Of a stretch of DNA of 64,000 nt, positions 1-64,000 are shown piece by piece; positions within the stretch are counted from its first letter, which is position 1, and the number at the start of each line of letters is the position of its first letter. The stretch lies in IMG/VR virus record IMGVR_UViG_3300013121_000046, one strand, 5' to 3'. The stretch is from a virus. Lineage: Duplodnaviria > Caudoviricetes. The notes below the pieces were generated by a model. The model worked only from the letters and a program-made list of their open reading frames with translations, had not been told where the DNA came from and ran no database searches. Position numbers and translations under genes: made by a program.

Positions 1-116
1 GCGCGTATTTGATTTTCGAGGATCGTAGCAAATCTACGCTCCTCTTCCTCATTTAAGAACTCGCCGTCCCGCAAATACGGGAGCAAATATTTAGGAGTTG
101 AGCCGCCGTAGGCCAT
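1..116 (-). CDS. 5' part of a probable tail/tail-fibre protein, truncated by the window edge
   Basis: ATG at 116 reading MAYGGSTPKYLLPYLRDGEFLNEEEERRFATILENQIRA to the edge; TPxxxLPY-type N-terminus is common in tail-fibre proteins; lies downstream of the hub gene. Confidence 0.5.
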   Translation of the reverse strand, partial: MAYGGSTPKYLLPYLRDGEFLNEEEERRFATILENQIR

Positions 117-127
117 AAAAAATCCCT

Positions 128-358
128 CTATCGGCCTATAGCGTGCTTATCAACTCCACAGCGAGTATACCCACAAGCAGCTAAAGGAATGCCCGATCTA
201 TGGGTAACAGAGGTTTCAGAAATAGCCCTTGAGAAAGGGACAAAACCTCGATAATAGGAAGCCGGAATATCCGACAAAGCCCCCGGTAAAACCTTCTCCA
301 GGATTCTCGCTAAATCTCGCTCTCGTCGAGTCGCCCCTACTCCAGTGAGTGAATTCAT
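128..358 (-). CDS. hypothetical protein (tail module)
   Basis: 76-aa ORF whose start overlaps the upstream stop (TAATG). Confidence 0.55.
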   Translation of the reverse strand: MNSLTGVGATRRERDLARILEKVLPGALSDIPASYYRGFVPFSRAISETSVTHRSGIPLAACGYTRCGVDKHAIGR

Positions 359-3333
359 TACAGCAATCCTTGTACGGGCAAGTTTACAATCTCAACATCC
401 GATAGATTTGGTTCGACAAATAACTCTAAACCAAGATTTGTAAGGAAATTTTTAGACTGAGTATCTGCTGTGTGTGCTACACTAGTCACAATCCAATTAC
501 TGTTAAATCTATCCAGCAACTCAATCTGAGCATTCCCAGGAATCGAAACCTGACCGGCAGATCGAGGCCGAGCCACACCTTTAATTATCTGCAATACCGA
601 CTTGTTAAACTCCCCCATTGAGCGGAATACTCCTGGGATGGGGAAAAACATCATTTTATCCCACGAAAAAACCGGAGTTGTACTTACGCGGATTAAGGAG
701 AGTACCGGTTTTGCAAATTTTGTAAGTTGGTCAGCCACTCCCTGAGTGTTAAAAAAATCAAACTCTATCGGAATGGGTCCTTCCATAACCAAAGCGGAAA
801 CTACCACAGCATTTCTCACAGAAGAAAAATCCGGGTTATCGTTATAACTTAAAACTCTAGCGGAGGGGTATTCCCAATTTATATTTGTAGACCTAGCTGT
901 CTCTATGTACCTAAGATAGCCTAGCCTATCAAAATAAGCCAAACAGCTTGCGTGCTTACAGACTTCTGATATGGCATCCCACACCGGAGTACCAGATTTG
1001 AAATCAATTATGGGTGCCTGAACCGTAGATAAACCAGAAGGTAATTTATAGGGTTGTGAAAGATTCAAAAATGGTACACCCCCATAATCAGCTAAGTACT
1101 GAATTACTTGTCGATGGTCAAACCCATCAAAGTACGGAACATTAAGTAATTTTAGGCCTCCCTGATCTTGAAGCTTATGCTCCCTACCAAATAAAGATAT
1201 CTGAATAGTGTTGTCCGATGTGGTGTCCTGTTCGGCATTTCCTACTGCTAGACCAGTAAAAATTGTCCCTGAGACCGTATTCACACCACCATTCACGGCA
1301 ATCGTAATCGCCCCGGCATTTTGCCTAGGCCGATCTACAAGACCTTCCGGACCATAGCGATCCCAAATTAAAGTACCGGAAGAACCATCCAAGGATCTAG
1401 AAACATCTACCCGCTGAATTCTCTCCACCGGCACATCATTAACGGTCAAGAATCCATCCTGATTTCTGAACTTAATTACCGTTGTATCTTCATCCGGATA
1501 TTCCCGAGAATACACATAGCAACCCCAAGTCTCTAAGGGTCTGCGGTAACCCCAAGAGTCAACGGCCACATCACTAAAAGTCTCTCTTTTAGTTCTTACA
1601 AATTCCTGATAAATATCCCAAATCGGAGAATCCTCCGAACCCGGAAGTACCTTCATAGAACAAAAATACTCAAAACTCCGGGGATAATAGACTACCGGTA
1701 GAATCTTAAAATGATCCGCCTGCTGTAAAGCAAATATCTCTTGCCCTACCTGTCTATTCTGAATATCTGCAAGCTCATCCGGCTTCTTCTCTTTCTTACT
1801 TTCAACCGCAGTCCCTCTAACTGCAATATGAGTGCGAGTCTTTGCCGGAAAAAACAAGGGTCTAAATTGAAGGACTCCGCCACATCGCAAATAATTAACT
1901 CGCAGAATCCTACCCATATCTACAGAAACATCCTGCTCAGAGGGTATCTTTACCCCGTGATTACCAAAAATTCCCTTGCCTCTCCCCATCTTAGCGAGGG
2001 TAGTCTCATAGGGAGTCTGCGGTAAATCCTCAAATACCTGCTCCGCGTCATCTGTGTCGGTGATTTCCACCGGATTCGCATTCACACCACCCGGGGGGAG
2101 TGGATTAGGCTCCGTAGAATCCTCCGAGTTTACATCCGGGCTTAACTTCGGTAGAGTCCTCGGGATAGTTTTTTTTACCGTTGGGTCATTGTTGTCGAAG
2201 TCTAAGACGGTAGCAATTTCAGATAAAATAGTTCTCCCCGGAGTTTTCTGCACATACACCATCTTTTCGGGCCAAGTTGACTCTTGTATGGGGCCGTAAC
2301 CAATCAGTAGACCATTCCAAACGGGAACAAAACAAATGTCTAAGGGTCTTTCTCCCGAATGATGGGTTGTACTTTGAGCAAAGGTTGGAAAAATCGGTAT
2401 CTGCTTAGGTTCTTTTCCTGTAAATTGGATTGTTGCTTCTGACTTACCCTCTATAATAGTTAGCTTCACTTCTCCGAAACGAATCTCTACAGACCATTCT
2501 CGCCCAGTATTTTGTTGATCGTCGCAACCCGGCTGAATAGCTAAGTGTAGAGAGAACGCATTTACCTGATCGTTAGATAACTCCACCAAAGGTGCCGGAT
2601 AAAGGGGAGGATCATAGGCAGAACTAATCCCGATGGTCGGTGGTGAGGCCACCCCAACCCCAAAATCGGCCTCGGGAGACAGGAGAAGGGAGGCCTGTTC
2701 ATTAGCTACTACAGGCAATTTAAGACTGTAGGGTAAGGTTGCTTCTCTTCTCTGCGGAACAATAACTAACTTACCGTCAGGTCTAACCGAGACCGAAGGG
2801 CTTTCTGTCCCATAGGGTAGAGCATTACCCAAAGCATCTACAGTAGGGATAGTCTCGACTTCCCACCGATAAATGGTTCCGTAAGAATCAGACACTTGAT
2901 AGAGCCCATTCCGATTGTGCCGATCTTCCGGAGAAAAGTAGGGAGTGGAAATCAAAGAATGCGTTGCCGGAACATACACTCCAGATCTCAAGGGATTCAG
3001 TGTTTCTAGTGCCGTTTGCGTAGACCGGGTAGTATAAGCAACAAAAGGGAGTCGATGTGTAGAGTATCCAGAATTATCTTCACCATAAACACTACCCGAA
3101 GAAGACTGCCAAGCTCGATATTCCTTAATCCAAGCTTGCCCCACATACTCCCGCTTCTTCAATCGAGCAACTATATCAATATCCGTATCGTTCCCAATAG
3201 TAGCGGTACCGATTGCCCCATAAAATAAGGGCTCTAAGGATTCTCTCGGGAAAGGGGGTCTCTCAGGTAATACCGGAGGGGTCCCAGCCTCAATCACTAC
3301 ACTGGGAATTGTACTTTCATTCACAATGACCAT
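358..3333 (-). CDS. tail tip / baseplate hub-like protein
   Basis: 991 aa directly after the tape measure gene; C-terminal third has hub-like features (IQRVDVSRS, IFTG, WDAISEV..YFDRLGYLRY, NAVVV, IPGN..IELLD..WIVTSVAH). Confidence 0.65.
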   Translation of the reverse strand: MVIVNESTIPSVVIEAGTPPVLPERPPFPRESLEPLFYGAIGTATIGNDTDIDIVARLKKREYVGQAWIKEYRAWQSSSGSVYGEDNSGYSTHRLPFVAYTTRSTQTALETLNPLRSGVYVPATHSLISTPYFSPEDRHNRNGLYQVSDSYGTIYRWEVETIPTVDALGNALPYGTESPSVSVRPDGKLVIVPQRREATLPYSLKLPVVANEQASLLLSPEADFGVGVASPPTIGISSAYDPPLYPAPLVELSNDQVNAFSLHLAIQPGCDDQQNTGREWSVEIRFGEVKLTIIEGKSEATIQFTGKEPKQIPIFPTFAQSTTHHSGERPLDICFVPVWNGLLIGYGPIQESTWPEKMVYVQKTPGRTILSEIATVLDFDNNDPTVKKTIPRTLPKLSPDVNSEDSTEPNPLPPGGVNANPVEITDTDDAEQVFEDLPQTPYETTLAKMGRGKGIFGNHGVKIPSEQDVSVDMGRILRVNYLRCGGVLQFRPLFFPAKTRTHIAVRGTAVESKKEKKPDELADIQNRQVGQEIFALQQADHFKILPVVYYPRSFEYFCSMKVLPGSEDSPIWDIYQEFVRTKRETFSDVAVDSWGYRRPLETWGCYVYSREYPDEDTTVIKFRNQDGFLTVNDVPVERIQRVDVSRSLDGSSGTLIWDRYGPEGLVDRPRQNAGAITIAVNGGVNTVSGTIFTGLAVGNAEQDTTSDNTIQISLFGREHKLQDQGGLKLLNVPYFDGFDHRQVIQYLADYGGVPFLNLSQPYKLPSGLSTVQAPIIDFKSGTPVWDAISEVCKHASCLAYFDRLGYLRYIETARSTNINWEYPSARVLSYNDNPDFSSVRNAVVVSALVMEGPIPIEFDFFNTQGVADQLTKFAKPVLSLIRVSTTPVFSWDKMMFFPIPGVFRSMGEFNKSVLQIIKGVARPRSAGQVSIPGNAQIELLDRFNSNWIVTSVAHTADTQSKNFLTNLGLELFVEPNLSDVEIVNLPVQGLL

Positions 3334-6300
3334 TACTTATGCCCCGGCTTTGACTTATTCTCCATATACATATCAACGTGAGCTTCTAGAACCTTAAAGA
3401 AATTATCCTGTAGACCGATATTGACCTTAATGTTTCCCGAAATATCCGTAGAAGAGGCTGCGGGCATACCGGCTGTGGTAGTACCAGCGTTAGGTAAACC
3501 TAACCCAGTCTGAGTAAACTGAGCTACCGTAGGAGTCCCTAGCCTACCCCCTAGAGTCTGAGCCCTCTGGGCAATAGTTTGACCCTCTCCAGCCCGAACC
3601 GTACCTAAGGAATCCTGCACAAATTGCCCAAACATCAGACGATTATTCTGCACAGGATTAAAGGAACTTCCGGAAGCCACACCAAACGCTCTGCCTAACG
3701 CTCTATCCAGAAAATCTCTTTGCTTAACCAAGGCCATCTTTGTAATCTCAACACTCTGCTTCTGAAGTTCAGCTTCCTTCTCCTTATAGGAAGCCGACTG
3801 TAGGGCAGCCGCTTCTGAACCCATAGCCTCGGTCAAACGCCTCTTTTCATTTTCCAATAATTGCTTACCTAATTCGTACTCTTGCAGCTTTAGGTCTAGT
3901 TGAGCCTTACTTAATTCAAATATCTGAGAGTATGAAGCCCCCATGTATTCAGCCAGGTCTGTTTGAGCCGCTATAACCTGACTCTCAGCCCCAACTTTTC
4001 TCTGCATAACTGCGATGGCATCTTTCACAGCATTCGCTTCAGCGTCTCTAGCCTCCTTAGACTTATTGTATAACGCTATTTGCTTGGTATACAACTCCGT
4101 CTCCAGATTGGTTCGCATAGCAGCTATTTGATTCTGACCTTCTTGCTCAGTCAACTGACCACTGGCCACTCTAGCCCTAATCTTATCCGTCTCCCGGTTC
4201 ATAGTATCCAGGGCATCCCTTTGGGCCACTTGAAGATTCTTATGTATCTCCACTACATCGGCTCGAAGCGATGCCGCCATCTGTCTACCCAACTTGAGGG
4301 TCAACTCCTCACTTTCTTCTGCGCCTACCAACTGACCTCCAGCAGCAAGTAGGTTTCTTTGCCCCTCACGGAGTCGTACTCCCTGAGTTTGAAATGGTGT
4401 ATCTAAAACCTCTTTAACCGCCTGAAGAGATGCCTCAAATTTAGACAACTGAACCGCAGCTTTTTCCGCCTCTAATGCAGATCGTTTAAGTTTGAACTCT
4501 AATTGTCTCTCTGGAGTCCATTCTCCCTTATTCCTAAGCTCTTGCTCTACGGTGTTATATCCCCGAGCCCGAGCCATTAGAGTACTTTCTTCCAACTCCA
4601 TTGCTTGCAGGCTCTTACTATAGGCGGCTAAAATTCCGGCAGAACTTCCAAAGATACTAGTGGCTAATTTAGCCCGGGTTTGATATATTTGGGCTATATT
4701 CTTCTCAATAGATAATTGTTTGTTATATGCAGAATCTATCTGATCCAAAGTCGATACTGCTGATTTAGCCTCTGCATTAGTGGCCTCTAAATCAGCTATC
4801 TTACCGCGAATAGTAACATTCATCTGTGACAAAAACTTAAGCTGTTCCTCCTCTGCCTTGGAAAGTTTCTGTCCTCTAGCTTTCTTACTCTCCAATATCA
4901 GAGTTTCCTTAGTTACTAAGGCTAAAGCGTCCTGCTGTTGAGCTAAAGCCTCCCGATATAATACATTTGCATCTTCAACTCCAGCCCCATACTCTCTTAT
5001 TGTCGAATAAATATCTGCTTCCCCACCTCGTACAGCCGCTTTTCTTCTTTCTGCTTTTCTAAGACTTAGTACCGCCGCCTCCCTAGTATCCTTACCAGCG
5101 ATTTCTGCGTTAGCTCTATCCGCCTGAGCCATTTTTTCTTTTATAGCAGCCGATTTATCAGTCCCACTAGTGTTAAAAAGGTCGTTACGATTGGCATACA
5201 TACCCAACCCAAGGCCCACTGCGGCTCCGATACCAGTTCCTACTACCGGAATAAAACTCCCCGCAGCCGCTCCCGTAGCTGTGGCACCAGCAATACCTGA
5301 AACACCCCTAGCTATTTCCCAACCCCTCTCACCCACACCAAAAGCTGTCTTATCTTTACTCGCCCGAGCTTTATCTAAGGCCAAGCTAGTTACTAAGTCC
5401 GTCCCCACGGTTGCAAGAGCCCCTAATCCTATCCCTCTTATGGACCCCTTTATACTATTGCCAAGATTACCGCGAGTAAAGTATTTCCCAAGGAATCTAC
5501 CTACTCTGCCTCGGGAATCTCCAAACCCTCGCTGCCTTCGATTTTTTCGCCTACCAGATCGCGTAAGTACCGTACCTCCACCACTACTAGCACTCGTACT
5601 TTCCATAATTCTAAAGATACCTTTTACCTCCGAAAAAATTCCCCTTAAAGATATATTAGTCTCACCTAACGCGATAAGAGCATCCTTACTGGCAATATAC
5701 ATATAGGTGAGAGTCGCACCCCCAGCAACTATCGCTCCAGTTACTGGAGCACCACTTCCTAGGTACTTCTCCATAGAGTCGCCGAAAGCAGATGTTAAAT
5801 TGTCCGCCCAAACTTCTAGGGTTCGCTCCATTGACAATGGGCCAACTTTTTCAGATACATCACTCGCATGACGTAATTCCTGAATAAATTTTGCATCCTC
5901 ATACCCCTTAGTCCTAGCTAAGGCTCGAACAGGGTCAGTATCAACCTCTCGCATAAATCCAGGGTGTGAACGCTCCCTCTCTATAACCTGCTGAGTAATT
6001 TCAAGGGCGGCACCAGGGCCTACAGACCCTTGTAAATCCCGATACAATTTCTTAAATCTCTCCAAATCATTACCTACCGCCACCATCCTCTCAAAAGATC
6101 CAATTAGTTTCTTATGCTCCTCCCGAGTCAAGCCTAACTCTGCCCTTAGAGTTCTTAACCTTTCAAAATTCGTACCCATCTCCTTTGAGTTGCTAGACAA
6201 CATTCTAGCACTTCGCTCAAGGATAACATTATAGTCTGAAGTTTCTCTAGCTGCCGTACGCAGCGTGTTAATTTTCTGGTTAAAGGTTTGTAACAAACCT

Positions 6301-6644
6301 GTAAGACGAAATCTAGCAAAGTCGGCAGTCGTGCCAAAAACCGACTGAGCCTCTGCTGATTCATCTACAATCTTATTGTATCTATGATATTCATCCTCCC
6401 CTGACTTGACGGTCAAAATTACAGACTCTAGTTTTTGTCGGAGGGCTTCCAAATCCTTAGCATAATTAGCAGAAGCTTTTCCAGACTTGTTCAATGCCTC
6501 GATCTGCTTTTGAAGACTCTCAATCTCCTTCACTCCAGCCGCCACTCTCTGTTGGGCTCTTTCTGCCAATTCCTTACTAGCAGCATCCAGGGCAGCCTGG
6601 GCCTTAGCATCAATAGCCGTATTAAGATCACGATTCAGAGGCAT
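3333..6644 (-). CDS. tail tape measure protein
   Basis: 1103 aa, Ala/Leu/Glu/Lys helical composition, Gly-rich hydrophobic segment TGAAAGSFIPVVGTGIGAAVGLGLG; lies between chaperone-like genes and hub. Confidence 0.8.
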   Translation of the reverse strand: MPLNRDLNTAIDAKAQAALDAASKELAERAQQRVAAGVKEIESLQKQIEALNKSGKASANYAKDLEALRQKLESVILTVKSGEDEYHRYNKIVDESAEAQSVFGTTADFARFRLTGLLQTFNQKINTLRTAARETSDYNVILERSARMLSSNSKEMGTNFERLRTLRAELGLTREEHKKLIGSFERMVAVGNDLERFKKLYRDLQGSVGPGAALEITQQVIERERSHPGFMREVDTDPVRALARTKGYEDAKFIQELRHASDVSEKVGPLSMERTLEVWADNLTSAFGDSMEKYLGSGAPVTGAIVAGGATLTYMYIASKDALIALGETNISLRGIFSEVKGIFRIMESTSASSGGGTVLTRSGRRKNRRQRGFGDSRGRVGRFLGKYFTRGNLGNSIKGSIRGIGLGALATVGTDLVTSLALDKARASKDKTAFGVGERGWEIARGVSGIAGATATGAAAGSFIPVVGTGIGAAVGLGLGMYANRNDLFNTSGTDKSAAIKEKMAQADRANAEIAGKDTREAAVLSLRKAERRKAAVRGGEADIYSTIREYGAGVEDANVLYREALAQQQDALALVTKETLILESKKARGQKLSKAEEEQLKFLSQMNVTIRGKIADLEATNAEAKSAVSTLDQIDSAYNKQLSIEKNIAQIYQTRAKLATSIFGSSAGILAAYSKSLQAMELEESTLMARARGYNTVEQELRNKGEWTPERQLEFKLKRSALEAEKAAVQLSKFEASLQAVKEVLDTPFQTQGVRLREGQRNLLAAGGQLVGAEESEELTLKLGRQMAASLRADVVEIHKNLQVAQRDALDTMNRETDKIRARVASGQLTEQEGQNQIAAMRTNLETELYTKQIALYNKSKEARDAEANAVKDAIAVMQRKVGAESQVIAAQTDLAEYMGASYSQIFELSKAQLDLKLQEYELGKQLLENEKRRLTEAMGSEAAALQSASYKEKEAELQKQSVEITKMALVKQRDFLDRALGRAFGVASGSSFNPVQNNRLMFGQFVQDSLGTVRAGEGQTIAQRAQTLGGRLGTPTVAQFTQTGLGLPNAGTTTAGMPAASSTDISGNIKVNIGLQDNFFKVLEAHVDMYMENKSKPGHK

Positions 6645-6654
6645 CTATTTGACC

Positions 6655-7272
6655 CTAAGAAACAAGACTAATCCCAGATTCAGACTCAAATTTACTGAGA
6701 ATTAAATCCAAGATGGATGGGTGAAGACCATCCAAATCATCCATTGTTTCCTCAGTTAGAGCCCCTCTAGGGGTTTTTTCCAATCGCATTGGTCCCTCAG
6801 GTAGAATAAGTTCCAACAAATTATTCCTAAGTACAAATCGTTTTACCATAACCCGAGAAATAACAAAGGTCGAAACTTCATCATTCCACCGCAAAGATCG
6901 CTCCCTATATCTATCCAGGCTACTCTTTGAGGGATAGGAAAACTTCGCGGTGATAAGATACTCCTCATACTCCATAGTTCTTACCACTTCTTCCCGTAAT
7001 GGCTCCATACCATATATCCGAATTACCCCCTCTGGGTCAGCGTAAGCATAGATAGTCAAAACAAGCTCACCATTTACTCCTAACTCAGAAAGTCTCAGAC
7101 CACGTAGAGGCTTCTTCACCTTTGGATTCGAGGCTTCTACCGCCTCTTCTGCCATATTTTTCGTATCTGTTTTTCCCTCCGGTGAATCACTAGCAATATC
7201 ATTAACTTCTGATACTTCCTCAGGGGCAGGAAAAGGAATTGTAACCGACTCTTTGTCTTTTGCACTCATCAT
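6655..7272 (-). CDS. putative tail assembly chaperone (paralog of 8912..9358)
   Basis: Immediately upstream of the TMP gene; shares YPS...SLR[W/Y][N/D]D with 8912..9358. Confidence 0.55.
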   Translation of the reverse strand: MMSAKDKESVTIPFPAPEEVSEVNDIASDSPEGKTDTKNMAEEAVEASNPKVKKPLRGLRLSELGVNGELVLTIYAYADPEGVIRIYGMEPLREEVVRTMEYEEYLITAKFSYPSKSSLDRYRERSLRWNDEVSTFVISRVMVKRFVLRNNLLELILPEGPMRLEKTPRGALTEETMDDLDGLHPSILDLILSKFESESGISLVS

Positions 7273-7284
7273 TTTTCCTTTATG

Positions 7285-8307
7285 CTAACCCAAAGATGGC
7301 CAGGCATCCAAGGGGGGCAATCCAACACTGGGATTAAGTTGAACAGGAGCGAGAAAGGTATCCGAAGCCACAGGATGGTAGGTAACAGTCGTAGCCGGAA
7401 GTCCCGGAGAATCGGGGAGTCCTGGAATTGCTGGTTGCCCGGGGTTAACAGGGGTGTTGGGCAATCCAGGAATCGGGGGGATTCCCTTGCCCCAATTCAA
7501 AACTTCCGTTGAGTTTTCTTGCACTAAATTACCCAGGATATCGGCTGTACACTGTATGTTAGTAATAGTAGCCTGATATGTATAGGTATCTAGTCTTCCG
7601 CCTAAAGCAAATACCCTATTTTGAACTAGTCCCGTAATGAAGAAGACTTCCCCTATAACAACGTCGATACTAGTCGGGGTACTCAAAACAAACTCAGTAG
7701 TAACCTGTAACTGTATGGATGAGTCTCCAACTCGGTAGTACGAAGGGTATGGAGACTCTGTATTACGCCATTTAGCCTGAAGCGGAGTACTGTGCGTTAA
7801 AGTCCAGTCCCGAACATATGGGGCCCCAGAAGCCCAACCAGGAGCTAATAAGTCTGCCCCAGTCTTTACCGCTACATTCAAATCCGGGAGGGGAGGGGCT
7901 AAAGCTTTCCCCGACACATTCACCTGTACTACACCATCAGCATTTCCAGACATTGAGAAGGATTCAACATAGCAGTTTGTTAACTGATACGCCGCAGGGG
8001 ACTGCTGCATTGTGACGTAAGTTACCAGTCCTCGGGATTCCCCTGAGAAAAAATTCAAAAGAGACTGAGCCCCATATAGAAGATCGCCACCTAAATCCCA
8101 AGATATTTCAGAAACACCCCTTGAGTGTAAAGTCTGTTGTTGATTCCCACTGACGCGATTCATCGCATAGTCTGACGTTTGATAACTGTTACTCTGGCTC
8201 CACCCCCCACTATTCGCAGCAATGTACACCCCACCTAGGGAGGCATATTTTTTCCACCCCCCGGATGGGCTAAGTATTGGACCCAAAGCATAAGATGGGT
8301 TTGCCAT
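7285..8307 (-). CDS. tail tube-like protein (paralog 3)
   Basis: Beta-rich tube-like pattern (YVESFSMS, DWTLT); N-terminal GWKKYASLGG resembles GFLGYAEIEG of 10314..12551; Pro-rich C-terminus. Confidence 0.5.
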   Translation of the reverse strand: MANPSYALGPILSPSGGWKKYASLGGVYIAANSGGWSQSNSYQTSDYAMNRVSGNQQQTLHSRGVSEISWDLGGDLLYGAQSLLNFFSGESRGLVTYVTMQQSPAAYQLTNCYVESFSMSGNADGVVQVNVSGKALAPPLPDLNVAVKTGADLLAPGWASGAPYVRDWTLTHSTPLQAKWRNTESPYPSYYRVGDSSIQLQVTTEFVLSTPTSIDVVIGEVFFITGLVQNRVFALGGRLDTYTYQATITNIQCTADILGNLVQENSTEVLNWGKGIPPIPGLPNTPVNPGQPAIPGLPDSPGLPATTVTYHPVASDTFLAPVQLNPSVGLPPLDAWPSLG

Positions 8308-8915
8308 TAACTTCTATGTCCTGCTAAACGTTTAGCCTGCTGACGTAAATCCTCAGCCGTCTGCCTAGATTCCATCATTTTATCCGAGACAGAAGCCACC
8401 AACCTAAACCCTTGGAGTACCGAGTACGGCATTTCTTCCACAGAAGCATAGAAGGGTATCTTAAACTTCTCGGAAAAAAGCATAGATAAGCAAGCTCTTT
8501 CTACTACCGGATGAGGATTATTTACAGAGGTACGGCTCCCCGAACTGGCCCCAAAGAGTGTAGAGCACTCTTGCTCAATCTGATAGACTTCTCTTCTCGA
8601 TAATTCTACAGACCTTAGAAACTGTCGAACCAGGGGTGCAATAAGTACCGAGGGATAAGAGAAAATCTTCTCCCTAACTTCTTTAAGCAAGTTCCCAAAA
8701 CTATCTCGATAGGGGGGTGTTACAAGGTTAGTGCTTACCAGCATTTGGTCCCAAATAGCTGTCTCTCTATCTACAAAATTAAGTCTGTTTATCGGTAACC
8801 ATCGTTTAACCGTTGCTTCAGCCCACTCTACAAAATACCCCCCATCTGCCCCGATATTCGAGTGGAGTATTTTGTATCTACCTGAGACAAGTTTGTAGTA
8901 GACTCTAGAGATCAT
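8307..8915 (-). CDS. putative tail assembly chaperone
   Basis: Position in the tail module; helical C-terminus with EEMPY motif as in chaperone C-terminal domains. Confidence 0.4.
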   Translation of the reverse strand: MISRVYYKLVSGRYKILHSNIGADGGYFVEWAEATVKRWLPINRLNFVDRETAIWDQMLVSTNLVTPPYRDSFGNLLKEVREKIFSYPSVLIAPLVRQFLRSVELSRREVYQIEQECSTLFGASSGSRTSVNNPHPVVERACLSMLFSEKFKIPFYASVEEMPYSVLQGFRLVASVSDKMMESRQTAEDLRQQAKRLAGHRS

Positions 8916-9358
8916 GGTGAACCCAACGCATCAGATATCAACTGGGCAATAGCTTTCCTAACTAGCGGAGGAAGGCCCTTCCAGTATCCTAAACTTCTAT
9001 CATCCATACTGCCTTGCCTAATAAAAAGCTTATCCACCTGAAGGGCTGGAATTTTCTCGGGTAAGTCCCAGTCAATCAAACAAGCTCGTACCCTGTACTC
9101 AGTTAGTGTGTCAAAATCCAATAAGTGCATCTGATGTTGATCGTCATACCTTAAAGACGACCGTTTGAAGGCCAATTCCTCATCGTAAGATGGGTATCGT
9201 AAAGTTAGCTTAATGTGATAATCTGCCGCACTTTTTTGCTTATTACTTACAGGTATGAGGGTACCACTAGAATCCACCCTTAAGTGGAGCCAAACGGAAA
9301 ATTGATTTCCTTCAACGTTTCGGGAAGTAACTGCTGTTGGACTTACTCTTTTTTGCAT
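8912..9358 (-). CDS. putative tail assembly chaperone
   Basis: LIDWDL and terminal LPPLVRKAIAQLI patterns typical of tail chaperones; follows tube genes. Confidence 0.55.
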   Translation of the reverse strand: MQKRVSPTAVTSRNVEGNQFSVWLHLRVDSSGTLIPVSNKQKSAADYHIKLTLRYPSYDEELAFKRSSLRYDDQHQMHLLDFDTLTEYRVRACLIDWDLPEKIPALQVDKLFIRQGSMDDRSLGYWKGLPPLVRKAIAQLISDALGSP

Positions 9359-9359
9359 T

Positions 9360-10238
9360 TTAAGGTATTACTGGGAGGACAGATATTACATACCAAGTAG
9401 TCTTCCAAAGGACTAATCCATTAGCAGTACCTAAGGACTCCAAATTTCTAGCCTCTCGTACTGTCTCCAAAAAAGTAAAATCCCATAGGGAGTCCCCATT
9501 TTGAGCCGATATCTGAATTTGTGCAGATCCTCTAGAGGCAGGTCTAACCCCAGGACGAGCCAAAGTCATTAACTCAATTGTTGCATCCAAGGGGCCCGGA
9601 GTAATAATTCTAGGGTTAGGTGGACCATAATCCTGGGGTAAAAAACCTCGCCCTTCAGCCAGTCTCTTATACTGCCAATTATTGTTGAGAGACAAGGACC
9701 AGCTTATAGTCTCACCAGAAATTCCACTATGAGTTAGACAAACCTTCCACCCGGGCAGTACTTCATGCTCCCTAGGATTAAAAGCTTGCCCTTCCCGATC
9801 TAACTCTGCTCCATCTCTCTCCTGCCATACCCAAGCTGAAATCTGAAATTGAAGGGAGGCTAAATGCTCTGCTGAAGAAGTTAGAGAAACAGAATCAAGA
9901 TAGGCATAGTCACTTTGGTAGCCCTCTCCACTAGCCACCCGAAGATCTAGGGGGAAAGGGTAGGGGAGAATCTCCTGATTTCGGATTTTCATTGAGTGCA
10001 ATAAAGCCATAGAGAATGACTGCCGAGTCATGGGGCAAGTCAAGTTTATGGCCAATTTTCTACGCTGCTTAACAGTAGGACCCCCGATACCAGATACGTA
10101 TTGTGTGCTGACGGGTCCCCCGCCCTTAAACAGATTTTCTTCATCTATCACAGAGGAAGGCTCTAGCAGTAAGTACTCAGAATCTAACTTAGCATACCCG
10201 CTATATCCTAGGCCCAAAATTTCATTGAAACTGACCAT
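9360..10238 (-). CDS. tail tube-like protein (paralog 2)
   Basis: GYSGYAKLD N-terminus, YLDSVSL, PGW and SWSLSLNNN motifs parallel those of the neighbouring tube protein. Confidence 0.55.
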   Translation of the reverse strand: MVSFNEILGLGYSGYAKLDSEYLLLEPSSVIDEENLFKGGGPVSTQYVSGIGGPTVKQRRKLAINLTCPMTRQSFSMALLHSMKIRNQEILPYPFPLDLRVASGEGYQSDYAYLDSVSLTSSAEHLASLQFQISAWVWQERDGAELDREGQAFNPREHEVLPGWKVCLTHSGISGETISWSLSLNNNWQYKRLAEGRGFLPQDYGPPNPRIITPGPLDATIELMTLARPGVRPASRGSAQIQISAQNGDSLWDFTFLETVREARNLESLGTANGLVLWKTTWYVISVLPVIP

Positions 10239-10250
10239 AGGATACCTACC

Positions 10251-10284
10251 AAAAAGGGCAGAGACTCAAAAAGTCCCTGCCCTT
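10251..10284 (-). terminator. intrinsic terminator downstream of the major tail tube gene
   Basis: AAGGGCAGAGAC/GTCCCTGCCCTT inverted repeat followed by a U-run on the minus strand. Confidence 0.75.
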
Positions 10285-10313
10285 AAAAATCCTTTATCGG
10301 AGTATCCCAAATA

Positions 10314-12551
10314 TTACACAGCTAAGTCAAACAGGAGTGGTGGGTTAATCCCATCCCCCATACCCGCAATACCAAAATTTCGAGTTGTGGGAGTGTTGGC
10401 CCCTTGAACATCGTGAGAGTCGGAAGTCAAAAGAATGTTATTCATTCGGAAAGACAACTCACCCACCCCACCACCTAAGGTAAATACCACGCTAGCATTA
10501 CTAGCCGTAAAACCAGAGGGGGTAGAGTTATCTCCGTATGGGTCTTCAATGGGTCCATCCCGCCATACCGTCATATTACCGTCCACAGTAATCGTGCCCT
10601 GTAAAACTGCCACCGGATTTACATCTCCGGTACAGTTATGGTGAACCAGGCCGCCAGCCACATACGAAGAAGTTTCAGAGTTATGGGGGTCATACACTTC
10701 GGCTTCCCCAAACTCATCTACCTTTTCAACCGGATCAAAGTACCACCCCAGTTGGGTGTATAGCTCTAGAAGTTGACAAGTTTTCCCTCGGGTTTTCAGG
10801 ACTTCTTGCACCCGCACGGACATACTCTCAGAGAGAGAATCTATCTTGCCTTTCCATAGGGTTCTCAGAGTCTCTATTGCGCTACGATCTCCGTTATACC
10901 CAAAATTCCAAGTGGGGCATAGGTTCTGAATCAGCCTATCCATGTACGGGATAACCACAAGATGGTCCCCAGATCGCTTAGTCTGTCGGTCTCTCCATGC
11001 CTGAGCCCGTTCGGATTTCACCGAATCGACAAATCCAATCTCCGAGAAGAATATCTCCCGAGACCTTACTCCAGCTAGAACAACTTCGTACTCTCGGAGA
11101 ATACCCCCAAAGGGGTTTCTCCGAGCCCGGTACTGGATACCTGAGAGTATTCCCACCATAGATAACAGAGACTTAACATCCTTCGCGATTTTCCGGTACT
11201 TAGTGGTAAAACTAACCACACCTCGATCCGTAGCCCCATCAGTGGTAAATAGACCACGCAAAAAGGCGCAAATCTGCTGCCTACCGGAAGTCCACAGGGC
11301 CTCTGGGACTCCAGCCATCCGCCATTTCCCCTTACTCTGAGGCTGAGGAATGTCAGAAAAATGGTCTCGACCCTTATACAGGTGTAGCCAGTAGCAGCTT
11401 TTTGTGCGATTTACTCCGCCATGCTGGCTCGGGGAACGAATACTCGTACCATAAGTTAATCCGTTAGTTTCAAAATAACTTTTTAACGGGATCAGGAGTT
11501 CTTCCTGCCCCTCAACCACCAGCCAAGACATTTCCCGCTTCCTCTGACAGCCGTCCCCGTACAAATGTCCAACAGCATACCAGTAGTTGGGGTCTTTCCC
11601 TCGATTCTCAGGGAGCATTCCCTGAGATCCCCGTTGACCGAGCAGGAAATCGCCCTTCCGTAGATCAACCGCCCGTTTCCAACCTAATGTTCCATCAGAA
11701 TTTAGTACCCGGAAACGATGGTCCACTGATACCTTAATATCATTCCCTAATTTGGTACGAACCCGGAGAATCTTTTTCTTCCCCTGAGCTACAATACCGT
11801 CAACCCTCCGAGAACCAAATTCAGTTAGAAGAGCTTGTCGAGTATCTGACAGAGATTTAATCTTCAGATACCCGTTCTCCGTCCAGACTCGGGTATCTCC
11901 GTGGACACAGCCACGAATAATTTGCGTATTATTATTTAGGTTGACTGAAGCATTCATCAACACTAAACCGGTAAGATTACTCTCACTCCAGAAGGGGGCA
12001 GAATTGGGCCAAGTAATTTCAGCCGCTGCAATCCAGCCAGCAATCGGATTGCGATTAAACGGGGCCGGGTTCAGGGGAGCCGTAGGTCTAAATCCTTGGT
12101 CCCGCAAATCCCGATAATTTCCACCTCCTACCACAACTTCCTCACGGCGTAAAGCAACGCCTGTGGCCTGAACCCCAATTAGTTGGTCGTGAGCAATAGT
12201 AAAACTAGCCTGGGATAGCCAAAGGCCATTTCGAGGATCATCTGAAGCCAAATAATCATACCGAACAATACCATTTGGTGAAATTCTAGCGCTCTTAGGA
12301 TAAACTCGCTGCTCCACACACCAATCCCTAAAGACGTTCCAAACCCCAGATTGAGCCTGTAATTCAAAGCTAATGCCACCCTCAAAATGCTGTTGAGAGT
12401 CAGCGTAGTTTGTAGTGGTAGCCGCATTATACCAACCCGCCCCCCAAACACCCGTTGATTGGAGGGGGTTAACTTGGCGATTAAGCCCCGTTGAGTTTGT
12501 GAGGAGATGATAGCCCTCAATCTCCGCATAACCCAGAAAACCAATTGGCAT
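10314..12551 (-). CDS. probable major tail tube protein containing an intein (about 320 aa after splicing)
   Basis: Exteins have tube-like motifs (ASVNLNNN, QGTITVDGNMTV, FRMNNILL); own downstream terminator; located between the neck genes and chaperones. Confidence 0.7.
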   Translation of the reverse strand: MPIGFLGYAEIEGYHLLTNSTGLNRQVNPLQSTGVWGAGWYNAATTTNYADSQQHFEGGISFELQAQSGVWNVFRDWCVEQRVYPKSARISPNGIVRYDYLASDDPRNGLWLSQASFTIAHDQLIGVQATGVALRREEVVVGGGNYRDLRDQGFRPTAPLNPAPFNRNPIAGWIAAAEITWPNSAPFWSESNLTGLVLMNASVNLNNNTQIIRGCVHGDTRVWTENGYLKIKSLSDTRQALLTEFGSRRVDGIVAQGKKKILRVRTKLGNDIKVSVDHRFRVLNSDGTLGWKRAVDLRKGDFLLGQRGSQGMLPENRGKDPNYWYAVGHLYGDGCQRKREMSWLVVEGQEELLIPLKSYFETNGLTYGTSIRSPSQHGGVNRTKSCYWLHLYKGRDHFSDIPQPQSKGKWRMAGVPEALWTSGRQQICAFLRGLFTTDGATDRGVVSFTTKYRKIAKDVKSLLSMVGILSGIQYRARRNPFGGILREYEVVLAGVRSREIFFSEIGFVDSVKSERAQAWRDRQTKRSGDHLVVIPYMDRLIQNLCPTWNFGYNGDRSAIETLRTLWKGKIDSLSESMSVRVQEVLKTRGKTCQLLELYTQLGWYFDPVEKVDEFGEAEVYDPHNSETSSYVAGGLVHHNCTGDVNPVAVLQGTITVDGNMTVWRDGPIEDPYGDNSTPSGFTASNASVVFTLGGGVGELSFRMNNILLTSDSHDVQGANTPTTRNFGIAGMGDGINPPLLFDLAV
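10635..11909 (-). mobile_element. intein with LAGLIDADG homing endonuclease (425 aa)
   Basis: Block A CVHGDTRV, block B SVDHRF, LAGLIDADG motifs VGHLYGDG and FLRGLFTTDG, block F VYD, terminal HHN followed by C+1. Confidence 0.93.
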
Positions 12552-12658
12552 TTGATCTCTCCGAACCGTAAGTTGGGATTGATTCTACAACAAATAAGAA
12601 GAACAACCCAGTACCCTAGGGTAGTGAATCATCCCTTATAACTGTCCCTAATAAACTA

Positions 12659-13315
12659 TTATAAGGGAGGTCCCTCTATCGGCTCTTTTGTCAATTCCGT
12701 AAAATGGCTATCCATCTGTGAGTACCAGGGAGCCACGGCCTCCTCTAGAATCCAAAGAATTTGCTCCGCGTGGTGTTGCCCAGCCGTATTTTGGTCTCGA
12801 ACCATGCCATCCTGAACGGCTTTCACTGAAGCATTAAGCCTCTTTAAGACTGAATGAAAATCAGTCAAAGCCTCATCCAAACTTTGAATCCCCTCTTCTT
12901 TTGGCTCTATTTCCGCTATCCGTAACAATGGGGGTTCGGCAGAAGAAACTCTTAAATCTGGGTCTTGATTAGTATCTAAGTCTGGGTCAGGCAATGCCTT
13001 AGGTTTTCTCAAGTCATACCTAGGTGGCAAGATATGCGGCTCTGAGAAGTTCTGTCCATCCACCTGATTCTCGTACTTTCGTCTAGAATCCGGAGCAATA
13101 TCCGGATCCTGACCATAGGCTCTCCTTAATTTCTCTTTTCTTAGGGCCTTACGCTCCTCATCTGAGGGCGGGGGATAGGCAAAGATTCCGGGAATATCCA
13201 TATCTTGAGGGATATCTAAGCTACTCTGTGTCTTTTTAGCTCTTTTCTTCCCTTTGGACTGAGCTAAAGACTTGTCGTGATTTTCACTGTACAAACTTTT
13301 ATTGAATTTGGGCAT
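12659..13315 (-). CDS. hypothetical protein
   Basis: 218-aa ORF with disordered N-terminus and helical C-terminus. Confidence 0.65.
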   Translation of the reverse strand: MPKFNKSLYSENHDKSLAQSKGKKRAKKTQSSLDIPQDMDIPGIFAYPPPSDEERKALRKEKLRRAYGQDPDIAPDSRRKYENQVDGQNFSEPHILPPRYDLRKPKALPDPDLDTNQDPDLRVSSAEPPLLRIAEIEPKEEGIQSLDEALTDFHSVLKRLNASVKAVQDGMVRDQNTAGQHHAEQILWILEEAVAPWYSQMDSHFTELTKEPIEGPPL

Positions 13316-13334
13316 GGTCGGTGCTCAAAGTTAG

Positions 13335-13679
13335 TTAAGGTAAATACCCGAAAAAAGAAACATTAACTTTCACATCTGAACCACCCACCCGAATTAGTTT
13401 CATGCCCAAAATAAAATCCCTCAAATCCTGCTCTGAAGATACTCCTAAGCTTCCTAAAAGCAGATCACCATTAAGATTCATTCCTATCGAAGCTGAGGGA
13501 GTCGTGCCGTCCACCGTATACCGAACAGCAGCTTCAGCATACATTAATAATCTACGAATACTGATATCAGTAGTAATATTCAGAGCATTTGACGTAGCTG
13601 TCATTGTCAACGCAGCTAAGGTCGCTGCCGCGTTAGTGACCGTTATCTGAGCAAACCCTTTCGGAACTAAAGCGAGCAT
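13335..13679 (-). CDS. small beta-rich virion-associated protein
   Basis: VRYTVDGTTPSASIGM motif common in small phage structural proteins. Confidence 0.5.
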   Translation of the reverse strand: MLALVPKGFAQITVTNAAATLAALTMTATSNALNITTDISIRRLLMYAEAAVRYTVDGTTPSASIGMNLNGDLLLGSLGVSSEQDLRDFILGMKLIRVGGSDVKVNVSFFGYLP

Positions 13680-13700
13680 ATGAACTATCCTAGCATAGCC

Positions 13701-14627
13701 TTAGGCTGAGTAGGCACTAAAAGTACTAACTATTTCCTCTACCTGTTCCTCTGTAGTTAGTACCTGCAAAGGAACTCCCAAAGTGCAGGAATGTACTGCC
13801 TTAGCCCTAGGGAAATTCTCCTTAGGAGAACCTATCCAATAACATGGGATACCGGGAAAAGAGTACGGGGATATATTGCAGTTAAACCTAACAGCGAAAA
13901 CAGAGGTCAACATTTTACCTTGACAATAGCTAACAGGACTGTCAATCAAACCCACCTTTTCAAACACCTTCTCTAAAAACATTTCCCGTAACTCTTGCAA
14001 AGTACTGATAAAAGACTCAAAATTAGTTAACGTAGCCAGTATCGCACAGGCCCCAAATTCCGACATAGGTCTCCCAATCGTCCCAGTAGCGACTAGCCGT
14101 CTACAGACCTTTGCAAATACTCGATCACAAATTAGTGCCCCACCACCTGAAATTCCCCAGGGTCTGTGAGACTCAAAGCTAACGGTACTAGCCAAACCAA
14201 AATTATAGATAACCTGGTCTTGATATTCAGCGTAAAAAATATCACCCAAATCCAAGACGAGTTTTTCCGTTAGGCTTGAATACTGAGTGATATCCGGGAC
14301 ATTACCGCCATAACTAGAGACAATTAAACCCGAGAAATCCGCTGGCAAAAATAACGGATCGAGGTAGCCATTGTGGTCAACGTCACTTGGAGTTATCCCG
14401 GGATACTGTCTCGCTAAAGCCGAATTTACCCAAGGACCTGGAACTACTTCTCGGAGTAGCTGTACTGGCGTGTAATCACTGTCTGTGAGAAGTATTTCCT
14501 TATCCGAATCTAACCCCCAAAACTCTCGTAGGAACCCAGATAGATAGGGTACAGCCCCTCCTGTGAATGTTTGTAAGGACACATGGGGGATAAGCTCCTG
14601 TAGCAAATTTGAATCCCAGTCCTGCAT
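13701..14627 (-). CDS. DegT/DnrJ/EryC1/StrS aminotransferase-like protein, probably degenerate
   Basis: DVD, YGG, SFESHRPWGISGGGALI (canonical SF-x3-K...GG), MSE..A and C-terminal FP.A....TLGVP motifs. Confidence 0.7.
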   Translation of the reverse strand: MQDWDSNLLQELIPHVSLQTFTGGAVPYLSGFLREFWGLDSDKEILLTDSDYTPVQLLREVVPGPWVNSALARQYPGITPSDVDHNGYLDPLFLPADFSGLIVSSYGGNVPDITQYSSLTEKLVLDLGDIFYAEYQDQVIYNFGLASTVSFESHRPWGISGGGALICDRVFAKVCRRLVATGTIGRPMSEFGACAILATLTNFESFISTLQELREMFLEKVFEKVGLIDSPVSYCQGKMLTSVFAVRFNCNISPYSFPGIPCYWIGSPKENFPRAKAVHSCTLGVPLQVLTTEEQVEEIVSTFSAYSA

Positions 14628-14635
14628 AAAAATCC

Positions 14636-17578
14636 TTATGCCGTAATAGTTCTCTCCACTATCTGACTCACAACTAGAGAGTCTCCAGACTCACCTCCGG
14701 AAGTCAGTTCAATATCATTAACTTGGAAATACTCATCCACCTCGTATAGGGTCCACCCAATAAGAGAAGAAGCCCCTGAAGTAGAAGTCAAAGCCACATA
14801 TCTGTAATACCTAAAGGGCAGAGGGTTAGAAACATAAAACTTATTCTCCACCTCCGCCTCTAAAGACCCCCCCATGTTCTCTCGAACATCCAATACTCGC
14901 CAATTTGAACCATCTAAGCTACCTTCCACTCGCCAATCTGCAAAATCATCTGTAGTTGGAGTATCAGATGCTTGAATACCGTATGCCCCTATTTTTACCA
15001 ATACATCTTCACCAAAATCAATCCGTACCCACTGTGAAGTTGTGTTAGTTGGCTGAGGGGAGGGCGTCCATTGGGTGGCCGCGTCCCCATCAAACACCTT
15101 CCACCCTATGTTACTCCCAGAAGCAGGTGTGGACTGAGTAACAGTCATATCCCCGTTTGTAGCTGCGGAAAAAACTGGTACATAATTATCTTCTATGACT
15201 AAGTTTCTAGTCAATTCCAAAGATTCATCTTCAACCGTAAAATTAACCGTCCTAGTCGTAGTATCACTTCTGTATGTGGTTAAAGCGTAAACACTCTCTC
15301 GTTGAGTCTCTGGCCCTGTACCCCCTCTCAAATACAGGGCGGGAGTACCATAAGACACTACAGTATCGGCATCACCTAACGCAGTGGCCACCAACTGCCC
15401 CGCATAGGGACCGGTGCCCAGTAAATCAACTATCTCTTGTACCGTCGTAACTCTAGGATTAGTCGAAGTTCCCTCTAGAGTAATCGTGTAGGTGTAATTA
15501 GGGGAAACCCCAGAACGAGAAAGAGCTAAGGTATCGGTAGAATTGGAATCGTATAACCGCACTTGAATATTATTAGAATCAGTGCCCCCAATCCCAGTAG
15601 CCTCTGTGTCAGCCTCAATCCTAATTCCAGCCCCCGATATTCTGGCTGCAAGATATGTTCTACCCATAACAGATACAGAATCTGCTCCCGTCCCCCCCAC
15701 TACCGGGGTTTGAAGTAAGGGAGGGGTTTCAGCAAGAGATGCCGCATCAATAGCTGCTGCTACTAGGGTAGCTGTATTTGATCCAGAAATAAGACTCGTA
15801 CCATTATGAGCAAGTGTGACAATAATTCTATAAGCCGTAGTTACACTGACCGTAAGAGCAGAAGCTGAACCGGGATTTACATACTCTATAGAAATCTTCT
15901 CCCCAGCACGCCCATCATAGTCCGGAGAATACGCTGTGAAAGTGATTTCACTATTTCCAGAGCCCGTAACTAAAGTAGCCGAAGGAGTAATAGGATAGAT
16001 ATCTAAGCCGGCTCCCCGATTTGAGGGTGTATACTCCACAGACAATCTCTGGGCAGCATAATTAGTATTGCTAGTTGGCCCATCTCCGGCCCCTAGCTGA
16101 GTACCTGGGGTATACGCCACAGTCCTGGCACTAACTAAATTTATAGCGGACCCGGAAGACTGCTCATAAACTATACCAGTCCCCGTTTGACTTCCCCCAA
16201 AAGCCACAGTAGCCCAACTCTTGGCTACCGCATCAGCATCCCAAAGGGTCTTGATGTCGGCTGCTGTGGACACAATATCCCCAGAACCATCTGTTTCTAG
16301 CGAGACTGTAATTTCCGGTAGATAGTCATCTACTGTGATTGTGAGGGGTTCATTCGAGCCTCCCGGATCAACAAAAGCAATTGTTGTATCCGCCCCTTTT
16401 CTTCCGTAGATAGCCGAAGTAAATACCAACCAGTTATCCGCATAGGAGACACTACTACCCAGAGATAGGGTCACTACCTCCCAGGCTGAGAGTACACCGG
16501 TTCCGGATGTAGTGACCTGGATTAGACTACTGGCATCTAAGTCGGCCTCAATAGCAGCCTTCACCGCAGCAGGGGTGGCATTTGGTGAACCTCCCCCATT
16601 TGTACCTAAACTCAGGGTAATGTCACTTCCGGAAACACTTGAGACCTCCGTAGGTTGACTATTACCCACTGCCTGTTCAGCAACTATTGTGATTTGGGTA
16701 CCACCAGAGCCATATTGTTTTGCAATCAAATTGACGATGTTTGTAGTTTGAGCAATACGTGCGGTAGCAAACTTCAAATCTAGAACCGCACGGTCACTCC
16801 CAGATACTGTCACTTCACCCGTAGCCAAGGTGACAGTATCTGGCCTAAAAACTAAAGCAGCATCCAAGTGATTTCCGTATATCTTGTTAAAAACCACATC
16901 AAAATCTCGATGAACTTTCAGACTGTTCTCTAACAGGTAACCAGAAAGTAGACCAGTTTGACCAACAGCAGCAAAATAATTTGTCAATCCCGCTAAGAAA
17001 CCTCCCCAATAAGGGACTAACTCAAAGAACCGATCTGCTGTAATATTAGCATCCAACAGGGAAGCTGCTGTGGTGAGTTGCGCCACCACATCGGCATCCG
17101 CAGTACCCACAACCATCGCTGTGTAATCACCGTTTATGCCACCCGTAAGTAGGGTTGTAGGGGCAGTCACACTGACTACGGAGCTACCATTACTGGTCTC
17201 AGGTAAACTGGCTACCACCACCTGCTGACAAGCACAATCGGCATTGACTAAAGCCAGAATATCGTTAGCTGTGGAAGTAATAACCGCAGAACCATTCGTT
17301 GCCAGAGTCACATAAATAAGTTTCCCCGACCCCTCCAGAGTATTTAACACATCGACAGCTAGTGTGGCACTCGCACCTGGACTATGGAATTGAACCTGAA
17401 TTAGATTTCCAGGGGTTCCTGTGTTAACTGCGGTGAAGGTTATTCCGGCATTACTAGAACCAATCGTGGCCTCAGCCGCTTCGGCTGCCGGAGCCATCTG
17501 AGCCTGAAGTTCAGTAATAATTCCATATTGATAGGCAATGCGATCTAACAGTCTCTGTAGAACTTCTTTTTCAATCAT
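14636..17578 (-). CDS. large virion structural protein with repeated beta-sandwich inserts and a discoidin (F5/8 type C)-like domain
   Basis: About five repeats of I/L-x-F-T-A...G..G..I.V; C-terminal WKVFDG..T.W...WVRIDFG...WRVEGSLDGSNW..LD...FRYYR discoidin signature. Confidence 0.7.
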   Translation of the reverse strand: MIEKEVLQRLLDRIAYQYGIITELQAQMAPAAEAAEATIGSSNAGITFTAVNTGTPGNLIQVQFHSPGASATLAVDVLNTLEGSGKLIYVTLATNGSAVITSTANDILALVNADCACQQVVVASLPETSNGSSVVSVTAPTTLLTGGINGDYTAMVVGTADADVVAQLTTAASLLDANITADRFFELVPYWGGFLAGLTNYFAAVGQTGLLSGYLLENSLKVHRDFDVVFNKIYGNHLDAALVFRPDTVTLATGEVTVSGSDRAVLDLKFATARIAQTTNIVNLIAKQYGSGGTQITIVAEQAVGNSQPTEVSSVSGSDITLSLGTNGGGSPNATPAAVKAAIEADLDASSLIQVTTSGTGVLSAWEVVTLSLGSSVSYADNWLVFTSAIYGRKGADTTIAFVDPGGSNEPLTITVDDYLPEITVSLETDGSGDIVSTAADIKTLWDADAVAKSWATVAFGGSQTGTGIVYEQSSGSAINLVSARTVAYTPGTQLGAGDGPTSNTNYAAQRLSVEYTPSNRGAGLDIYPITPSATLVTGSGNSEITFTAYSPDYDGRAGEKISIEYVNPGSASALTVSVTTAYRIIVTLAHNGTSLISGSNTATLVAAAIDAASLAETPPLLQTPVVGGTGADSVSVMGRTYLAARISGAGIRIEADTEATGIGGTDSNNIQVRLYDSNSTDTLALSRSGVSPNYTYTITLEGTSTNPRVTTVQEIVDLLGTGPYAGQLVATALGDADTVVSYGTPALYLRGGTGPETQRESVYALTTYRSDTTTRTVNFTVEDESLELTRNLVIEDNYVPVFSAATNGDMTVTQSTPASGSNIGWKVFDGDAATQWTPSPQPTNTTSQWVRIDFGEDVLVKIGAYGIQASDTPTTDDFADWRVEGSLDGSNWRVLDVRENMGGSLEAEVENKFYVSNPLPFRYYRYVALTSTSGASSLIGWTLYEVDEYFQVNDIELTSGGESGDSLVVSQIVERTITA

Positions 17579-17581
17579 TGT

Positions 17582-18100
17582 CTACCAATCTGTCCCAATT
17601 CTTAGGGGCTCAGAAAACATCTCATCGCTTAGATATGTCAAGATATTTCCAGTCCAGGAGACTGTAGCTACTCGCATTCTGCCATTGTCCGCCGTCCCGT
17701 AAGTCACTCCTTCAGGAAGACTGTCCTGCAAAGAACGATACCCTCTAACCAAGCCGGCTCGAAGCGCAGGAGGAGCAGCTAAAATTTGAGTAACTAGAGT
17801 GACTAATCGAGATTCTAACCGGACAGCTTGTTCTGGATGACCATTATCCGTAGTGATATCTATCTCGATTCGAGGATTATTCTCTTGCACCCGACAAAAA
17901 GCCCATTTTACACTGTCACCTACCGGTGTTACTTCAATTGAAGGCAAACTGGAAGCCGGAATACTCGGCCGTCTTCCCACAAAAATATTCAATCTCCTGT
18001 TCTCAAAATATGTATCAATGATTGTGTCAAAAACTGGTCGTTGATACTCAATGAAGGTTATGATAGTATCAACGACCTTATCTATTTCAACGAGGGCCAT
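17582..18100 (-). CDS. putative tail terminator / tail completion protein
   Basis: 172 aa with LPSIEVTP motif; position after head-tail adaptors. Confidence 0.55.
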   Translation of the reverse strand: MALVEIDKVVDTIITFIEYQRPVFDTIIDTYFENRRLNIFVGRRPSIPASSLPSIEVTPVGDSVKWAFCRVQENNPRIEIDITTDNGHPEQAVRLESRLVTLVTQILAAPPALRAGLVRGYRSLQDSLPEGVTYGTADNGRMRVATVSWTGNILTYLSDEMFSEPLRIGTDW

Positions 18101-18109
18101 AAAAAAACC

Positions 18110-18628
18110 CTATCCCCTACGGAAATTAAACTTATCCGGCTCTTCCATAGGCGCAATATTTGGTGGAGCAAAGGGATTAGGATTTCTTCTTCTCCCCGCT
18201 CCCACCAAGGTTGTGGCTTTAGATCGAAAAACCTTTAGGTGCTCCCAAGATAACTCTTCTGCCCAACTTGACGCCTCAGACTTATTAGGGGCATTCTCAA
18301 AAAATTCACTACCTAAAATTCTCGCAACTGCATGATATAAGATCGCCTGAATAAAATCCGCAGGGTAATTTCTATATGTCAGGTTGTCCACATCCAAAGC
18401 GGTTGTTTGACCCAATGCTTTAATGGGCTTCAGAGGAGTTGCTACCCATAAATCTACCTGAGAATCTGCCCAATCCTCAGATTCTTGCACATACATAGGA
18501 ACATCCATACTGGTGGACATTCTATCAGAGATACCAGCCCCCAATTGTAAACTTAAGGCGGTCTTCTTAAGAAGAGCCCGTGTAACTGCATATCGACTTC
18601 CAGATACTACATCAGTATCTAACGGCAT
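18110..18628 (-). CDS. putative head-tail adaptor
   Basis: Helical protein with YP..FIQAILYHAVA pattern as in gp6/gp15/gp36-like adaptors. Confidence 0.5.
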   Translation of the reverse strand: MPLDTDVVSGSRYAVTRALLKKTALSLQLGAGISDRMSTSMDVPMYVQESEDWADSQVDLWVATPLKPIKALGQTTALDVDNLTYRNYPADFIQAILYHAVARILGSEFFENAPNKSEASSWAEELSWEHLKVFRSKATTLVGAGRRRNPNPFAPPNIAPMEEPDKFNFRRG

Positions 18629-18631
18629 AAA

Positions 18632-18985
18632 CTAGTGTCCGGTTATTCTACGATATTCATCCAATACAGAATCTTCCAAGTACTTCCTAAATTCGGGGTT
18701 AATCGGGTGTGCTAGATCCGAGTATATCCGATTATCTGTAATATCAAAGTCTAATTCATGACCACAGCGAGCACAAAAACTGGCTGACAGAGGGTTCTTC
18801 TCTCCGCAAGAACACCTTCCAGTCAGTTTCTTTGACGGCATCCCTAAAAACCATTTACCATTAAGATTCATTAACTTTATATCTTTAATAGCTAATGAAT
18901 CATCCAAAACCATCCTAACGTATGCTTTGAGCCCCGAAGAATATCCTTCTTCAACCGGGGACACAACTAATTCGGTTATCTGCAT
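18632..18985 (-). CDS. spoVG: SpoVG family nucleic-acid-binding protein with zinc-ribbon insertion
   Basis: MQITE, LKAY...LDD.LAIKDIKL, FLGMPSKK and YSDLAHPIN motifs; inserted CSC..CARC. Confidence 0.9.
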   Translation of the reverse strand: MQITELVVSPVEEGYSSGLKAYVRMVLDDSLAIKDIKLMNLNGKWFLGMPSKKLTGRCSCGEKNPLSASFCARCGHELDFDITDNRIYSDLAHPINPEFRKYLEDSVLDEYRRITGH

Positions 18986-19075
18986 CGACGTAGCTCTAGA
19001 GTAGTTTAGAATGATTAGAACAATTACAACTTAACTATAGGTACTGAGGACTTCACCCCAAGGGGTAAATATAGA

Positions 19076-19666
19076 TTACTCTGATTTCTTACTAACCTCA
19101 ACAGCAGACCACTGCTCTTTAATCCCAGCTAACTTTCTTATCGCATTCTCCAAACAATCATGCACAGCATCAAAAGAATCTACCCAAGGTCGATACCCCT
19201 CATTTTCCTCTCTAGCTCGGTACATTTTGACTTCTACTGCCAAACGACCTAACTGATAGATAACATTTCTTAAACCTTTAACAGCCTCCTCATTCCGAAT
19301 TGGGGCTGTCTCCAAATCCGCTTCTTCAATTGGTATCTCTACCGAATCTTCGGAGAGGTCATCATTAGTACCCTCTTCAGGAAAATCCTCGCTAGACATG
19401 CCCTCAATAAAAATGAAATCCCCCACCTCAGAATCTTCCATCTCCCCAGAATCTAAAGAGTCAAGAGTCTCGGGCAAATCATCTGAAACTAATATAAGTT
19501 CCTGAGAATCCGTATCTTCGGAATTAAACATATCCAAAATGCTCTGAGGAAAATCCTTAGGGATAGTCAACTCTTCCGCAGTTGGATTTTTCTCCTCAAT
19601 GAACTCTAAAGTATCCTCCGGAGAATCCTTTTGGGGAACTAACTCTCTATCATTGAAGTTTGGCAT
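19076..19666 (-). CDS. acidic hypothetical protein
   Basis: 196 aa, Asp/Glu-rich N-terminus and helical C-terminus; start overlaps the upstream stop. Confidence 0.65.
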   Translation of the reverse strand: MPNFNDRELVPQKDSPEDTLEFIEEKNPTAEELTIPKDFPQSILDMFNSEDTDSQELILVSDDLPETLDSLDSGEMEDSEVGDFIFIEGMSSEDFPEEGTNDDLSEDSVEIPIEEADLETAPIRNEEAVKGLRNVIYQLGRLAVEVKMYRAREENEGYRPWVDSFDAVHDCLENAIRKLAGIKEQWSAVEVSKKSE

Positions 19667-20421
19667 TACATCATCCCATAGGAAGAAATTCTGTTAACCC
19701 GCATTCCCCGCCATTTACCCGTGAGACCGTTTGGCCCATAAAATCCTAAACCAAAAGAACTAAACGCTGTATAGGCCGGAGTTGGTAGAGCTAGAGCCGC
19801 TTGCCTCTTAGCTCCCTCAGCTAACCGTATAAATAAGTCTTTGTACCAGTCAATTTGACTCTGAGCCTGACTTTTTCCCGCTTCTGCATCAGCCCAAATG
19901 TAACTATCTAACCACAAACCCGAGTCACTTAGCAATCTACCAAAAGCCTTAGTCACTGTTCCAGCGACTAAGGCACCATCAAATGTAGCCGGCACTTCAT
20001 CAATACCGTTATAGGAAGTAACTTGGTGTCCCCCATCGGGAACGATCCCATTTATCTCATACATTGTAGCTATCATTAACTGATATAAATCCGAGGCCGG
20101 GAATAAGTTTGCTTCATAAGAAATAAAGTAATCCCCACTTGCTGTATCATCCGTCGCTATAGTTATTTTTCCAGCCGCAGGAGTCACCGTGTAGTTACTT
20201 GGATCAATCAAATTATTGTAGGCGTCATAAACCTCAAAATACCCATCAGTATTAATAGGCTTATAACTCACATAAAAATCCCCACCAGGACCCCTACGAA
20301 CATGCTCATCCCAAAGGGGTAACTGCCTAAAATTATGCAGGATTGCATCTATGGGGCCGTCAATAAGGCCATTAGCCTTGGCAGAACCGGTCTGAGCCGC
20401 ATCTGCTGAAGTAACAACCAT
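19666..20421 (-). CDS. putative head-tail connector (neck) protein
   Basis: Helical adaptor-like C-terminal half preceded by a short beta insert (NYTVTPAAGKIT); position in neck region. Confidence 0.5.
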   Translation of the reverse strand: MVVTSADAAQTGSAKANGLIDGPIDAILHNFRQLPLWDEHVRRGPGGDFYVSYKPINTDGYFEVYDAYNNLIDPSNYTVTPAAGKITIATDDTASGDYFISYEANLFPASDLYQLMIATMYEINGIVPDGGHQVTSYNGIDEVPATFDGALVAGTVTKAFGRLLSDSGLWLDSYIWADAEAGKSQAQSQIDWYKDLFIRLAEGAKRQAALALPTPAYTAFSSFGLGFYGPNGLTGKWRGMRVNRISSYGMM

Positions 20422-20476
20422 AGCAAAACCCCAAAAGGAACTGTCTCTAAATCCCCTGTAAACCGGATCATTTAGA

Positions 20477-21652
20477 TTATTCCTTAGAACTTAAAAATCG
20501 AGTCCAAACCCTCCCTAAATCATCAATTTCAGGATAAACTAAAATCCGATTGTCTAAAAACTTACATCTCTCTGGGATGATACCTAAAACAAGAGGCTTT
20601 ATTCCTGATCTCTGAACCACCATATTCGCAGCTACGGAGACTGTTGTGCTGGTAGGATACCCCAAAGATTGAATCCATCTATTAGACCAGGAGAATCGAA
20701 TTCGATCTAACTCCCTTACGTACCCCATTAAAAACTCTGAGGAGAGTAATTTCTTTTGAGTAAAATACCCTAGTACCGGTACCTGTTCTACACATTGACG
20801 CTGCATATCGACGAGAGTCGTAGGGGAAGCTGGGATAACTTCCTGAGTAGTAAACAAAATATGTTTAGTCTGGCAAGCTACTAAAGAATGATCGAAAGCC
20901 GTAAATCTCTCATTCCCCACTTGAGCCTGCACTTGAGAAATACTTATTTTGGTATCTCTCAATTCCTCTAAGGCTTCCGAACTAACACCTTTCGAGCTTA
21001 CATATCTAATATCCAGATGCACAGGAACGGTCTGCTTTTCCCATAGAGATTTCAGTATTCTTAGCCGATCACAGTTCAGTCGATCAAAAAATATTGATAC
21101 CGTCACTTCATCAAATCGAGACCTAAGCCAAATTGGGGGGTCTAAAAAATCCGCATCTACATTAATCTGAGAACCCGAGTCTTGTACAATTTTATCAGTA
21201 TCTCCCGGGGTTCTCCAACCCCGTAGACCTGCCCTCCGTACCCAATCCGCAAAAACTACGGCTAAATCCGGTGAGACTAAAAAATTACCTACTTCCCGGA
21301 GCGTCTGCTTCCTAAAATAGGTCCCAAAAATCTTCTTTCGATCCTGTGTTTGAACCCCCAATCGAATATCCTGTGACCAGCCTTTCTCAAGTTCAACCAG
21401 ACTTTTTACGCGCCGAAGCGTTGTTGAATCCAGTATTAAAATATCATCACTCACCTTTTGTAAAATCACATTGAACCAAGCGGCCCAAGGCTCATCCTTA
21501 CTCTTTAGGTAGCTTGAGAATTTACCTCTCTGAACCGCCACCCGAACTTCCTGAGTCAAAATCACATGCAGATCAATCCCTAATAGACTGGTCTCTTTCC
21601 AAACTTCCTCAATATCTGCTGCGTCATCAGAGCAAAGAATTACAGTTGCCAC
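20477..21652 (-). CDS. divergent GT2/GT-A glycosyltransferase-like protein (two domains)
   Basis: FN......DDILILDS and DWVRRAGLRGWR match GT2 patterns; DxD not intact. Confidence 0.5.
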   Translation of the reverse strand: MATVILCSDDAADIEEVWKETSLLGIDLHVILTQEVRVAVQRGKFSSYLKSKDEPWAAWFNVILQKVSDDILILDSTTLRRVKSLVELEKGWSQDIRLGVQTQDRKKIFGTYFRKQTLREVGNFLVSPDLAVVFADWVRRAGLRGWRTPGDTDKIVQDSGSQINVDADFLDPPIWLRSRFDEVTVSIFFDRLNCDRLRILKSLWEKQTVPVHLDIRYVSSKGVSSEALEELRDTKISISQVQAQVGNERFTAFDHSLVACQTKHILFTTQEVIPASPTTLVDMQRQCVEQVPVLGYFTQKKLLSSEFLMGYVRELDRIRFSWSNRWIQSLGYPTSTTVSVAANMVVQRSGIKPLVLGIIPERCKFLDNRILVYPEIDDLGRVWTRFLSSKE

Positions 21653-21930
21653 TTATTACTCCCCTTCTTTGGGCTAAAAATTTTCCAGTACAGTCTCTTA
21701 GCTATTTCAGACTTCTCAATTGTACACTCCGCCTCCGGCCACCGTCCTCTTAATATTTGCCCCGCGTACATCACAGCAGCCAACGGGTGTTGCTGAATTG
21801 CAAACAGTACTTTTGTATCTACCTCTTCCCACCTAAAACCCATCTTTCTGGCACACTCTACTGCCATTAGTGGGTCGAGTATATATTTATTGTGCCTCTT
21901 AATCCGTATTTCTTCTGAATTCATGTGCAT
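21640..21930 (-). CDS. hypothetical phage protein (YA..ILRGRWPEAE repeat type)
   Basis: Start moved to MHMNSEE because the longer ORF start runs through a terminator hairpin. Confidence 0.55.
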   Translation of the reverse strand: MHMNSEEIRIKRHNKYILDPLMAVECARKMGFRWEEVDTKVLFAIQQHPLAAVMYAGQILRGRWPEAECTIEKSEIAKRLYWKIFSPKKGSNKWQL

Positions 21931-21954
21931 AAAAAAAGGCCCCCTAAGGGACCT
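21931..21954 (-). terminator. probable intrinsic terminator
   Basis: AGGCCCC/GGGACCT imperfect hairpin plus U7 on the minus strand. Confidence 0.55.
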
Positions 21955-21983
21955 AGAACTCAAAGGACAGTCTTAATAGTTCT

Positions 21984-22337
21984 TTAACCACCCAATGATG
22001 GCTTCCTATTGAACTTACTGTTAGGGTCGTAAGGACCTCCCGGAGTAGGATTCCTAACCCTTGTCCCCTCCGGTACAGGTGCGGGAGCAAAGTTATCCCA
22101 TTGAGTCTTAGCCAATCTGGAACTCCGTTCCTCTAAGGCTTTGGCTTTTCTTCGACCAATTTTAGTCGAGGACACCCCAGGACCCCTAGCGGAGAGACCA
22201 AACCTCAGAGTAGCCCAATCAATCTGCAACGAACCTCGACAATTTGGGCAAGACTCATTACCCTCTTCACCAGGTTCAAGGTAAAAGTCCTGGTGAAAAT
22301 CACATTGACCACATTTCAAACCGATGCACCGTTTCAT
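21984..22337 (-). CDS. zinc-ribbon protein (FmdB-like)
   Basis: CGQC...CPNC N-terminal pair. Confidence 0.65.
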   Translation of the reverse strand: MKRCIGLKCGQCDFHQDFYLEPGEEGNESCPNCRGSLQIDWATLRFGLSARGPGVSSTKIGRRKAKALEERSSRLAKTQWDNFAPAPVPEGTRVRNPTPGGPYDPNSKFNRKPSLGG

Positions 22338-23008
22338 TTTGTCTGTATCCGTACCTTAGCCCGAGCCACTGCTGCTTGTTCTTGTATTTCTCGATCCGTG
22401 AGAACCCGCTCATCCGCCGGTTTGCCAGCAATACGTGCTACTATCTGCCCCTGGACTTCCGGATCAACAGCAGAATTTACCCGGATATCTCCAACTTTTT
22501 CTGGTACCCCTAAGGTGTATGTACCATCAGCAGATCTACGTGAAATTTCTTCTAATCTGTCCCCTCCATGATCTCGTATAAACTCCTTCTTTTGCTCAGG
22601 AGTTAAGTTGAACAGACTCACTTCTGTTAGACTTGGCTCCTGATTTTCCTCTCTCTTAACCCTAACCTCATCCGCTACCATTGCTTTCTTACTAACAACT
22701 TCTTCCTGGCTAACTGGCATAAAAGGAGAGTTTTTAGCGTTCAAAAAAATCATAAAACTTCCCAAAATGTCATACTTCTTACCTCTAATCCTAACATATT
22801 CATTGTCTGCATATATCAGAGTCTCACCCTCGGTCAGTTTAGTTCGGATATCCCCTAGATAAACATCCCGAATAACCTGATAGACTTGAGTTGCCTCAGA
22901 CTTTTCCACTCCTCCCAAAGGCTTAGAGTGTAAGTTAGCCATCAAGGTGTTGTATAAATCTTCCGGGATTATCCGGTATCCCGGTGGGACTGAAAAATTT
23001 TCACTCAT
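22334..23008 (-). CDS. hypothetical protein
   Basis: 224-aa ORF with AGGA RBS; ATGA-coupled to the next gene. Confidence 0.65.
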   Translation of the reverse strand: MSENFSVPPGYRIIPEDLYNTLMANLHSKPLGGVEKSEATQVYQVIRDVYLGDIRTKLTEGETLIYADNEYVRIRGKKYDILGSFMIFLNAKNSPFMPVSQEEVVSKKAMVADEVRVKREENQEPSLTEVSLFNLTPEQKKEFIRDHGGDRLEEISRRSADGTYTLGVPEKVGDIRVNSAVDPEVQGQIVARIAGKPADERVLTDREIQEQAAVARAKVRIQTK

Positions 23009-23070
23009 TGGTATTCCTTAGATTTAAGCACAAAAAACCCCATATCCCATATCCACCGAATGATTATCTA

Positions 23071-23907
23071 TTAGAATCCATTCGGTAAAGCATTGAAGTA
23101 CTTACTCAACAACTGAAGTAAGCAGACCGTTGCCTCTGTCCTACGTTGAGGCGGGGGAGGCTTAATAGGCTTGCCTGGTACCCACTCTCGTTTATCCCAT
23201 TTCCACGCCCCAGCCGTAGCAGCATATGAATAATGCAACACTGGAGCAGAAACTGTAGCTGAGTTAGGAAAAAAACAAGTCTCAGCAAGCTCATGCTTCA
23301 AACCCAACTCAGCGGCTGCCAGAGTATACCCCCACATCTCTGCTACCCAGTTTACCTCTATCTTAGAGGCTCGGTGATTTCTTATCGCCCTAGTCTTTGT
23401 CAACCACTCGCCAGCCACCTTTTCCAGGTCCAACCTGTGAATGACCAGAGGGACCGCCACAGGCTGCACCTGGGGCGGATTCATACAGAATCTCGATACT
23501 ATGTCCGGATGATCCTTTGGCTCCATAAACCAGCTATGGTGGCCCCAAGGATGGCCCTCTTGGGCTTCCCGCTCAATGGGTTGGATAAAGGCACAGTCAG
23601 GATCTACAATTAAAATTGTCTCTTCAGAGATATCTGCCTTCACCACCCACTCCATGATACCCCCAGGCTTATTGTACGGTGGGTAGAAATCCTTAGACTT
23701 GGGGTCAGGATTATAGGACCCTACCAGAAAGGTAGGTATCTCATCTGAAAGCTTATCGTGCTTGTTAGAATGAAGAAGCCGAGTAATTTTACCGGGCTGC
23801 TTCACATCACGATGAGTCCAATAGAGAAGCTGCGACTGCCAATTCAGGTAGTCCGTGGACTCGGCAGAAAAAATAGTGTGTATCATAGTGTCTGCACTAT
23901 GATACAC
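23071..23907 (-). CDS. peptidyl-serine galactosyltransferase / hydroxyproline O-arabinosyltransferase-like glycosyltransferase (SERGT1/HPAT-like)
   Basis: HTIFS..YLNWQ, QPGKITRLL, YPPYNKP, DPD (DxD), WVAEMWGYTLAAAELGLKH and LHY motifs; probable start at the MIHTIFS ATG. Confidence 0.8.
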   Translation of the reverse strand: MYHSADTMIHTIFSAESTDYLNWQSQLLYWTHRDVKQPGKITRLLHSNKHDKLSDEIPTFLVGSYNPDPKSKDFYPPYNKPGGIMEWVVKADISEETILIVDPDCAFIQPIEREAQEGHPWGHHSWFMEPKDHPDIVSRFCMNPPQVQPVAVPLVIHRLDLEKVAGEWLTKTRAIRNHRASKIEVNWVAEMWGYTLAAAELGLKHELAETCFFPNSATVSAPVLHYSYAATAGAWKWDKREWVPGKPIKPPPPQRRTEATVCLLQLLSKYFNALPNGF

Positions 23908-24067
23908 CAGACGAACTAGTCTCCCCAGAAATAATTTAATCCCGACCTAAAAAACCAGGGAAACCACCGCAGAAAAATTTCTATTCCCCCAAAACCATAG
24001 AAGATTCAAAGCCAAGAGTAACAATCCCCGTAAGACTCTCTGTTCCTTACCCATAAACTTACCAGCA

Positions 24068-24460
24068 TTACTCTCCGTTAGTTCTACCCCAAACGTCGGA
24101 CATAACCTTCTTCGCAATCAAGGTTCGATCCTCTTTACTCATACCCCCATCGTGACTCAAAACCTTTAACAGTCTTGATAGAGCAATACTTCGGCCCTTT
24201 CGCCGAGTGAATCTATCTAACAGTGGGTTGCAGACCGCCTGACAGACAATCAGCCTGTCTCTGTAATTACACTCAACCACTGTTCGACGACAAAAAATTG
24301 CCTTTCCATTCGCATCTTGAAGTGGCAGAGTCGTGGTAACCGTATCGTAGAAAACCTTAACCTTTACCTCCTCACCCGAGGACAACTTCACAAACATTTC
24401 TTCTTTACCTTTTTTGCTTAAAGATTTTGCTTTGAGTAACTCAAGAACCCCAAACTCCAA
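24068..24460 (-). CDS. hypothetical phage protein (A.C...D.F....G..IA..R type)
   Basis: AVCNPLLDRFTRRKGRSIALSR motif recurrent in small phage proteins. Confidence 0.55.
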   Translation of the reverse strand: MEFGVLELLKAKSLSKKGKEEMFVKLSSGEEVKVKVFYDTVTTTLPLQDANGKAIFCRRTVVECNYRDRLIVCQAVCNPLLDRFTRRKGRSIALSRLLKVLSHDGGMSKEDRTLIAKKVMSDVWGRTNGE

Positions 24461-24482
24461 CCCCAGCAGTACCTCTGTAGAA

Positions 24483-25268
24483 TTATACCTCAGAATTTTG
24501 CATTGTAATTGCCGTCTTCTTAGGCCTACCTCCGGATTTTCGGAACTTCACTTGTCGCTTCAAAAAAGCTAAGTAGAGAGTGTGGTCAGGTACCTTAACC
24601 TGCTTCGATATTTTTCGCAGACTAAGCCCTTGTTTGTACAGTACCTCAGCCTCATCTATGGCTGCTTCTCTTCTCTCCGCCTGCATAACAGAGATGGAAG
24701 TACCCTGTTCACGAAGACTTCGAGACAAGACCCCACGCGAAACTTTAAGGTTTTCGCGAATCTCACTCCCAGAGAGGCCCGCATTAATGGCTCTCCGTAC
24801 ATCTTCCTGGGGGATAACCCTCCCCTGAACACACTTACTGTTGCATCTTCGAGGTACTGAATTCCGTCGGAGAGCCCTAGAAACAATATCTGGGGTTATC
24901 CCTAACTCAAACTGGATTTCCTTCCAGGAAGCACCACGCTGGTACAGAGCGATGATCTTAACTTCCTGTTCTGAGGGTGGCTTTCTCTGTCTCTTCGGAG
25001 TAAAATCATTTCTCTGCTGAACCAGAGCTACCAAATATTCGGACACGCCCAGTTTGGCAGAAATTTTCTCCCTAGAGAGTCCCTCTCGACTCAACCTCAG
25101 TATTTCTGCATCCTTATCCTGGCTTTTTCCAGATCTTTCCCTCAGTGGCACCTTAAGATCCAGAAGGTATTTCCTGACCGTACTGGGATGAATCCCTAGA
25201 ATCTTAGCCACGTTGCTCTGGGTATAGCCACTCAAGTAAAGTTGTACAAGCCGACTCAAATCTTTCAT
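24483..25268 (-). CDS. multi-HTH repeat DNA-binding protein
   Basis: About five tandem HTH units (LYLSGYTQSNVAKILG, LSREGLSREKISAKLG, LYQRGASWKEIQFELG, INAGLSGSEIRENLK, LYKQGLSLRKISKQVK). Confidence 0.8.
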   Translation of the reverse strand: MKDLSRLVQLYLSGYTQSNVAKILGIHPSTVRKYLLDLKVPLRERSGKSQDKDAEILRLSREGLSREKISAKLGVSEYLVALVQQRNDFTPKRQRKPPSEQEVKIIALYQRGASWKEIQFELGITPDIVSRALRRNSVPRRCNSKCVQGRVIPQEDVRRAINAGLSGSEIRENLKVSRGVLSRSLREQGTSISVMQAERREAAIDEAEVLYKQGLSLRKISKQVKVPDHTLYLAFLKRQVKFRKSGGRPKKTAITMQNSEV

Positions 25269-25377
25269 CAGGAACTAGCTCCGCTGGGAAAACTAAGTAC
25301 TCCCAGCTATCTCCGTAGCTTTTTAAGAGGCTTTCAAGTATCTGCGATCTTTTTACTGAAATATTCTCCAGAGTATT

Positions 25378-25505
25378 ATGCAGCTAAGCCGCTGCCACCC
25401 ACCATTCCTCAGCTTCGACTAACAGTGCCACATATGTGAAACAGAACATCGGAATATACTTCCGAAACTGATTCTAGTGGGCTGTGGCAGCAAGCCTAGC
25501 TACAC
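25378..25505 (-). ncRNA. candidate structured RNA (128-nt rod-like hairpin)
   Basis: Long imperfect inverted repeat whose mismatches resolve as about six G-U pairs only on the minus strand. Confidence 0.5.
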
Positions 25506-25559
25506 GTAAAATCAACATAAAAATCAGGCGGTAAGAAGCCAAAGGGACAGCAAAATGCT

Positions 25560-25997
25560 CTACGAACTTGCCTCTCCCTCGCCTTCCGCACCTTCCTCAC
25601 CTTCCAAGCAAAGCACCCCGACTGGCAACTCCATAGGAAAATGCCAATCTTCTGGGATCATCACGACCCCAGCCCCCTGGGGAACGGGAGCAAAGTCACC
25701 CGATTCTTGACTCAACGGAAACACGGGAATCTCGGGGATAAGCTGCACCACTGAGGCCCCCACTCGGGGGGTTCTACTAACGCGACTCCCCGCCAAAAGG
25801 GTGATATTCGATACCGAATCCTTGGCTACCGAGTGGGGCTCACCGGCTGAACCATCCTCCTGAATGAGGGCGACTCGGGCCGTATGCTGTGAACCCATTC
25901 GGATGAGGTAGTAGGGGCGAGCATCCCCGGCCACCATACATGTCCGATTCAACTGTGGATTTCGCTTGGCTCCCATGTGTCTTTCTCCAGCAGGCAT
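25560..25997 (-). CDS. hypothetical protein
   Basis: 145-aa ORF downstream of a terminator and a shared promoter-like motif. Confidence 0.6.
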   Translation of the reverse strand: MPAGERHMGAKRNPQLNRTCMVAGDARPYYLIRMGSQHTARVALIQEDGSAGEPHSVAKDSVSNITLLAGSRVSRTPRVGASVVQLIPEIPVFPLSQESGDFAPVPQGAGVVMIPEDWHFPMELPVGVLCLEGEEGAEGEGEASS

Positions 25998-26024
25998 TAG
26001 AAAAGTTACCTAAGAACAACATAC

Positions 26025-26035
26025 TATACCCAAAA
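26025..26035 (-). promoter_or_regulatory. partial copy of shared upstream motif (TTTTGGGTATA)
   Basis: Similar to the 16-mers at 33885 and 36491; 28 nt upstream of a start codon. Confidence 0.4.
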
Positions 26036-26074
26036 GAAACCTAACTCCGACAAAAATACTTGTCCTTTGACAAA

Positions 26075-26114
26075 AAAATCTCTTACCCCCCTGAATAGGG
26101 GGGTAAGAGATTTT
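26075..26114 (-). terminator. strong intrinsic terminator closing the cytochrome/protease operon
   Basis: Perfect 18-bp stem AAAATCTCTTACCCCCCT/AGGGGGGTAAGAGATTTT with U-tail. Confidence 0.85.
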
Positions 26115-26142
26115 CAAAGTAACGTACTGTCGGAAAAGAAGC

Positions 26143-26496
26143 CTAGAAACCAAAGTTTCTCTGCACATTAACCTGTCGAGAGAAACTCCGCACTGGCCGA
26201 TTGAACACTCTTTGTCGAATTATCTGCTGCTGCACAATCTGCGGTTGTGCAACTAAAAGCTGCTGCTGGTATACCGGTTGACCCACAGCAAAAGGTAAAA
26301 ACTGCTGTTGAATCACCGGTGGTTGGTAGGTAACCACCGGAGCAGCCTGGGGCAGAAAGAAAGTCGTAGCAACCGGGCTCGGAACAAAAGTCCCAAAAGA
26401 CCGAACTTGGAGACTTGAGGCACAATTCCCAGCCTCTGCCACCGTAGGCAGCAACAAGACAACCCCAACCACAAAAGGAGCAACTACGTTCTTCAT
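26143..26496 (-). CDS. small secreted Gln/Val-rich low-complexity protein
   Basis: Signal peptide ending AEA; QQQ-rich body. Confidence 0.65.
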   Translation of the reverse strand: MKNVVAPFVVGVVLLLPTVAEAGNCASSLQVRSFGTFVPSPVATTFFLPQAAPVVTYQPPVIQQQFLPFAVGQPVYQQQLLVAQPQIVQQQIIRQRVFNRPVRSFSRQVNVQRNFGF

Positions 26497-26505
26497 GGTA
26501 CACCT

Positions 26506-27666
26506 CTATTGGAAAAAGGTAAGGATGGATAACAATTCCGCTGGGGGTAAGGCTTGCCCGGGGGTTTTATCTGGACCTAAAGGCATTCTTTTGGCTACAT
26601 CTGGATTAGTTACAGCCAAAACTATTTTCTTTCCCCACTCATTCCGTTGCTCCACTCCCCAGGAAGCCACCTCAGATAAATCTAAAGCCCCCGAAGCATT
26701 TTCTTTCGAGTGGCAAACCACACACCTATTTATAATTACCTGGGGTGCCACAGCCACTAACTGTGAACCCATAGCTGCTAACTGAGGGTCACCGATAGTT
26801 GTAGAACTATAGCTAGAGGATGAAGTTATTCCATAGGGTTGGACTGTAACCTCTCCCTGAGGTGAGACAGTACCTGAAAGAACAAAAGTTCTAGGTTGAG
26901 CCGACGGTGTAAGGTCTCCCTTTGCTGCAATCAGAACTTTCGCCGCCGCGTCTGCCTGAGCTAATATCTTGGCAATCTCCGCCTGATGGGTACCGTGATC
27001 GGTAATTAGTGCTGAAAAATCTACCGCAGCTTGACCAGCTAAAGTCTGAGCTTGTGTCGCTAATCGGGAGGCCTGGTTATACAAAGAGGCCAAATCAACA
27101 TTCCCATAATTCGAGGAAAATTGATTAAAACCATACACAGTATTTCCCTGAGCAGCAAAAGGCTGATAGCCAGTCATCCCAGGAATACCCAACTGATTTA
27201 AGAGAGGGGCCCCCAAATTTGGATTCGTGGCACCATACTCCCCAGCACCAGAAGCATAGGTAGGAGTTGATCCGTATCCGGACCAAGAGAAATTCCCCTC
27301 CAACCCTAAAGCTCGAATACTTTCGATAAACTCGTTCTGCTCATTAGCACTTTCCCGAAGTCTTGCTTCAGCCCTATCCCTAGCCGCCACTAAATTAAGT
27401 AGTGTTGTTCGCCACCCCTCAGTACCCGGCGTATAGGAATCTACTCTGGCAAATTGGCGATAAGTGTAGGGATGATTACAAGTCCCCCGACAGCCACAGG
27501 TTCGATACCGCTTATAGTACCAACCATCATTTGTGGTGTAATCTGTTTTTTGGAACAGACCATTCCCCATTGGAACGTAGTACCAGCCCTCTGCTTTAAC
27601 CGGACTAAAACTCAGGGACAAAAACAGGACAAAAAATAGAATCTTGTGCAACATGATTGCTCTCAT
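26506..27666 (-). CDS. exported protein with C-terminal Planctomycete-type cytochrome c domain
   Basis: Signal peptide ending VKA; CVVCH heme motif followed by GALDLS and RMP (candidate axial Met). Confidence 0.75.
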   Translation of the reverse strand: MRAIMLHKILFFVLFLSLSFSPVKAEGWYYVPMGNGLFQKTDYTTNDGWYYKRYRTCGCRGTCNHPYTYRQFARVDSYTPGTEGWRTTLLNLVAARDRAEARLRESANEQNEFIESIRALGLEGNFSWSGYGSTPTYASGAGEYGATNPNLGAPLLNQLGIPGMTGYQPFAAQGNTVYGFNQFSSNYGNVDLASLYNQASRLATQAQTLAGQAAVDFSALITDHGTHQAEIAKILAQADAAAKVLIAAKGDLTPSAQPRTFVLSGTVSPQGEVTVQPYGITSSSSYSSTTIGDPQLAAMGSQLVAVAPQVIINRCVVCHSKENASGALDLSEVASWGVEQRNEWGKKIVLAVTNPDVAKRMPLGPDKTPGQALPPAELLSILTFFQ

Positions 27667-27673
27667 TTTCAGC

Positions 27674-29314
27674 TTACTGGGTTGGAGATGGAACGGATCC
27701 TGGAGAAACCTGTTGCGGAATTTCTGTATCCCCTTGCTCAGGGGTATTTCTTTGCGGTATTATCACACGATTCAACAAATCACCGTAGATTTGTTCAAAC
27801 TGCTGACGATGAATCGGAAGAGCACTCAGTAGAGCAGCTATATCTGGATCTTCTGGTGAAATTCCGTCTGCACCCAAAGGTATAGGCGGCACAGCCTGAC
27901 GCAGGGCTTCAACACTAAAAGCCAAAGTCTCTGCGTCTGTTCCGCCAACCTGAAAAGGAATACCCAATTCCCTACAAGCTGTATCTGCTGCGACTAGACT
28001 ATACCAATACCCAGCATAAACGGATGACACATCTTCAGAGATATCTGGCACAGTCTTCTGTACCAGTCTAAATATAAAGTTAGAGTAACTATCTCGACCT
28101 TTACGAAGAGAAATCCCTAAATCTCCAGTAAACATCTCTGCCAAAATTTGTAGCGTCTTGGGTACAGAATCTTTAGACGATAAGTCATCATAGACTTCAA
28201 AAGCCCCCTTCTTACCTCTCATTCCTTCCCATAATTTCTTGACTTGATTATCGAAGGGGATTAGCCCTTCGTGAGGACCATGACACCGAATACAACTTAA
28301 CGGAGGAAATAATCTCTTGGTATGAGGGGCTGGAACAAGATGGTCCGCAACTACATTATCGGGTGCCCAGTCTAACAAATCCCCCGCTGAATTCCAAATC
28401 GTCCACTCTTGTCCTCCGTTTGACCAGTCCACAATAACTTCATTCCCCCGAGCCCCACTCTTAGGAAAATCCAGTAAATTTCTAATGGGGCTCCTGGTAG
28501 GATCATCATCCTCATCAAATACATCATCGGTAATCCAAATCAAACTACTACCAACGCTACTCCTCACTCCAGCCCCGGGAAAGACCCGAATCATCCTCTC
28601 TTTGCCTGTCACGCCTGAATAAAAAAGAGCCGCCCTTTCCTCGCTGCGTAATTTTTCCACCTGTTCCTGTGAAGCACCCCGGGACAAGAGATAATCCTTA
28701 AATTTCATCCCCTTTATACCACGCCAGTCGTAATATAACTGCTTACCTATAGTCCCATTGGAGATATAAGTAAGCCAGTCCCCTCGAACTATTGGACAAA
28801 CACTTTTTACATTATCACTCAACGCCAATAGGGAAACACCAAATCTTGGGTGCGGAGTAGGTGTTTGTACTGCCTCAAACTTAAAATCATAAGTCTTTCC
28901 ATCTTTGGCCTTAAAGGGTTCCACCTTAACTTTAGTTTGAATAGTTTGAAAAACATGGAAGTATGGCTCAATTGACGCTAGGTCTTCCCAGATAGTAAAT
29001 ATCTGAACATAGTCTTTCTCATCCGGAGCAATCGCTCGGAGATCCACCCGAAGTAGGTGACCCCCAACTAGAACTTCCGGAATAATAGGTAATCCGGTAC
29101 GAGTCAAAGACAGATTTAGGGTAAAGACTACCGCATCTCGGATAGTCGCATCTGCTCTAGGGACCCAAATATATCGCTGATAGGGACGATGCTGCTCAGG
29201 AATACTAGCTGAATCCCTCAACGCTGCTTCAACCACAGCGGAGGGAGGCGTCTGAGCAAAAAGAGCGATTGGGTACAGCAGAAAAAAAGAGAAAAGATAA
29301 GCTACTTTTCTCAT
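27674..29314 (-). CDS. exported c-type cytochrome domain protein
   Basis: Signal peptide ending ALFA; LSCIRCHG heme motif; SGVT..ER, GNEVI...SNG and APDNVVAD motifs. Confidence 0.7.
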   Translation of the reverse strand: MRKVAYLFSFFLLYPIALFAQTPPSAVVEAALRDSASIPEQHRPYQRYIWVPRADATIRDAVVFTLNLSLTRTGLPIIPEVLVGGHLLRVDLRAIAPDEKDYVQIFTIWEDLASIEPYFHVFQTIQTKVKVEPFKAKDGKTYDFKFEAVQTPTPHPRFGVSLLALSDNVKSVCPIVRGDWLTYISNGTIGKQLYYDWRGIKGMKFKDYLLSRGASQEQVEKLRSEERAALFYSGVTGKERMIRVFPGAGVRSSVGSSLIWITDDVFDEDDDPTRSPIRNLLDFPKSGARGNEVIVDWSNGGQEWTIWNSAGDLLDWAPDNVVADHLVPAPHTKRLFPPLSCIRCHGPHEGLIPFDNQVKKLWEGMRGKKGAFEVYDDLSSKDSVPKTLQILAEMFTGDLGISLRKGRDSYSNFIFRLVQKTVPDISEDVSSVYAGYWYSLVAADTACRELGIPFQVGGTDAETLAFSVEALRQAVPPIPLGADGISPEDPDIAALLSALPIHRQQFEQIYGDLLNRVIIPQRNTPEQGDTEIPQQVSPGSVPSPTQ

Positions 29315-29374
29315 AGTAACTCCTGAGGCAGATTTTTATGCGTCCAGCCGAAATGTCTCCCCTACTTATACGAG

Positions 29375-30406
29375 CTACTTGCCATCCGGCCGAAAAACCC
29401 AACGGCCCGTAACTCCATTCAGAACAATGGGTCCCCAAGATATCTCTCCCGGAGCCTTTACCGGAGGAGCCGGAGCCTTCACCGCAGAACTCAGAACTGT
29501 TCCAGGGTCAATTAAACCATAGCCATAATCCGGGTCTTCACCAGCAGCACCAGCATCAATAGCGGTACTCTGAAGAAGTTTCTTCAATTCTGAGTTATTC
29601 TTAAACGTTGGATTCTCTGATTTCTTATTCAGAGAAACTGCTAAGGCAACTACCCCACTAACAAAAGGGGTGGCCATGCTGGTTCCAGATAATTTTGCAT
29701 AGGTACCATTTTTATAGGTAGACAAAATATCCTGACCAGGGGCACAAATATCCACCTCGGGCCCACGAGAAGAGAAGGGAGCAACGGTCCCATCCGACAT
29801 TACGGCCCCTACAGAAACTGTAAAAGCCCACTTTGCCGGATAGTTAACAGAATCGACTCTAGGTCCATCATTTCCAGCGGCACAAACCACGTACAGCCCA
29901 GCAGAAACAGCCTGCTGTAAAGCCTGCATGATAGGCCCCGCTGGGACCGGGCTCCCCAGAGACATAGATATAATATCAGCCTTTTTCTCTATGGCCCAAA
30001 GAATGCCTTGCACCACACTCTGAGTACTTCCTGAACCGTCATCACCCAGGACTTTTCCCACCAGAATCTTACACTCCGGAGCAACACCAATGACTCCTAC
30101 ATCATTTTGACGAGCCCCAATAGTCCCAGACACATGGGAACCGTGTCCCTGCATATCCTCAGGGCCAAATCTAGAGAATGTAAAATCCTGGGCATCCAAA
30201 ATGGCTGCCTGAAGATCCTTATGACTCAAGTTGCAACCAGTATCCAAAACGGCAACTGTTACTCCCTCACCCTTGGTCTTCGTCCATTGATCCGGTATTT
30301 TTCCAAAACGTAATCCCCAATCCATTGTTTCAGACAAAGATGTAACTGAAATCTCCTGAATTCCAAACAGAGGGGGATTACGCCAAATAGTAGATTCATC
30401 GGACAT
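29375..30406 (-). CDS. subtilisin-family (S8) serine protease, intracellular-subtilisin-like
   Basis: Catalytic triad LDTG, HGSH, GTSMATP; oxyanion AAGN; no signal peptide or long prodomain. Confidence 0.95.
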   Translation of the reverse strand: MSDESTIWRNPPLFGIQEISVTSLSETMDWGLRFGKIPDQWTKTKGEGVTVAVLDTGCNLSHKDLQAAILDAQDFTFSRFGPEDMQGHGSHVSGTIGARQNDVGVIGVAPECKILVGKVLGDDGSGSTQSVVQGILWAIEKKADIISMSLGSPVPAGPIMQALQQAVSAGLYVVCAAGNDGPRVDSVNYPAKWAFTVSVGAVMSDGTVAPFSSRGPEVDICAPGQDILSTYKNGTYAKLSGTSMATPFVSGVVALAVSLNKKSENPTFKNNSELKKLLQSTAIDAGAAGEDPDYGYGLIDPGTVLSSAVKAPAPPVKAPGEISWGPIVLNGVTGRWVFRPDGK

Positions 30407-30426
30407 TTGAGAACCCTTAAGGGGGA

Positions 30427-30894
30427 TTAACCCAAAAGCTGAATTAACTGAAGGATCAGAGGGATAACTCTACCCACTAATAAAGCCCACCCTACGGCCG
30501 ACTGAGCTTGCCACTTCTCCGCAAGAACCGCCTCAGTTTCTAAGGCAGAGAAAGAGGGCATGAGATTCTTAAGGAGCAGATTCTTAAGAATCGCTAAAAC
30601 TACCGGGTTATCCAAGGCCGAGGAAATAACTGATACGAGAGAATCGTCTACCTGTGTATCAGTGAGCTTAGCCAGTAATTCGGCAGCTTTTTTGATAATT
30701 TCCAACCGCTGCTTCAAGGCAACTTCATCGTCCCAAGGGGCGGAAATCGCCAACCACTCTTTAAGCAGGGGCAGAAAAGCATCCAGAAGACCTGAAGCAG
30801 CAAATTTCTTATACAGGCTTATTAACTCTTTGAAATCCTTCAATTTGCTAAAAGCCTGAGCATCGAAAGAAGCGGGTTGAATTCTGCGAGCCAT
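30427..30894 (-). CDS. helical protein with C-terminal hydrophobic segment
   Basis: Start at MARRIQP with AAGGA RBS; ends WALLVGRVIPLILQLIQLLG. Confidence 0.6.
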   Translation of the reverse strand: MARRIQPASFDAQAFSKLKDFKELISLYKKFAASGLLDAFLPLLKEWLAISAPWDDEVALKQRLEIIKKAAELLAKLTDTQVDDSLVSVISSALDNPVVLAILKNLLLKNLMPSFSALETEAVLAEKWQAQSAVGWALLVGRVIPLILQLIQLLG

Positions 30895-30904
30895 AGGAAC
30901 ATCC

Positions 30905-31939
30905 TTAGGATAGAGATAGAGTGCGGTCGCCTTGGAAAGTAAACTCAATCTGATCGGTGTTTGTATAGGTCGAAACTGAGAGTTCTTTTACCCCACTGTA
31001 AAGGGGATACAATTTAGGGGTATTGGCTAAGTAGTACTCATACTTCAAGCCAGGGGAAGCCACATTTACTGTCCCACTTACCGTCGAAATAGTAATAACC
31101 TCAGAAGAGCCGGTAATTGGGTCAACCAAAAGAGCTTTCTCCCCAGCAATAAAGGGAGCCGTGCTGGAAACATTTATTGCCGTTGCTCCAACAGCCAAAT
31201 CCCCGGTTGTAACGCTGACTCTTCCCACAGGAAATGCCGTTCCTACCACAGATCCATTTGTGACCGTAACCGTCACATCATGGGTAGTTTCACCGTCCGC
31301 CAAGTAAACGGTCAGTGTAAATGCCAAATTAGAGCCACCAATAGTGTTTTCCACCACAACGGTAGAAATGACTCCGGGCCCAGTCCGAGAGGTGTCACAA
31401 ATGGCCCCACCCTCTGGACCATCCTCATAGCCGGTTGCTCCAGTGATTACGTGATCGGTTAGAGCCGAGGTCACATTTACATGACCTAATAGAGAGTCTC
31501 CGTTGGGCCAAAGGTAAGCCGCCCCTAATCTCTGAGAAAAATTCTCGTAGTAGAGATCACCGAAGTATTCATGGACACGCCAACCCACATCAGACAGAAA
31601 AGAAGTCCACCCCGAGGCTAAGCCCAAGTCTGTAGCAAAATAATCTCTGTGAAGAGAGAACCACTCACTGAGGCGACTACCGATACTCACATCCTGAAGT
31701 CGAGTATCCACAATAGTCATCTGAGAACCCTTAACCCGGTTCTCATAGGTCATATTGGCCGCTACCTGAGCCGGAGGAGACACCGGAAGATCCACAGTAG
31801 ACCAAATATAATCCGAATCTCGCCCAGAAATTGCTAAAAGCAGGGCCTGCTTATAAGCGGCTAAATGATCGGCCTGGAGTTGGATCTTAAGGCCAACCTC
31901 TTCCGGGGTCGTGGGGGAAGACATATATTCTGACTCCAA
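30905..31939 (-). CDS. virion structural protein, paralog of 14636..17578
   Basis: Shares YFA...[K/R]VH..F...L.AA block and C-terminal [E/D]RT[I/L]; Thr/Val/Ser-rich beta insert. Confidence 0.6.
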   Translation of the reverse strand: MESEYMSSPTTPEEVGLKIQLQADHLAAYKQALLLAISGRDSDYIWSTVDLPVSPPAQVAANMTYENRVKGSQMTIVDTRLQDVSIGSRLSEWFSLHRDYFATDLGLASGWTSFLSDVGWRVHEYFGDLYYENFSQRLGAAYLWPNGDSLLGHVNVTSALTDHVITGATGYEDGPEGGAICDTSRTGPGVISTVVVENTIGGSNLAFTLTVYLADGETTHDVTVTVTNGSVVGTAFPVGRVSVTTGDLAVGATAINVSSTAPFIAGEKALLVDPITGSSEVITISTVSGTVNVASPGLKYEYYLANTPKLYPLYSGVKELSVSTYTNTDQIEFTFQGDRTLSLS

Positions 31940-32010
31940 TTAGGAAGCAACCTAGAACAAGACACTTCATGTATCAATTCCCCGTATGAACGAATCACAA
32001 AATGTAAAAT

Positions 32011-32051
32011 AAAAAACCTCGCAGGCCCCAAAGGAACCTGCGAGGTTTTTT
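32011..32051. terminator. intrinsic terminator (bidirectional-type) downstream of the VWA gene
   Basis: AAAAAACCTCGCAGG/CCTGCGAGGTTTTTT inverted repeat. Confidence 0.85.
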
Positions 32052-32084
32052 AGTCACTACTCTACTTTTGTTTTCAGGTACACA

Positions 32085-33845
32085 TCAAGCGATATCCTGC
32101 AAGGAGATCGTATCCCCGAATTTCGGGAGATAGCTCTGATAATTGGACTTAACCATAGCCAAGTCCCAAACAGCCCACAAAACCGGGTACTCAGGAGCCT
32201 TGTCCGGGTACACACCAAATAAATCAGTGAAATAGATAAGGAAATCCGGGTTCCGGGTCTTGGCGAAATGGTCAAAAACCGGACGGAAGTCCGTACCACC
32301 ACCCCCCTTAGGAGACCAGTCAATCGTTCCCCCTTCCCAGACTTCCTGACAACTCTGAATCGCTGCATCGCAGCAAAGCAAAACCAAGTCATGCGCGGGA
32401 ATTTGACCTCGAATCGACTCAACTTCAGCCGCAAACCGGTTCAACAATTCTTGAGAAATACTCCCAGAAGTATCAATCGCAATGGCCCCGCACAACTTCC
32501 CAATTTGCAAACCCGGAATAATCGTCCCGGTACGAGCCAAATATCCCCGATTCGGCCTCTGGTAAGAGTAGTCCGAACGGGCCACTTGAATGACAAACCG
32601 AGACAATTCCGCTCGCCAGTCCCGAGTTTTACGTTGAACAATCTCAACATTGAGGCACGCATTACCAGCACCTTTCCCGTGCTGACGAAGGGCCGCTCGT
32701 TCTGCTTCCTGCATCTCCTCCTCTGATGCCCTCTCCGTGGTCCCTTCCACATCGGCATCCTGAGAAATGTCGATCACATCTCCATTCTCATCAATCACTT
32801 GAGCATACTGACCGTTCCCCAGATCCTTAGCCCCTTCGGGAACTTGATCCTCAATATCGCCAATAAAAATATGCCGCTTTTGGGGAGGAGTCAGGTCAGA
32901 ACTAGAATCTGTAGGAGAACCCCCCTGCCCGGAAGAATTATCTTCCCCAGGATTACCTTTCCCAGAATTACCCCAATCCGGAATGGGAAACCCACCAGAA
33001 CCTGAGCATTGACCACAATCCCCATTTTCACCAGATTGACCTTCCTGCCCATTCATCCCGGCAGCATTGCTCTCCATCTCCTCTACTTCATCAAGCATGG
33101 CCGAGAAAATAGCTTCAGTCGATCTACCAGCCCATTCCGGATAATACACCGAAGTATCAAGCATCGGCATCCCGGCATCTTCCAAATCATCTTTAATCGT
33201 ACCGTGAATCGCGGCATCCGCCGCCAAATTCCAGATTTTGGCATTCCGCTGTCGCAAAATGCTCTTAGCAAATCGCCGAAAAGTATCCTTGGTCGGATCC
33301 GGACACTTCGTACGGGCCAAATACCCATCAATCTCAGCATCGTCCGGAATCACATACCCCTGCGAACGCCAAATGTGCCGCCAAACCACATGGGCCATCT
33401 CATGGACAACCACAAAAGCCCGCTCTTCAAGAGTGAGCGAAGCAATGAAAACCGGGTTGAAAAATAGGTTTTTGCCGTCCGTAGCTGCGGTAGGCAGCCA
33501 ATCGGTCTTGGGGATTTTGGGCATTCGCCTTGCGCGATATGCCCACAGAATGTCATAGTTATCCTCAACCAAATCAATGGCTTCGGTCAGATTGTCCAAC
33601 TGAGCCTCAATATACTGAGTCCGCCCCGAGGGATCCAATTCCTCAAACTTCTTAGTCTCTTCGCGACAGCGAAGAACCAATCGCAACCCATTCCGGGACA
33701 TTCCCGTACCAGTCAACAGCGTATCCTGATCCTCCTGCGGAAGAGCTTGGAAGCCAGCCCAAGTCAAGCCTTTCAGACTTTCTTTCTGAGCCTCCGTCAA
33801 TTCTGGCAGTTTGGTTGTGTTATCCGGGGGGGCAAAAAAAGACAT
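32085..33845 (-). CDS. DUF2201-type metallopeptidase plus VWA domain protein
   Basis: TAATDG, HEMAH (HExxH), WNLAADAAI, MIDAS DTSGS, GGGTDF and FTD motifs. Confidence 0.9.
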   Translation of the reverse strand: MSFFAPPDNTTKLPELTEAQKESLKGLTWAGFQALPQEDQDTLLTGTGMSRNGLRLVLRCREETKKFEELDPSGRTQYIEAQLDNLTEAIDLVEDNYDILWAYRARRMPKIPKTDWLPTAATDGKNLFFNPVFIASLTLEERAFVVVHEMAHVVWRHIWRSQGYVIPDDAEIDGYLARTKCPDPTKDTFRRFAKSILRQRNAKIWNLAADAAIHGTIKDDLEDAGMPMLDTSVYYPEWAGRSTEAIFSAMLDEVEEMESNAAGMNGQEGQSGENGDCGQCSGSGGFPIPDWGNSGKGNPGEDNSSGQGGSPTDSSSDLTPPQKRHIFIGDIEDQVPEGAKDLGNGQYAQVIDENGDVIDISQDADVEGTTERASEEEMQEAERAALRQHGKGAGNACLNVEIVQRKTRDWRAELSRFVIQVARSDYSYQRPNRGYLARTGTIIPGLQIGKLCGAIAIDTSGSISQELLNRFAAEVESIRGQIPAHDLVLLCCDAAIQSCQEVWEGGTIDWSPKGGGGTDFRPVFDHFAKTRNPDFLIYFTDLFGVYPDKAPEYPVLWAVWDLAMVKSNYQSYLPKFGDTISLQDIA

Positions 33846-33884
33846 GATAACCTCTCAAAAAATACCCGGTGCGTCTTGATATTG

Positions 33885-33900
33885 GTATATACCCCAAAAA
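33885..33900 (-). promoter_or_regulatory. shared 16-bp upstream motif TTTTTGGGGTATATAC
   Basis: Identical to 36491..36506; 40 nt upstream of the VWA gene start. Confidence 0.6.
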
Positions 33901-34052
33901 TATATATCTAGGGGTGTTTTTTCCAAATATTTTTACTACTTTTCAAGGCAACAGTGACTGTTAGGACTGTCCAGGCTAGGGGCTAGCTTACCCCCAAAAT
34001 TACGTAGGCTATCGCCATAACAGGGTCAAAAAGAAACCTTGAACCTTGGAGT

Positions 34053-34295
34053 CTAACCCCCATGCAATCTTTTCTTGAGAGCCGAATTCGCAAACCAAAA
34101 AGAACCCCCCCTTTTTTCTGAGAGTCCATACGTTAGGTAAGAACCAGAAATTTCCTGTGTTTTATCCTTTGACCTACAGCGGAACTTGAGAGACGGAGAA
34201 ACCTTGACCATCCCCCAAATCAAATCCGGGGTAAGTTTATCTAGTAGTGAAAAAATATCCTGTGAACAATAGGGCTCTCTGCTGTTATTCCCCAT
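34053..34295 (-). CDS. small hypothetical protein (paralog of 34308..34568)
   Basis: LDKLTPDLIW..FRCRS..NSALKKRL aligns with LERLIPGSQW..FRAKS..SSNLKNRV. Confidence 0.55.
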   Translation of the reverse strand: MGNNSREPYCSQDIFSLLDKLTPDLIWGMVKVSPSLKFRCRSKDKTQEISGSYLTYGLSEKRGGSFWFANSALKKRLHGG

Positions 34296-34307
34296 CAGAG
34301 ATTCCCC

Positions 34308-34568
34308 CTAAAACTTAACACGATTTTTGAGATTCGAGGATAGGTGCCAAACTCTACTAAAATCCCCTATGTCCCCCCACATAGAGGTATAGGCCAAAAA
34401 ATTTACCCCCCAATCCTCTCCGAGTTGAGATTTAGCTCGAAATACAAAATCCCCAAACAAATAGAGATTTGAAACCTCAGACCACTGACTTCCGGGGATG
34501 AGTCTTTCTAGAAAAACAACTAGGACGGCCCGAGAGTACCGCCCCTTATGATTAGCTGTCTGATTCAA
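34308..34568 (-). CDS. small hypothetical protein (paralog of 34053..34295)
   Basis: Similarity to the adjacent ORF. Confidence 0.55.
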   Translation of the reverse strand: MNQTANHKGRYSRAVLVVFLERLIPGSQWSEVSNLYLFGDFVFRAKSQLGEDWGVNFLAYTSMWGDIGDFSRVWHLSSNLKNRVKF

Positions 34569-34803
34569 GGGTGGGGTTTTCCATATAGGACTCTAACGCT
34601 CTGGCTTCACAGACAGGACAAACAGCCCTCGCCAAAGTTGCTAATTTCTCGACTTCTTGGCAAATATAGTCGATTCTTTCTTGGTCACACCCCAGTTGCT
34701 CTAATAGAGCACATATCTCCTCAGAAAGAGGGTGTGGGCCTAGGTCATTATCATAGGGACCACCAGAGCAACCGGGGGGATAACTCCAACCAAAAAGACT
34801 CAT
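34552..34803 (-). CDS. small hypothetical protein
   Basis: GWSYPPGC N-terminus typical of small phage proteins; CPVC. Confidence 0.6.
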   Translation of the reverse strand: MSLFGWSYPPGCSGGPYDNDLGPHPLSEEICALLEQLGCDQERIDYICQEVEKLATLARAVCPVCEARALESYMENPTLESDS

Positions 34804-34864
34804 AGGTAAACCCTAAGCTAGAGCAGAATGATGTAATACCTAATGCTCTTTTTACTCTGAAGTG

Positions 34865-35227
34865 TTATACTCTCACCTGATAAGTTTTCAACTCGTCACT
34901 CAACTCGGAGATACCCCAGTCGAAAAGCTGAAGAACTTTCTTCTTAGTTGTCATCTGCCGCGTCCAATTCTGAGCCTCGCACCCAGTTTTTTCTACCGAA
35001 ACTGCTGCCAGCAAGGTAAACATCTCTGAAAGAAACAGTAATTGTCTATCCATCGGTGCCTTTTTATCTAACAGTTTTAATCGTTTCCCGCAATCTAAAA
35101 CTAGGTCTCGAACAGTACTCCAGTTATAAAATTCGGCTACTGTTCGAGACTTATTTACCGATAACTTCTTTCCCTTGATTCTTTTCTGTACCCCTCGTAA
35201 AACCGCCAGCTTTTCTGTGATTTTCAT
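34865..35227 (-). CDS. hypothetical protein
   Basis: Probable start at MKITEKL; ends NW......VLQLFD. Confidence 0.55.
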   Translation of the reverse strand: MKITEKLAVLRGVQKRIKGKKLSVNKSRTVAEFYNWSTVRDLVLDCGKRLKLLDKKAPMDRQLLFLSEMFTLLAAVSVEKTGCEAQNWTRQMTTKKKVLQLFDWGISELSDELKTYQVRV

Positions 35228-35308
35228 AATCCATATCCTAAAAAACCCACAAGAGGATGTAACTCCTCTTGTGGGTAGTCCCCAAAACTCCCTCGAACAC
35301 AACCCTAA

Positions 35309-36418
35309 CTATCGACCCTTATTGTCTTGCTCCGACAAGTAGTGAGAGTACCCGGCAATCGACTGGACGTAACCCAAGCCGAACCGCTCCTCCAGGGCGC
35401 GAATTGCCACATACGCCATTTCTTCCGGCAACTGCGTGCAGAACCGACAAACGCGATCCACAGCCTTCTCTTCCTGAGGACACATCGACCCCAAGAGGAC
35501 TGCCAAACTGGACGCCTCCTGCGAACTTAGGGGCCGTCCCTGCTTATAGTCATCCTGCGACCAAATCAAATTGGCCGGAGGAATCTGGTTCTCCTCATTC
35601 ACCAAAAACTTCAAATAGGCCAAAGCCGGAGCCATCCCAACTGCCGCAGAAACAGCCAACCGAGTCAACTCCAGGGACTTCTTCTTGTCCGGATCATTCC
35701 CCATAATCTCCGCCACAAATGCCCAAGACCGGGGGGAAGGCCAAGCGCTACCCGAATTGTCTGCACTCATATCGTGCAGAAGGGTCGGGTTTATCAACAG
35801 GAATGCAATCAGATTGGGATTGACGTTGTTACGGAAGGCCCAATCCATCCAATCATAGATATCCGGCTTCACTTCAGCATGGATAAACCGATTCGCCAAA
35901 GGCGAAGGCATACGGAAAGTCACGCCACGGTCACTCTCTCGATTACCGGCGGCAATAATTCGACAGTCTTTGGGAAGACACGTCTCTCCAACCCGTCGAT
36001 CCAGGATCAACTGGTATCCTGCCGCCTGCACCGAAGGCGGAGCGGAATTGATCTCATCCAAGAAAAGAACCGTGTTCTTTTCGTTCGGCTGAGGGAGAAA
36101 CTTCGGAGGAAACCAAACGCATTGCTTGGTTGCCATATCGGGGACACCGATGCCCCGCAAGTCGATGGGGTCCAACTGACTCAATCGCACATCGTACAGC
36201 TTGAGTCCATGATCCGCACAGTACTGTCGAACGCCATCCGACTTCCCCACTCCTGGGGGGCCCCAAATCATCAGAGCACGGTGCGAAGGAATCACCCCCA
36301 AAAGGCGCTTCAGATCACTGACCCGAACAATTGGGGCACCCCCCTCTTCCTTCCGCTTGCCCTGCATATTCTTAGGGGCTCGGACTCGTCCCAAGGGCTT
36401 CTTAGCTACCGGAGCCAT
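35309..36418 (-). CDS. MoxR-like AAA+ ATPase
   Basis: Walker A GPPGVGKS, Walker B LFLDE, AAGN, PLANRF and PSPRSW motifs; GGAGGA RBS. Confidence 0.93.
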   Translation of the reverse strand: MAPVAKKPLGRVRAPKNMQGKRKEEGGAPIVRVSDLKRLLGVIPSHRALMIWGPPGVGKSDGVRQYCADHGLKLYDVRLSQLDPIDLRGIGVPDMATKQCVWFPPKFLPQPNEKNTVLFLDEINSAPPSVQAAGYQLILDRRVGETCLPKDCRIIAAGNRESDRGVTFRMPSPLANRFIHAEVKPDIYDWMDWAFRNNVNPNLIAFLLINPTLLHDMSADNSGSAWPSPRSWAFVAEIMGNDPDKKKSLELTRLAVSAAVGMAPALAYLKFLVNEENQIPPANLIWSQDDYKQGRPLSSQEASSLAVLLGSMCPQEEKAVDRVCRFCTQLPEEMAYVAIRALEERFGLGYVQSIAGYSHYLSEQDNKGR

Positions 36419-36490
36419 ACTTCCTCCAAAAATTCCTAAAATTGTGCCGGTAAATCCTTGGTAGGGGCTCGTTCCCCAACCTCAACACAA

Positions 36491-36506
36491 GTATATACCC
36501 CAAAAA
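36491..36506 (-). promoter_or_regulatory. shared 16-bp upstream motif TTTTTGGGGTATATAC
   Basis: Identical to 33885..33900; 73 nt upstream of the AAA gene start. Confidence 0.6.
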
Positions 36507-36567
36507 ATATCTATGATGGGAAAAATAATAAAAAATTTTTCCGGCCCAATTTAACGTCTTCTCGTAG

Positions 36568-37137
36568 CTAGTCCAAGTCTCTTTCCATATCAAGTTCATC
36601 CCCACCCGAAGAGGATCCCCCCTGACGTTTCTCATATTCTGCCCGAGAGATAATCAGGGCCGCAGCCTTTTCCAGATCGGGCAAATATGTGGCCCCATAT
36701 CGCTCAATAATTGTCAAAAACTCGTTAATTTCGGGGGCCACCTTAGTGAAAACCTCCTTGCCACCATCATCCAAAACGATATCCCCCTCCTTATCTCGTT
36801 TAGGCTGTATCCAACAAAGGAAATGGTCCAAAATAGCAATATGATGGGGGGATATCTCTGGATCATTCCAAATTTGGCCGTTCAGAAGCAAAATGGCATC
36901 CAAACCATGATATTGCTTATGCAGAGCCGGGCAGAGCACCGTTTGACCTAACCGTACCCTCCCCTCGGGGGTAGGGCCCCACCCCTGATGCCAAGCCAAA
37001 CCTATTTGTGCTGAGGCTATTTCAGGATGAAACCTGACCACTAAGTCTTCTAAGATTCGGTATAATTCAGTTTTTACCGTGATTCCGTTAACTTCTTCAG
37101 TTTTAGCTATCGGGAATATGGTAGTTTTTCGGCTCAT
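36568..37137 (-). CDS. putative phage metallopeptidase-like protein, degenerate
   Basis: HPEI..A.I, LGQ, ILDHFLCW (canonical LxDHELxH) and EF..IIERYG motifs. Confidence 0.65.
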   Translation of the reverse strand: MSRKTTIFPIAKTEEVNGITVKTELYRILEDLVVRFHPEIASAQIGLAWHQGWGPTPEGRVRLGQTVLCPALHKQYHGLDAILLLNGQIWNDPEISPHHIAILDHFLCWIQPKRDKEGDIVLDDGGKEVFTKVAPEINEFLTIIERYGATYLPDLEKAAALIISRAEYEKRQGGSSSGGDELDMERDLD

Positions 37138-37184
37138 GTCTATGCTCCTACATCCGGGTTAGGGGGAGTATCAAGGGGCGTACG

Positions 37185-38090
37185 TTATGGTACTCTGGAC
37201 GGTGGATCCGGCCGAGAGAATTTCTTTCTACTTCTCAATAGTTCATCCTCAAAAGCTGTGCCCTTTACTCCGTCAGAAAATACAATTTCATAAACAAGAG
37301 GGGTACCGTTATCCAGTCTTTCCTTGTAACTTAAATCCCCAAACTCGGGGTTGAGTACTTTTCCGACCGTAACTTTTTGATGGGATCGGTACCACAACTC
37401 GGCATCGGCTGATTTGTGGCTCTCCCAACAGTGGTATTCAAACCACCTACTGATCCCTACTTCAATGGTGTCTTTAAGTTTTTTACTGCTCATACGAGTA
37501 GTCGAAGGGATATGTGAACCAAAATTCTCTGCTATAATTACTTTACCAATAACTGACCTAAGATTCCTCTTAAAAAAAGCATCATATATTCTCTCTAGTT
37601 CTTCATTCTGAAAACCACAGGTACCACGTACAAACCAATTAGTAAAAACTTCGTGATACCACTCGTCTCCATTCGCTTTATGTTGCCTAATAGACTTAGG
37701 GGCCTTTCCAGGCAAAAATACAACTTCATCTTTTACTACTGCCGGAAAATTTTCAGTTGTCTCTAAGTCAAAAATAGCGTGAGAAATCTGATGAATAATA
37801 ATCCAGGGCGTAGGAGGGTGAATAACGTCAGAATAGAACGGCTGTTGCCTCCGACCAATGTTATACCACAAAGTTATTACATTAGGTTCAGCCTCTGGCT
37901 TATCCCCACCAAAAATTATTCTAATAGGGATACCGCTTAACTTGACCCACTTTTCTACTTTTTCCCGGGTCTTAGGGTGCTCAATATGTTGCCTATCTCC
38001 CGAAGTAAAGTAATTCCCCTCTTCATCCTTGAAATCCCAACCAACTAATTGCGCAAGCTTTAATCTTCTACTTACCATTGAAGTACCCAA
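37185..38090 (-). CDS. two-domain hypothetical protein
   Basis: PTPWIIIHQISH zincin-like N-domain; C-domain WFEYHCWESHKSADAELWYRSHQ. Confidence 0.6.
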   Translation of the reverse strand: MGTSMVSRRLKLAQLVGWDFKDEEGNYFTSGDRQHIEHPKTREKVEKWVKLSGIPIRIIFGGDKPEAEPNVITLWYNIGRRQQPFYSDVIHPPTPWIIIHQISHAIFDLETTENFPAVVKDEVVFLPGKAPKSIRQHKANGDEWYHEVFTNWFVRGTCGFQNEELERIYDAFFKRNLRSVIGKVIIAENFGSHIPSTTRMSSKKLKDTIEVGISRWFEYHCWESHKSADAELWYRSHQKVTVGKVLNPEFGDLSYKERLDNGTPLVYEIVFSDGVKGTAFEDELLRSRKKFSRPDPPSRVP

Positions 38091-38099
38091 AAAACAGAG

Positions 38100-38312
38100 T
38101 TAAGCGCCAACAACTTTTTTAAGCATTTTTGGCCCAATCTCAAAGGCTGCGAAGAGAGAAGTCATAGCCCCAATGGTCTTTGCTTCTGTTTCATCAAAAT
38201 CAAAGGCTGTCATCCACAGAATAAACGCTAAGCAACCTGTCAAGGTTACCATTCTAGTTAGAGCCCAGATTGGGTGAGAACCTTCCCATAGACTAGAGTT
38301 AGATTCACTCAT
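38100..38312 (-). CDS. small two-TM membrane protein (holin-like candidate)
   Basis: 70 aa with two hydrophobic helices and a basic C-terminus. Confidence 0.45.
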   Translation of the reverse strand: MSESNSSLWEGSHPIWALTRMVTLTGCLAFILWMTAFDFDETEAKTIGAMTSLFAAFEIGPKMLKKVVGA

Positions 38313-38378
38313 AATAAAAATCCTATAGGCTTAAGAAAGGGGAGAACGGCGACGTACTCACCCTAGAGTTCACCTACG

Positions 38379-38422
38379 AAAAAGCCCTAATCATCTGACC
38401 TAACTAGTCAGATGATTAGGGC
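38379..38422 (-). terminator. intrinsic terminator
   Basis: 16-bp stem GCCCTAATCATCTGAC/GTCAGATGATTAGGGC plus U5. Confidence 0.8.
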
Positions 38423-38448
38423 CATAAATACCACACTAGGCACTCCAA

Positions 38449-38895
38449 CTAGACTCTAATTGATTCCTTGAGAGCCTGTCGAACCTCAGTTAACACCCCA
38501 TCCACCTCTAAACCAACCACAACACAAAGGGGGAACTCTTCTCCAACTGGCGGAGCCACAGAAAAATCCCCAAAAACTACATCTTCTGACTCACACACCA
38601 AAGCCACCGTTCTCCCCGATTCCTCCGCTCCATCCAAGGGACCCCAAACCACTTGAGCAGAATTGATGGGTATAATCTCACTGGTCCAAATCACCCAAGG
38701 CTGTCCTTCCCGTGATTCAGTAGTCATAACCCATTGAGTCGCCAGAATAGTCACAGAACAATGGACCTGATTATCAACAATACTTGAAGTCAGATCCACA
38801 TCTAACTCAACACCATCTGGAGTCATGTCACAACCCTTTTCAAAATACAGTATAAAACACAGACTAACTACTAGGGTAGTACTAATCCCCACCAA
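38449..38895 (-). CDS. hypothetical protein
   Basis: 148-aa ORF; start uncertain (possibly MTPDG). Confidence 0.5.
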   Translation of the reverse strand: MVGISTTLVVSLCFILYFEKGCDMTPDGVELDVDLTSSIVDNQVHCSVTILATQWVMTTESREGQPWVIWTSEIIPINSAQVVWGPLDGAEESGRTVALVCESEDVVFGDFSVAPPVGEEFPLCVVVGLEVDGVLTEVRQALKESIRV

Positions 38896-38936
38896 TAGTT
38901 ACTCAATAGCAATTACAGGTTGGTATAGGTTGAGAC

Positions 38937-39221
38937 CTAATCAGAGAAATACCTAATGTTTTTTCCCAATAACTGTGCTAATTTTCTATGGTAGGGGCAG
39001 GTAAATTCGGCTTCATTTCTAACTGAATACTTATTAACAACAAATTGAATAAGCTCAATCACCGTTGCACGAATCTCCAATAATTTTGTTGTCTCCCCTA
39101 AGCTATTACCACAAATGCAAGTCTGGCCATCTCCCGTAACTTTTTTATGTTCTACTTCCCCCGTTATAATAATTTTTTCCATAGGAAACTTACAGAAAGG
39201 ACATAACATTACTCCAGACAT
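38937..39221 (-). CDS. small Cys-containing hypothetical protein
   Basis: CPFC, CIC and CPYH motifs. Confidence 0.55.
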   Translation of the reverse strand: MSGVMLCPFCKFPMEKIIITGEVEHKKVTGDGQTCICGNSLGETTKLLEIRATVIELIQFVVNKYSVRNEAEFTCPYHRKLAQLLGKNIRYFSD

Positions 39222-39248
39222 AATCCATTCCCCTAGTTATCTACAGCC

Positions 39249-39788
39249 TTAACTACTTTTTGTGCCCTCAAGATCAAACTCCTGCCAGTATCTACTCAAC
39301 TCCAGCTTCTGATTTTGGTACTTACCCGCGTAAGGTTGAAAATTACCGATCATTTGATGATAATAAATCTGACAGATCGACATATTAGGAAAAATAAGAA
39401 CCGGATGCACTACAGTAATTTCCAGAGTCCAATACCCCTTAAACCCATGATCCCCAAAACCAGCCGAAACATGTATTTGTATCCCCAATCGAGCCGCAGA
39501 AGACCGACCTTCGATCATTGGGACTAGTTCATTAGGAGTTTCTGTGTATTCAACTGTTCTCCCTAAATACAAAGTTCCTGGAACAAGCTTAAAACCTTCC
39601 TTAGGAATTCTGTGAGAAACCGCCGTTGGTTTTTTTCTAGGGTCTAGAACTTCGTCACTGTAGGTCCATAATTCCGGGTGTAGAGTTAAATCATAACTAT
39701 TAGGACCCAAGTGCTTATCTCGCCAAGGTAAGATAAGCAAATTTCCTAAAAGGACTCTACGTTTTATCTCAGGTCCAGAAAGTATCAT
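39249..39788 (-). CDS. dcd: dCTP deaminase
   Basis: PNSYDL, EGRSSAARLG, AGFGD.GF.G.WTLEI and Y.GKYQNQ motifs. Confidence 0.93.
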   Translation of the reverse strand: MILSGPEIKRRVLLGNLLILPWRDKHLGPNSYDLTLHPELWTYSDEVLDPRKKPTAVSHRIPKEGFKLVPGTLYLGRTVEYTETPNELVPMIEGRSSAARLGIQIHVSAGFGDHGFKGYWTLEITVVHPVLIFPNMSICQIYYHQMIGNFQPYAGKYQNQKLELSRYWQEFDLEGTKSS

Positions 39789-39805
39789 AGTGCTCTAGAA
39801 AGTAT

Positions 39806-40363
39806 TTACTGGTACAAATTAACCTGATCTCCCCAGGAAGACCAACCCTCTTTTTTAGTTCTAGCGAACAATTCTAAGTATGGCCCAGGACTACAAGACT
39901 CTATAATCCGGTACATCTCATCAGGTTTTCTTGAGTGTTCACGTTTTCTAGTTGCTACCAAGTTGACCTGAGTTCTTCCCGGATCAAGGGTCCTCATCTT
40001 TCCTTTCACACCAAATAATAGGAGTTCAGTAACATTCCGAAAATAAAATCCAACGCCTCGACCATCAGGCCCACCGTCTTTTCGCACCTTGTACCACACA
40101 AGATTTGTTTTGTAGGTAAAACCCCAAGCCTGCATAACCTCTAAACCCCAGGGTAACAAGGCATTGGGAACCCATAGATACAGGTGGCTTTTAGGATTTG
40201 CTAAAGATTCTACTGGGAGTGCTCTAATCTCCTCAATGGACAGAGTACTATACCGGTGAAGTCGCTCATGTTCTGGTGCCATCTTCCCTGTAGAATTCTG
40301 GAATCTCCAGGGGGGGTCAGCAAGAATCGTAGAAAATTTGCTGCTTAAATCGGATAGTAGCAT
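39806..40363 (-). CDS. MT-A70 family adenine methyltransferase
   Basis: ADPPW, LYLW, WGFTYKT, G.YFRNVTE and REHSRKP motifs. Confidence 0.95.
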   Translation of the reverse strand: MLLSDLSSKFSTILADPPWRFQNSTGKMAPEHERLHRYSTLSIEEIRALPVESLANPKSHLYLWVPNALLPWGLEVMQAWGFTYKTNLVWYKVRKDGGPDGRGVGFYFRNVTELLLFGVKGKMRTLDPGRTQVNLVATRKREHSRKPDEMYRIIESCSPGPYLELFARTKKEGWSSWGDQVNLYQ

Positions 40364-40369
40364 ATGACT

Positions 40370-42334
40370 CTACCTAGGGACTTGATACACAAGGATACTC
40401 TCGTACCAATTACCAGACTTTGAAAATCTTGAGGGAATTCTATAGGGTATATCCTCTTTGAGCGGCCAAGGGGCGACTCGCTTCCAACTCTCTGCTGCGG
40501 GAGCCCGCCTAGGATTTCCTACTTGAATGCCTATTATAGCGCCCGGCTTCATAACTCTTTGAAGCATTTCAAATACCTTGGCAATCCATCTTTCATAATC
40601 TTCGATACTCTGACAAAAAACACAAACTTGAGATTTATCTTCAGCATATCGCTCATAATTAAAATACGGAGGGGATGTAAAACACAAGTCATACTCCAGT
40701 CCTTGGGGAGGGGACCAATTTTCTGCTCCAATTAAATGAAGAAAGATAGGTTTATCTACCTTTTTTTGAAGAGTTTGTCGTAAAGTTTGATTACCCATCA
40801 AAGTCTTTTCACTGGGATCCAACCCAGTATAGGACAAAACTTTTTCAGAGGCCCAGCAACCCACCATTCTACCGCCAAAGCCCGCTGAGAAATCAAGTAC
40901 ATGTCCAGGCTCCTGGAAAAATAGGTCACAGAAAGTCTTAGCTACAGCCGGGGGAAAGTTTCCAACTGTCTTTTTTTCATATTTAAGTGCTTGCAAAAGG
41001 TGTTTAGGCTCCAGGCCCTTGCCGGACTCTACGAGTCTGGTTAGGACTTTCTCAAGAATTTGAGAGTCCTGAAAAGCCCCTAAAGTCGTGATCTTTCTAG
41101 AGTTTATTCGGACACCCCAAATATGGGGGTGAAAGCTGGTACATAGATTGACCCCAGTATTTAGGTACTGCCAGGTTCTATCCTCTTTCCGCACCTGCGA
41201 TGGCTGCACCCGTTGAATTTGATCCAATGTCCGGGATATTTGCTTCTCGGAGTATTTCGGGTATGGGAATCCGGCTACCCGGTAAACGCTAAGCAAGGAT
41301 CGCACTGTCGCTTCTTTGGACAGCCCCCCGGTTTTTAGAGCCTTCAAAGCCTCGGACTGGCTATGATCGGCTGACTCAGGGTTTATGAAAGTGGGAAACT
41401 GCGTAAAAATCTGTTGTCGCGGTTGCATAAGGGCCTCGGACGCCAGAATCTCCTGAAAATTTTCCAGACTTTTGGGCCCTTTGACCAAGAATTTCCGCAC
41501 CCGCATCCCGGCTGGGATACTGTGTAGAGCCTGAACTCCCCAGCTACTTAGCTTTTTGATGAGTTTATCGGCCTCGTCCGGGAAATTAAGGAGTAACTTG
41601 GAGGTCCAGGAAGCGTGCCCTTTTCGAGATGTTCTCCCGGAGTCTGCAAACCAGGAAACCAGTACACCAGGGGTAACCCGGGAAGCCCCGTCAATCGGCC
41701 AGACTTTTTTCCCCTCCGGGTACAGTAAGTCCCACCATTTTTGCCAGTATGGGGAAGCCTCTGAAGTTACCCTACCCGTCAGGTACGAGGATCCATTACG
41801 AATGGTGTGCATCTGCTGATATTTGGCGGAGAAAAACTCTCCTAGAATATCCCGTTTTTTGAGTGCATAGCCGGTTTCCTGTAGGGGGTGATGGCATACA
41901 AAGTAGGGTACCCCACTTCGGGATCTTCGCAGGGTGGCTTTTCCTAGCAGTGTCCCAAGAATAAATTCCTCTACCTCTTCTGGGACTATTTGTGCTGGGA
42001 CCCGCTTATTAACTCGCTCTGTTTTGCTCAGCGGGGATATGCCATACTTAGCTCTGAGCCCCAAAACATGATGCCGCTTCATCTGATACTTCACCATAAT
42101 CTGGCGATCAGATAAAAGATTCTCTTGGTATTCTCGCTCCAGCACTTCTTTGGGGAGCCGCTTTTCCAGTCGCTCCCAATTAAACCGTAGTCGGCTAAGC
42201 CCGAATTTCTTCACATACCAGTCAATAACGTCCCGGGAGCATCCGAACTCTGCAACCAGGGGAGCAGCCCCCTCTTTTCGATATCGGGACTTTATCGCCT
42301 GCTTTAGACCGGGGTACTTTTCCGGGGGAGCCAT
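40370..42334 (-). CDS. HTH plus degenerate LAGLIDADG domain fused to an amino (N4C/N6A) DNA methyltransferase
   Basis: ILGTLLGKA and SWFADSG (LAGLIDADG_2-like); VLDFSAGFGGR (motif I) and FTSPPY (motif IV). Confidence 0.8.
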   Translation of the reverse strand: MAPPEKYPGLKQAIKSRYRKEGAAPLVAEFGCSRDVIDWYVKKFGLSRLRFNWERLEKRLPKEVLEREYQENLLSDRQIMVKYQMKRHHVLGLRAKYGISPLSKTERVNKRVPAQIVPEEVEEFILGTLLGKATLRRSRSGVPYFVCHHPLQETGYALKKRDILGEFFSAKYQQMHTIRNGSSYLTGRVTSEASPYWQKWWDLLYPEGKKVWPIDGASRVTPGVLVSWFADSGRTSRKGHASWTSKLLLNFPDEADKLIKKLSSWGVQALHSIPAGMRVRKFLVKGPKSLENFQEILASEALMQPRQQIFTQFPTFINPESADHSQSEALKALKTGGLSKEATVRSLLSVYRVAGFPYPKYSEKQISRTLDQIQRVQPSQVRKEDRTWQYLNTGVNLCTSFHPHIWGVRINSRKITTLGAFQDSQILEKVLTRLVESGKGLEPKHLLQALKYEKKTVGNFPPAVAKTFCDLFFQEPGHVLDFSAGFGGRMVGCWASEKVLSYTGLDPSEKTLMGNQTLRQTLQKKVDKPIFLHLIGAENWSPPQGLEYDLCFTSPPYFNYERYAEDKSQVCVFCQSIEDYERWIAKVFEMLQRVMKPGAIIGIQVGNPRRAPAAESWKRVAPWPLKEDIPYRIPSRFSKSGNWYESILVYQVPR

Positions 42335-42346
42335 TTGTGACCCTAT

Positions 42347-43345
42347 TCAGGGGGCTAGGTGTGCAGCTTCCAGAGTTTTCTGATATTTTCTTTCCAGAAA
42401 TGGTTGGGTTAGGTCTGAGTATAGATAATCCTTCAGCCGAATTATGTCTTCCAAACCTTGCCAGGTGGCTTTCCAGGTTATTCCACTTTTACTGGCCGGA
42501 TCGACATCAAAGTATCCTGGACCGACTCCAGCCTTGGTCATCAGTAGCTCTCGAAGGGTTCCCAGGAATCTGGGAGTTCCCAGGAGATACCAATGCCTTT
42601 TAACGGGTCTTCCTGGGTAGTGATAAAGTCCCACACTACCGTCCCCATCGAAGTACCCACGAATAAAGTGGGGAAGAAATTCATCCGGAACCATAGGGAA
42701 AGGATCGTCACGGTTGGACTTATTGGGGTACATCCCGTGAGTTTCGATCAGGGACTGAGCCAGGTAGGTAGAGCAAATAACACAACTCGTCATTTGGGAA
42801 AGGCGGCCACTTATCTGCCGCACTATACGTCTTCGCACTTTATGCTGTGAGCCCAATCGGGCTCTTGTCTCTAAAATGAGAGATTCATCCAGAGTCTGCA
42901 CATACAGTCGGTACATAGTGACTTTTTTTAATCGCTTATCGTATCCCAGGGAACCATCGGCAAAACCATTCCCTAGATCGTAAGCCATAGTCGGAGACCA
43001 GTGCTCAAAGTAATCGGTCTTCAATGTCTCCCGGTTATTTTTCCGAACCTTTGATGCCGGGCTCAGTATTTTTCTCTTCTCCAAACGGCTGCTTACTGTA
43101 GACTCACAGCACCCAAATTTCTTTGAAATACTCAAGATTGACTCGGTGTCCCCAAATTTATCCACGTAAGCATCTAGTTCCTTGGGGTTTTGAAAATACT
43201 TATTGAGAGATTCAATTCCTAAGATACGGCAACGGTAATAAAAGGTGGTCCCTTTTATCCCCAATATTTTGGCAGCGGCGCGCATACCATGCTCTTGGAC
43301 TAAGTTACGGTAATTTTCAATCTCTTCTGGAGACAGTTTGAGCAT
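42347..43345 (-). CDS. free-standing LAGLIDADG homing endonuclease with N-terminal HTH
   Basis: AYDLGNGFADGS and FIRGYFDGDGS motifs; C-terminal LY...FLERK. Confidence 0.88.
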   Translation of the reverse strand: MLKLSPEEIENYRNLVQEHGMRAAAKILGIKGTTFYYRCRILGIESLNKYFQNPKELDAYVDKFGDTESILSISKKFGCCESTVSSRLEKRKILSPASKVRKNNRETLKTDYFEHWSPTMAYDLGNGFADGSLGYDKRLKKVTMYRLYVQTLDESLILETRARLGSQHKVRRRIVRQISGRLSQMTSCVICSTYLAQSLIETHGMYPNKSNRDDPFPMVPDEFLPHFIRGYFDGDGSVGLYHYPGRPVKRHWYLLGTPRFLGTLRELLMTKAGVGPGYFDVDPASKSGITWKATWQGLEDIIRLKDYLYSDLTQPFLERKYQKTLEAAHLAP

Positions 43346-43374
43346 AGGAATACTCCAGTGGGGACTCCTACTTG

Positions 43375-43403
43375 ATTATACTAGGGACGAATTCCAGTTG
43401 CAG
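43375..43403 (-). promoter_or_regulatory. sigma70-like promoter CTGCAA-N17-TATAAT inside a long inverted repeat
   Basis: TATAAT at 43375..43380, 17-bp spacer, CTGCAA at 43398..43403; 30 nt upstream of the endonuclease ATG. Confidence 0.55.
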
Positions 43404-43480
43404 AGAAATTCCTGAGAATGGTCCTTAGTCCTAACTGGAACTAGACCCTAGTATCTGAAACTACTAAGTATGGCCAGTGG

Positions 43481-43523
43481 AAAAAGAAAAAGGCCAGTTG
43501 GAGTTTTCACCCCAACTGGCCTT
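43481..43523 (-). terminator. intrinsic terminator after the major capsid gene
   Basis: AAGGCCAGTTGG/CCAACTGGCCTT stem plus U-rich tail. Confidence 0.85.
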
Positions 43524-43566
43524 GATTCGTAGCTTCTTATCAGCCTAAGTCATTACTCACTAGGAA

Positions 43567-44427
43567 CTAGCGAGTAATCAAAATTCTCTGGCTAGATAAA
43601 AAGTTGTAGGCCAAGATTCCGAGTTGCTCGAAGATTGAGAAACCAACTTTCCGCTCCTCAGGACGGTCAGCCGTGATGACCGAAAGCTCGGTACGAACGG
43701 GCATACGTCCGTAAAATTCACGCTCACCACAAACATACAATGTGCCAGCAGGCACCACCCGGGACTTAATGACCTGACAACCATAAATCTTGCCAAGAAC
43801 ACCAGTCCGGAACATTGACTCCTGAGTCTCAGGACTCAAAGCATCGCGATCAAACTTCCGCAGATCAGCATAGTCCCGACCGTTCATAAAGATCCGGGCG
43901 GCACGAATTCCATGCTCCTCAATAGCTCCAATAGCATCAGAAATCACATCAGCAGTCAGAGGAGCCGCCACACTGATATCTGTGTGAGGATTAGCCGCAT
44001 CAGCCGCTAAAGCATCAATGGTCGAGAAGACTCTCACGTCTTCCTTCTCTTTGACACCAGCCACACCCAACTCAATGGTACGCTTAATCATATCGTACCG
44101 ACGTTCCTTGATCTGCGTCAGGGGAATCATAGGAACGGTAGCTAACTCAAACAGAGGAGCCGAAACTCTAGTTGACTGAGCCAAGACAGTGATCGAATCA
44201 CCACCCTCGGCCACAGCATAGGCCGGAATAATTGGATCCTTGTCATAAATGGCCAAAGCACCGTCCTCGATATCCTCCACCAAGAAGGCCTTACGACCCA
44301 CGGCAGCATAATCGCGGAACCGACGCAATGAAGGGGTCATCTTGGCAGCCATTGTCGTACGGCCAGCCCCCGAACCAATATACCGAGCGATAATCGACGA
44401 GAATGTCTGAGGTGATGGAGTACCCAT
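43567..44427 (-). CDS. major capsid protein (short HK97 fold)
   Basis: 286 aa; P-domain/A-domain patterns (A..VAEGG, IFMN.RDY.DL, GKIYG.QVI.S.VVPAG..Y, GF..FEQLG); own RBS and terminator; head module context. Confidence 0.85.
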   Translation of the reverse strand: MGTPSPQTFSSIIARYIGSGAGRTTMAAKMTPSLRRFRDYAAVGRKAFLVEDIEDGALAIYDKDPIIPAYAVAEGGDSITVLAQSTRVSAPLFELATVPMIPLTQIKERRYDMIKRTIELGVAGVKEKEDVRVFSTIDALAADAANPHTDISVAAPLTADVISDAIGAIEEHGIRAARIFMNGRDYADLRKFDRDALSPETQESMFRTGVLGKIYGCQVIKSRVVPAGTLYVCGEREFYGRMPVRTELSVITADRPEERKVGFSIFEQLGILAYNFLSSQRILITR

Positions 44428-44457
44428 CTTATCTCCCTTGTGGTATCTACCCTTGAG

Positions 44458-44527
44458 GAATAATGTTTTGCCCTAACTCGTAAGAGTGGGCCTGATCTAT
44501 ACAATTCCTTAGGGCAACCATTTATTC
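44458..44527 (-). promoter_or_regulatory. long hairpin in the probable capsid mRNA leader
   Basis: TTGCCCTAA/TTAGGGCAA core extended on both sides, ending 30 nt upstream of the MCP ATG. Confidence 0.5.
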
Positions 44528-44610
44528 GCAATTTGGACTAACTAAAGCCTAAACCCATAACAGTAAACAAGTTAGACCCTAAAAACAAAATATTTAATAG
44601 CCCTAGGGAC

Positions 44611-44643
44611 AAAAAAAACCGCCGGAAAACCCTTTCCGGCGGT
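44611..44643 (-). terminator. intrinsic terminator
   Basis: ACCGCCGGAAA/TTTCCGGCGGT stem plus U-run. Confidence 0.85.
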
Positions 44644-44731
44644 AGCAGGAGACCGTGATAGTAGATTTCTCTGACTAGTCACTCTCTTTTTAGCGTAAAA
44701 AGTATCTTATTAGTAAGATATTAAAGTATAC

Positions 44732-45379
44732 TTAATCTAAGACCTTAACACTATCCTTAATAAGATTATCTAAATCCTCAATACGATCTGGGCTGACCTT
44801 AATATACCACTCTCTAGGTTGATTTGATCCCTTAACGTTTACTCTGATCCCTAAAAATTCTTTCGGATTTATTATAGTACATACCGCAGACTCAGCCCCA
44901 GCCAAGTTAATACGCAAGTCATCCTTTAGTAAAGGCGAAAACCCTACTGCCGTATTCGTAAATTCAATTGATTGCTCAGACTCAAACAAAGCACAACGGA
45001 CATTAAACCCGGAAACGTATTCCAGTGCGCTCGAATGTACTGGCAGATAATAATACAAGTAAATAGGCCTGAATTTTACTTTTAGTATTAAGGTTGAAAA
45101 CGTTAACCAGTTCAAGTTCGAGTTATCCACAACATCCCATACAGTAATATCTAAAAGATCAAGCCAGTTAGTATACATACCGTAATTAAATTTTCTAACC
45201 CCAGCTACTTTAGCTGCCTGAAGAAAAAACTTACTGGAACAATTAATAATACTTTCCGGTCCCCTTAACGGGTATTGTAAACCATGTTGATTCCTAAAAA
45301 ACCAGCCTGCCCCGGTCTCAAAGAATAAGCTTTCCTGCCCCTCTCCCGTAATAACTGAATCCAACATAGAGGGCCGCAT
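44732..45379 (-). CDS. hypothetical protein (paralog of 45401..46060)
   Basis: G.G.E.L.F....GW, CSS, AGV and WD..FS blocks shared with the neighbour. Confidence 0.65.
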   Translation of the reverse strand: MRPSMLDSVITGEGQESLFFETGAGWFFRNQHGLQYPLRGPESIINCSSKFFLQAAKVAGVRKFNYGMYTNWLDLLDITVWDVVDNSNLNWLTFSTLILKVKFRPIYLYYYLPVHSSALEYVSGFNVRCALFESEQSIEFTNTAVGFSPLLKDDLRINLAGAESAVCTIINPKEFLGIRVNVKGSNQPREWYIKVSPDRIEDLDNLIKDSVKVLD

Positions 45380-45400
45380 AGAGTGAATCCTCTGATGTCT

Positions 45401-46060
45401 TTACTCTAAGTCCAGAACACTTGCATTGCATAAAGCAGCCACAGACTCAATGCTTTCCGATGGAACATCAATGATAGTACTGGATGGACTTGAAGAATAC
45501 TGAGCAGAAACAAGAGTGTAACCTTGAAATTCTAATGGTGTCCTAACCTGACATTGTATCTCAGACCCCCTACAAGATAGAGACAAAACTCCAAGGTTTA
45601 CCCAGGGTCTCTCAAGATTACAATTTCTAAATAGCATTAGATGCGTTGAGTCCATGAGTTTACTAATTAAGGTAATGTACACAGACTCAGATCTTAATTT
45701 TGACCCAAACTCAGAGGTTCGTACCGGAACCTCTAAACTAATATACATAGTACTGATTCTTAAACGCAAACCGAGGCTAGAAAATAGGATTATCTTAGTA
45801 TCAGCGCTACTCAAATCCCAAATATCTATCTCCAAAAGTACCTTTGGCGTATTACGGGGTACAGTATACTTAAGAATCTTTACTCCAGCCCATTCAGTTA
45901 CACTATGTAAAAGACTACTAGAGCAATAAAGCTTTTCATACGGCGGCACCCAAAAGGTGGCACCGCTCATATCATCATATAGCCAACCCAGCCTAGCATC
46001 GAACCTTAACTGTTCCGAACCCTGACCATAGTAGACTTCATTAGCGTCTAGATACCGCAT
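45401..46060 (-). CDS. hypothetical protein (paralog of 44732..45379)
   Basis: Shared blocks with the neighbour. Confidence 0.65.
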   Translation of the reverse strand: MRYLDANEVYYGQGSEQLRFDARLGWLYDDMSGATFWVPPYEKLYCSSSLLHSVTEWAGVKILKYTVPRNTPKVLLEIDIWDLSSADTKIILFSSLGLRLRISTMYISLEVPVRTSEFGSKLRSESVYITLISKLMDSTHLMLFRNCNLERPWVNLGVLSLSCRGSEIQCQVRTPLEFQGYTLVSAQYSSSPSSTIIDVPSESIESVAALCNASVLDLE

Positions 46061-46086
46061 AACCCTAGTATCCCATCCCCAGGGGC

Positions 46087-46830
46087 TTATGGTCGATCAG
46101 AAATATCTCTAAATCTTCGACTTCTCTGGGCCTCCTCTCTAACATCCTCCGCTGGATCATTCTCACCCCCCTCAGAGACGTACGAATCAGGCATCAAGTA
46201 CTTTAATTTCTTGTACCAATTCTTATCATCCATCCAACGATCTAACTCTGGAGAAACTTCAGCTAACATCGCAGTAGCCAATCTTTCCCGTCGAGAAAAA
46301 CTCTTTGAACTCTTTTTAGCAGCAGTAAAACCACCTAGACCCCCGCTAACCGGTGGGTTTGAGTTAAAAGTTCCCGGGGGTATTTGCGGGGCCGATTGGG
46401 AAGCCTTTGCTTTGAGTTCCCGAAGCCGATCCTTAAACCAATTGGCAGCGGCTAAAGCAATTTGTGCTGTATTCCAGGTTTTTCCGGGAGGCTTATCCTC
46501 CTTAGCCACCACGAAGGCTTGTGGAACAGAGGAATCCTCCTCACCTTGAACTAGATTCTGGGCCAAAACCGCATACTTCCCATCTTTCAGTTTCTGAATT
46601 TGTAACTGAAGAAGCGAGTCTTTGCCCCAGATCCCGCCTAACGGCTCTTCTGAATCTTTGACAATAGGCAACTCTGGATGAGACACACTCCATGTATTTC
46701 CATCTGTACCCTCTACCCCCCAATTCTTTGAATCTTGATCTTGAGAATCACCTGGAGTATTAAGAGCCTTGATAAGCTCATCGGCTAATTGCCAGAGAGT
46801 TCTCTGGGCTTGAGAATCAATACTAGGCAT
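46087..46830 (-). CDS. hypothetical protein
   Basis: 247-aa ORF with AGGA RBS. Confidence 0.65.
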   Translation of the reverse strand: MPSIDSQAQRTLWQLADELIKALNTPGDSQDQDSKNWGVEGTDGNTWSVSHPELPIVKDSEEPLGGIWGKDSLLQLQIQKLKDGKYAVLAQNLVQGEEDSSVPQAFVVAKEDKPPGKTWNTAQIALAAANWFKDRLRELKAKASQSAPQIPPGTFNSNPPVSGGLGGFTAAKKSSKSFSRRERLATAMLAEVSPELDRWMDDKNWYKKLKYLMPDSYVSEGGENDPAEDVREEAQRSRRFRDISDRP

Positions 46831-46912
46831 TTTATTCCTAACTCAAAAAATTACTACCCCAGAAACATGCCTGAACTAACTCAATTCCCTCAGGTACAGA
46901 ATCAAAATACAC

Positions 46913-47110
46913 CTAAACTAACTTAGGTGCAATCGCGGGAACAATCGGCTCAGTATCTACGGTCCCACCTAAAAGTTTTGTTACCTGTCCTTTGGAGTTA
47001 ATAAATCCCGCCCTTACCATACTCTGAAAATACTCTTCTGGGGTTTCCGTATCCTGAGCGAATGCCCGAAGAGCTTCTTCAGCTATCTGCTTTGAAGTAC
47101 GAATTGCCAT
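46913..47110 (-). CDS. small hypothetical protein
   Basis: 65 aa with GAGG RBS. Confidence 0.55.
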   Translation of the reverse strand: MAIRTSKQIAEEALRAFAQDTETPEEYFQSMVRAGFINSKGQVTKLLGGTVDTEPIVPAIAPKLV

Positions 47111-47202
47111 CTCACTACCTCACTATCCATTTGAGAGGTTTGCATACGCTAAATGAACCTTAAAGTACAGTACTGAAACACACAATACCTAACTAAGATA
47201 CC

Positions 47203-47241
47203 AAAAAAAACTCCCAAGCGGGAAAACCCACTTGGGAATTT
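47203..47241 (-). terminator. intrinsic terminator after the head decoration gene
   Basis: TCCCAAGCGGG/CCCACTTGGGA stem (G-U pair on the minus strand) plus U-run. Confidence 0.8.
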
Positions 47242-47264
47242 AACAAATTCAAATATCAGTCAAG

Positions 47265-47867
47265 TTAAGCCACATACTGGATGCTTAAGAGCACACCCAA
47301 TTCCAACTCACTGGCAGTGGGAACCTTAGTGCAAAGACCCACATACCAAGCACCCGAGCCAGTGGTATAACCCACTGACGATGGGTCTGAAGTATTCGCC
47401 ACTGGGGTCAACAAACCCTCACCTGAGCAGTACAGGGGCGAACCGATGGCATATGAGTTAAGACACGAAGCGTAAGTAATACTTGGAGTTGAACCCGAAG
47501 GGGCACCTTCATTGGTCTCGAAAGCATAGACCAGGAAGTGACCACCGTTCATGTAGACTCCAACCTTACCCGAGGCCGCAGCCGGAGCATTCTCGAAGGC
47601 ATTACCTTCCGAATTGCCCGAAAACAAGCCAATCGGACGGTAGTTCTTAGCTCCATCACGAGCTTCCCAGTTATTCCCACCCACTGACAGAGAGGCAACT
47701 GAACCACCCAACACGCCCTTCGGGGTGTCAGCATCAAAGTTCAGGTTGCTGACATGAGCACCAGTACCCGCGTCAGAATGGTAGTTATCCCGATCAAAAG
47801 AACTCGATTTAAGGGTATAAGCTGACGAATTTGTCACCTTATCCAAAACTTCGATGTAGATACTCAT
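47265..47867 (-). CDS. head decoration/cement-like structural protein
   Basis: Follows the scaffold gene; PIGLF, ASGKVGV, Y.IG.PLYCS..GLLT and VG.CTKVP patterns typical of cement proteins. Confidence 0.6.
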   Translation of the reverse strand: MSIYIEVLDKVTNSSAYTLKSSSFDRDNYHSDAGTGAHVSNLNFDADTPKGVLGGSVASLSVGGNNWEARDGAKNYRPIGLFSGNSEGNAFENAPAAASGKVGVYMNGGHFLVYAFETNEGAPSGSTPSITYASCLNSYAIGSPLYCSGEGLLTPVANTSDPSSVGYTTGSGAWYVGLCTKVPTASELELGVLLSIQYVA

Positions 47868-47925
47868 TCGCCAGTCTCCCAGAGAAAGAAAAAAATAAAG
47901 TTAGGGTACTTCTATACCGAAACTA

Positions 47926-49230
47926 CTAGTATCGGAAGACCCTCTCAATGTCTTCATAAGCCTCGGGCACATCGAACACTGCGTCAAACTCATTATCAAC
48001 CTGCCGATTCACGTTAGCTTTTCTAACCCGAGAGGGCCTAAAAGCTGAAGCCTTACGATTGGCATCCCGCTTTTCCGCAGGTTGGATGAAAGCATCCGCC
48101 CAATTGGTCGGAGTCTTTTTTTGTTCCAGAGTCTTCTTAGCAGCACGAATTTTACCAGCGGACTTCGAGCCGGTCGGAACTATCCCAGCCATGTGCAACT
48201 TCTCCGCATCATCCATAGAAAATTCATGCTCAGTATCCAAGTCCTCACTATCATCGTCAGACATATCATCTAAGTCCAAGGCGTCTTCATCGTGCTCAGA
48301 ATCTTCTAACTCGGAATCCTCTAACTCGGAATCCTCTAACTCGGAATCCTCTAACTCGGAATCCTCTAACTCGGAATCCTCTAACTCGAAATCCTCTAAC
48401 TCGAAATCCTCCGAATCCTCCGAATCCTCCGAATCCTCAGCAAACTCATCACTCATATCCTCCTCATCCCCTAAATCCGACTCAGACATTTCATCCGTAC
48501 CAGTCTCGGAGGCATCCTCATCCACAAAATCTGCGTCCTCATCCTCTTCCACACCCAACTCCTCACTATCCGCTGAATCTTCTACCTCAGGTCTGCTGCT
48601 TTCATCCATATCCTCGACAACATCACCGGACTCAGTGAGATCAAAATCATCATCCGCTTCCGAGTTAAATTCATCCTCAAGGAAAAGGGCCTCATCACTG
48701 ACCGGGCCATCAATCACATCCCCTGAGGGAGCCGGTGTAGTCTTGCCAGGAACAACTGGCGGATTACCCTTAATAACATTGGGGGCCATATGCCCAGAAG
48801 CCGAAGTAGCACATGGCTTACAATCGGTTTTAACTGATCGCTTAGGACTTTTCTTTGTCCCCTTACTAGCCAACTGTCTAGTAGGCTTCGACTCATTCAA
48901 AGCTACATCCGCTACAGCCCTATCGGGACTTAACTCATGCTCTGAGACATACTGCTGCGTGTTGGTAGATTCCGGCTGAGGAAACTCCTTTGAGTCCACA
49001 GCCGGGAAATCTTCTCCAGATTCCGAAGCAATCTTAGCCGTAATCTTATAAATATTTGCTAAGTCTTTAGTAGGAATCCGACTAGCTAAGATTCTCGCTA
49101 CGCCCTGAATTTCTGTATCCGAGGCAGCACGAGAACCCAACAATTTTGTTGCTAAGTCCACCGCTCGCAATGAAGTGCTCAAACGAGCTAAATGACTAAC
49201 ACTACTGGTCGTGAGTCGCTTACGTGACAT
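47926..49230 (-). CDS. putative capsid scaffolding protein
   Basis: Between protease and decoration/MCP genes; basic termini and a very acidic repeat core. Confidence 0.6.
   Translation of the reverse strand: MSRKRLTTSSVSHLARLSTSLRAVDLATKLLGSRAASDTEIQGVARILASRIPTKDLANIYKITAKIASESGEDFPAVDSKEFPQPESTNTQQYVSEHELSPDRAVADVALNESKPTRQLASKGTKKSPKRSVKTDCKPCATSASGHMAPNVIKGNPPVVPGKTTPAPSGDVIDGPVSDEALFLEDEFNSEADDDFDLTESGDVVEDMDESSRPEVEDSADSEELGVEEDEDADFVDEDASETGTDEMSESDLGDEEDMSDEFAEDSEDSEDSEDFELEDFELEDSELEDSELEDSELEDSELEDSELEDSEHDEDALDLDDMSDDDSEDLDTEHEFSMDDAEKLHMAGIVPTGSKSAGKIRAAKKTLEQKKTPTNWADAFIQPAEKRDANRKASAFRPSRVRKANVNRQVDNEFDAVFDVPEAYEDIERVFRY
48295..48438. repeat. coding tandem repeat: 7 x 15-bp (ELED[S/F]) plus 3 x 9-bp (EDS)
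   Basis: CTCGGAATCCTCTAA units at 48295..48399, then CGAATCCTC x3 at 48412..48438. Confidence 0.95.
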
Positions 49231-49304
49231 TGATAGCTCCTTAAAAGCTCAATTCCCAGGGGGAAAGAGTAAAAATATGATCGGTGGAAACGCACAGATT
49301 AAGA

Positions 49305-49502
49305 CTAGGAAAAAAGAGTCTCATCCCAGTGCCAAGGATCATTCCGATATCGAGTATCAAAATCTGTTTCCAAACTGGGAGTTTCTGCTTCCCTTACAGA
49401 CTCAGAATTTTTATGTACAACCTCATCCTCTGTAGAAGAATCCTTACCGAATAAATTCCTAGCTAATCTGACTCGACGAGCTTCAGAAGAAGTCCTCAAC
49501 AT
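49305..49502 (-). CDS. small hypothetical protein
   Basis: 65-aa ORF tightly following the protease gene. Confidence 0.45.
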   Translation of the reverse strand: MLRTSSEARRVRLARNLFGKDSSTEDEVVHKNSESVREAETPSLETDFDTRYRNDPWHWDETLFS

Positions 49503-49505
49503 AGT

Positions 49506-50315
49506 CTACACCTCGCTCGCCATCTCTCGGATTCTTTCCACAGGAACAAAAGCTTTTAAGGGCTTCCCGGACCAATCTTTACCAACTTTAAGAAAACCAT
49601 GAAAAACGGCGGGAGCAAAGGCTGGAGCTTTCACCCAAGAAACCTCCATAAAATCATTACTCCCTTTAATCCCAGGGACACCGCATAGTTCAGCAGTAAT
49701 CCGTTTCTCTCCAGAAACACCTCTATAGAATTTTCCTAAGTCTTCTGATAAATGTCTACAGGTTTCATCCCCATCCTCATACACTTTCCCACATCGAGAG
49801 CATTGAGTATGAGTAACACTCGTACCCATACTCATAGAATCTAATTTTCCAGACAGAATATCTCCAACCAATTTAGGGTGCTTTTGCTTATCCGTCGCAA
49901 CCAAAACATCGACAAAAACTGTAGGCAACTTTTCGGCATATCCGACCTCTTTGTGCCATACCACCCAAGCCACAGCATCTAAAATCTTACCCTTAGAGAA
50001 TTCTTTTATCTGAATGTGCTCTAAGTAATTCTCCGCCATTATGAAACTTTTATAAGACTCTAAAAGAACAGCATTCTGCCAAGCATTTCCATTCTCATTT
50101 ACCCACTGAATATGGGGAGTACAAATAGTGTGGCCATCTTGCTCTACCTCAACGCCAGCTACCGCAGTGCAGTGAGATAAGAGGTATCTATCCGGAGTAT
50201 ATAAAGAAAAATCTACCTGCGCAGAACCGCTATTTTTTGAGGCGAATCGCTCCCATTTAGCCCAAAATCGGGGGCCAGTTAAAATTCCAGCAACTTTGCC
50301 CAAACGGTGACGCAT
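49506..50315 (-). CDS. prohead (capsid maturation) protease with zinc ribbon
   Basis: NENGNAW, EH...SKGKILDA, SMSMG nucleophile, CSRC..C.H and FMEVSWV..PA motifs. Confidence 0.8.
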   Translation of the reverse strand: MRHRLGKVAGILTGPRFWAKWERFASKNSGSAQVDFSLYTPDRYLLSHCTAVAGVEVEQDGHTICTPHIQWVNENGNAWQNAVLLESYKSFIMAENYLEHIQIKEFSKGKILDAVAWVVWHKEVGYAEKLPTVFVDVLVATDKQKHPKLVGDILSGKLDSMSMGTSVTHTQCSRCGKVYEDGDETCRHLSEDLGKFYRGVSGEKRITAELCGVPGIKGSNDFMEVSWVKAPAFAPAVFHGFLKVGKDWSGKPLKAFVPVERIREMASEV

Positions 50316-50331
50316 TCGTATCTCCAGAACC

Positions 50332-50592
50332 CTATTGAATCTTCGATAAGAGCATGTCCATTATCTGTATCTGCTCTTGAAGCTCGGATCGTTGCTTCTG
50401 CATCGAGGTTTTCCATCTCCGAAGTAAGGGTAAATCAACCCTACGTCGCTCATCCCGAATAATATCTTTTACGTCTTGCCGCGTTAAACTCTCAGCAAGA
50501 CGTAACCTTCGCTCTATCGCCATAGGGTTACCCGGATTTTCCCCGCCTATTTCTCTCAATCTGTTCTTGTGACTGATCCCGTGTACACCCAA
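50332..50592 (-). CDS. small coiled-coil hypothetical protein
   Basis: ORF in the head operon; start uncertain (possibly MAIERR). Confidence 0.5.
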   Translation of the reverse strand: MGVHGISHKNRLREIGGENPGNPMAIERRLRLAESLTRQDVKDIIRDERRRVDLPLLRRWKTSMQKQRSELQEQIQIMDMLLSKIQ

Positions 50593-50737
50593 TGTCTCGT
50601 AACATATCTTTCAGGACCGCTAACTCACCCTTAGGGTGTACAGCATAAATTTCCCGAGCATCTACCCCCTTTGCCCTTAAATCGGCCAACATATCCTGTT
50701 TCTTCTTACTGATATCCTCTCTACTGTACTTACTCAT
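50528..50737 (-). CDS. small hypothetical protein
   Basis: 69-aa ORF in the head operon. Confidence 0.55.
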   Translation of the reverse strand: MSKYSREDISKKKQDMLADLRAKGVDAREIYAVHPKGELAVLKDMLRDIGCTRDQSQEQIERNRRGKSG

Positions 50738-50752
50738 AACAGCACTCTATCT

Positions 50753-51184
50753 TTAAGGTTTCGCTAAGTCGTTAATCTGAACTTCCACGCGATCTATAGC
50801 TCTCTCATTTTCTCTTATTCTGCGATCTTGCTCTGCCACCAAAGCATTTATATTATCCATATTCTTAATCAACCAAGGCGGAGGCATCTTATTAAAAGCT
50901 GTTTCTAACTTTACTTCCCATCTTGTCTCAGCATCACGAATCTCATCATGCCAATCCCGCTCCTGGGCCGACAATGCGGCTGAGGTCGCAGAATGTAGGC
51001 CATAAATTAAACCCAAATTAGCAGCAACAGCACTAACTATCAAAGCTACCAAAGCCATCCAGTTCGTACTGGATAGTCTGACGACCGAATACACCTCGCT
51101 GGAAGAATTCCCCAGGACTTCCTGAGCACTCAGATAATTATGCTCACCATCAGCAGAATCCATTGGTACATAATTAGGAGTCAT
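50753..51184 (-). CDS. single-TM plus coiled-coil membrane protein
   Basis: WMALVALIVSAVAANLGLIYGL hydrophobic helix followed by a coiled coil. Confidence 0.6.
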   Translation of the reverse strand: MTPNYVPMDSADGEHNYLSAQEVLGNSSSEVYSVVRLSSTNWMALVALIVSAVAANLGLIYGLHSATSAALSAQERDWHDEIRDAETRWEVKLETAFNKMPPPWLIKNMDNINALVAEQDRRIRENERAIDRVEVQINDLAKP

Positions 51185-51207
51185 CTCTAAAGCTCCAATG
51201 GAAATTC

Positions 51208-51615
51208 TTAACGATTTAAGAAGCTAGACAAGTTTCTCCTCAATACCCCCTGAGCTACGATAGTCCTTTCCTGGGCGACATCAGCCCACACTTCTGTACC
51301 CGGTCCTTGATTCGTGGTCACGGAAGAAGACTCTGTAGGGGGAGTTATTACTCCACTCAACCGGGCTCTACCAGATTTATTTACAGCTTCGGCTCGAACA
51401 CAAATTGCCGGTTTCAAATCATCCCGTTTAACTCTCCCGGTAGAATCAGGATCAATAAAACTCTGCGCTACCCCGTCATTCCACCAGTGGCCTCGATTAG
51501 GGTCTGCCGGTGTGTAAGTATCGGTTGCGTAAGTATTCTGAATTTGTACCAGGGAAAGTTTTCCCGTAGGGAAATACATAGTGCAAACCGGTGAGGTATG
51601 TCGTCTCTGAGCCAT
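51208..51615 (-). CDS. hypothetical protein
   Basis: 135-aa ORF in the head operon. Confidence 0.6.
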   Translation of the reverse strand: MAQRRHTSPVCTMYFPTGKLSLVQIQNTYATDTYTPADPNRGHWWNDGVAQSFIDPDSTGRVKRDDLKPAICVRAEAVNKSGRARLSGVITPPTESSSVTTNQGPGTEVWADVAQERTIVAQGVLRRNLSSFLNR

Positions 51616-51620
51616 TTTAT

Positions 51621-52820
51621 TTACCCAACATAAAAGGTGTCAGACTCGGCAGGATCCTCAATCAAGTCAGAAAGCTTATCCCGAATCTCATGAAAATCTT
51701 GCTCCTTGACTTGATATCTCGTCTCCGGAATATCATGGACCATTTGTCGCATCTCTTTCTGATATTCCGAAAAAGAGTCAGCCTTTCTACAGTTACCGAT
51801 CTCAAACTTGGCTTCCTTCTCACTACTTTCGTCCAAATCCTCGGCTTTATCTGACGCCGCATAGGATATTCCACTAAGGAAATCTGCCTCATAGGCATCG
51901 GCAATTCGATGTAATCGCACATCGGAGCTTTCTCTAAACCCTTCCGCTGTAGCTAGAACCATCCTAATAACATTATGAATAGCTTCTGCCGCCATAGGGC
52001 CCCGGGAAGCCTCACGAGTTTTACGAGAGGCATAAAGACTATCTAAAGATGCAGCAAACTCAGCAGCAGCCAAGACATTTTGAGAGCCTTGGGTGTACCC
52101 TAAAATACTTACTTTTTTACCCAGATCTCTTAGCCTCTGAATAGCGGCTAATCTACTGGCATGAACAGGCATAGGATAACCCCACTGAGGAACCCGCGAC
52201 TGAGGAACCCGCGACTGAGGAACTCCAGGGCGTTTAGGGTTTGTTACTCGGGGATTTATTTTATACCTAGAGGCAGCACCAAACTCTGGGTCTGTACTTG
52301 GATTACTCTGAGCCCGCTTCAAAAGCATAGACCCATATAGTTTACCTAGACTATCAATATCACTAGCGTGCATCCCAACTTTTTTCAGGATGTTTTTCAC
52401 TTCCGGTTGCATTAAGGCATTATACAGTCTAGGATTCTGATGAAACCGATCCTTAAATTGCTGAAACCAGGCTTGGTTCCTCTGATCCCGCTGCTTTTCG
52501 TACGAAGGTTGCCCCCAAAATGCGGTGATATGTTTTTTTGTCGCAGTCTTCCTTTTCCCACTAAAGTTATAGGCAAAATCTTCCTTCTTAACTAAATCAT
52601 CCACATCTTCCTGCCCAACTGCATACGGCCACTGCACGATAAGCCGATCTTCCGCCACATGACCTAAGACTTTTCCCACAATCGGTACTTGCGAGGTGTC
52701 TGCTAACACCACCTCATCCCCCACCTCAAAATGAGCGTTTCGATGTGTATCATAAAGTTGAACATAAGAATTTATGTTCTGACCACTGGTCTCATTAATA
52801 TTTGCTTGACGCTTGGTCAT
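51621..52820 (-). CDS. putative head-associated protein with N-terminal SH3-like beta domain
   Basis: FEVGDEV...GKV......VQWP pattern; multiple K/R-x-A motifs. Confidence 0.55.
   Translation of the reverse strand: MTKRQANINETSGQNINSYVQLYDTHRNAHFEVGDEVVLADTSQVPIVGKVLGHVAEDRLIVQWPYAVGQEDVDDLVKKEDFAYNFSGKRKTATKKHITAFWGQPSYEKQRDQRNQAWFQQFKDRFHQNPRLYNALMQPEVKNILKKVGMHASDIDSLGKLYGSMLLKRAQSNPSTDPEFGAASRYKINPRVTNPKRPGVPQSRVPQSRVPQWGYPMPVHASRLAAIQRLRDLGKKVSILGYTQGSQNVLAAAEFAASLDSLYASRKTREASRGPMAAEAIHNVIRMVLATAEGFRESSDVRLHRIADAYEADFLSGISYAASDKAEDLDESSEKEAKFEIGNCRKADSFSEYQKEMRQMVHDIPETRYQVKEQDFHEIRDKLSDLIEDPAESDTFYVG
52184..52223. repeat. coding 15-bp tandem repeat (VPQSR, about 2.7 copies)
   Basis: ACTGAGGAACCCGCG x2 plus ACTGAGGAAC. 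Confidence 0.9.
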
Positions 52821-52895
52821 AAAATTCTCCCGAAAGGGAACCTAAGCTAATATCCCGGTATAAGCAATGATTGCTAAGACTGAACGCCAAAAGGC

Positions 52896-53312
52896 CTAGA
52901 ATTCCACCCGCCACTTAGGATAAAAATTCCGCACTGTACCAGATACAGAAAGTATCCTGGAAATAATAAAAGAATGGATCCCTCCGTGTGTGGTGCAGAC
53001 TCCATACAAGTATCTTTGAGGACCATATCGAGTAGCCTTTACACGAATCGAGTATGGTTCAATTTCCCTAGTAACCACACGATTATTCTCAGTCTTTTTT
53101 CTATACCGAAGAATAACCGTACGTCTCCCCCGAGCATAATCCGCAACTAAAGACATAATCTCCCTAGGTTTTGCCGTGTACTGTTCTGGGATAGTCCTCC
53201 CACCCCGAGGAATAGTTCCTGGGGAATAGTTAGACCGATTATACCCCTTTTTGAAGGTCTTAGGGATTCTAGGTAACTTCCAACTCTGGTCGTTACCTGT
53301 GTCCGGAGGCAT
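52896..53312 (-). CDS. stand-alone WYL domain protein
   Basis: LRYRK...TREIEPYS...YLYGVC....HSFIISRI; probable start at MPPDTG avoids overlap with the portal gene. Confidence 0.8.
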   Translation of the reverse strand: MPPDTGNDQSWKLPRIPKTFKKGYNRSNYSPGTIPRGGRTIPEQYTAKPREIMSLVADYARGRRTVILRYRKKTENNRVVTREIEPYSIRVKATRYGPQRYLYGVCTTHGGIHSFIISRILSVSGTVRNFYPKWRVEF

Positions 53313-53340
53313 AGGCAATCCATAAACCGATACTTGATTT

Positions 53341-56300
53341 CTATGAATCCCCATAATCATCCCCAGCATTATGATTTACAGCTTTACTCCGAGTCTTACC
53401 CTTAGGTCGATTCTTCAGAATACTCTTAATGGTACTAGAACTCAAAAGTTTCCCAGGTAGCTTAACCGGACCCCCCTTAATTTTTTCTGTGACCACTGAA
53501 GCCAGTCTGTTGGCAGTTACTGGGGCCGAGGGGGAGCCCAAATCTCCGGCTGGAGGAGCACCTAAACTGGTATCATCAAGACCTAACCCACTTCCAGTAG
53601 GGGGTAGACCTAACTCACCCCCAGTGGGAGGTAACCCTAAGTCAGCACCACCTAAACCTATATCACTACCTCCGGATGGGAACATATCCAAACCGGGGCC
53701 TAAACCACCCACACCGCCACCACCAGGGGCCGGCTCACCTCGGGCTTGTGATTGCACATCCAAATTTAGCCCCTCAATAACCCTGCGAACAAAATCCGTC
53801 TGCTGAGTAATAACCGGAGCAACCTCAGGATATATGGATTCCATTAACCGGTTAAACACTGGATCCTTGATTGTACCCAGATCTTCTAATAGGGCTGTTT
53901 CATTCTCTTCAGAATCAATGTTGTGTAAATCAAGCAAATAACGTAGGGCCAAAGACCCCTTCTGATGTAACTGAAAGAGTTGGTCATAGACTTCAACATT
54001 ATCCCTAATCGAAAGTCTATTGAATCGCAGGGTTGAATGGTTGTAAATCTTATTTATCTGCATAACCCGACGACGTAACGTCCCATCATGCTGCTGGAGA
54101 ATATCATCTCCCGGAACAATCTCTTCCGGCTCTATCTTAATCCAAGTTTCAATCTCCTCGAAGAAGAAATGTCCCTTGGCCTCGGCCATAGGCCTAAATA
54201 AAACTTTCTCAACGTAGTTCTTCATTAACTCACGAAAAACAAGATACTGGGTGTTTTGCAATTCTAAGGTGATTCGTTGCCCACCATAAGTTGCAGCCCC
54301 TGTGAGCATCTCTTTTGTAGTCCCCAAGCCTGTGGCCAAGTCCTCACGCAGGGTCTGATATTCAGTGTCTACTTGGAGCAAACGATCATTTGCTCCGATG
54401 GTCTGCCATTCTACTGAATAATTTGTAATAATGGGATAATCAGCTTGCTCTAAAAGAGCTAAATCTACCTGCCCACGCAAATCATCCAACTGAGGTGGGG
54501 TAATGCCATCAGCATATATCAAAAGCTTAGGCTGCATATTCCGAGAGGATATCTGAAGCTGGGCGTTCTTCAAATTCTCCAGTCGAAATAGAGTCTCTAA
54601 ACATCGCTCAATCAACGAGACCCCGTATTGCTCATTCGGAGGCCTATTTCTAGCTAGGTGATAGACAAAAGAACCTTGTGCTGGATCTGTATTAAGGGGG
54701 ACACCCTCACCAAAGTCCAAAGCATCTCGTAACTCTTCGGGAATATCATCCTCCAACTCAGCAAATAGATCGGCCAAATTATCTGAGGAAGATGTAAGAT
54801 ACAAATCCCGATCAGTCATTCTTCGGACAGCCGCAGTATCTACTAAGGGCCTAGCAAAAAAGATGATCTCTTGGTTTCTTTTGAAGGGATGGATAAGTGA
54901 ATGGCAGTTGCCGGCACTAACTCCTTCTACCATAAGAGAATGAGTCTCTTCAACTGTCAGGTTATACACATCCCCTGTATACTCAACTTCGGTGATATTA
55001 CTCACAGGATAAAAAGCATATTCCCCAGGCTCGTAGCTCGGATCGTTCAACTTAGAGAAATACCGAGCAGGAGTCTCATTAAAATGAATCTTAGGCCTAC
55101 TTCTAACTGATTTCTGGGTGTCAGAATCATACTCAACCAATGACACGGTTTTTCTATTAATCGAGGGTCGCCATCTATTCCATAACCCCACTCGTAAAGT
55201 CATAAGCCGCAATTGGGCCGCAAGCTTTCTGCTAACAGTGGCAGATGTCATACTACCATTAGGTCTATCGCAACCATCACCATCCCAATAAGCCCTCAAC
55301 AAAACCTTCTGCTGTTCCTTAGGGAGGTGAATCCATCTCTCGGTGAGAACTTTCTCATAGGCCCCAGTGCCCGCTTCTTCCTCGAAGAACTTAAAGGCAG
55401 CCTGATTTACGTATCTAACAATCGTGCCGTAATGCGGGTGAGGATCCTTGACAATAGCACGATTAAATGATTTCGGCACCCTAGGGTCCGACATGTGCCC
55501 GCAGTTTTTACATCGGGCTCGTTTTTCTAAACCGGACCTACGGTCTGGGCCTTTGTTGTACAAATACTTATTAGGGGCATTACAAGCTGGGCAAGGGCCG
55601 GAATACCAATCCAAAGGCTTTCTTACGGGCTTAAGCTCCGTATTTGTCTGCCAATCCCTGGGTTGGTTAAACCTCTTCCCATAACTGATTTCTGGTGGGA
55701 AGCATTTCTCTAGGAGCCGAGCAATCTCTTCAGCTTCCCTTTTCTCCGTGTGACCTAAAGTAAAAATAACTGTGTCGCTTGTTCCTCGGTACAGTGATCC
55801 CTCTGCTAAGTACCAACCCATAAGGTTGCACAGATCCGCATCTATATCGTCCTGAGGAATTTCTTCTCCCATCTTTGGTGAGATCAGCCAATCACCCGGA
55901 CGAATAGCCTTCGCCGGAATCTTAACCGCTTGTCTCTGCTGAGTCTGAACCTCTACGGCAACCCCCCCAGATTGGAAGAAATTTTCTTCCTCTGAAATAA
56001 TTTCAGAATCTCTCCATACGTAAACTGGGTGCTCCGGAGTTACCCGGAGTTTGTTGGGTAATCCGAACGCAGATATCTCTAACAAAGTCCCCCGACTGGG
56101 GTTTTTGTGGGTTTCAAGGACTGCTCTAGGCTTCCCTTGATGGTCGATAACCCTCTCACCAACCCGAATATCCTTGATAGCCTTCCAAGTCCCATCGGCC
56201 ATAGTGACCTGGGAATTGGGGTGAAAACAGTACTCTGCCGGAAGAACAAAACACTCACTCCATTCCTTAAGCTCATCATCCCATTCATGCCAAATATAAA

Positions 56301-56778
56301 CAGAACCCACCAACCAATACTCCCGAGCAATATCCAGTAGCAATGTTGCGAGATCATTACGCTCAGCGAAATCCTCATAAATACGGTTAATCTCTACATT
56401 CTGTTTATGATTGGGCCCTTTTGGGGGGCCAATAGTCATTCGAGACATTGGCAACTCAGAATGCAACTCTACCGCCCGACCCACAAAAGGATCAACCCGA
56501 CCAAAGTATCGGTACAGAGCAAGTCTATCAGCCCGACTTAAAGTGTACTGGAGAACAGCCAGAGGGCTATTCGTAGCCAAAATGGAGGGTAAAGCCGCTG
56601 ATGAACCCCCATACCCAGAGGAGAACCCGACACTTAACGCTGAAGCTGAGGCTGAGGCTGATCTCTTTCCAGCCTTTCGCATAGAAGATACAATATCATC
56701 CGTAATTCGACGGGCAGTAACCATCGAAGCCCAAGCTGGGTCACGAATAGCAGACACTGTGTTGTCTGTATCAGCCAT
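53341..56778 (-). CDS. portal protein containing an intein (about 704 aa after splicing)
   Basis: Follows terminase; YRYF...DPFV..A..LH..LP, EYW..G..Y, HLARN....YG.S and Gly/Pro-rich C-terminus. Confidence 0.85.
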   Translation of the reverse strand: MADTDNTVSAIRDPAWASMVTARRITDDIVSSMRKAGKRSASASASALSVGFSSGYGGSSAALPSILATNSPLAVLQYTLSRADRLALYRYFGRVDPFVGRAVELHSELPMSRMTIGPPKGPNHKQNVEINRIYEDFAERNDLATLLLDIAREYWLVGSVYIWHEWDDELKEWSECFVLPAEYCFHPNSQVTMADGTWKAIKDIRVGERVIDHQGKPRAVLETHKNPSRGTLLEISAFGLPNKLRVTPEHPVYVWRDSEIISEEENFFQSGGVAVEVQTQQRQAVKIPAKAIRPGDWLISPKMGEEIPQDDIDADLCNLMGWYLAEGSLYRGTSDTVIFTLGHTEKREAEEIARLLEKCFPPEISYGKRFNQPRDWQTNTELKPVRKPLDWYSGPCPACNAPNKYLYNKGPDRRSGLEKRARCKNCGHMSDPRVPKSFNRAIVKDPHPHYGTIVRYVNQAAFKFFEEEAGTGAYEKVLTERWIHLPKEQQKVLLRAYWDGDGCDRPNGSMTSATVSRKLAAQLRLMTLRVGLWNRWRPSINRKTVSLVEYDSDTQKSVRSRPKIHFNETPARYFSKLNDPSYEPGEYAFYPVSNITEVEYTGDVYNLTVEETHSLMVEGVSAGNCHSLIHPFKRNQEIIFFARPLVDTAAVRRMTDRDLYLTSSSDNLADLFAELEDDIPEELRDALDFGEGVPLNTDPAQGSFVYHLARNRPPNEQYGVSLIERCLETLFRLENLKNAQLQISSRNMQPKLLIYADGITPPQLDDLRGQVDLALLEQADYPIITNYSVEWQTIGANDRLLQVDTEYQTLREDLATGLGTTKEMLTGAATYGGQRITLELQNTQYLVFRELMKNYVEKVLFRPMAEAKGHFFFEEIETWIKIEPEEIVPGDDILQQHDGTLRRRVMQINKIYNHSTLRFNRLSIRDNVEVYDQLFQLHQKGSLALRYLLDLHNIDSEENETALLEDLGTIKDPVFNRLMESIYPEVAPVITQQTDFVRRVIEGLNLDVQSQARGEPAPGGGGVGGLGPGLDMFPSGGSDIGLGGADLGLPPTGGELGLPPTGSGLGLDDTSLGAPPAGDLGSPSAPVTANRLASVVTEKIKGGPVKLPGKLLSSSTIKSILKNRPKGKTRSKAVNHNAGDDYGDS
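54907..56229 (-). mobile_element. intein with LAGLIDADG endonuclease and Cys4 insertion (441 aa)
   Basis: Block A CFHPNSQV, block B TPEHP, motifs MGWYLAEG and LRAYWDGDG, block F VYNLTV, terminal GN followed by C+1. Confidence 0.92.
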
Positions 56779-56783
56779 AAAAT

Positions 56784-57341
56784 TTACCTAGGCTTAATTC
56801 CAACTCTACGAAGGGACTCTATTGCGGCTGCCACAGCCCGAGAGACTGCCAAGGCTCTACTAGCTGCCTCTCTGTTTTCATCCCGCTGATTCTTCCTATA
56901 CTCGCTATCAATCTTAGGCAGAGCATCCACTAAAAGTCGAAAACTTTGATCCAAATCATTTTTCCATACTTCCCTTTTGCGAATCTCCTCAGCCACTGCT
57001 CGTTGCCTCTCCTCATCGACAGCCTGTAAAATTTCTTTTCTCCGTCTCAGTAATGCCATCCTACGTGAGCCTAATCGCTTAATATCTTGTTCTATTCTCC
57101 CCCGTAGAACGACTAGCTCCTCTGGATTTAATGACTTTCCAGACTCCAATCTATCATTAGCTGCCTTTAACTGATTCTGCAAATCCATAATTTCTTGAGT
57201 AGCCATCCTAGCCGCAGCCTGCACCTCTGTTTTTGTTTTGAACTCATTCGGATTAGTACTCCGTAACCGAACCTCTTCCGTCTCTGTTTTGGATAGAATT
57301 TCCGGATCTTCCTCAACATTTGCAGATTTACTTTTTGCCAT
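56784..57341 (-). CDS. coiled-coil hypothetical protein
   Basis: 185 aa helical, between terminase and portal. Confidence 0.65.
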   Translation of the reverse strand: MAKSKSANVEEDPEILSKTETEEVRLRSTNPNEFKTKTEVQAAARMATQEIMDLQNQLKAANDRLESGKSLNPEELVVLRGRIEQDIKRLGSRRMALLRRRKEILQAVDEERQRAVAEEIRKREVWKNDLDQSFRLLVDALPKIDSEYRKNQRDENREAASRALAVSRAVAAAIESLRRVGIKPR

Positions 57342-57343
57342 AG

Positions 57344-59218
57344 CTATCGTCCTAACCTATTACTGAATGGATTCTTACGGACATTCCTAGCAGTAGACTG
57401 TCTAAGTCTAGCTCGTAAAACCTGAGCCCTTTCCTGTACTCTCCGGGCCTGGGCAGAGTGTCTAGGATTAACTTTAACAAAAGGTTTACTCTCTTGCTCT
57501 ACCCTAGCTGCCCAAAGAGCCCGACTAAAACTACTATACTGGTCATCATGTTGGCCTTCAATCTCAGGCGCTGAAATACTAATTCTCGGGGGATCACCAC
57601 TGAAAATCTTTCTCTGCATTCTTGACAACTCTGAAACTAAACTGTCACGATCCAACCAATCTCGCTCATCTGCATAAAAAATGACTCTTTTTTGAGACAC
57701 CATCGCTACCGCATGGCGAGCAACAATGTCATTAAAAGCTCTAGTGACATGGACTGCCTCCAACTTTATGCGAGCCGAACCTTTCAAATGGCTCTTTAAG
57801 CCAGCATCATTATACTGATCGCAAATACCACTCTGACAACCAAAGTAATCAAACAGGTAATCCACTCTTTGAGCAATTTCCCTAATATCCAACTCATCTA
57901 CGTCCGCATACTCCCCCAAACCAATCCGCCAAAGTTCCTGATGAACTACCCGGCATTCCCCGGTCTCATTGCTAGAAACTACAGTAATAGAGGTACCATC
58001 ATTCCTCAGGCCTAAATCCACCCCCATATAAGCTATTTCCCCAGGCTCCAGTACACCAATTTTATGTGCAGAATTTTGACAACAAGCTGTAATGTCTGCC
58101 TTAGTAAAGGCGGCAATTTCTTGATCGAGATACTCAGCTTCATACTCCTGCCGATAAGCTATAGGGTCAACCGCATGGGCATTCTTAAAAAAACTACTAA
58201 CGATATTCTCAGATATCCAATAACTGGGCATCCACACAACTAGACCATTAGTTAATTCTCCACTCCAAATCTTATCCTCAAGCTCATACATATGGGATTC
58301 ACGAGAAACAGGAGTGCTAACTACAAAAACTTGTCCCGCCGGTTCCCCTGTTTCAGGATCCGTAAAATCCGCTAGCGAAGGAGCAATGGCCTTAAAAATC
58401 TCTCTATCCGAACGATTCGAGCCAGCGGCTCGCAACTCAGCCATAAAAAGTCCGTACTCTTCCAGTAGGGCAATCATATTACCCGGACCACGAATGGCCC
58501 GAGCGGAACAAGCTGCGGCAGCCAAAAATACACCAGAATCTGAGGACTGCCCCCTATCTAAATTGGCCTGTGTGTACAGCGTCATTCTTTGTCGAGAATC
58601 CTTGTCTACAAATCTCTTAAGATACGGGGAACTAGATATCGTATCTCTAGCTGGAGAAAGTAGCTGTTCCGCCTGTTCCTTATTTGTAGCAACCAAGGTC
58701 ATCCCGATAGGCTGAGCTTTTCGGAAATTGAAATGCTTTTGCGGATCATCAATTCTTAAGAGCCGATAAGCTTCATAGGCTGTAATCCACTGGGATAAGG
58801 TAGTCTTACCGGAACGTCGGCCTAATCTCAAAATAGTATAGGAGTAAGCCCTACCCTGTCTATTCTGATGCTGTTCCAAAGTGATGTTACATCGTCCCTC
58901 AGAATTTAGCATCTGAAGGAATTCTACTTCTGTATACAAACCAGTCTGATTCTCCTTGAATCTATCCCAGGTATAAATATCCTTTACCGTATCATCTAGG
59001 GGGATTCCATATACCAGCTTAAGTATAAATCTCTGTGCCGGCCAGGGTTTCTCATACACTCCCCAAGGAGCCTGAACATAGGTTAGCACATCTACAGCAG
59101 AATCCGGGGGTTTCTCCCCGATCATGTCTCCTAGGACTGAGACAAGATTTCTATTTCCAACTCCCCGAGACTCCTGCCTAAGAATCTCTTTTTCTAGGGC
59201 TTCGGTTAAAACCCCCAT
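57344..59218 (-). CDS. terL: terminase large subunit
   Basis: Walker A GRRSGKT, Walker B IALLEE, coupling motif VSTP, QEYEAEY, nuclease GVDLG..ND and HDD. Confidence 0.9.
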   Translation of the reverse strand: MGVLTEALEKEILRQESRGVGNRNLVSVLGDMIGEKPPDSAVDVLTYVQAPWGVYEKPWPAQRFILKLVYGIPLDDTVKDIYTWDRFKENQTGLYTEVEFLQMLNSEGRCNITLEQHQNRQGRAYSYTILRLGRRSGKTTLSQWITAYEAYRLLRIDDPQKHFNFRKAQPIGMTLVATNKEQAEQLLSPARDTISSSPYLKRFVDKDSRQRMTLYTQANLDRGQSSDSGVFLAAAACSARAIRGPGNMIALLEEYGLFMAELRAAGSNRSDREIFKAIAPSLADFTDPETGEPAGQVFVVSTPVSRESHMYELEDKIWSGELTNGLVVWMPSYWISENIVSSFFKNAHAVDPIAYRQEYEAEYLDQEIAAFTKADITACCQNSAHKIGVLEPGEIAYMGVDLGLRNDGTSITVVSSNETGECRVVHQELWRIGLGEYADVDELDIREIAQRVDYLFDYFGCQSGICDQYNDAGLKSHLKGSARIKLEAVHVTRAFNDIVARHAVAMVSQKRVIFYADERDWLDRDSLVSELSRMQRKIFSGDPPRISISAPEIEGQHDDQYSSFSRALWAARVEQESKPFVKVNPRHSAQARRVQERAQVLRARLRQSTARNVRKNPFSNRLGR

Positions 59219-59220
59219 AA

Positions 59221-59727
59221 CTAACTACCCTTCTCCTTTACAACTAACTCCTTAGATAATCTCTCTTCTATCTTTGGTAGTATATTTTTAATCAACAACT
59301 CTCTTTGATCCGCTTCTAAGCCTGTCTCACTCATTACATCCTTAAACAACACTAAAACAGTGGCAATCAGTTGAAGTTGTGCGTTAGCATCTGTTCGTTC
59401 CCGCTGCCTGTCTAAAATATCTGTGAGGGACTTAAGAGCCTTAATTCTTCGAGCAGCAATATTCGCGGCAGCAGCCACATTCTGCCTATTTAGCATCGTA
59501 TTACGATAGCTATCAAGATTGGATAACTCTGCTGTAATTTCTAAGATAGCCCTCTCCTGTAAACTTAAAGTCTGTCCACCTAACTGCCTTAACGCACAGG
59601 ATTCCAAACTCTCTAAATTCACCATTGTCACGGGTGAATTAGGGCTCTGTTGAGATAGTGTAGACAAAGAAAAACCAGCAGGACCTAAAGTAGTCCCTGC
59701 TGGTTGAGGTGTGTTCGGCTGAATCAA
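59221..59727 (-). CDS. hypothetical helical protein (possible terminase small subunit)
   Basis: Immediately upstream of terL; helical. Confidence 0.35.
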   Translation of the reverse strand: MIQPNTPQPAGTTLGPAGFSLSTLSQQSPNSPVTMVNLESLESCALRQLGGQTLSLQERAILEITAELSNLDSYRNTMLNRQNVAAAANIAARRIKALKSLTDILDRQRERTDANAQLQLIATVLVLFKDVMSETGLEADQRELLIKNILPKIEERLSKELVVKEKGS

Positions 59728-59736
59728 GATAGACTC

Positions 59737-60774
59737 CTAGATAGTCAGGTCTCCTCTCAGAGCTTCGAGTTGCGAAAAAATTCCTCGCAACCTTTGCGGC
59801 ATAGCCGCACCTATCTCTAAGAGTTCATCACGGGAAGCCAAAATGCCTCTTGCTTCTGCACCCGTCATCCTACCAGCAGATAACAGCTTTACTGTTTTCT
59901 TAGCCAAATTCCGTAACTCTGAGTCCACCTGATCGGCGTGCTCCGCAAACGAGTCTAATTTTCTGTTCTTGGCAAAACTCTTGGGGAGAGTTGTTTGAGC
60001 AATCGGGGCGGCAGAAACCTGCTTTCCACCCCGAGGGGATCGCTCCTCCTGAACGGTAAGACCCTCACTAGCAAAAATATTACCTAAATTGAAAGCCTTC
60101 TTTGCTTCACCCCTATCAATATCTGAGTAATAGTCTCCAGTAGAAGCCTTTCGCTCTGAATTCCTAGCTGTACCGGGACCAACACTCCCTGCGGTATTTA
60201 CTTCTAAGGGAGCGGCACCACTAAGCATAGCCGAAAAAACCCTGGACTGATTAAGCCCAGATACCTGGTCACGACTATTCTTAGTGACCTGCTTACCATT
60301 CAAACTAGCCACCTTCTGTCGAAGTGAAAGTTTAGAATTACTCAAGATCGTGGTAGCTTCCTGAATGGTTTTTCTACCTTCCGAGACCGCTAACTTAGCC
60401 GCAACCCGGGCTAACTCAGGGGTAAAATCCTCCACCCCGGCGATCAACTTACCCCCAATTAGACCACAAGAACCCTTCCGATTATGTGAACAAGAACCAC
60501 ACATCGGAGTACGATAGGTTGCTATCAAGTTATGCGGAGAGGCCAATTTCTGCTTAACTGCCTTAGCTTCCTCACAGGATTGGTAAAGATTCGGATCATG
60601 GGCAGAGCGGCCCAGAATTCCGATTTCCTTTTGCAGCTTGGAAGCCACTTTCCCCATCTCCACAGGAGTAAGATGAGAAAAATTCTCTTCCAAATAAGCT
60701 GTTATAGTCTCAAGGCCCTTCCCCTGAGCTAATAAGCTTCTAGCCGACTGATATGCCGCCCGAACAGAACTCAT
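59737..60774 (-). CDS. Cys-motif head-associated hypothetical protein
   Basis: C..CGSC.....SC cluster; many K/R-x-A motifs. Confidence 0.55.
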   Translation of the reverse strand: MSSVRAAYQSARSLLAQGKGLETITAYLEENFSHLTPVEMGKVASKLQKEIGILGRSAHDPNLYQSCEEAKAVKQKLASPHNLIATYRTPMCGSCSHNRKGSCGLIGGKLIAGVEDFTPELARVAAKLAVSEGRKTIQEATTILSNSKLSLRQKVASLNGKQVTKNSRDQVSGLNQSRVFSAMLSGAAPLEVNTAGSVGPGTARNSERKASTGDYYSDIDRGEAKKAFNLGNIFASEGLTVQEERSPRGGKQVSAAPIAQTTLPKSFAKNRKLDSFAEHADQVDSELRNLAKKTVKLLSAGRMTGAEARGILASRDELLEIGAAMPQRLRGIFSQLEALRGDLTI

Positions 60775-60791
60775 TTTGATCCCCTTAAGTA

Positions 60792-61076
60792 TTATTCTTC
60801 AAGCAGGGGTTCTTTGGCCGGATCATAGAGCCGTTCAATTGTGCGACCATCAGGCGCTAACTGCCAAAATGCCCTCCCTGGTCTTCGGATTAACGGCGAT
60901 TTCTTACCCTTAATCGGAGCAGCCGTATATCTCACCTTAGCCGTACGTATTTGCTTAGACAACCGAGTAACCTGATCCATTGGAGAAACCCCAGAAAATA
61001 CCCTATCCAAGGATATCCTTTGGGGTTTCTTGGTCTGAGGTAAATCAAAACATGAAGCTCTACCACAGTCAAACAT
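60792..61076 (-). CDS. small hypothetical protein
   Basis: 94 aa, ends FWQL..DG..IERL. Confidence 0.6.
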   Translation of the reverse strand: MFDCGRASCFDLPQTKKPQRISLDRVFSGVSPMDQVTRLSKQIRTAKVRYTAAPIKGKKSPLIRRPGRAFWQLAPDGRTIERLYDPAKEPLLEE

Positions 61077-61482
61077 TTGTTACCTCTACCACCGGTTCAG
61101 TTTTACCATTATCACGGGCTCGAATCATAGCTTCTAACTGAGCCTTCACCCAAGCCAACTCATTTAGGCTTGGATACCGCAATCCTAAATCTTCCAGACC
61201 CCTAAACTCAGCCCGTAAATCCGATACCCGCATTTGCAAAGAAAACTTAGGGCAAATCCGAGCCTTTTCTGCCCAGCATTGCCGAGCATCTAGCTCATTT
61301 TTTCCCCAAGCTAATACCTTGCAAACACAAATCCCCTCTGTAAGCATTCTTCCTGAATGCTTACAGTTTTTAGGCGACTTTATCGTATGATAAGTAACAT
61401 ACGAATCTTCCGCCCTCTTTGTTTTTCTGGTCAACCTCTTGTTGACCATTTCCAGTAGGTCTTCAAGCTGCGTACCAAGCAT
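61069..61482 (-). CDS. Cys-rich hypothetical protein
   Basis: NC, C.C, C...A..CP pattern. Confidence 0.6.
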   Translation of the reverse strand: MLGTQLEDLLEMVNKRLTRKTKRAEDSYVTYHTIKSPKNCKHSGRMLTEGICVCKVLAWGKNELDARQCWAEKARICPKFSLQMRVSDLRAEFRGLEDLGLRYPSLNELAWVKAQLEAMIRARDNGKTEPVVEVTNV

Positions 61483-61504
61483 CTGCTCCTCGAATTATGC
61501 TAGA

Positions 61505-61996
61505 CTAGTCAACAGTCTGGGCAGAAGCTCCCGGACGCTTTGAAGCATTCCCGTAGGCCTTCTCTCTTGGACGCAGGCGAAGGACAATCTCACCAACACC
61601 AGTTTGAGAGGCATTACCAGCGGAAACCAATGTGACTCCCGCCCCAGCCGGAACCAAAGTATTAGTCAAGGGAATGGTGATGAGGGCACCGGCAGCCACC
61701 GCAGCCGTTCCCGAAGTTCCGGCTACAGTGCCATTAGCATCAACCAAAACATCAGTATCGGCTGAAACCGTGTCCCCATCACTGTCAACATAGTCGGTCA
61801 AACCAACATCATAGGTAACCGCCTGGCTGGCAATATGGGCTGTCGTCACCAAAATCTTCATTGAAATTAGCTCATACGCATTCTCTGTATCCAGAAAAAT
61901 GGTATCAGCCGACAAAGCAACCGAAAAGTCGTGGGTAATAGGACCCACTAACTTATCCTTCAGAACTGGGATCGTATTCTGTGGCTTCACAGGCAT
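61505..61996 (-). CDS. putative virion structural (decoration-like) protein
   Basis: Ala/Thr/Val/Gly-rich beta-sandwich pattern; GGGG RBS. Confidence 0.5.
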   Translation of the reverse strand: MPVKPQNTIPVLKDKLVGPITHDFSVALSADTIFLDTENAYELISMKILVTTAHIASQAVTYDVGLTDYVDSDGDTVSADTDVLVDANGTVAGTSGTAAVAAGALITIPLTNTLVPAGAGVTLVSAGNASQTGVGEIVLRLRPREKAYGNASKRPGASAQTVD

Positions 61997-62062
61997 TGGA
62001 TTTTCCCCTAAAAGAGGGCCTCACCCTTATCCAAAGTGAGGAACTAAGGAAGTAGAGAAACT

Positions 62063-63136
62063 CTAGCGAACTTTAGCCCCATGAAAAATAGCTCGGGCTT
62101 GATCCCGAGATTTCTTCAACCGAGCATATTCAGCATTAATGGCTGGGTAGTTAACTCTGCCCGCCACCTTAATACTCTTAGCCGTAGCAATCCGCTGGGC
62201 AGCCTTACGCCACAGGTAACGATCCTCTGCGGCAACAGCCTCCGGAATACGAATCTTCAAAGCTTTTCTCGATCCTGTAATGGGAGCCACAGTATTCAGC
62301 GGGTCAGGACCGGTATCTGAAGAACCCTTACCAAACCCACCCAAGGCCTGGTCTCTCTCCACATCCGACTCCATCCCCATTGATTCTGGAGACTGAACCG
62401 AAACTTCCGCCGCCCTACGGCCAGCCGCAGCTTCCAAAATACTTCTGGCCGTAACCAAATCCCGACCCTTATCCATCATTGTATCTGGATCTAAAGACTT
62501 TTTAGGTCCAGTATTGGCGGATGGCATATGGAGGGTACCAGCATCCTGTGTACCAAAAAACTCTAAATCCTCACCCTCTTGATCTTCATCCACCGAAGCA
62601 TCACCGCCGGTCTCTGGTAATCCTGAGGTGGAGTACGTGTCTGTGGGATCTCCCATATCCCCTTCAGCATCAGGTACATCATCACTGGCCAGAACTGCGG
62701 CAGCCACCCGAGCCGCCCGAGCCACCTCACGCCATTGGCCGCTAGTGGCCAACAGCTTCAACCCCTCTGGAGTCAAGTCTGTGAAAGGCCAAACTGAAGC
62801 AGCTTTACTAGCTTGAATCTTAATTTTACCCTCATCAGCAAAGTCAGGCTTAGAGTCAGCCGCGCTCGGCCGACCCAATAACTTGCTCACGGAGTCTTTA
62901 CCCACAGGGAATTTATGGTAATCCTTAGCCTCGAAAGAATCCTGGTGTCCCGGCTCATCAGCAGCCTCCCAATCCGGCACTTCCGGAGTTTCCGCTGCTT
63001 TCCGAGATCGCTTCCGGCTAACGGCCTCCACCTCATTGGTTACCACATCAAGCCATTTCGCTGCGGTACGGTCCTTAGCCTGAACCATATCGGCGATTGA
63101 CTCAAGCTCAGCAATCAGACGCTCGTATCCAGCCAT
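62063..63136 (-). CDS. putative internal head protein
   Basis: Probable start MAGYERL with GGGAG RBS; alternating acidic and basic segments; many K/R-x-A motifs. Confidence 0.55.
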   Translation of the reverse strand: MAGYERLIAELESIADMVQAKDRTAAKWLDVVTNEVEAVSRKRSRKAAETPEVPDWEAADEPGHQDSFEAKDYHKFPVGKDSVSKLLGRPSAADSKPDFADEGKIKIQASKAASVWPFTDLTPEGLKLLATSGQWREVARAARVAAAVLASDDVPDAEGDMGDPTDTYSTSGLPETGGDASVDEDQEGEDLEFFGTQDAGTLHMPSANTGPKKSLDPDTMMDKGRDLVTARSILEAAAGRRAAEVSVQSPESMGMESDVERDQALGGFGKGSSDTGPDPLNTVAPITGSRKALKIRIPEAVAAEDRYLWRKAAQRIATAKSIKVAGRVNYPAINAEYARLKKSRDQARAIFHGAKVR

Positions 63137-63157
63137 TTGAGAAACTCCCAAAAGAAT

Positions 63158-63961
63158 TTAGAACTCTTGATTTTTCACCTGGTTAGCAGCATGGTCACCC
63201 AATCGCTTCACCCAACGACTAACAAACTTTTTGGCGTTTGCAGCCGATACCTGCACCTCACCACTCTTCTGAGTAAGAATACTATCGGCAACCTCAACAG
63301 TAGCTACCTTAGTGGTAGGATTCTCAGACAGAAGAGTGAATGTTACCGAGCCCGGAGTCAAAAGACTACCCTCTCGATTAGTCGCCGCGAGAGTGACCTC
63401 TAGAACATTATCATAATCGTCGCAGCTTGTAGACCAACTACCGGCTGTTCGTCTACCACTGGCCGACGAAGCTAACTTTGACCAACTATCTTTCAAACAC
63501 TGCCAACCTGATGGAGCCTTTCTCTGAGCCGCCGTTCTACCCGAAGCAATAGAGGCAAATTTTCTAGCTAAGGTTTTCAATTCCTTATCATTAGCTATTA
63601 CAGCAGCCTTCGGAAGAACACCCAAAAGGCTAGCCATCAATTTCTTAGGGGTGACTTCTTCACCCGAAGCGTAGGCTTTATTCACAGCAGCATGGGCTTT
63701 CTTTACCGCAGCAAAGCTAATTTTAGAGGCCTTAGGGGTTGAACTAACCTGAGGCCCAGTCTGAATTTTCAAGGGAGCCTCAGTACCCCAAAATTCTAAA
63801 TCCGTAGGCTTCTGATTATCATCCACGGCCGAATCATGGCCGGTTTCATCCAAATCAGCAGTTGAGAGAAGCCCATCAGAAGCCACATCAGGTTCAAATT
63901 CTGTAGCCACTCGTTTAGCTACTTGTCGAATTCTACGAGCCAACACTTTATCCTTAGCCAA
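63158..63961 (-). CDS. putative internal head protein
   Basis: Many K/R-x-A motifs; shares DLEF[W/F]GT with 62063..63136. Confidence 0.55.
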   Translation of the reverse strand: MAKDKVLARRIRQVAKRVATEFEPDVASDGLLSTADLDETGHDSAVDDNQKPTDLEFWGTEAPLKIQTGPQVSSTPKASKISFAAVKKAHAAVNKAYASGEEVTPKKLMASLLGVLPKAAVIANDKELKTLARKFASIASGRTAAQRKAPSGWQCLKDSWSKLASSASGRRTAGSWSTSCDDYDNVLEVTLAATNREGSLLTPGSVTFTLLSENPTTKVATVEVADSILTQKSGEVQVSAANAKKFVSRWVKRLGDHAANQVKNQEF

Positions 63962-64000
63962 GATTCTATCGTGAGCATTTTTAAGATACCTCTGGATAGC

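Follow-up and report, generated by a model that had tools for sequence, protein, structure and literature searches.

An uncultured tailed jumbo phage of 236 kb from activated sludge, of which we analyzed a 64-kb stretch (hereafter, the window), encodes a new soluble variant of a known enzyme family, the HPAT/SGT1-type glycosyltransferases, which the literature has treated as enzymes of plants and algae (PMC8012813, PMC8476585). Judged by its Pfam match and by a tree with labelled plant sequences, the phage enzyme belongs to the HPAT/SGT1 (GT95/GT96) superfamily, within a bacterial and phage branch distinct from the crown clades of plant GT95 and GT96. The explanation that best accounts for the observations as a whole, and to which we would give roughly even chances, is that this soluble HPAT/SGT1-type enzyme glycosylates a late phage protein, probably one on the virion surface. 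The stretch was found in one activated-sludge DNA sequencing run, with no RNA run listed, which has no bearing on expression.

The gene and the elements within it are as follows.

23071..23907, minus strand: HPAT/SGT1-family GT-A glycosyltransferase gene (Pfam PF23452, AF2 model)
23878..23907, minus strand: perfect 13-bp hairpin, the arms of which hold both candidate starts (GTG 23907 and ATG 23886), with a U-rich run after it (terminator-like scan)
23596..23604, minus strand: DxD motif D102-P103-D104, predicted ligands of Mn2+ and of the UDP-sugar diphosphate (conservation in alignments)
23191..23235, minus strand: H225-Y226...W237-x-K239 block (conservation; GT8-like fold)

The open reading frame is real and intact, and its similarity to the family is far above chance. 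The Pfam HPAT profile, PF23452, is matched over practically its whole length (positions 2-304 of 307), with a score of 153.1 bits where the cut-off is 23.9 (E 1.5e-44), in agreement with the earlier note, which had assigned the protein to GT95/GT96-type enzymes from its motifs, and an exhaustive phmmer search recovered 1060 relatives at E<=1e-3. Every motif quoted in support of that assignment is present, namely, HTIFSAESTDYLNWQ, QPGKITRLL, YPPYNKP, VDPDC, WVAEMWGYTLAAAELGLKH and VLHYSY, and the DxD is intact as claimed: the two aspartates of DPD do not vary in two of our alignments (A1 and A3), and in the third (A2; 49 sequences), D104 hardly varies and the conservation of H225, Y226 and K239 is 90% or higher. 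More generally, D102, D104, N79, K80, E190, M191, H225, Y226 and K239, which make up the DxD, NKP, EMxGY and HY...K motifs, either do not vary among the relatives or show a conservation of at least 90%. A pseudogene or a chance open reading frame is ruled out by the full-length profile match and the retention of all invariant residues, and a recent, unameliorated transfer by the GC content of the gene (0.486), which lies within the range of the window (0.458 overall). Read from GTG 23907, the protein has 278 aa, and from ATG 23886, 271 aa; the ATG, the choice of the gene caller and of the homologues, is probably the true start. The hairpin that encloses both codons is unusually stable, the 81-nt fold having a free energy of -25.4 kcal/mol (z -4.4), with none of 200 shuffles equally stable. 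In the protein itself, we detected neither a transmembrane-like segment (the top 19-residue Kyte-Doolittle mean is 0.92) nor a signal peptide, strand beta-1 of the AF2 model beginning already at residue 9.

The AF2 model of the glycosyltransferase (pLDDT 95.9, pTM 0.93) has a GT-A fold that is closest to those of the retaining GT8, GT6 and GT24 enzymes. The nearest solved folds are those of glycogenin (Z 15.8), LgtC (15.5), UGGT (14.9) and the Skp1 galactosyltransferase (14.6), with GlyE (13.0) and the PBCV-1 capsid-glycan enzyme A64R (12.5) further down, and the Foldseek list is headed by GT6 enzymes, with E of about 1e-6 to 1e-7. Several of the structurally nearest retaining GT-A enzymes act on proteins. 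Searches of the PDB with the sequence or profile of the glycosyltransferase gave no match. By comparison with GT8 enzymes, His225 is predicted to be the third metal ligand and Lys239 to bind the diphosphate, and we infer a retaining mechanism. We envisage a metal-dependent, soluble, cytoplasmic, single-domain enzyme of the retaining, GT8-like GT-A type, in which the DPD motif and His225 would hold Mn2+ and the diphosphate of the sugar nucleotide, and which would transfer the sugar from a UDP-sugar donor to the hydroxyl of Ser, Thr or hydroxyproline in a peptide or protein, forming an O-glycosidic bond.

The best-scoring characterized relative of the phage enzyme is SGT1. The two sequences compared, that of the phage and the N-terminal domain of a plant SGT1 (P0011, which has 80% identity to angiosperm proteins annotated as peptidyl serine alpha-galactosyltransferases), share 35% identity (E 2.4e-51), and the identity to an HPAT-sized oat protein (P0077) is 29% (E 2.3e-23). 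In the LG+C20 tree, a single eukaryotic clade (SH-aLRT 95) holds both SGT1/GT96 (99) and HPAT/GT95 (99), the latter including the oat protein together with Alopecurus P0172, and the phage protein falls outside; constraining it to group with crown SGT1 entails a loss of 126 lnL units and is rejected (p-AU 2.4e-5). The designation of the enzyme as plant/algal-type in the earlier note is thus borne out at the level of the superfamily, as recognized by the Pfam HPAT profile, but not at the level of the clade. The same tree weakly suggests (SH-aLRT 83) that the clade formed by the window enzyme and its counterpart on a 139-kb phage contig (P0002) is the sister group of the eukaryotic GT95+GT96 radiation.

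The view that the family is otherwise mostly eukaryotic does not strictly hold, given that it occurs in at least 37 bacterial species from about 11 phyla, recovered with just two peptide patterns, and in several phage contigs. Stand-alone bacterial forms occur in Gemmatimonadota, Chloroflexota, Planctomycetota and others, whereas other homologues are parts of larger assemblages: some (L018, L022, L016 and L021) carry a PqqD RiPP-recognition domain at the C-terminus, one (L031) is fused to GT60 (PF11397) and a 2OG-Fe(II) oxygenase, one (L035) to O-FucT, and there is also a radical-SAM fusion. An operon of Tepidamorphus sp. 3E244 (L018 1867..9149) combines a 2OG oxygenase, GT60 and HPAT-PqqD, and in a Nitrospirales MAG, a GT60 gene is preceded by tandem HPAT copies. 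The bacterial 2OG oxygenases that are fused to HPAT or share an operon with it are of the prolyl-hydroxylase type. No described function was found for the bacterial HPAT-family proteins, for which NCBIfam has no model, and the literature yielded no characterized member of the prokaryote and phage branch. Searches of PHROGs and NCBIfam with the glycosyltransferase or its profile gave no match, nor did a megablast search of 50,697 GenBank phages with 20 kb of the window; an IMG/VR scan recovered no contigs with the single protein as the query and two contigs with alignment A3. The fusions and operons with PqqD, prolyl-hydroxylase-type 2OG oxygenases, GT60 and O-FucT argue for peptide or protein acceptors in the family, and by analogy with these distant subclades (27-33% identity) and with the plant enzymes, rather than with members of its own subclade, the phage enzyme probably acts on a peptide or protein as well.

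The surroundings of the gene bear on what that acceptor might be. The glycosyltransferase lies in a unidirectional late/structural block, on one strand with the packaging and head genes (TerL and portal) on one side and the tail genes on the other.

57344..59218, minus strand: large terminase (TerL), upstream of the glycosyltransferase (PHROG TerL, E 1.4e-20)
53341..56778, minus strand: intein-bearing portal (PHROG portal, E 7e-15; intein and LAGLIDADG domains)
22334..23008, minus strand: 224-aa protein, directly downstream of the glycosyltransferase (blastp to 4900..5868 of the related phage contig L003, E 7e-8)
21984..22337, minus strand: 117-aa zinc-ribbon protein (45% identity to 5871..6344 of L003)
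20477..21652, minus strand: 391-aa conserved neighbour (blastp to a 476-aa protein of L003, E 9e-24)
18632..18985, minus strand: SpoVG homologue, end of the conserved module (Pfam SpoVG, E 4.7e-19; synteny with L003 and P0002)
14636..17578, minus strand: 980-aa virion protein of the tail type that carries a discoidin (F5/8 type C) domain and is encoded downstream of the glycosyltransferase (PHROG tail protein, E 4e-13; Pfam F5_F8_type_C, E 1e-12)

The TerL and portal genes upstream of the glycosyltransferase identify the replicon as a tailed phage, and the PHROG matches for tail, portal and TerL on the same strand confirm that the gene is located upstream of tail genes, as had been proposed. 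The module that consists of HPAT, the 224-aa protein, the zinc ribbon, the 391-aa protein and SpoVG is common to the window and L003, and on the P0002 contig, the genes follow a similar order and include a methyltransferase and a GT2 as well; the GT2 and the methyltransferase that accompany the glycosyltransferase in relatives are absent from the window. The 224-aa protein has no Pfam or NCBIfam match. The 391-aa protein shows a weak language-model likeness to viral GT2/GT-A clusters (ESM Atlas, 145-157 features in common), and its AF2 model, from a two-sequence alignment, is unusable (pLDDT 32); its comparison with the L003 GT2 by hhalign detected no relationship, and the IMG/VR scan found no relatives. 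The zinc-ribbon protein ends in a conserved tail, RNxTPGGPxDPNSKFN (RNPTPGGPYDPNSKFN in the window protein), and one could speculate that it is a partner or an acceptor of the glycosyltransferase; a predicted complex of the two scores 0.04, under the mark, and carries no weight either way.

The location in the late block and the conservation of the neighbouring genes across related jumbo-phage contigs, in which a methyltransferase and a large GT2 follow as well, make a phage-encoded late protein the most likely acceptor, probably one on the virion surface, to which the enzyme would add the first sugar; that the acceptor is specifically a virion protein seems to us nearly as likely as the contrary. 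The neck and tail proteins downstream, described in the earlier note as Ser/Thr- or Pro-rich, turned out not to be notably so: the best 30-residue windows, in a few window proteins, reach 47-50% S+T+P, and no gene in the window encodes SPPP, Ser-Pro, poly-Thr or poly-Ser tracts; a 340-aa protein of the tail region (7285..8307) has a Pro-rich C-terminus. The flanks examined in related phage contigs and a 107-kb viral record (L042) likewise contain no acceptor-like tracts, the Ser-Pro3 pattern in L042 included, and a scan of 71 window ORFs revealed neither a 2OG oxygenase nor a prolyl hydroxylase. As neither a prolyl hydroxylase nor Ser-Pro or poly-Thr tracts were found in the 64-kb window, a virion O-glycosylation route in the phage is at most plausible. 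In a more elaborate scenario, akin to the plant cell wall pathway, the enzyme would start glycosylation at Ser or hydroxyproline residues within extensin-like (SPPP)n stalks of the phage's own surface proteins, and the window/P0002 clade would be the closest prokaryotic sister of the GT95+GT96 radiation; this appears rather improbable.

Should the target instead be a host protein or peptide, the modification could serve host takeover or alter the precursor of a receptor or another surface protein, blocking superinfection. Bacterial GT-A toxins modify translation factors, and a soluble cytoplasmic enzyme without an export signal could reach any cytoplasmic host protein; the absence of a phage acceptor tract from the window speaks in the same direction, and so does the phage copy L003/P0008, which groups with chromosomal Planctomycetaceae genes (SH-aLRT 99), making a host-derived activity on host substrates conceivable. 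However, PF23452 is present in one of the 301 sampled Planctomycetota genomes, the seed genome itself, the host phylum is a lead only, and the gene resides among late and structural genes rather than in an early block, with relatives that pair it with a methyltransferase and a GT2, much as in virion-glycan cassettes. On balance, we consider a host target unlikely.

Still less probable is an acceptor other than protein, be it a glycan on a lipid carrier, a polysaccharide or a small molecule, for example, in remodelling of the host envelope. Both characterized branches of the family, HPAT and SGT1, use peptides (PMC8012813, PMC5371791), the bacterial fusion partners are peptide-recognition and protein-modifying domains, no membrane association is predicted, and sugar-nucleotide and lipid-carrier genes are absent nearby, although the GT8-like fold includes the oligosaccharide-directed LgtC and WbbM, and some bacterial homologues belong to clusters rich in other glycosyltransferases. 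That the enzyme hypermodifies hydroxylated bases of the phage DNA as a protection from restriction is very hard to credit: the gene is in the structural rather than the nucleotide-metabolism block, the window yielded no hydroxymethylase, and a tblastn search with the protein against 50,697 GenBank phages, those with glycosylated DNA included, gave nothing at E<=1e-3. To our knowledge, no DNA glycosyltransferase belongs to the HPAT/SGT1 family. The window does encode a dCTP-deaminase-like protein and two DNA methyltransferase-type proteins, and jumbo phages often hypermodify their DNA using their own glycosyltransferases (PMC12619734; PMC13326640), but an HPAT-like enzyme is not mentioned in PMC13326640.

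The phage enzyme would serve to test whether particle glycosylation extends to phages outside the actinobacteriophages. A soluble, single-domain phage or bacterial member would also be a tractable, easily expressed model of a family for which no structure was found in the PDB by sequence. Along with the bacterial operons that contain PqqD, prolyl-hydroxylase-type enzymes and GT60, the phage enzyme points to an undescribed prokaryotic chemistry of peptide hydroxylation and glycosylation, and should the sister relationship of the window/P0002 clade to GT95+GT96 be true, the plant enzymes would originate in bacteria or their phages.

In plants, HPAT1-3 move L-arabinofuranose from UDP-beta-L-Araf onto hydroxyproline, SGT1 moves alpha-Gal from UDP-Gal onto Ser beside hydroxyproline, and these enzymes start the O-glycans of extensins and peptide hormones. 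SGT1/SERGT1 (CAZy GT96; plants and streptophyte algae) has PF23452 and the motifs DPD, NKP, EMxGY and HY in common with the phage protein, and both are expected to be retaining enzymes, but SGT1 is a protein of ~800 aa in the secretory pathway, with tandem HPAT-like domains at about 21-313 and 368-693, compared to the one soluble domain of the phage protein, and it requires a hydroxyproline adjoining the target Ser (PMC5371791). HPAT1-3 (CAZy GT95) share the Pfam family, the motifs and the single catalytic domain; they put the first sugar on the peptide and reside in the Golgi as type II membrane proteins (PMC8012813). They have about 40 additional N-terminal residues and act after prolyl 4-hydroxylases, whereas the phage protein has no anchor. 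With the retaining GT8/GT6/GT24 enzymes (glycogenin, LgtC, GlyE, the UGGT catalytic domain and alpha-1,3-galactosyltransferase), the phage protein has in common the GT-A fold, the DxD and the downstream His/Lys block, without detectable sequence similarity, so that the likeness is one of fold and probable mechanism, not of membership. The virion glycosylation of mycobacteriophages and of the giant virus PBCV-1 (A64R) likewise involves a virus-encoded glycosyltransferase near structural genes, although the enzyme family differs; in mycobacteriophages, according to the summary of Freeman et al. 2023 in PMC12619734, capsid and tail-tube subunits bear glycans at their C-termini, and no comparable tract was found within the 64-kb window. 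The bacterial fusion proteins differ from the phage enzyme in their PqqD domain and adjacent oxygenase or GT60, but the bacterial members of the HPAT family are, like it, prokaryotic and soluble, are 27-43% identical to it, and share a region of the tree with the phage forms.

The phage gene is an intact member of the HPAT/SGT1 superfamily of glycosyltransferases. Over its full length, the product matches the Pfam profile of the hydroxyproline O-arabinosyltransferase (HPAT) family, PF23452 (score 153 bits, cut-off 23.9; E = 1.5e-44; positions 2-304 of the 307-position profile aligned), so that the family call of the earlier note is borne out, and all the motifs quoted there are found in the open reading frame. 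The main features are as follows.

23071..23907, minus strand: HPAT-family glycosyltransferase open reading frame, 278 residues counted from GTG
23596..23604, minus strand: DPD motif (D102, D104), both aspartates invariant or nearly so among relatives

The same degree of conservation is observed for N79, K80, E190, M191, H225, Y226 and K239. When 1.84 billion representatives were searched exhaustively with phmmer, 1060 relatives were obtained at E<=1e-3, 39 of them at E<=1e-30; searches of PHROGs, NCBIfam and the PDB sequence library produced no match to the protein. Both the homologues and the gene-caller product P0001 (271 aa) begin at the position of Met8 (ATG 23886). Overlapping this region (23878-23907, minus strand) is a perfect 13-bp hairpin followed by a U-rich run, with both candidate start codons held in the arms; the 81-nt fold has an energy of -25.4 kcal/mol (z -4.4), and the hairpin could block access to the start codon or act as a transcription attenuator.

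Family membership does not make this a plant/algal-type enzyme, as the earlier note had it. By pairwise phmmer score, the phage enzyme is closer to plant SGT1 (GT96; 35% identity, E 2.4e-51) than to plant HPAT (GT95; 29%, E 2.3e-23). The clade that includes the Coleochaete protein P0009 and P0011, an 826-aa protein with two HPAT-like domains, was assigned to SGT1/GT96 because P0011 shares 80% identity with annotated angiosperm peptidyl serine alpha-galactosyltransferases; the HPAT/GT95 label of the 364-365-aa grass proteins P0077 and P0172 was given by length and taxon, not annotation. In the main tree (IQ-TREE, LG+C20 PMSF, 91 domains), the eukaryote-labelled groups form a single clade (SH-aLRT 95) that includes SGT1 (99) and HPAT (99), and the window protein with its closest relative, the phage protein P0002, falls outside it, at the boundary with bacterial and phage sequences, with weak support (83). 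A FastTree of 192 domains places the two within the bacterial/phage half. A topology joining them in one clade with crown SGT1 was rejected (delta lnL 126, p-AU 2.4e-5). Given this placement and the AU test, the phage protein is a superfamily member that belongs to neither characterized CAZy family clade, its precise position in the tree being weakly supported.

The notion of a mostly eukaryotic family likewise does not hold in any strict sense. Two peptide patterns alone, run against a single genome for each GTDB species, revealed 37 bacterial loci (27-43% identity) in Gemmatimonadota, Thermomicrobiota, Chloroflexota, Planctomycetota (including the cultured Kolteria novifilia), Actinomycetota, Rhodothermota, Nitrospirota, Myxococcota, Acidobacteriota, and Alpha- and Gammaproteobacteria (including the cultured Tepidamorphus sp. 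3E244), and two further viral contigs in IMG/VR carry the family. The family occurs only sporadically: of 301 Planctomycetota genomes sampled, one contained it, the seed genome itself. The ESM Atlas, taken only as a lead, has clusters of the family in which bacteria predominate, others in which Uroviricota do, and eukaryotic ones. We found no mention in the literature of the HPAT family in phages, viruses or bacteria.

The AlphaFold2 model of the phage protein (49-sequence alignment; pLDDT 95.9, pTM 0.93) has retaining GT-A enzymes as its top matches in an all-against-representatives structural search: glycogenin-1 (Z 15.8), LgtC (15.5), WbbM (15.3), the UGGT catalytic domain (14.9) and Skp1 alpha-galactosyltransferase (14.6), followed by a bacterial GT6 enzyme, LARGE1, GlyE and the PBCV-1 capsid-glycan enzyme A64R (14.4 to 12.5). 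Foldseek is concordant (GT6, GT8 and GT24 enzymes, E about 1e-6 to 1e-7). Both characterized plant reactions retain configuration, SGT1 converting UDP-alpha-Gal to an alpha-galactoside and HPAT converting UDP-beta-L-Araf to a beta-L-arabinofuranoside. From these fold neighbors and reactions, we infer that the enzyme is a retaining, Mn2+-dependent transferase; by analogy with GT8, D102, D104 and H225 would be the metal ligands and K239 the diphosphate ligand. Glycosyltransferase activity of the phage protein is predicted with high confidence. The enzyme is predicted to be soluble and cytoplasmic, because the protein contains no hydrophobic segment (best 19-residue Kyte-Doolittle mean 0.92) and strand beta-1 of the model begins at residue 9.

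The nature of the acceptor is suggested by the bacterial relatives. Homologues from two alphaproteobacteria, one Myxococcales MAG and one Acidobacteriota MAG carry at the C-terminus a PqqD domain, the element by which RiPP pathways recognize peptides. A 1172-aa chain from a gammaproteobacterial MAG (L031:8001-11516) combines HPAT with a GT60 domain (PF11397) and a 2OG-Fe(II) oxygenase of the prolyl-hydroxylase Pfam type; PF11397 is the Pfam GlcNAc-transferase family to which the hydroxyproline GlcNAc transferase acting on Skp1 belongs. Another bacterial protein fuses O-FucT with HPAT, and matching activities are encoded in an overlapping operon of Tepidamorphus sp. 3E244 (L018:1867-9149), in the order PqqD plus HPAT-like paralogue, weak O-FucT-like protein, 2OG oxygenase, GT60, HPAT-PqqD. 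A Nitrospirales MAG carries two tandem HPAT genes, then GT60, and an HPAT-radical-SAM fusion also exists. The gene sets that join HPAT-family transferases with PqqD domains, the 2OG oxygenase, GT60 and an O-FucT-like protein (loci L018, L031 and L015:8001-10960) look like an undescribed RiPP-type pathway of peptide hydroxylation and O-glycosylation. DUF6065 is found beside HPAT-family genes twice, in bacterial settings that are unrelated: in a Limnocylindria MAG (L017:7231-7992) and in a glycosyltransferase-rich cluster with the HPAT-radical SAM fusion (P0015 contig).

In the phage, the gene lies in a long co-directional block, with packaging and head genes on one side and tail genes on the other; all long ORFs of the window are on the minus strand.

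57344..59218, minus strand: large terminase (PHROG match)
53341..56778, minus strand: portal (PHROG match), split by an intein with a LAGLIDADG domain
14636..17578 and 358..3333, minus strand: tail proteins (PHROG matches)

Other Pfam matches include an S8 protease, a MoxR-type ATPase with a DUF2201 partner, intein-bearing genes, DNA methylases, SpoVG and a dCTP-deaminase-like protein. Besides the portal, a second gene (10314-12551, minus strand) is interrupted by an intein with a LAGLIDADG domain; this domain is also present in a DNA methylase-type gene (40370..42334, minus strand), where no intein-splicing domain was detected. The contig is 236,349 bp long, its DNA is present in an activated-sludge metagenome run, and its terminase shares no more than 23-26% identity with the terminases of Tunturiibacter phage Tunturi_5 and an uncultured phage of 485 kb; this size and divergence, with the terminase, portal and tail matches, mark it as a deep-branching tailed jumbo phage.

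The neighborhood is conserved in the related viral contig L003, both sharing the order HPAT-like gene, 224-aa protein, Zn-ribbon protein, 391-aa protein, SpoVG, 172-aa protein. Judged by gene length and Pfam family, the order is similar on the 139-kb contig that encodes P0002 (51% identity), where a methyltransferase and a 619-aa GT2 separate the small proteins from a 455-aa protein. L003 has a 607-aa GT2 at the matching position; no homologue of that GT2 was found in the window, where the 391-aa protein weakly resembles viral GT2 clusters by language-model features. Synteny at 36-51% identity and a gene GC of 0.486, inside the range of the window, indicate that the gene has long resided in this phage lineage rather than having been acquired recently. 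The L003 copy (L003:3999-4844) groups not with that of the window but with chromosomal Planctomycetaceae genes (L009, L013; SH-aLRT 99), suggesting exchange with planctomycete hosts or gene replacement inside a conserved phage module. In both window and L003, the Zn-ribbon gene (21984-22337 in the window, minus strand) lies two genes downstream of the glycosyltransferase gene and encodes a strongly conserved Pro/Thr/Ser-containing C-terminal tail, RNxTPGGPxDPNSKFN; speculatively, its product could be a partner or acceptor of the enzyme. In another viral contig, L001 (IMG/VR 3300033062_002026), next to the HPAT gene stands an FGE-sulfatase-domain gene, present again 7 kb away (L001:2861-3736 and 10037-10903); the contig also encodes an actin-like protein of the Volactin family and a fragment of DNA polymerase III alpha (further feature range, L001:6762-7928).

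The repeated association with peptide-recognition and protein-modifying partners and the two characterized plant activities argue for a peptide or protein acceptor across the family; because the bacterial associations belong to other subclades, this is extrapolated to the phage enzyme, for which we consider such an acceptor fairly likely. In plants, SGT1 and HPAT act on the Ser-Pro3-5 motif (PMC5371791). No window gene contains Ser-Pro, poly-Thr or poly-Ser tracts, and none of the 71 window ORFs scanned encodes a 2OG oxygenase. The richest 30-residue stretches reach 47-50% S+T+P, at the C-terminus of 7285..8307 (340 aa), in part of 26506..27666 and at the N-terminus of 59221..59727. The first of these, in a tail-region protein (minus strand), has a Pro-rich PGLP/PxxP end, PPIPGLPNTPVNPGQPAIPGLPDSPGLPAT, the most acceptor-like stretch in the window. 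A virion protein is the acceptor that we favor, tentatively and with slightly more doubt than conviction, and a virion O-glycosylation route, as the earlier note proposed, is plausible. Modification of a host protein seems unlikely for a gene embedded among virion genes; a non-protein acceptor, at odds with both plant activities, is more doubtful still, and DNA glycosylation is highly improbable. The best explanation, which we hold with belief and doubt in balance, is that a soluble retaining GT-A peptide or protein O-glycosyltransferase, expressed alongside the late genes, would initiate a glycan on a phage protein, probably one of the virion surface. Whereas the plant proteins of the family are membrane-anchored (PMC8012813), the phage enzyme is apparently soluble, and the gene represents a soluble, single-domain phage branch of the GT95/GT96 superfamily without a characterized member.

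Follow-up and report, generated by a model that had tools for sequence, protein, structure and literature searches.

A conserved phage cassette that places two putative exported c-type haem proteins beside a protease gene

We found that four neighbouring genes in a 64,000-nt stretch of DNA from a large uncultured phage (the window; IMG/VR virus record IMGVR_UViG_3300013121_000046, Duplodnaviria; Caudoviricetes) form a conserved unit, which consists of a protease, a protein that we call X, its partner, and a small exported protein free of acidic residues. X and its partner look like exported c-type haem proteins, and profile comparisons showed them to be the two halves of a bacterial one-chain PSCyt1-X protein. 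In the best overall explanation, to which we give a probability of about 0.5, this mobile phage cassette would export a ligand-binding haem and an electron relay that are coupled to proteolysis. Exported haem proteins are not in the standard picture of phage effects on hosts. The two-haem module was found again in dozens of the viral contigs sampled, from unrelated phages, and the X family spans several thousand clusters (3,857 at 50% identity).

The unit comprises six co-oriented genes on the minus strand, flanked by strong hairpins at both ends, in agreement with the sequence-only reading from which this work started. Its 5' boundary is set by an intrinsic terminator at 32010..32052 (minus strand; 20-bp stem, 3-nt loop, T-run; terminator scan), which closes an upstream DUF2201/VWA gene. 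The terminator at the 3' end (about 26073..26112, minus strand; 13-bp GC-rich stem, 6-nt loop, T7) is not listed by the terminator scan and was read by eye from the sequence. Gene 1 (339 aa, 30905..31924) occupies an ORF at 30905-31939 with a probable ATG at 31924 behind GGAG. Gene 2 (155 aa, 30427..30894; ORF 30427-30948, probable ATG at 30894) has a hydrophobic extreme C-terminus, as had been noticed before. They are followed by the S8 protease (gene 3, 343 aa, 29375..30406), X (gene 4, 546 aa, 27674..29314), the partner (gene 5, 386 aa, 26506..27666), and the small exported protein (gene 6, 117 aa, 26143..26496), with intergenic gaps of 60, 7, and 9 nt from gene 3 to gene 6. The earlier description of an S8 protease, of signal-peptide proteins with CIRCH and CVVCH, and of a small exported Gln-rich protein was borne out in these ORFs.

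The same reading had taken all six genes as one module. The last four are indeed conserved together, whereas genes 1 and 2 have no relative in the 36 related loci that we sampled from IMG/VR and MAG contigs. Gene 1 matched nothing in Pfam, PHROG, PADLOC, or NCBIfam, and a weak BLAST match (E 0.004) to the tail protein of 980 aa encoded at 14636-17578 does not confirm its former label of a virion-type protein. The only matches of gene 2 were weak as well (phrog_402, 7e-4; the TIGR02242 tail domain, 8e-4, below the cut-off). As judged from these comparisons, genes 1 and 2 are particular to this phage and lie outside the conserved cassette.

The partner gene directly follows X in about 30 of the 36 loci; the window and every phage locus have the two as separate genes, with X first. 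The expected co-occurrence of an S8 gene, two CxxCH genes, and a gene for a small exported protein was found in many phage contigs. Other neighbours vary between loci and include HNH nucleases, replication genes, an integrase, and structural genes. The cassette is a self-contained mobile accessory unit of environmental phages, which probably infect Planctomycetota and similar bacteria. Work on it would open a first functional handle on the phages of such hosts, which are almost unstudied. Neither the DNA of the region nor X (tblastn) found a match among 50,697 GenBank phage records.

The idea that the unit encodes two exported c-type cytochromes gained support from conservation. In X, the N-terminus consists of MRK and a hydrophobic stretch that ends in LFA before Q, and a comparable stretch was detected by the hydropathy test in 70 of 89 family members. 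The haem-binding motif lies within SCIRCH (340-345), and C-x-R-C-H (C341, C344, H345) is invariant in the 89 homologues, which share 25-41% identity. The partner has a signal ending in VKA before E, and all 23 of its homologues passed the hydropathy test. Its CVVCH (315-319; C315, C318, H319) and Pro362 are invariant in this set, and Met361 is nearly so. As CxxCH is invariant in the homologues of both proteins, the motifs are not due to chance. All three exported proteins of the window start with K/R residues and a hydrophobic stretch that closes in an A-x-A type end.

The partner was earlier assigned to the Planctomycete cytochrome C family, and this holds for the motif pattern and for most relatives. 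Its CVVCH ... ALDLS ... KRMP follows the PSCyt1 pattern CxxCH ... LDL ... Met-Pro, and 19 of the 23 homologues matched PF07635 (PSCyt1; best 1.4e-6), whereas the window's own copy gave no match at E<=1. Cytochrome_CBB3 was matched by 16 of the 23, and Cytochrom_C was matched too. The AF2 model of the partner has a C-terminal domain with pLDDT values of 86-95 and a long helix at 192-248. Searches of NCBIfam and PADLOC with the partner returned nothing. In the structure searches, the VIA-align matches were coiled coils aligned to the long helix only, and the Foldseek row for the SorU cytochrome was insignificant (E 2.2). The C-terminal domain shares the CxxCH ... G-L-D-L ... R-M-P pattern with the PSCyt1-PSCyt2/DUF1549-PSD1/DUF1553 proteins. 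Unlike those, the partner has no DUF1549, DUF1553, or PSD, and it carries its PSCyt1 domain C-terminally on a helical stalk.

It is highly improbable that CxxCH binds a metal or forms a disulfide in X and the partner, and that both are structural, such as virion or envelope-binding proteins. On their own, the two window proteins fall short of every Pfam cytochrome model, and Foldseek found no known cytochrome fold for X, which would fit such a role. However, signal peptides together with an invariant C-x-x-C-H agree with covalent haem c, and the near-invariance of the distal Met, the invariant Pro, and the cytochrome matches in most partner homologues point the same way. In addition, X is fused to bona fide PSCyt1 domains in cellular proteins.

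These cellular proteins were found in seven of 300 further Planctomycetota genomes. They have 600-810 aa and consist of a signal peptide, PSCyt1, and X, in some cases followed by DUF4384. Seven cellular proteins were matched by the X profile (hmmsearch, E 1e-22 to 4e-28). Alignment of phage X with the cellular fusion by hhalign gave a probability of 99.3% (E 6.8e-21) over 358 columns, with SCMACH placed on SCIRCH. The PSCyt1 region of the fusion scored 28.6 bits against a cut-off of 22 bits and was also matched by the HMM of the partner family (E 2.3e-7). Since one chain joins what the phages encode as two, the fusion is Rosetta-stone evidence that phage X and its partner work together. In the ESM Atlas, the standalone X clusters were 65-87% viral, and the cellular forms PSCyt1-X, WD40-PSCyt1-X, and X-DUF4384 gave TM values of 0.63-0.69.

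The bacterial PSCyt1-X family, with or without DUF4384 or WD40, occurs in Planctomycetota, Myxococcota, and Pseudomonadota and is uncharacterised. It resembles the phage pair in being exported and in having protease genes adjacent; WD40-caspase and M48 genes adjoin the cellular fusions. In contrast to the bacterial form, the phages encode the two parts in separate genes and in reversed order, with X first and PSCyt1 closing the second protein. Moreover, the partner adds a helical region of roughly 250 aa, and a small exported protein then follows.

The WD40-caspase architecture is typical of conflict systems, and homologues of host defence components are frequent in phages. Hosts might thus use PSCyt1-X(-DUF4384) and the adjoining WD40-caspases as an envelope death or defence switch, which the phage copies would block or hijack as decoys or dominant-negative subunits. 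An own caspase in some phage loci would suit this scheme. We consider it quite improbable: the phage-type X family has very many members and has lost none of its presumed functional residues, whereas the cellular fusions are rare among the genomes searched. Neither X nor the partner matched PADLOC, and the defence role of the cellular system is itself putative.

The X family is not represented in Pfam, NCBIfam, PHROG, or PADLOC, and its profile gave 0 matches at E<=10 against all PDB sequences. The literature search revealed no paper on the family or on the function of PSCyt1. The AF2 model of X (pLDDT 90.9) shows strands at 226-230, 240-246, 258-264, 290-296, and 302-307, followed by a helix at 339-348 that bears CIRCH. 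This predicted arrangement, a five-strand sheet with CxxCH close to the domain's C-terminus, corresponds to the fold definition of cytochromes P460 and c'-beta, and the five-strand fold has been described as unique to these two families (PMC11928373). When residues 195-402 were compared with 48,161 chains, all five known P460/c'-beta structures (PDB 2je3, 6hiu, 6amg, 7s5o, 8brk) ranked within the top 7, aligned over 107-114 residues. These proteins (PF16694) are periplasmic mono-haem c cytochromes with an antiparallel sheet, to which X would be linked by its predicted fold and not by sequence. An hhalign comparison with a Planctomycetota P460 alignment gave a probability of 2.9%, with CxxCH alone aligned, and PF16694 did not match any of 34 X members at E<=1. 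At E<=0.001, Foldseek searches of the model against PDB and BFVD returned nothing; rows for portal and DnaK were noise, with TM about 0.1. If the fold assignment holds, X extends a fold thought unique to two small protein families, and the hint of a P460/c'-beta-type pocket points to ligands worth trying.

The predicted likeness to P460/c'-beta would also suit auxiliary metabolism, a reading that we regard as doubtful. X would be a periplasmic redox enzyme, oxidising or detoxifying hydroxylamine, NO, or peroxide, and the partner would link it to the host respiratory chain, so as to sustain or protect host energy metabolism; on this view, nothing but position would connect the protease and the small protein with them. 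Enzymes paired with a dedicated cytochrome c are a classical arrangement, the P460 family is common in Planctomycetota (23 of 201 genomes), and the variable position of the cassette resembles that of morons and auxiliary genes. Phage-encoded c-type cytochromes had been called non-standard, but they are not unprecedented: phages of sulfur oxidisers carry soxD as an auxiliary gene, and its product, like the putative haem proteins X and partner, is a c-type haem protein that depends on host maturation (PMC8190135). The difference is that soxD is tied to a known pathway and occurs together with soxC, whereas no pathway is known for X and the partner, whose companions are a protease and a small exported protein. 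Auxiliary metabolism leaves the fixed positions of four protease families and of the acid-free small protein unexplained. The cellular relatives, too, are fused to WD40 or DUF4384 and have caspases as neighbours rather than genes for nitrogen metabolism or respiration, and X has no sequence relation to P460.

The protease itself is well defined. Gene 3 matched the whole Peptidase_S8 profile (PF00082; positions 1-288 of 288, E 1.4e-60) and phrog_3677 (E 9e-83). The motifs of the Asp/His/Ser triad (DTG, HGSHV, GTSMATP) are present in the translation, and the S8 protease is intact; matches to QhpE and mycosin in the PADLOC and NCBIfam searches were generic and below the cut-off. Gene 3 has no signal peptide, and its description as a periplasmic protease is therefore unsupported. 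In the phage loci, a signal-less protease of the S8, M10, or C14 type usually lies upstream of X, and none of 14 cassette proteases had a signal-like N-terminus in the hydropathy test. S8 homologues stand directly upstream of X in loci L008/9, L017/33, L018, and L031, with a divergent one in L030. A matrixin (M10), with or without PG_binding_1, takes this place in L003, L004, L007, L010, L011/12, L029, and L034, and in L036 a caspase (C14) lies two genes upstream. These signal-less S8, M10, or C14 enzymes set the phage cassettes apart from the bacterial systems with WD40-caspases.

The neighbouring presence of four unrelated protease families, S8, M10, and C14 in the phages and WD40-C14 and M48 beside the cellular fusions, suggests a functional tie between the haem pair and proteolysis. 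It also points to a link between the redox or ligand chemistry of the envelope and proteolysis. In our preferred reading of exported haems coupled to a protease, host Sec and cytochrome c maturation would bring both X and the partner into the periplasm and put one haem on each. A beta-sheet pocket like that of P460/c'-beta would hold the haem of X. The alignment of 89 X sequences shows no other invariant His or Met; since His is the only conserved axial ligand, this haem would be open to a ligand or substrate. The partner haem would act as a His/Met electron relay on a coiled-coil stalk, passing electrons to or from X. Most likely, the pair would read or alter the envelope's redox or ligand state, and the resulting protein cleavage would alter the host envelope in infection. 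The small exported protein would be the likely target or structural partner, and envelope remodelling, exclusion, and death or lysis timing are candidate outputs.

A bolder version, which we put forward only tentatively, makes X a third and much enlarged branch of P460/c'-beta and a periplasmic gas or redox sensor. Bacteria would wire this sensor to caspase-type proteases through fused PSCyt1, WD40, and DUF4384. Thousands of phages would have captured the split version and would export it into the host. Combined with a protease of the phage and a small protein prone to aggregation, it would serve to decide on or carry out envelope breakdown, exclusion, or cell death. If true, this would be a phage-borne haem-sensor/protease system without a described counterpart. 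The fusion, the protease pairing, and the fold hint make a testable hypothesis out of what was a hypothetical protein.

A role in lysis had been suggested earlier and is not favoured. A PHROG census of 86 neighbour proteins from 25 loci showed HNH nucleases as the only recurring function and no holin or endolysin, so we dropped the idea that the cassette is part of a lysis or tail module. We also judge it unlikely that the window's genes form a lysis cassette for a protein-rich wall. In such a cassette, the tail-anchored 155-aa protein would be the holin, the signal-less protease a wall-degrading enzyme released through it, and the partner and the small protein a spanin- or disruptin-like pair acting on the outer layers. 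The proteases lack signal peptides like canonical endolysins, several M10 versions carry the PG_binding_1 domain common in endolysins, and no muralytic enzyme was seen among the scanned ORFs, which cover part of the window. The partner resembles an i-spanin in its N-terminal hydrophobic helix and long helices, and the small protein is basic and hydrophobic. Nevertheless, conservation of the cassette does not extend to the 155-aa protein, the cellular fused homologues lie outside prophage lysis modules, and membrane fusion explains neither two invariant haem sites nor a conserved X of 500 aa.

The signals of the small proteins likewise argue against lysis: they end in A-x-A of the signal-peptidase-I type and have no [AGS]-C lipobox, and the reading as a lipoprotein or o-spanin was rejected because this lipobox is missing. 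NCBIfam and PADLOC searches with gene 6 returned nothing. In 24 of 30 loci, the partner gene is closely followed by one for a protein of the same kind, defined by a signal peptide, at least 70% V/Q/N/R/F/G/P/A/S, and at most 5% D+E. In gene 6, the signal ends in AEA before G, and the low-complexity mature part of 95 aa is rich in Gln, Val, Phe, Pro, and Arg, with 18 Gln, 14 Val, and no Asp or Glu.

The six genes under study (26075–32051, minus strand) are arranged as the sequence-only reading had described them, between two hairpin terminators on the same strand: a 20-bp hairpin at the 5' side (32052–32010), and, at the 3' side (~26112–26073), a GC-rich hairpin of 13 bp that runs into a T7 tract. 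Family searches gave no assignment for genes 1 and 2 (339 and 155 aa). The product of gene 3 (29375–30406) is an intact S8 subtilase (PF00082, E 1.4e-60); it contains the triad motifs and lacks a signal peptide. Genes 4, 5, and 6 share an N-terminal pattern: a basic residue, then a hydrophobic segment, then an end of the A-x-A type. Gene 4 (protein X, 546 aa, 27674–29314) carries CIRCH at residues 341–345. Gene 5 (the partner, 386 aa, 26506–27666) carries CVVCH at 315–319, with ALDLS and KRMP further along. In its mature form, the gene 6 product (26143–26496) is free of acidic residues and contains 18 Gln, 14 Val, 10 Phe, and 10 Pro. The earlier observation was borne out as a whole, and its interpretation, a periplasmic haem and protease module that could act on the host envelope or redox state, was partly supported.

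A word-indexed search yielded 89 homologues of X with 25–41% identity. Just 12 alignment columns are invariant, and these include C341, R343, C344, and H345. In an exhaustive HMMER search, a threshold of E ≤ 1e-3 gave a family of 3,857 clusters, of which 1,332 also passed E ≤ 1e-30. No member matched the Pfam cytochrome families, and the X profile found no match among the PDB sequences, even at E ≤ 10. For the partner, a few indexed homologues and 20 more taken from beside X in related loci gave a set of 23; all of these keep CxxCH and Pro362, and nearly all keep Met361. The CxxCH signature proposed to attach haem is therefore kept in every X and partner sequence compared. One main rival holds that these are non-haem structural proteins, and it is to be weighed against this conservation. 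The proposed identity of gene 5 as a Planctomycete cytochrome C domain (PSCyt1, PF07635) held for 19 of the 23 homologues (best 1.4e-6), but the window copy itself misses E 1; Cytochrome_CBB3 was matched by 16/23. Apart from H345, the 89-homologue alignment of X has no invariant His or Met, consistent with an axial position that is open.

Distant X homologues were found in 7 of 300 further Planctomycetota genomes, one to four in each, within proteins of 600–1,800 aa. These cellular proteins combine a signal peptide with an N-terminal PSCyt1 domain, and the 810-aa forms add a C-terminal DUF4384. Using hhalign, residues 44–468 of X were aligned with residues 136–543 of a 596-aa cellular fusion (99.3%, E 6.8e-21), placing its SCMACH on SCIRCH. 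The partner HMM matched the PSCyt1 region of the same fusion (2.3e-7). PSCyt1 and X are thus fused in one bacterial chain that phages encode as two separate proteins, X and the partner, each corresponding to one half of it (a Rosetta-stone fusion). The ESM Atlas gave an independent picture in agreement with this: standalone X clusters there were 65–87% viral. Structural relatives (TM 0.63–0.69) had the architectures PSCyt1-X (Planctomycetota, Myxococcota), WD40-PSCyt1-X, and X-DUF4384 (Pseudomonadota). WD40-caspase proteins (~1,000 aa) adjoin three cellular fusion loci, and an M48-TPR peptidase adjoins another. In a further main rival, the phage copies would act as decoys against a caspase switch of the host, and this caspase neighbourhood bears on it.

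Alignment-based scans (A3) gave 30 IMG/VR contigs (8–408 kb) and 6 MAG contigs carrying related loci. In about 30 of the 36, the partner gene comes after X, mostly in direct adjacency; at times an HNH nuclease or a small ORF intervenes. A protease gene frequently sits directly ahead of X. It is an S8 protease in the window and in loci L008/9, L017/33, L018, and L031, and a divergent S8 in L030; in L019, an S8 gene lies near X. In L003, L004, L007, L010, L011/12, L029, and L034, a matrixin (M10) occupies the slot; these matrixins often also carry PG_binding_1 and a CG-x-D motif resembling a Cys switch. L036 has a caspase (C14) two genes upstream of X. A small exported protein (60–160 aa, with a signal peptide) lies just downstream of the partner in 24 of 30 loci. 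Its mature part consists of at least 70% V/Q/N/R/F/G/P/A/S and at most 5% D+E. Repeats of the VVV-N-R type and a hydrophobic-Pro-Gln motif are frequent, and the terminal residue is F, Y, or R.

The protease, X, the partner, and the small exported protein thus recur together in IMG/VR and MAG neighbourhoods, the co-occurrence that the sequence-only reading had proposed to check. Of the six genes it had proposed, the last four are conserved together, but genes 1 and 2 are without relatives in any related locus. The conserved unit therefore consists of these four genes and behaves like a mobile accessory cassette. Its other neighbours vary (HNH nucleases, helicase, polymerase, integrase, structural proteins), and HNH families are the sole PHROG families that recur among them. 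Holins and endolysins are not enriched beside the cassette, which argues against a lysis cassette, another of the main rivals.

The AF2 model of X (pLDDT 90.9, pTM 0.88) comprises an N-terminal alpha/beta domain, a central domain of five strands (226–307) followed by a helix with the haem motif (339–348), and a C-terminal helical domain. Foldseek found nothing for this model in the PDB or BFVD. When residues 195–402 of X were compared with 48,161 chains, all five known cytochrome P460/c'-beta structures ranked in the top 7, aligned over 107–114 residues. A review that names these five describes their fold as a five-strand antiparallel sheet unique to the two families (PMC11928373). The relation is invisible in sequence comparison, so we treat it as a lead with about two chances in three of being right. 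The partner model showed a signal helix, helices 85–119 and 192–248, a hairpin, and a C-terminal domain at pLDDT 86–95; structure searches with it returned nothing informative.

These results show a conserved cassette whose two haem proteins are a split bacterial two-haem protein. X and the partner would be exported and supplied with haem by the host. The haem of X may form a reactive or ligand-binding site, with the PSCyt1 domain serving as the His/Met relay for its electrons. The protease and small exported protein that recur beside the haem pair would share its function. An auxiliary metabolic enzyme is the remaining main rival. The main unexplained point is a compartment mismatch: a signal-like N-terminus was found in 0/14 S8 or M10 proteases versus 23/23 partners and 70/89 X proteins. 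The cassette is undescribed and widespread in phages; its components are of familiar types (c-type haem proteins, proteases), assembled around the uncharacterised X family.

Every real-looking ORF of at least 110 aa in the 64-kb window lies on the minus strand, and the window contains no tRNAs. PHROG matches located the large terminase (57344–59218), the portal (53341–56778), and tail proteins (14636–17578 and 358–3333). The source contig has 236,349 bp according to the protein database record, and therefore belongs to a large phage, known from metagenomes only. The 50,697 GenBank phage records contained no match to the window DNA or to protein X. Just upstream of the cassette are genes for a DUF2201 protein (32085–33845; putative metallopeptidase N-domain and VWA-like C-domain, E ~1e-25 each) and a MoxR-type AAA+ ATPase (35309–36418; phrog_1297, 5e-83), both on the minus strand; L018 has homologues of both close to its X gene. 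Directly 3' of the cassette terminator, a 261-aa HTH-repeat protein is encoded (24483–25268, minus; HTH_23 in 3 stretches, E 2e-21).

Some minor observations concern the related loci. HNH or homing-type endonuclease genes split X from the partner or flank the cassette (L013–L015, 11392–11970; L030, 11529–12215; others). In the related huge-phage contigs L001, L002, L005, and L006, the slot before X (~9250–9820) holds a conserved 160–173-aa protein with no family match and no recognisable protease, adjoined by a divergently encoded 1,200-aa Tail_P2_I protein. The X homologue of L036 (G003:C5:6847-8445, on a MAG contig labelled Burkholderiaceae) has one in-frame TGA, which could reflect a pseudogene, a sequencing error, or an alternative code. 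Downstream of 600-aa PSCyt1-X fusions, exported 410–470-aa proteins are encoded at L043 6501–7787, L044 6718–9295, and L048 7792–9213; they have no Pfam match, and their C-terminal parts resemble, by eye, the DUF4384 module of the 810-aa fusions. Single open frames with two or three tandem Cytochrome_P460 domains occur in Planctomycetota genomes (G155:C15, G066:C5, G136:C1, G173:C3). In the window, phrog_26446 (annotated as anaerobic ribonucleotide reductase) is weakly matched by two proteins, the portal-like one of 1,145 aa and another of 745 aa (10314–12551), and these shared matches may stem from a common inserted element, such as an intein.

What the first reader, a model, noticed from the sequence alone, without database searches (positions are those of the whole stretch)
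40370..42334. Apparently inactivated LAGLIDADG endonuclease fused to a DNA methyltransferase, beside an intact LAGLIDADG and an MT-A70
Seen: in one 654-aa ORF, HTH repeats precede a LAGLIDADG_2-like domain whose first motif reads GTLLGKA (canonical GxLLGDG; catalytic Asp replaced by Lys) and whose second reads WFADSG. An intact amino-MTase follows (DFSAGFGG, SPPY). The gene starts 12 nt after an intact LAGLIDADG gene and is followed 6 nt later by an MT-A70 gene. Inference: a domesticated homing-endonuclease domain may guide methylation to a long target. With the active nuclease this could form a homing-endonuclease-derived restriction-modification or self-protection unit.
Basis: partly seen in the sequence, partly recalled or inferred. 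Interest (0 to 1): 0.75.

Follow-up and report, generated by a model that had tools for sequence, protein, structure and literature searches.

The report
Dead homing nuclease fused to methyltransferase
A large phage carries one gene that joins an I-SceI-type homing nuclease that has lost its catalytic residues to an intact DNA-type methyltransferase; it is a decaying member of a widespread, apparently undescribed nuclease-methyltransferase fusion family, and the two neighbouring genes are unrelated later arrivals, not partners.

Summary
The 654-aa ORF at 40370-42334 (-) has helix-turn-helix (HTH) repeats, a complete I-SceI-type LAGLIDADG core, a disordered linker and an intact amino-methyltransferase. 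K132, S232 and Q308 stand where I-SceI has D44, D145 and K223.

- The protein belongs to a large, virus-only family of homing-nuclease/methyltransferase fusions. These lie just downstream of a conserved head gene in big phages and are patchily present there.
- 78 of 88 fused LAGLIDADG domains keep both catalytic Asp, so this copy is a rare dead one.
- Dead copies arose independently. Their LAGLIDADG cores have diverged faster than their own methyltransferase domains (p about 1e-4), which looks like decay rather than domestication.
- The upstream intact LAGLIDADG gene is from another LAGLIDADG family. It is absent from all relatives' loci, and its own relatives sit in other contexts. The MT-A70 gene is not conserved here either. 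A paired restriction-modification unit is therefore not supported.

Most likely this is an orphaned methyltransferase with a decaying nuclease, next to a second, independent homing-endonuclease invasion of the same hot spot. This scan found the fusion family earlier on other DNA. I found no paper describing it.

The parts
40370..42334 (-). P0001, 654-aa HTH + dead LAGLIDADG_2 + methyltransferase fusion gene
42002..42307 (-). N-terminal helix-turn-helix repeats (residues about 10-111)
   Evidence: helices in the model; HTH_23 and related hits in relatives; about 40% identity to clade relatives
41438..41980 (-). I-SceI-type two-lobed LAGLIDADG core (residues 119-299)
   Evidence: alpha-beta-beta-alpha-beta-beta-alpha fold twice; Foldseek I-SceI/I-WcaI TMt 0.68-0.73; family profile versus I-SceI E 2e-35
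41939..41941 (-). codon K132, at the position of catalytic D44 of I-SceI
   Evidence: D in 47 of 51 aligned fusions
41639..41641 (-). codon S232, at the position of catalytic D145 of I-SceI
   Evidence: D in 48 of 51; I-SceI D145A does not cleave (PMC3928301)
41411..41413 (-). codon Q308, at the position of I-SceI K223
   Evidence: K in 50 of 51 aligned fusions; this copy is the only exception; I-SceI K223I is a nickase
41357..41425 (-). disordered linker (residues 304-326) between the nuclease and methyltransferase modules
   Evidence: pLDDT below 50
40373..41356 (-). methyltransferase module (residues 327-654): helical N-subdomain plus Rossmann catalytic domain
   Evidence: pLDDT 93.7 when folded alone
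40868..40894 (-). SAM-binding motif I, DFSAGFGGR (residues 481-489)
   Evidence: D481, G485, G487, R489 invariant in A2
40664..40678 (-). motif IV, TSPPY (residues 553-557)
   Evidence: nearly invariant in the family
42347..43345 (-). P0002, free-standing LAGLIDADG_3-type homing endonuclease gene, apparently intact; an insertion relative to related phages
   Evidence: absent from L001-L009
39806..40363 (-). P0003, MT-A70-family methyltransferase with DPPW; not conserved at this place in relatives
43567..44427 (-). 286-aa major-head-protein-like gene (phrog_2522), the conserved upstream anchor of the hot spot
43490..43523 (-). strong terminator-like hairpin (15-bp stem, T run) after the head gene

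Best explanation
P0001 is a three-module phage protein: HTH repeats, an I-SceI-type LAGLIDADG core, and a methyltransferase joined by a flexible linker. It belongs to a large virus-only family in which a homing-nuclease module is fused in frame to the N-terminus of one methyltransferase family. In a clade of large phages the gene sits in a variable slot just downstream of a conserved head gene, where it comes and goes. In most members the nuclease looks active. In this phage it is dead: three of the four I-SceI active-site positions checked are replaced, and its core is drifting under relaxed constraint. The reading frame survives because the intact methyltransferase lies downstream in the same ORF. 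The methyltransferase, probably a DNA N4-cytosine or other amino-methyltransferase, most likely still modifies phage DNA as an orphan methylase. The upstream gene P0002 is a separate, apparently active free-standing homing endonuclease of another LAGLIDADG family that invaded the same intergenic hot spot. The MT-A70 gene is an independent second methylase. Shown here: the domain anatomy, the residue replacements, the family distribution, the synteny, the lack of co-occurrence and the faster divergence of dead cores. Inferred: loss of cleavage, the DNA substrate and base specificity of the methyltransferase, and its protective role.
For: Anatomy and fold. Equivalence of K132/S232/Q308 with I-SceI D44/D145/K223; published effects of D145A, D44N/D145A and K223I. 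Family: 2689 hits, and 83 of the top 150 representatives are LAGLIDADG + methyltransferase; 78 of 88 fused domains are D/D. The same methyltransferase family also carries LAGLIDADG_3, HNH, DUF7487 or ParB_N modules in front. Fused and unfused states need at least 9 changes on the methyltransferase tree. Synteny: a head-gene homologue (50-77% identity) lies directly upstream in all 8 related loci that have upstream sequence. Among 80 IMG/VR loci with this head gene, the next gene is LAGLIDADG + methyltransferase in 12, another methyltransferase form in 11, LAGLIDADG alone in 3 and none of these in about 30 with enough sequence. Decay: the LAGLIDADG/methyltransferase identity ratios of P0009, P0001 and P0055 rank 1st, 2nd and 4th lowest of 51 (Mann-Whitney p 1e-4), while the HTH/methyltransferase ratio is unchanged. 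P0001 has the lowest Pfam LAGLIDADG_2 score among the 10 fusions scanned (31 versus 42-133 bits). Independent deaths: P0009 is sister to D/D P0008 (96/91), P0001 groups with D/D P0007, and the AU test gives p 0.045 against a P0001+P0009 clade. The neighbours are not partners.
Against: The dead core is still full-length and modelled with high confidence. The HTH repeats are as conserved as the methyltransferase. Some DNA-binding role for the N-terminal half is therefore not excluded. No close relative (above 34% identity) exists, so dN/dS could not be measured. Faster divergence could also reflect a change of specificity. The three dead sequences are few and not fully independent. The DNA-methyltransferase assignment rests on motifs, weak profile hits and automatic names. 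The nearest solved folds are tRNA m2G methyltransferases.
Confidence: 0.6

Rival explanations
1. Domesticated guide. The catalytically dead LAGLIDADG core, together with the HTH repeats, is kept as a long-site DNA-binding module that directs or tethers the methyltransferase to particular sequences. This resembles engineered dead-I-SceI fusions, or WhiA, where a dead LAGLIDADG fold serves as a DNA-binding scaffold.
For: The full two-lobed fold is retained with high pLDDT and without deletions. The HTH repeats are as conserved as the methyltransferase. The methyltransferase has no C-terminal recognition domain after motif IV. The same methyltransferase family is also found fused to other DNA-binding modules such as ParB_N and zinc fingers. 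Inactive I-SceI D44N/D145A keeps binding its site and works as a targeting module (PMC3258161). WhiA is a precedent (PMC3240954, PMC3384342).
Against: Dead copies are scattered singletons, not a conserved clade. Their cores evolve faster relative to the methyltransferase than active ones do. A disordered 23-residue linker separates the modules. Standalone family members of about 340 aa lack any such module, so the methyltransferase does not need it.
Confidence: 0.2
2. Homing-endonuclease-based restriction-modification unit. The active neighbour P0002 cuts a long site, and P0001 (with or without MT-A70) methylates and protects that site in the phage genome.
For: The three genes are tightly packed and co-oriented (12-nt and 6-nt gaps), with no terminator between them. 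P0002 keeps all family-invariant catalytic residues.
Against: P0002 is LAGLIDADG_3-type and P0001 is LAGLIDADG_2-type, with no detectable similarity, so a shared specificity by descent is unlikely. No P0002 or MT-A70 homologue occurs in the eight related loci. P0002's closest relatives lie in unrelated contexts without such a methyltransferase. In another relative (L009) a different LAGLIDADG gene occupies the same slot, as expected for repeated selfish invasions.
Confidence: 0.05
3. The C-terminal enzyme is not a DNA methyltransferase. It would be an RNA or protein amino-methyltransferase of the Trm11/TrmN/RlmL type, and the nuclease module is merely an in-frame selfish passenger.
For: The best solved structural neighbours are Trm11, TrmN and Trm14 (Z 17-18, about 175-179 residues aligned at 2.5-3.0 A). 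No DNA methyltransferase appears among the 50 best. One source names a relative 'tRNA G10 N-methylase Trm11'. Motif I precedes motif IV, as in those enzymes.
Against: The family profile hits the TTHA0409 modification methylase (4e-10) and DNA N4-cytosine methyltransferases (7e-5). It also gives Pfam N6_N4_Mtase and PADLOC Type II methyltransferase hits. The F-T-S-P-P-Y motif fits the N4-cytosine signature (PROSITE PS00093, from my own knowledge). Relatives are virus-only, automatically named N4-cytosine DNA methyltransferases, and fused to DNA-acting modules. A standalone relative sits in a phage replication and nucleotide-metabolism module.
Confidence: 0.1

Closest known systems
I-SceI and I-WcaI (monomeric two-motif LAGLIDADG homing endonucleases, Pfam PF03161)
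   Same: Same two-lobed fold (Foldseek TMt 0.68-0.73). The family profile matches them at E 2e-35 over about 200 residues. K210 is kept at the position of I-SceI K122.
   Different: The positions of catalytic D44, D145 and of K223 are K, S and Q here. The protein is preceded by HTH repeats and fused to a methyltransferase. It is a free-standing phage gene, not encoded in an intron.
Homing-nuclease/methyltransferase fusions behind the head gene of large phages
   Same: Same domain order, same methyltransferase family and the same slot after the head gene.
   Different: This copy has lost the nuclease catalytic residues, which 78 of 88 domains keep. It is separated from the head gene by an extra free-standing LAGLIDADG_3 gene.
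Free-standing homing endonuclease genes of large phages and their gain-decay-loss cycle (established knowledge of the field, from my own knowledge)
   Same: Patchy presence at a fixed intergenic spot next to a conserved gene, stacking of different endonuclease genes in one slot, and sporadic inactivation.
   Different: Here the endonuclease is translationally fused to a cargo enzyme, so decay proceeds by missense changes while the frame is kept.
[quoted passage not shown]
   Same: A homing endonuclease element associated in frame with a phage methylase gene, without intein or intron features.
   Different: There the HNH is read in another frame, inside the methylase. Here the LAGLIDADG is an in-frame N-terminal module separated by a linker.
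WhiA and engineered inactive I-SceI fusions (PMC3240954, PMC3384342, PMC3258161)
   Same: A catalytically dead LAGLIDADG scaffold combined with HTH or another enzyme, usable as a DNA-binding module.
   Different: WhiA is an old family conserved in most Gram-positive bacteria. The dead copies here are sporadic and fast-evolving.
Single-chain restriction-modification enzymes (Type IIC/IIG) and the artificial Eco29kI R-M fusion (PMC3039593)
   Same: A nuclease and a methyltransferase in one polypeptide.
   Different: To my knowledge no LAGLIDADG nuclease is known in restriction enzymes. In this copy the nuclease is dead. Shared specificity of the two modules is untested.

Membership tests
LAGLIDADG_2 / I-SceI-type homing endonuclease | Pfam PF03161 above the gathering score | tested here: met
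   31.2 bits versus cutoff 25, residues 123-263
LAGLIDADG_2 / I-SceI-type homing endonuclease | Two pseudo-symmetric alpha-beta-beta-alpha-beta-beta-alpha lobes | tested here: met
   Model secondary structure for residues 119-299; I-SceI 1r7m and I-WcaI 6x1j are the top Foldseek hits
LAGLIDADG_2 / I-SceI-type homing endonuclease | Acidic catalytic residue at the end of each LAGLIDADG helix (I-SceI D44, D145) | tested here: not met
   K132 and S232 occupy these columns; Q308 also replaces the K223 equivalent
LAGLIDADG_2 / I-SceI-type homing endonuclease | Site-specific DNA cleavage | not testable with these tools
   Needs a cleavage assay
   Full-length alignment to P0006-P0009 and others
   Same slot as in L001-L007 and L009; here an extra 999-nt gene (P0002) lies between the two
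Amino DNA methyltransferase (Pfam PF01555 N6_N4_Mtase) | Pfam above the gathering score; motif I (FxGxG-like) and motif IV (S/D/N)PP(Y/F) present | tested here: met
   27.4 bits versus 26.7 (marginal); DFSAGFGGR and TSPPY lie in invariant columns
Amino DNA methyltransferase (Pfam PF01555 N6_N4_Mtase) | Beta-class motif order (IV before I) | tested here: not met
   Motif I at 481-489 precedes motif IV at 553-557. Profile hits to beta-class enzymes map in permuted order. The fold is closest to Trm11/TrmN.
Amino DNA methyltransferase (Pfam PF01555 N6_N4_Mtase) | Methylates DNA | not testable with these tools
   Needs methylome sequencing
Restriction-modification pair (P0002 with P0001, with or without P0003) | Nuclease and methyltransferase genes co-occur in relatives | tested here: not met
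   No P0002 or MT-A70 homologue in 8 related loci; P0002's relatives lie in other contexts
Restriction-modification pair (P0002 with P0001, with or without P0003) | Same DNA target for cutting and methylation | not testable with these tools
   The two LAGLIDADG domains are from different families with no similarity, which argues against it but is not a test
Domesticated dead-LAGLIDADG DNA-binding proteins (WhiA-like) | The dead form is conserved as a clade under constraint | tested here: not met
   Dead copies are singletons whose nearest relatives are D/D; they have the lowest LAGLIDADG/methyltransferase identity ratios
Intein | Hint/splicing blocks flanking the endonuclease inside a host protein | tested here: not met
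   No intein or Hint Pfam hit at E up to 1. The LAGLIDADG module lies in the N-terminal half with only HTH repeats before it. For contrast, P0005 has Intein_splicing.

The most novel reading that the evidence does not exclude
The nuclease-plus-DNA-modifier fusions in this hot spot may be phage-borne, single-chain restriction-modification-like or self-protecting homing elements. They include LAGLIDADG-, HNH- or LAGLIDADG_3-methyltransferase fusions and Vsr-like nuclease fused to Mom. In this reading the nuclease cuts unmodified rival-phage or host DNA and the fused modifier protects the carrier. P0001 would then be the orphan stage. Its nuclease is dead, but the methyltransferase is kept because it still gives immunity against active relatives in co-infecting phages; the HTH repeats, and perhaps the dead core, would serve as its site-finder.
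Probability: 0.2. Interest if true: 0.75.

Novelty: new variant of a known kind. Interest (0 to 1): 0.5.

Why it matters
Homing endonucleases and orphan phage methylases are each well known. A large family that fuses them at one hot spot behind the head gene of big phages is not described in the papers I could search. Different nuclease folds are joined there to different DNA modifiers.

This window adds a natural nuclease-dead member. It shows that the nuclease can die while the methyltransferase and the HTH repeats stay conserved, and that dead cores then drift. That pattern argues that the methyltransferase is the part useful to the phage. It also gives a ready control for experiments asking whether the nuclease module sets methylation specificity or whether the methylase shields DNA from the nuclease. 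If the modules do share a target, these would be the first restriction-modification-like enzymes built on a LAGLIDADG nuclease, with very long sites.

Tried and rejected
- Megablast of the region against cultured and deposited phages found nothing. tblastn found one full-length relative, in an uncultured 485-kb phage.
- No whole genome is held for this window.
- NCBIfam gave no hit for any of the three genes.
- phmmer of P0001 and P0002 against PDB sequences gave only weak hits. The family profile was needed.
- DNA alignment of the head-gene-to-fusion intergenic regions was too diverged to define the P0002 insertion point.
- My own HMM scores for the LAGLIDADG domain were seeded from P0001 and are therefore biased. 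I used Pfam scores and identity ratios instead.
- I looked for the reverse state (nuclease intact, methyltransferase motifs dead). This was inconclusive because the set was collected by methyltransferase similarity.
- An intein reading was rejected: there are no splicing blocks.
- An assembly or frameshift artefact was rejected: the architecture recurs in more than 80 cluster representatives.
- Literature searches for LAGLIDADG-methyltransferase fusions returned only analogues.
- dN/dS on the dead core was not possible, because no relative is closer than 34% identity.
Full report
**What is in the sequence.** The window is phage-like. Nearly all long ORFs are on the minus strand, with head genes and nucleotide-metabolism genes around the finding. 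It comes from a 236-kb contig, and no whole genome is held for it.

The ORF at 40370..42334 (-) encodes 654 aa (P0001).
- Pfam finds LAGLIDADG_2 at residues 123-263 (31.2 bits, cutoff 25) and N6_N4_Mtase at 549-630 (27.4 bits, cutoff 26.7).
- PHROGs finds a LAGLIDADG homing endonuclease family and an unannotated family covering residues 448-610.
- The upstream ORF 42347..43345 (P0002, 332 aa) matches phrog_4645 'endonuclease' at 5e-29.
- The downstream ORF 39806..40363 (P0003) is MT-A70 at 2e-31 and has DPPW.
- A strong terminator-like hairpin (43523-43490) follows the head gene. None lies between the three genes.

**Structure.** I modelled the whole protein with 51 full-length relatives as alignment (mean pLDDT 88). 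The model shows:
- helices 10-111, the HTH repeats;
- a complete two-lobed LAGLIDADG core at 119-299;
- a disordered linker at 304-326;
- a methyltransferase at 327-654.

The best solved matches for the nuclease part are I-SceI and I-WcaI (TMt 0.68-0.73). The family profile hits I-SceI at E 2e-35.

The printed alignment against I-SceI gives these equivalences:

| P0001 residue | I-SceI position | State in the aligned fusions |
|---|---|---|
| K132 | D44 | D in 47 of 51 |
| S232 | D145 | D in 48 of 51 |
| Q308 | K223 | K in 50 of 51; this protein is the only exception |
| K210 | K122 | kept |

In I-SceI, D145A abolishes cleavage and K223I gives a nickase (PMC3928301). D44N/D145A is used as an inactive DNA-binding module (PMC3258161). 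Loss of cleavage in P0001 is therefore a strong inference, but it has not been shown.

**The family.** An exhaustive HMMER search found 2689 relatives (E up to 1e-3). Of the 150 best cluster representatives, 83 carry a LAGLIDADG_2 domain in front of the same methyltransferase. The rest are about 340-aa standalone methyltransferases or carry other N-terminal modules.
- Of 88 fused LAGLIDADG domains, 78 keep Asp at both catalytic columns.
- Exceptions at both columns are P0001 (K/S), P0009 (T/S), P0055 (G/G) and the first of two domains in P0012 (N/R).
- Other members have LAGLIDADG_3, HNH, DUF7487 or a second methyltransferase in front. Atlas clusters also show ParB_N fusions.
- On a tree of the methyltransferase domain, fused and unfused forms are interleaved. 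At least 9 changes are forced by well-supported branches.

**Genomic place.** In all eight related loci with upstream sequence (L001-L007, L009), the fusion gene lies directly after a homologue of the window's 286-aa head protein (50-77% identity). The fusion proteins themselves are only 24-33% identical.

I then fetched 80 IMG/VR loci with this head gene. The next gene was:
- LAGLIDADG + methyltransferase in 12;
- another form of this methyltransferase, some with zinc fingers, in 11;
- a free-standing LAGLIDADG in 3;
- none of these in about 30 loci with enough sequence.

The alternatives in that slot include a Vsr/DUF559-like nuclease fused to Mom, an RRXRR protein, a SAM lyase-like protein, an unrelated methyltransferase, a RecQ-like helicase and NrdD. 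The slot is therefore a variable hot spot, rich in DNA-modification and nuclease genes. The fusion comes and goes there as a mobile element would. Earlier reports of this scan reached the same picture on other genomes. My synteny result preceded that look-up.

**The neighbours are not partners.**
- P0002 belongs to the LAGLIDADG_3 family of free-standing endonucleases. It keeps every invariant residue of that family: ADG, FDGDG and the PNKS lysine.
- It has no detectable similarity to the LAGLIDADG_2 core of P0001.
- No homologue of P0002, of the MT-A70 gene or of the dCTP deaminase occurs in the eight related loci.
- P0002's closest relatives (38-44% identity) lie in other contexts, where none of the called genes shown is a LAGLIDADG-methyltransferase fusion.
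- In L009 a different, LAGLIDADG_2-type free-standing gene occupies the same position between the head gene and the fusion. In the 485-kb phage the extra LAGLIDADG is fused in as a first domain.

Repeated, independent endonuclease invasions of one intergenic slot explain this better than a designed pair.

**Decay or domestication?** Each fully dead copy has a nearest relative that keeps D/D.
- P0009 is sister to P0008 (support 96/91).
- P0001 groups with P0007.
- A P0001+P0009 clade costs 20.9 log-likelihood units (AU p 0.045, borderline).

For each of the 51 aligned fusions I compared mean identity to all others in the LAGLIDADG core with that in the methyltransferase.
- The ratio is lowest for P0009 (0.68) and P0001 (0.73), and fourth lowest for P0055 (0.75). 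The median of the D/D proteins is 0.93.
- Mann-Whitney gives p 1e-4 for the three fully dead copies.
- The HTH/methyltransferase ratio does not differ (p 0.35).
- As an example, P0008 and P0009 share 57% identity in the HTH part, 50% in the methyltransferase and only 28% in the core.
- P0001 also has the lowest Pfam LAGLIDADG_2 score among the 10 fusions scanned.

The cores that lost catalysis are therefore drifting, while the frame is kept for the downstream methyltransferase. The caveats are that there are only three sequences, they are not fully independent, and a shift of specificity could look similar. The conserved HTH repeats leave room for a retained DNA-binding role.

**The methyltransferase.** All family-invariant residues are present: DFSAGFGGR and TSPPY. 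Folded alone it gives pLDDT 93.7.

Evidence pointing away from DNA:
- The nearest solved folds are the tRNA m2G enzymes Trm11, TrmN and Trm14 (Z 17-18).
- No DNA methyltransferase appears in the best 50.
- Motif I precedes motif IV.

Evidence pointing to DNA:
- The profile hits the TTHA0409 modification methylase (4e-10) and DNA N4-cytosine methyltransferases (7e-5).
- PADLOC Type II methyltransferase models hit the motif IV region.
- Viral structural neighbours and Atlas clusters are virus-only and automatically named N4-cytosine DNA methyltransferases.
- A standalone relative in a Vibrio phage lies among replication and nucleotide-metabolism genes.
- F-T-S-P-P-Y fits the PROSITE N4 signature (from my own knowledge).

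I read it as a DNA amino-methyltransferase, possibly m4C, with moderate confidence.

**Verdict.** The dead nuclease is real. The most likely story is an orphaned methyltransferase carrying a decaying homing-nuclease module, beside a second, independent homing-endonuclease insertion and an unrelated MT-A70 methylase.

The guide hypothesis remains possible (about 0.2). The three-gene restriction-modification unit is unlikely (about 0.05).

At family level, different nuclease folds are repeatedly fused to different DNA modifiers in one slot. This keeps open a more novel reading: self-protecting homing elements or phage-borne single-chain restriction-modification-like enzymes. Under that reading this copy would be the orphan-methylase stage.

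I found no paper describing LAGLIDADG-methyltransferase fusions. The nearest published analogue is the hidden HNH element in a mycobacteriophage methylase (PMC11855218).

Noticed in passing
window 41426-41437 (-): Inside the disordered linker, an in-frame ATG (M303) is preceded by GAGG with a 5-nt spacer. It could give a methyltransferase-only product by internal initiation, or it may be chance.
   Followed up: partly
L047:3570-5078 and L079:5580-7187: In the same slot after the head gene, other phages carry a Vsr/DUF559/REase_MTES_1575-like nuclease fused to a Mom-family DNA modification enzyme. This is a second kind of nuclease-plus-modifier fusion.
   Followed up: partly
L001:3131-6820 (LR745208, 485-kb uncultured phage): A 1229-aa protein with two LAGLIDADG_2 domains, this methyltransferase and C-terminal CGNR zinc fingers. 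The first LAGLIDADG domain has N and R at the catalytic columns; the second is D/D.
   Followed up: partly
L009:2611-3489 and 3482-5413: A free-standing LAGLIDADG_2 gene overlaps the start of the fusion gene by 8 nt, in the same slot that P0002 occupies in the window. Homing endonuclease genes stack here.
   Followed up: partly
window 43490-43523 (-): Strong terminator-like hairpin (15-bp stem, 8 GC pairs, T run) right after the head gene. P0002, P0001, P0003 and the dCTP deaminase gene follow without another terminator and look like one transcription unit.
   Followed up: no
window 36568-37137 (-): A 189-aa ORF with a weak match to a PHROG transposase family (phrog_513, 2.7e-5), a few kb from the finding.
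   Followed up: no
L027:2129-3328; L070:1593-2459; L013:6004-6648: Other occupants of the slot after the head gene: an RRXRR protein, a DUF3293/SAM-lyase-like protein and an unrelated class I methyltransferase. The slot collects DNA-modification and possible anti-restriction functions.
   Followed up: no
P0001 residues 327-470 (window 40925-41356): The helical N-terminal subdomain of the methyltransferase (conserved GFPYP and C..F.PH.W motifs) was barely covered by any structural match. It may be the family's own DNA-recognition element.
   Followed up: no
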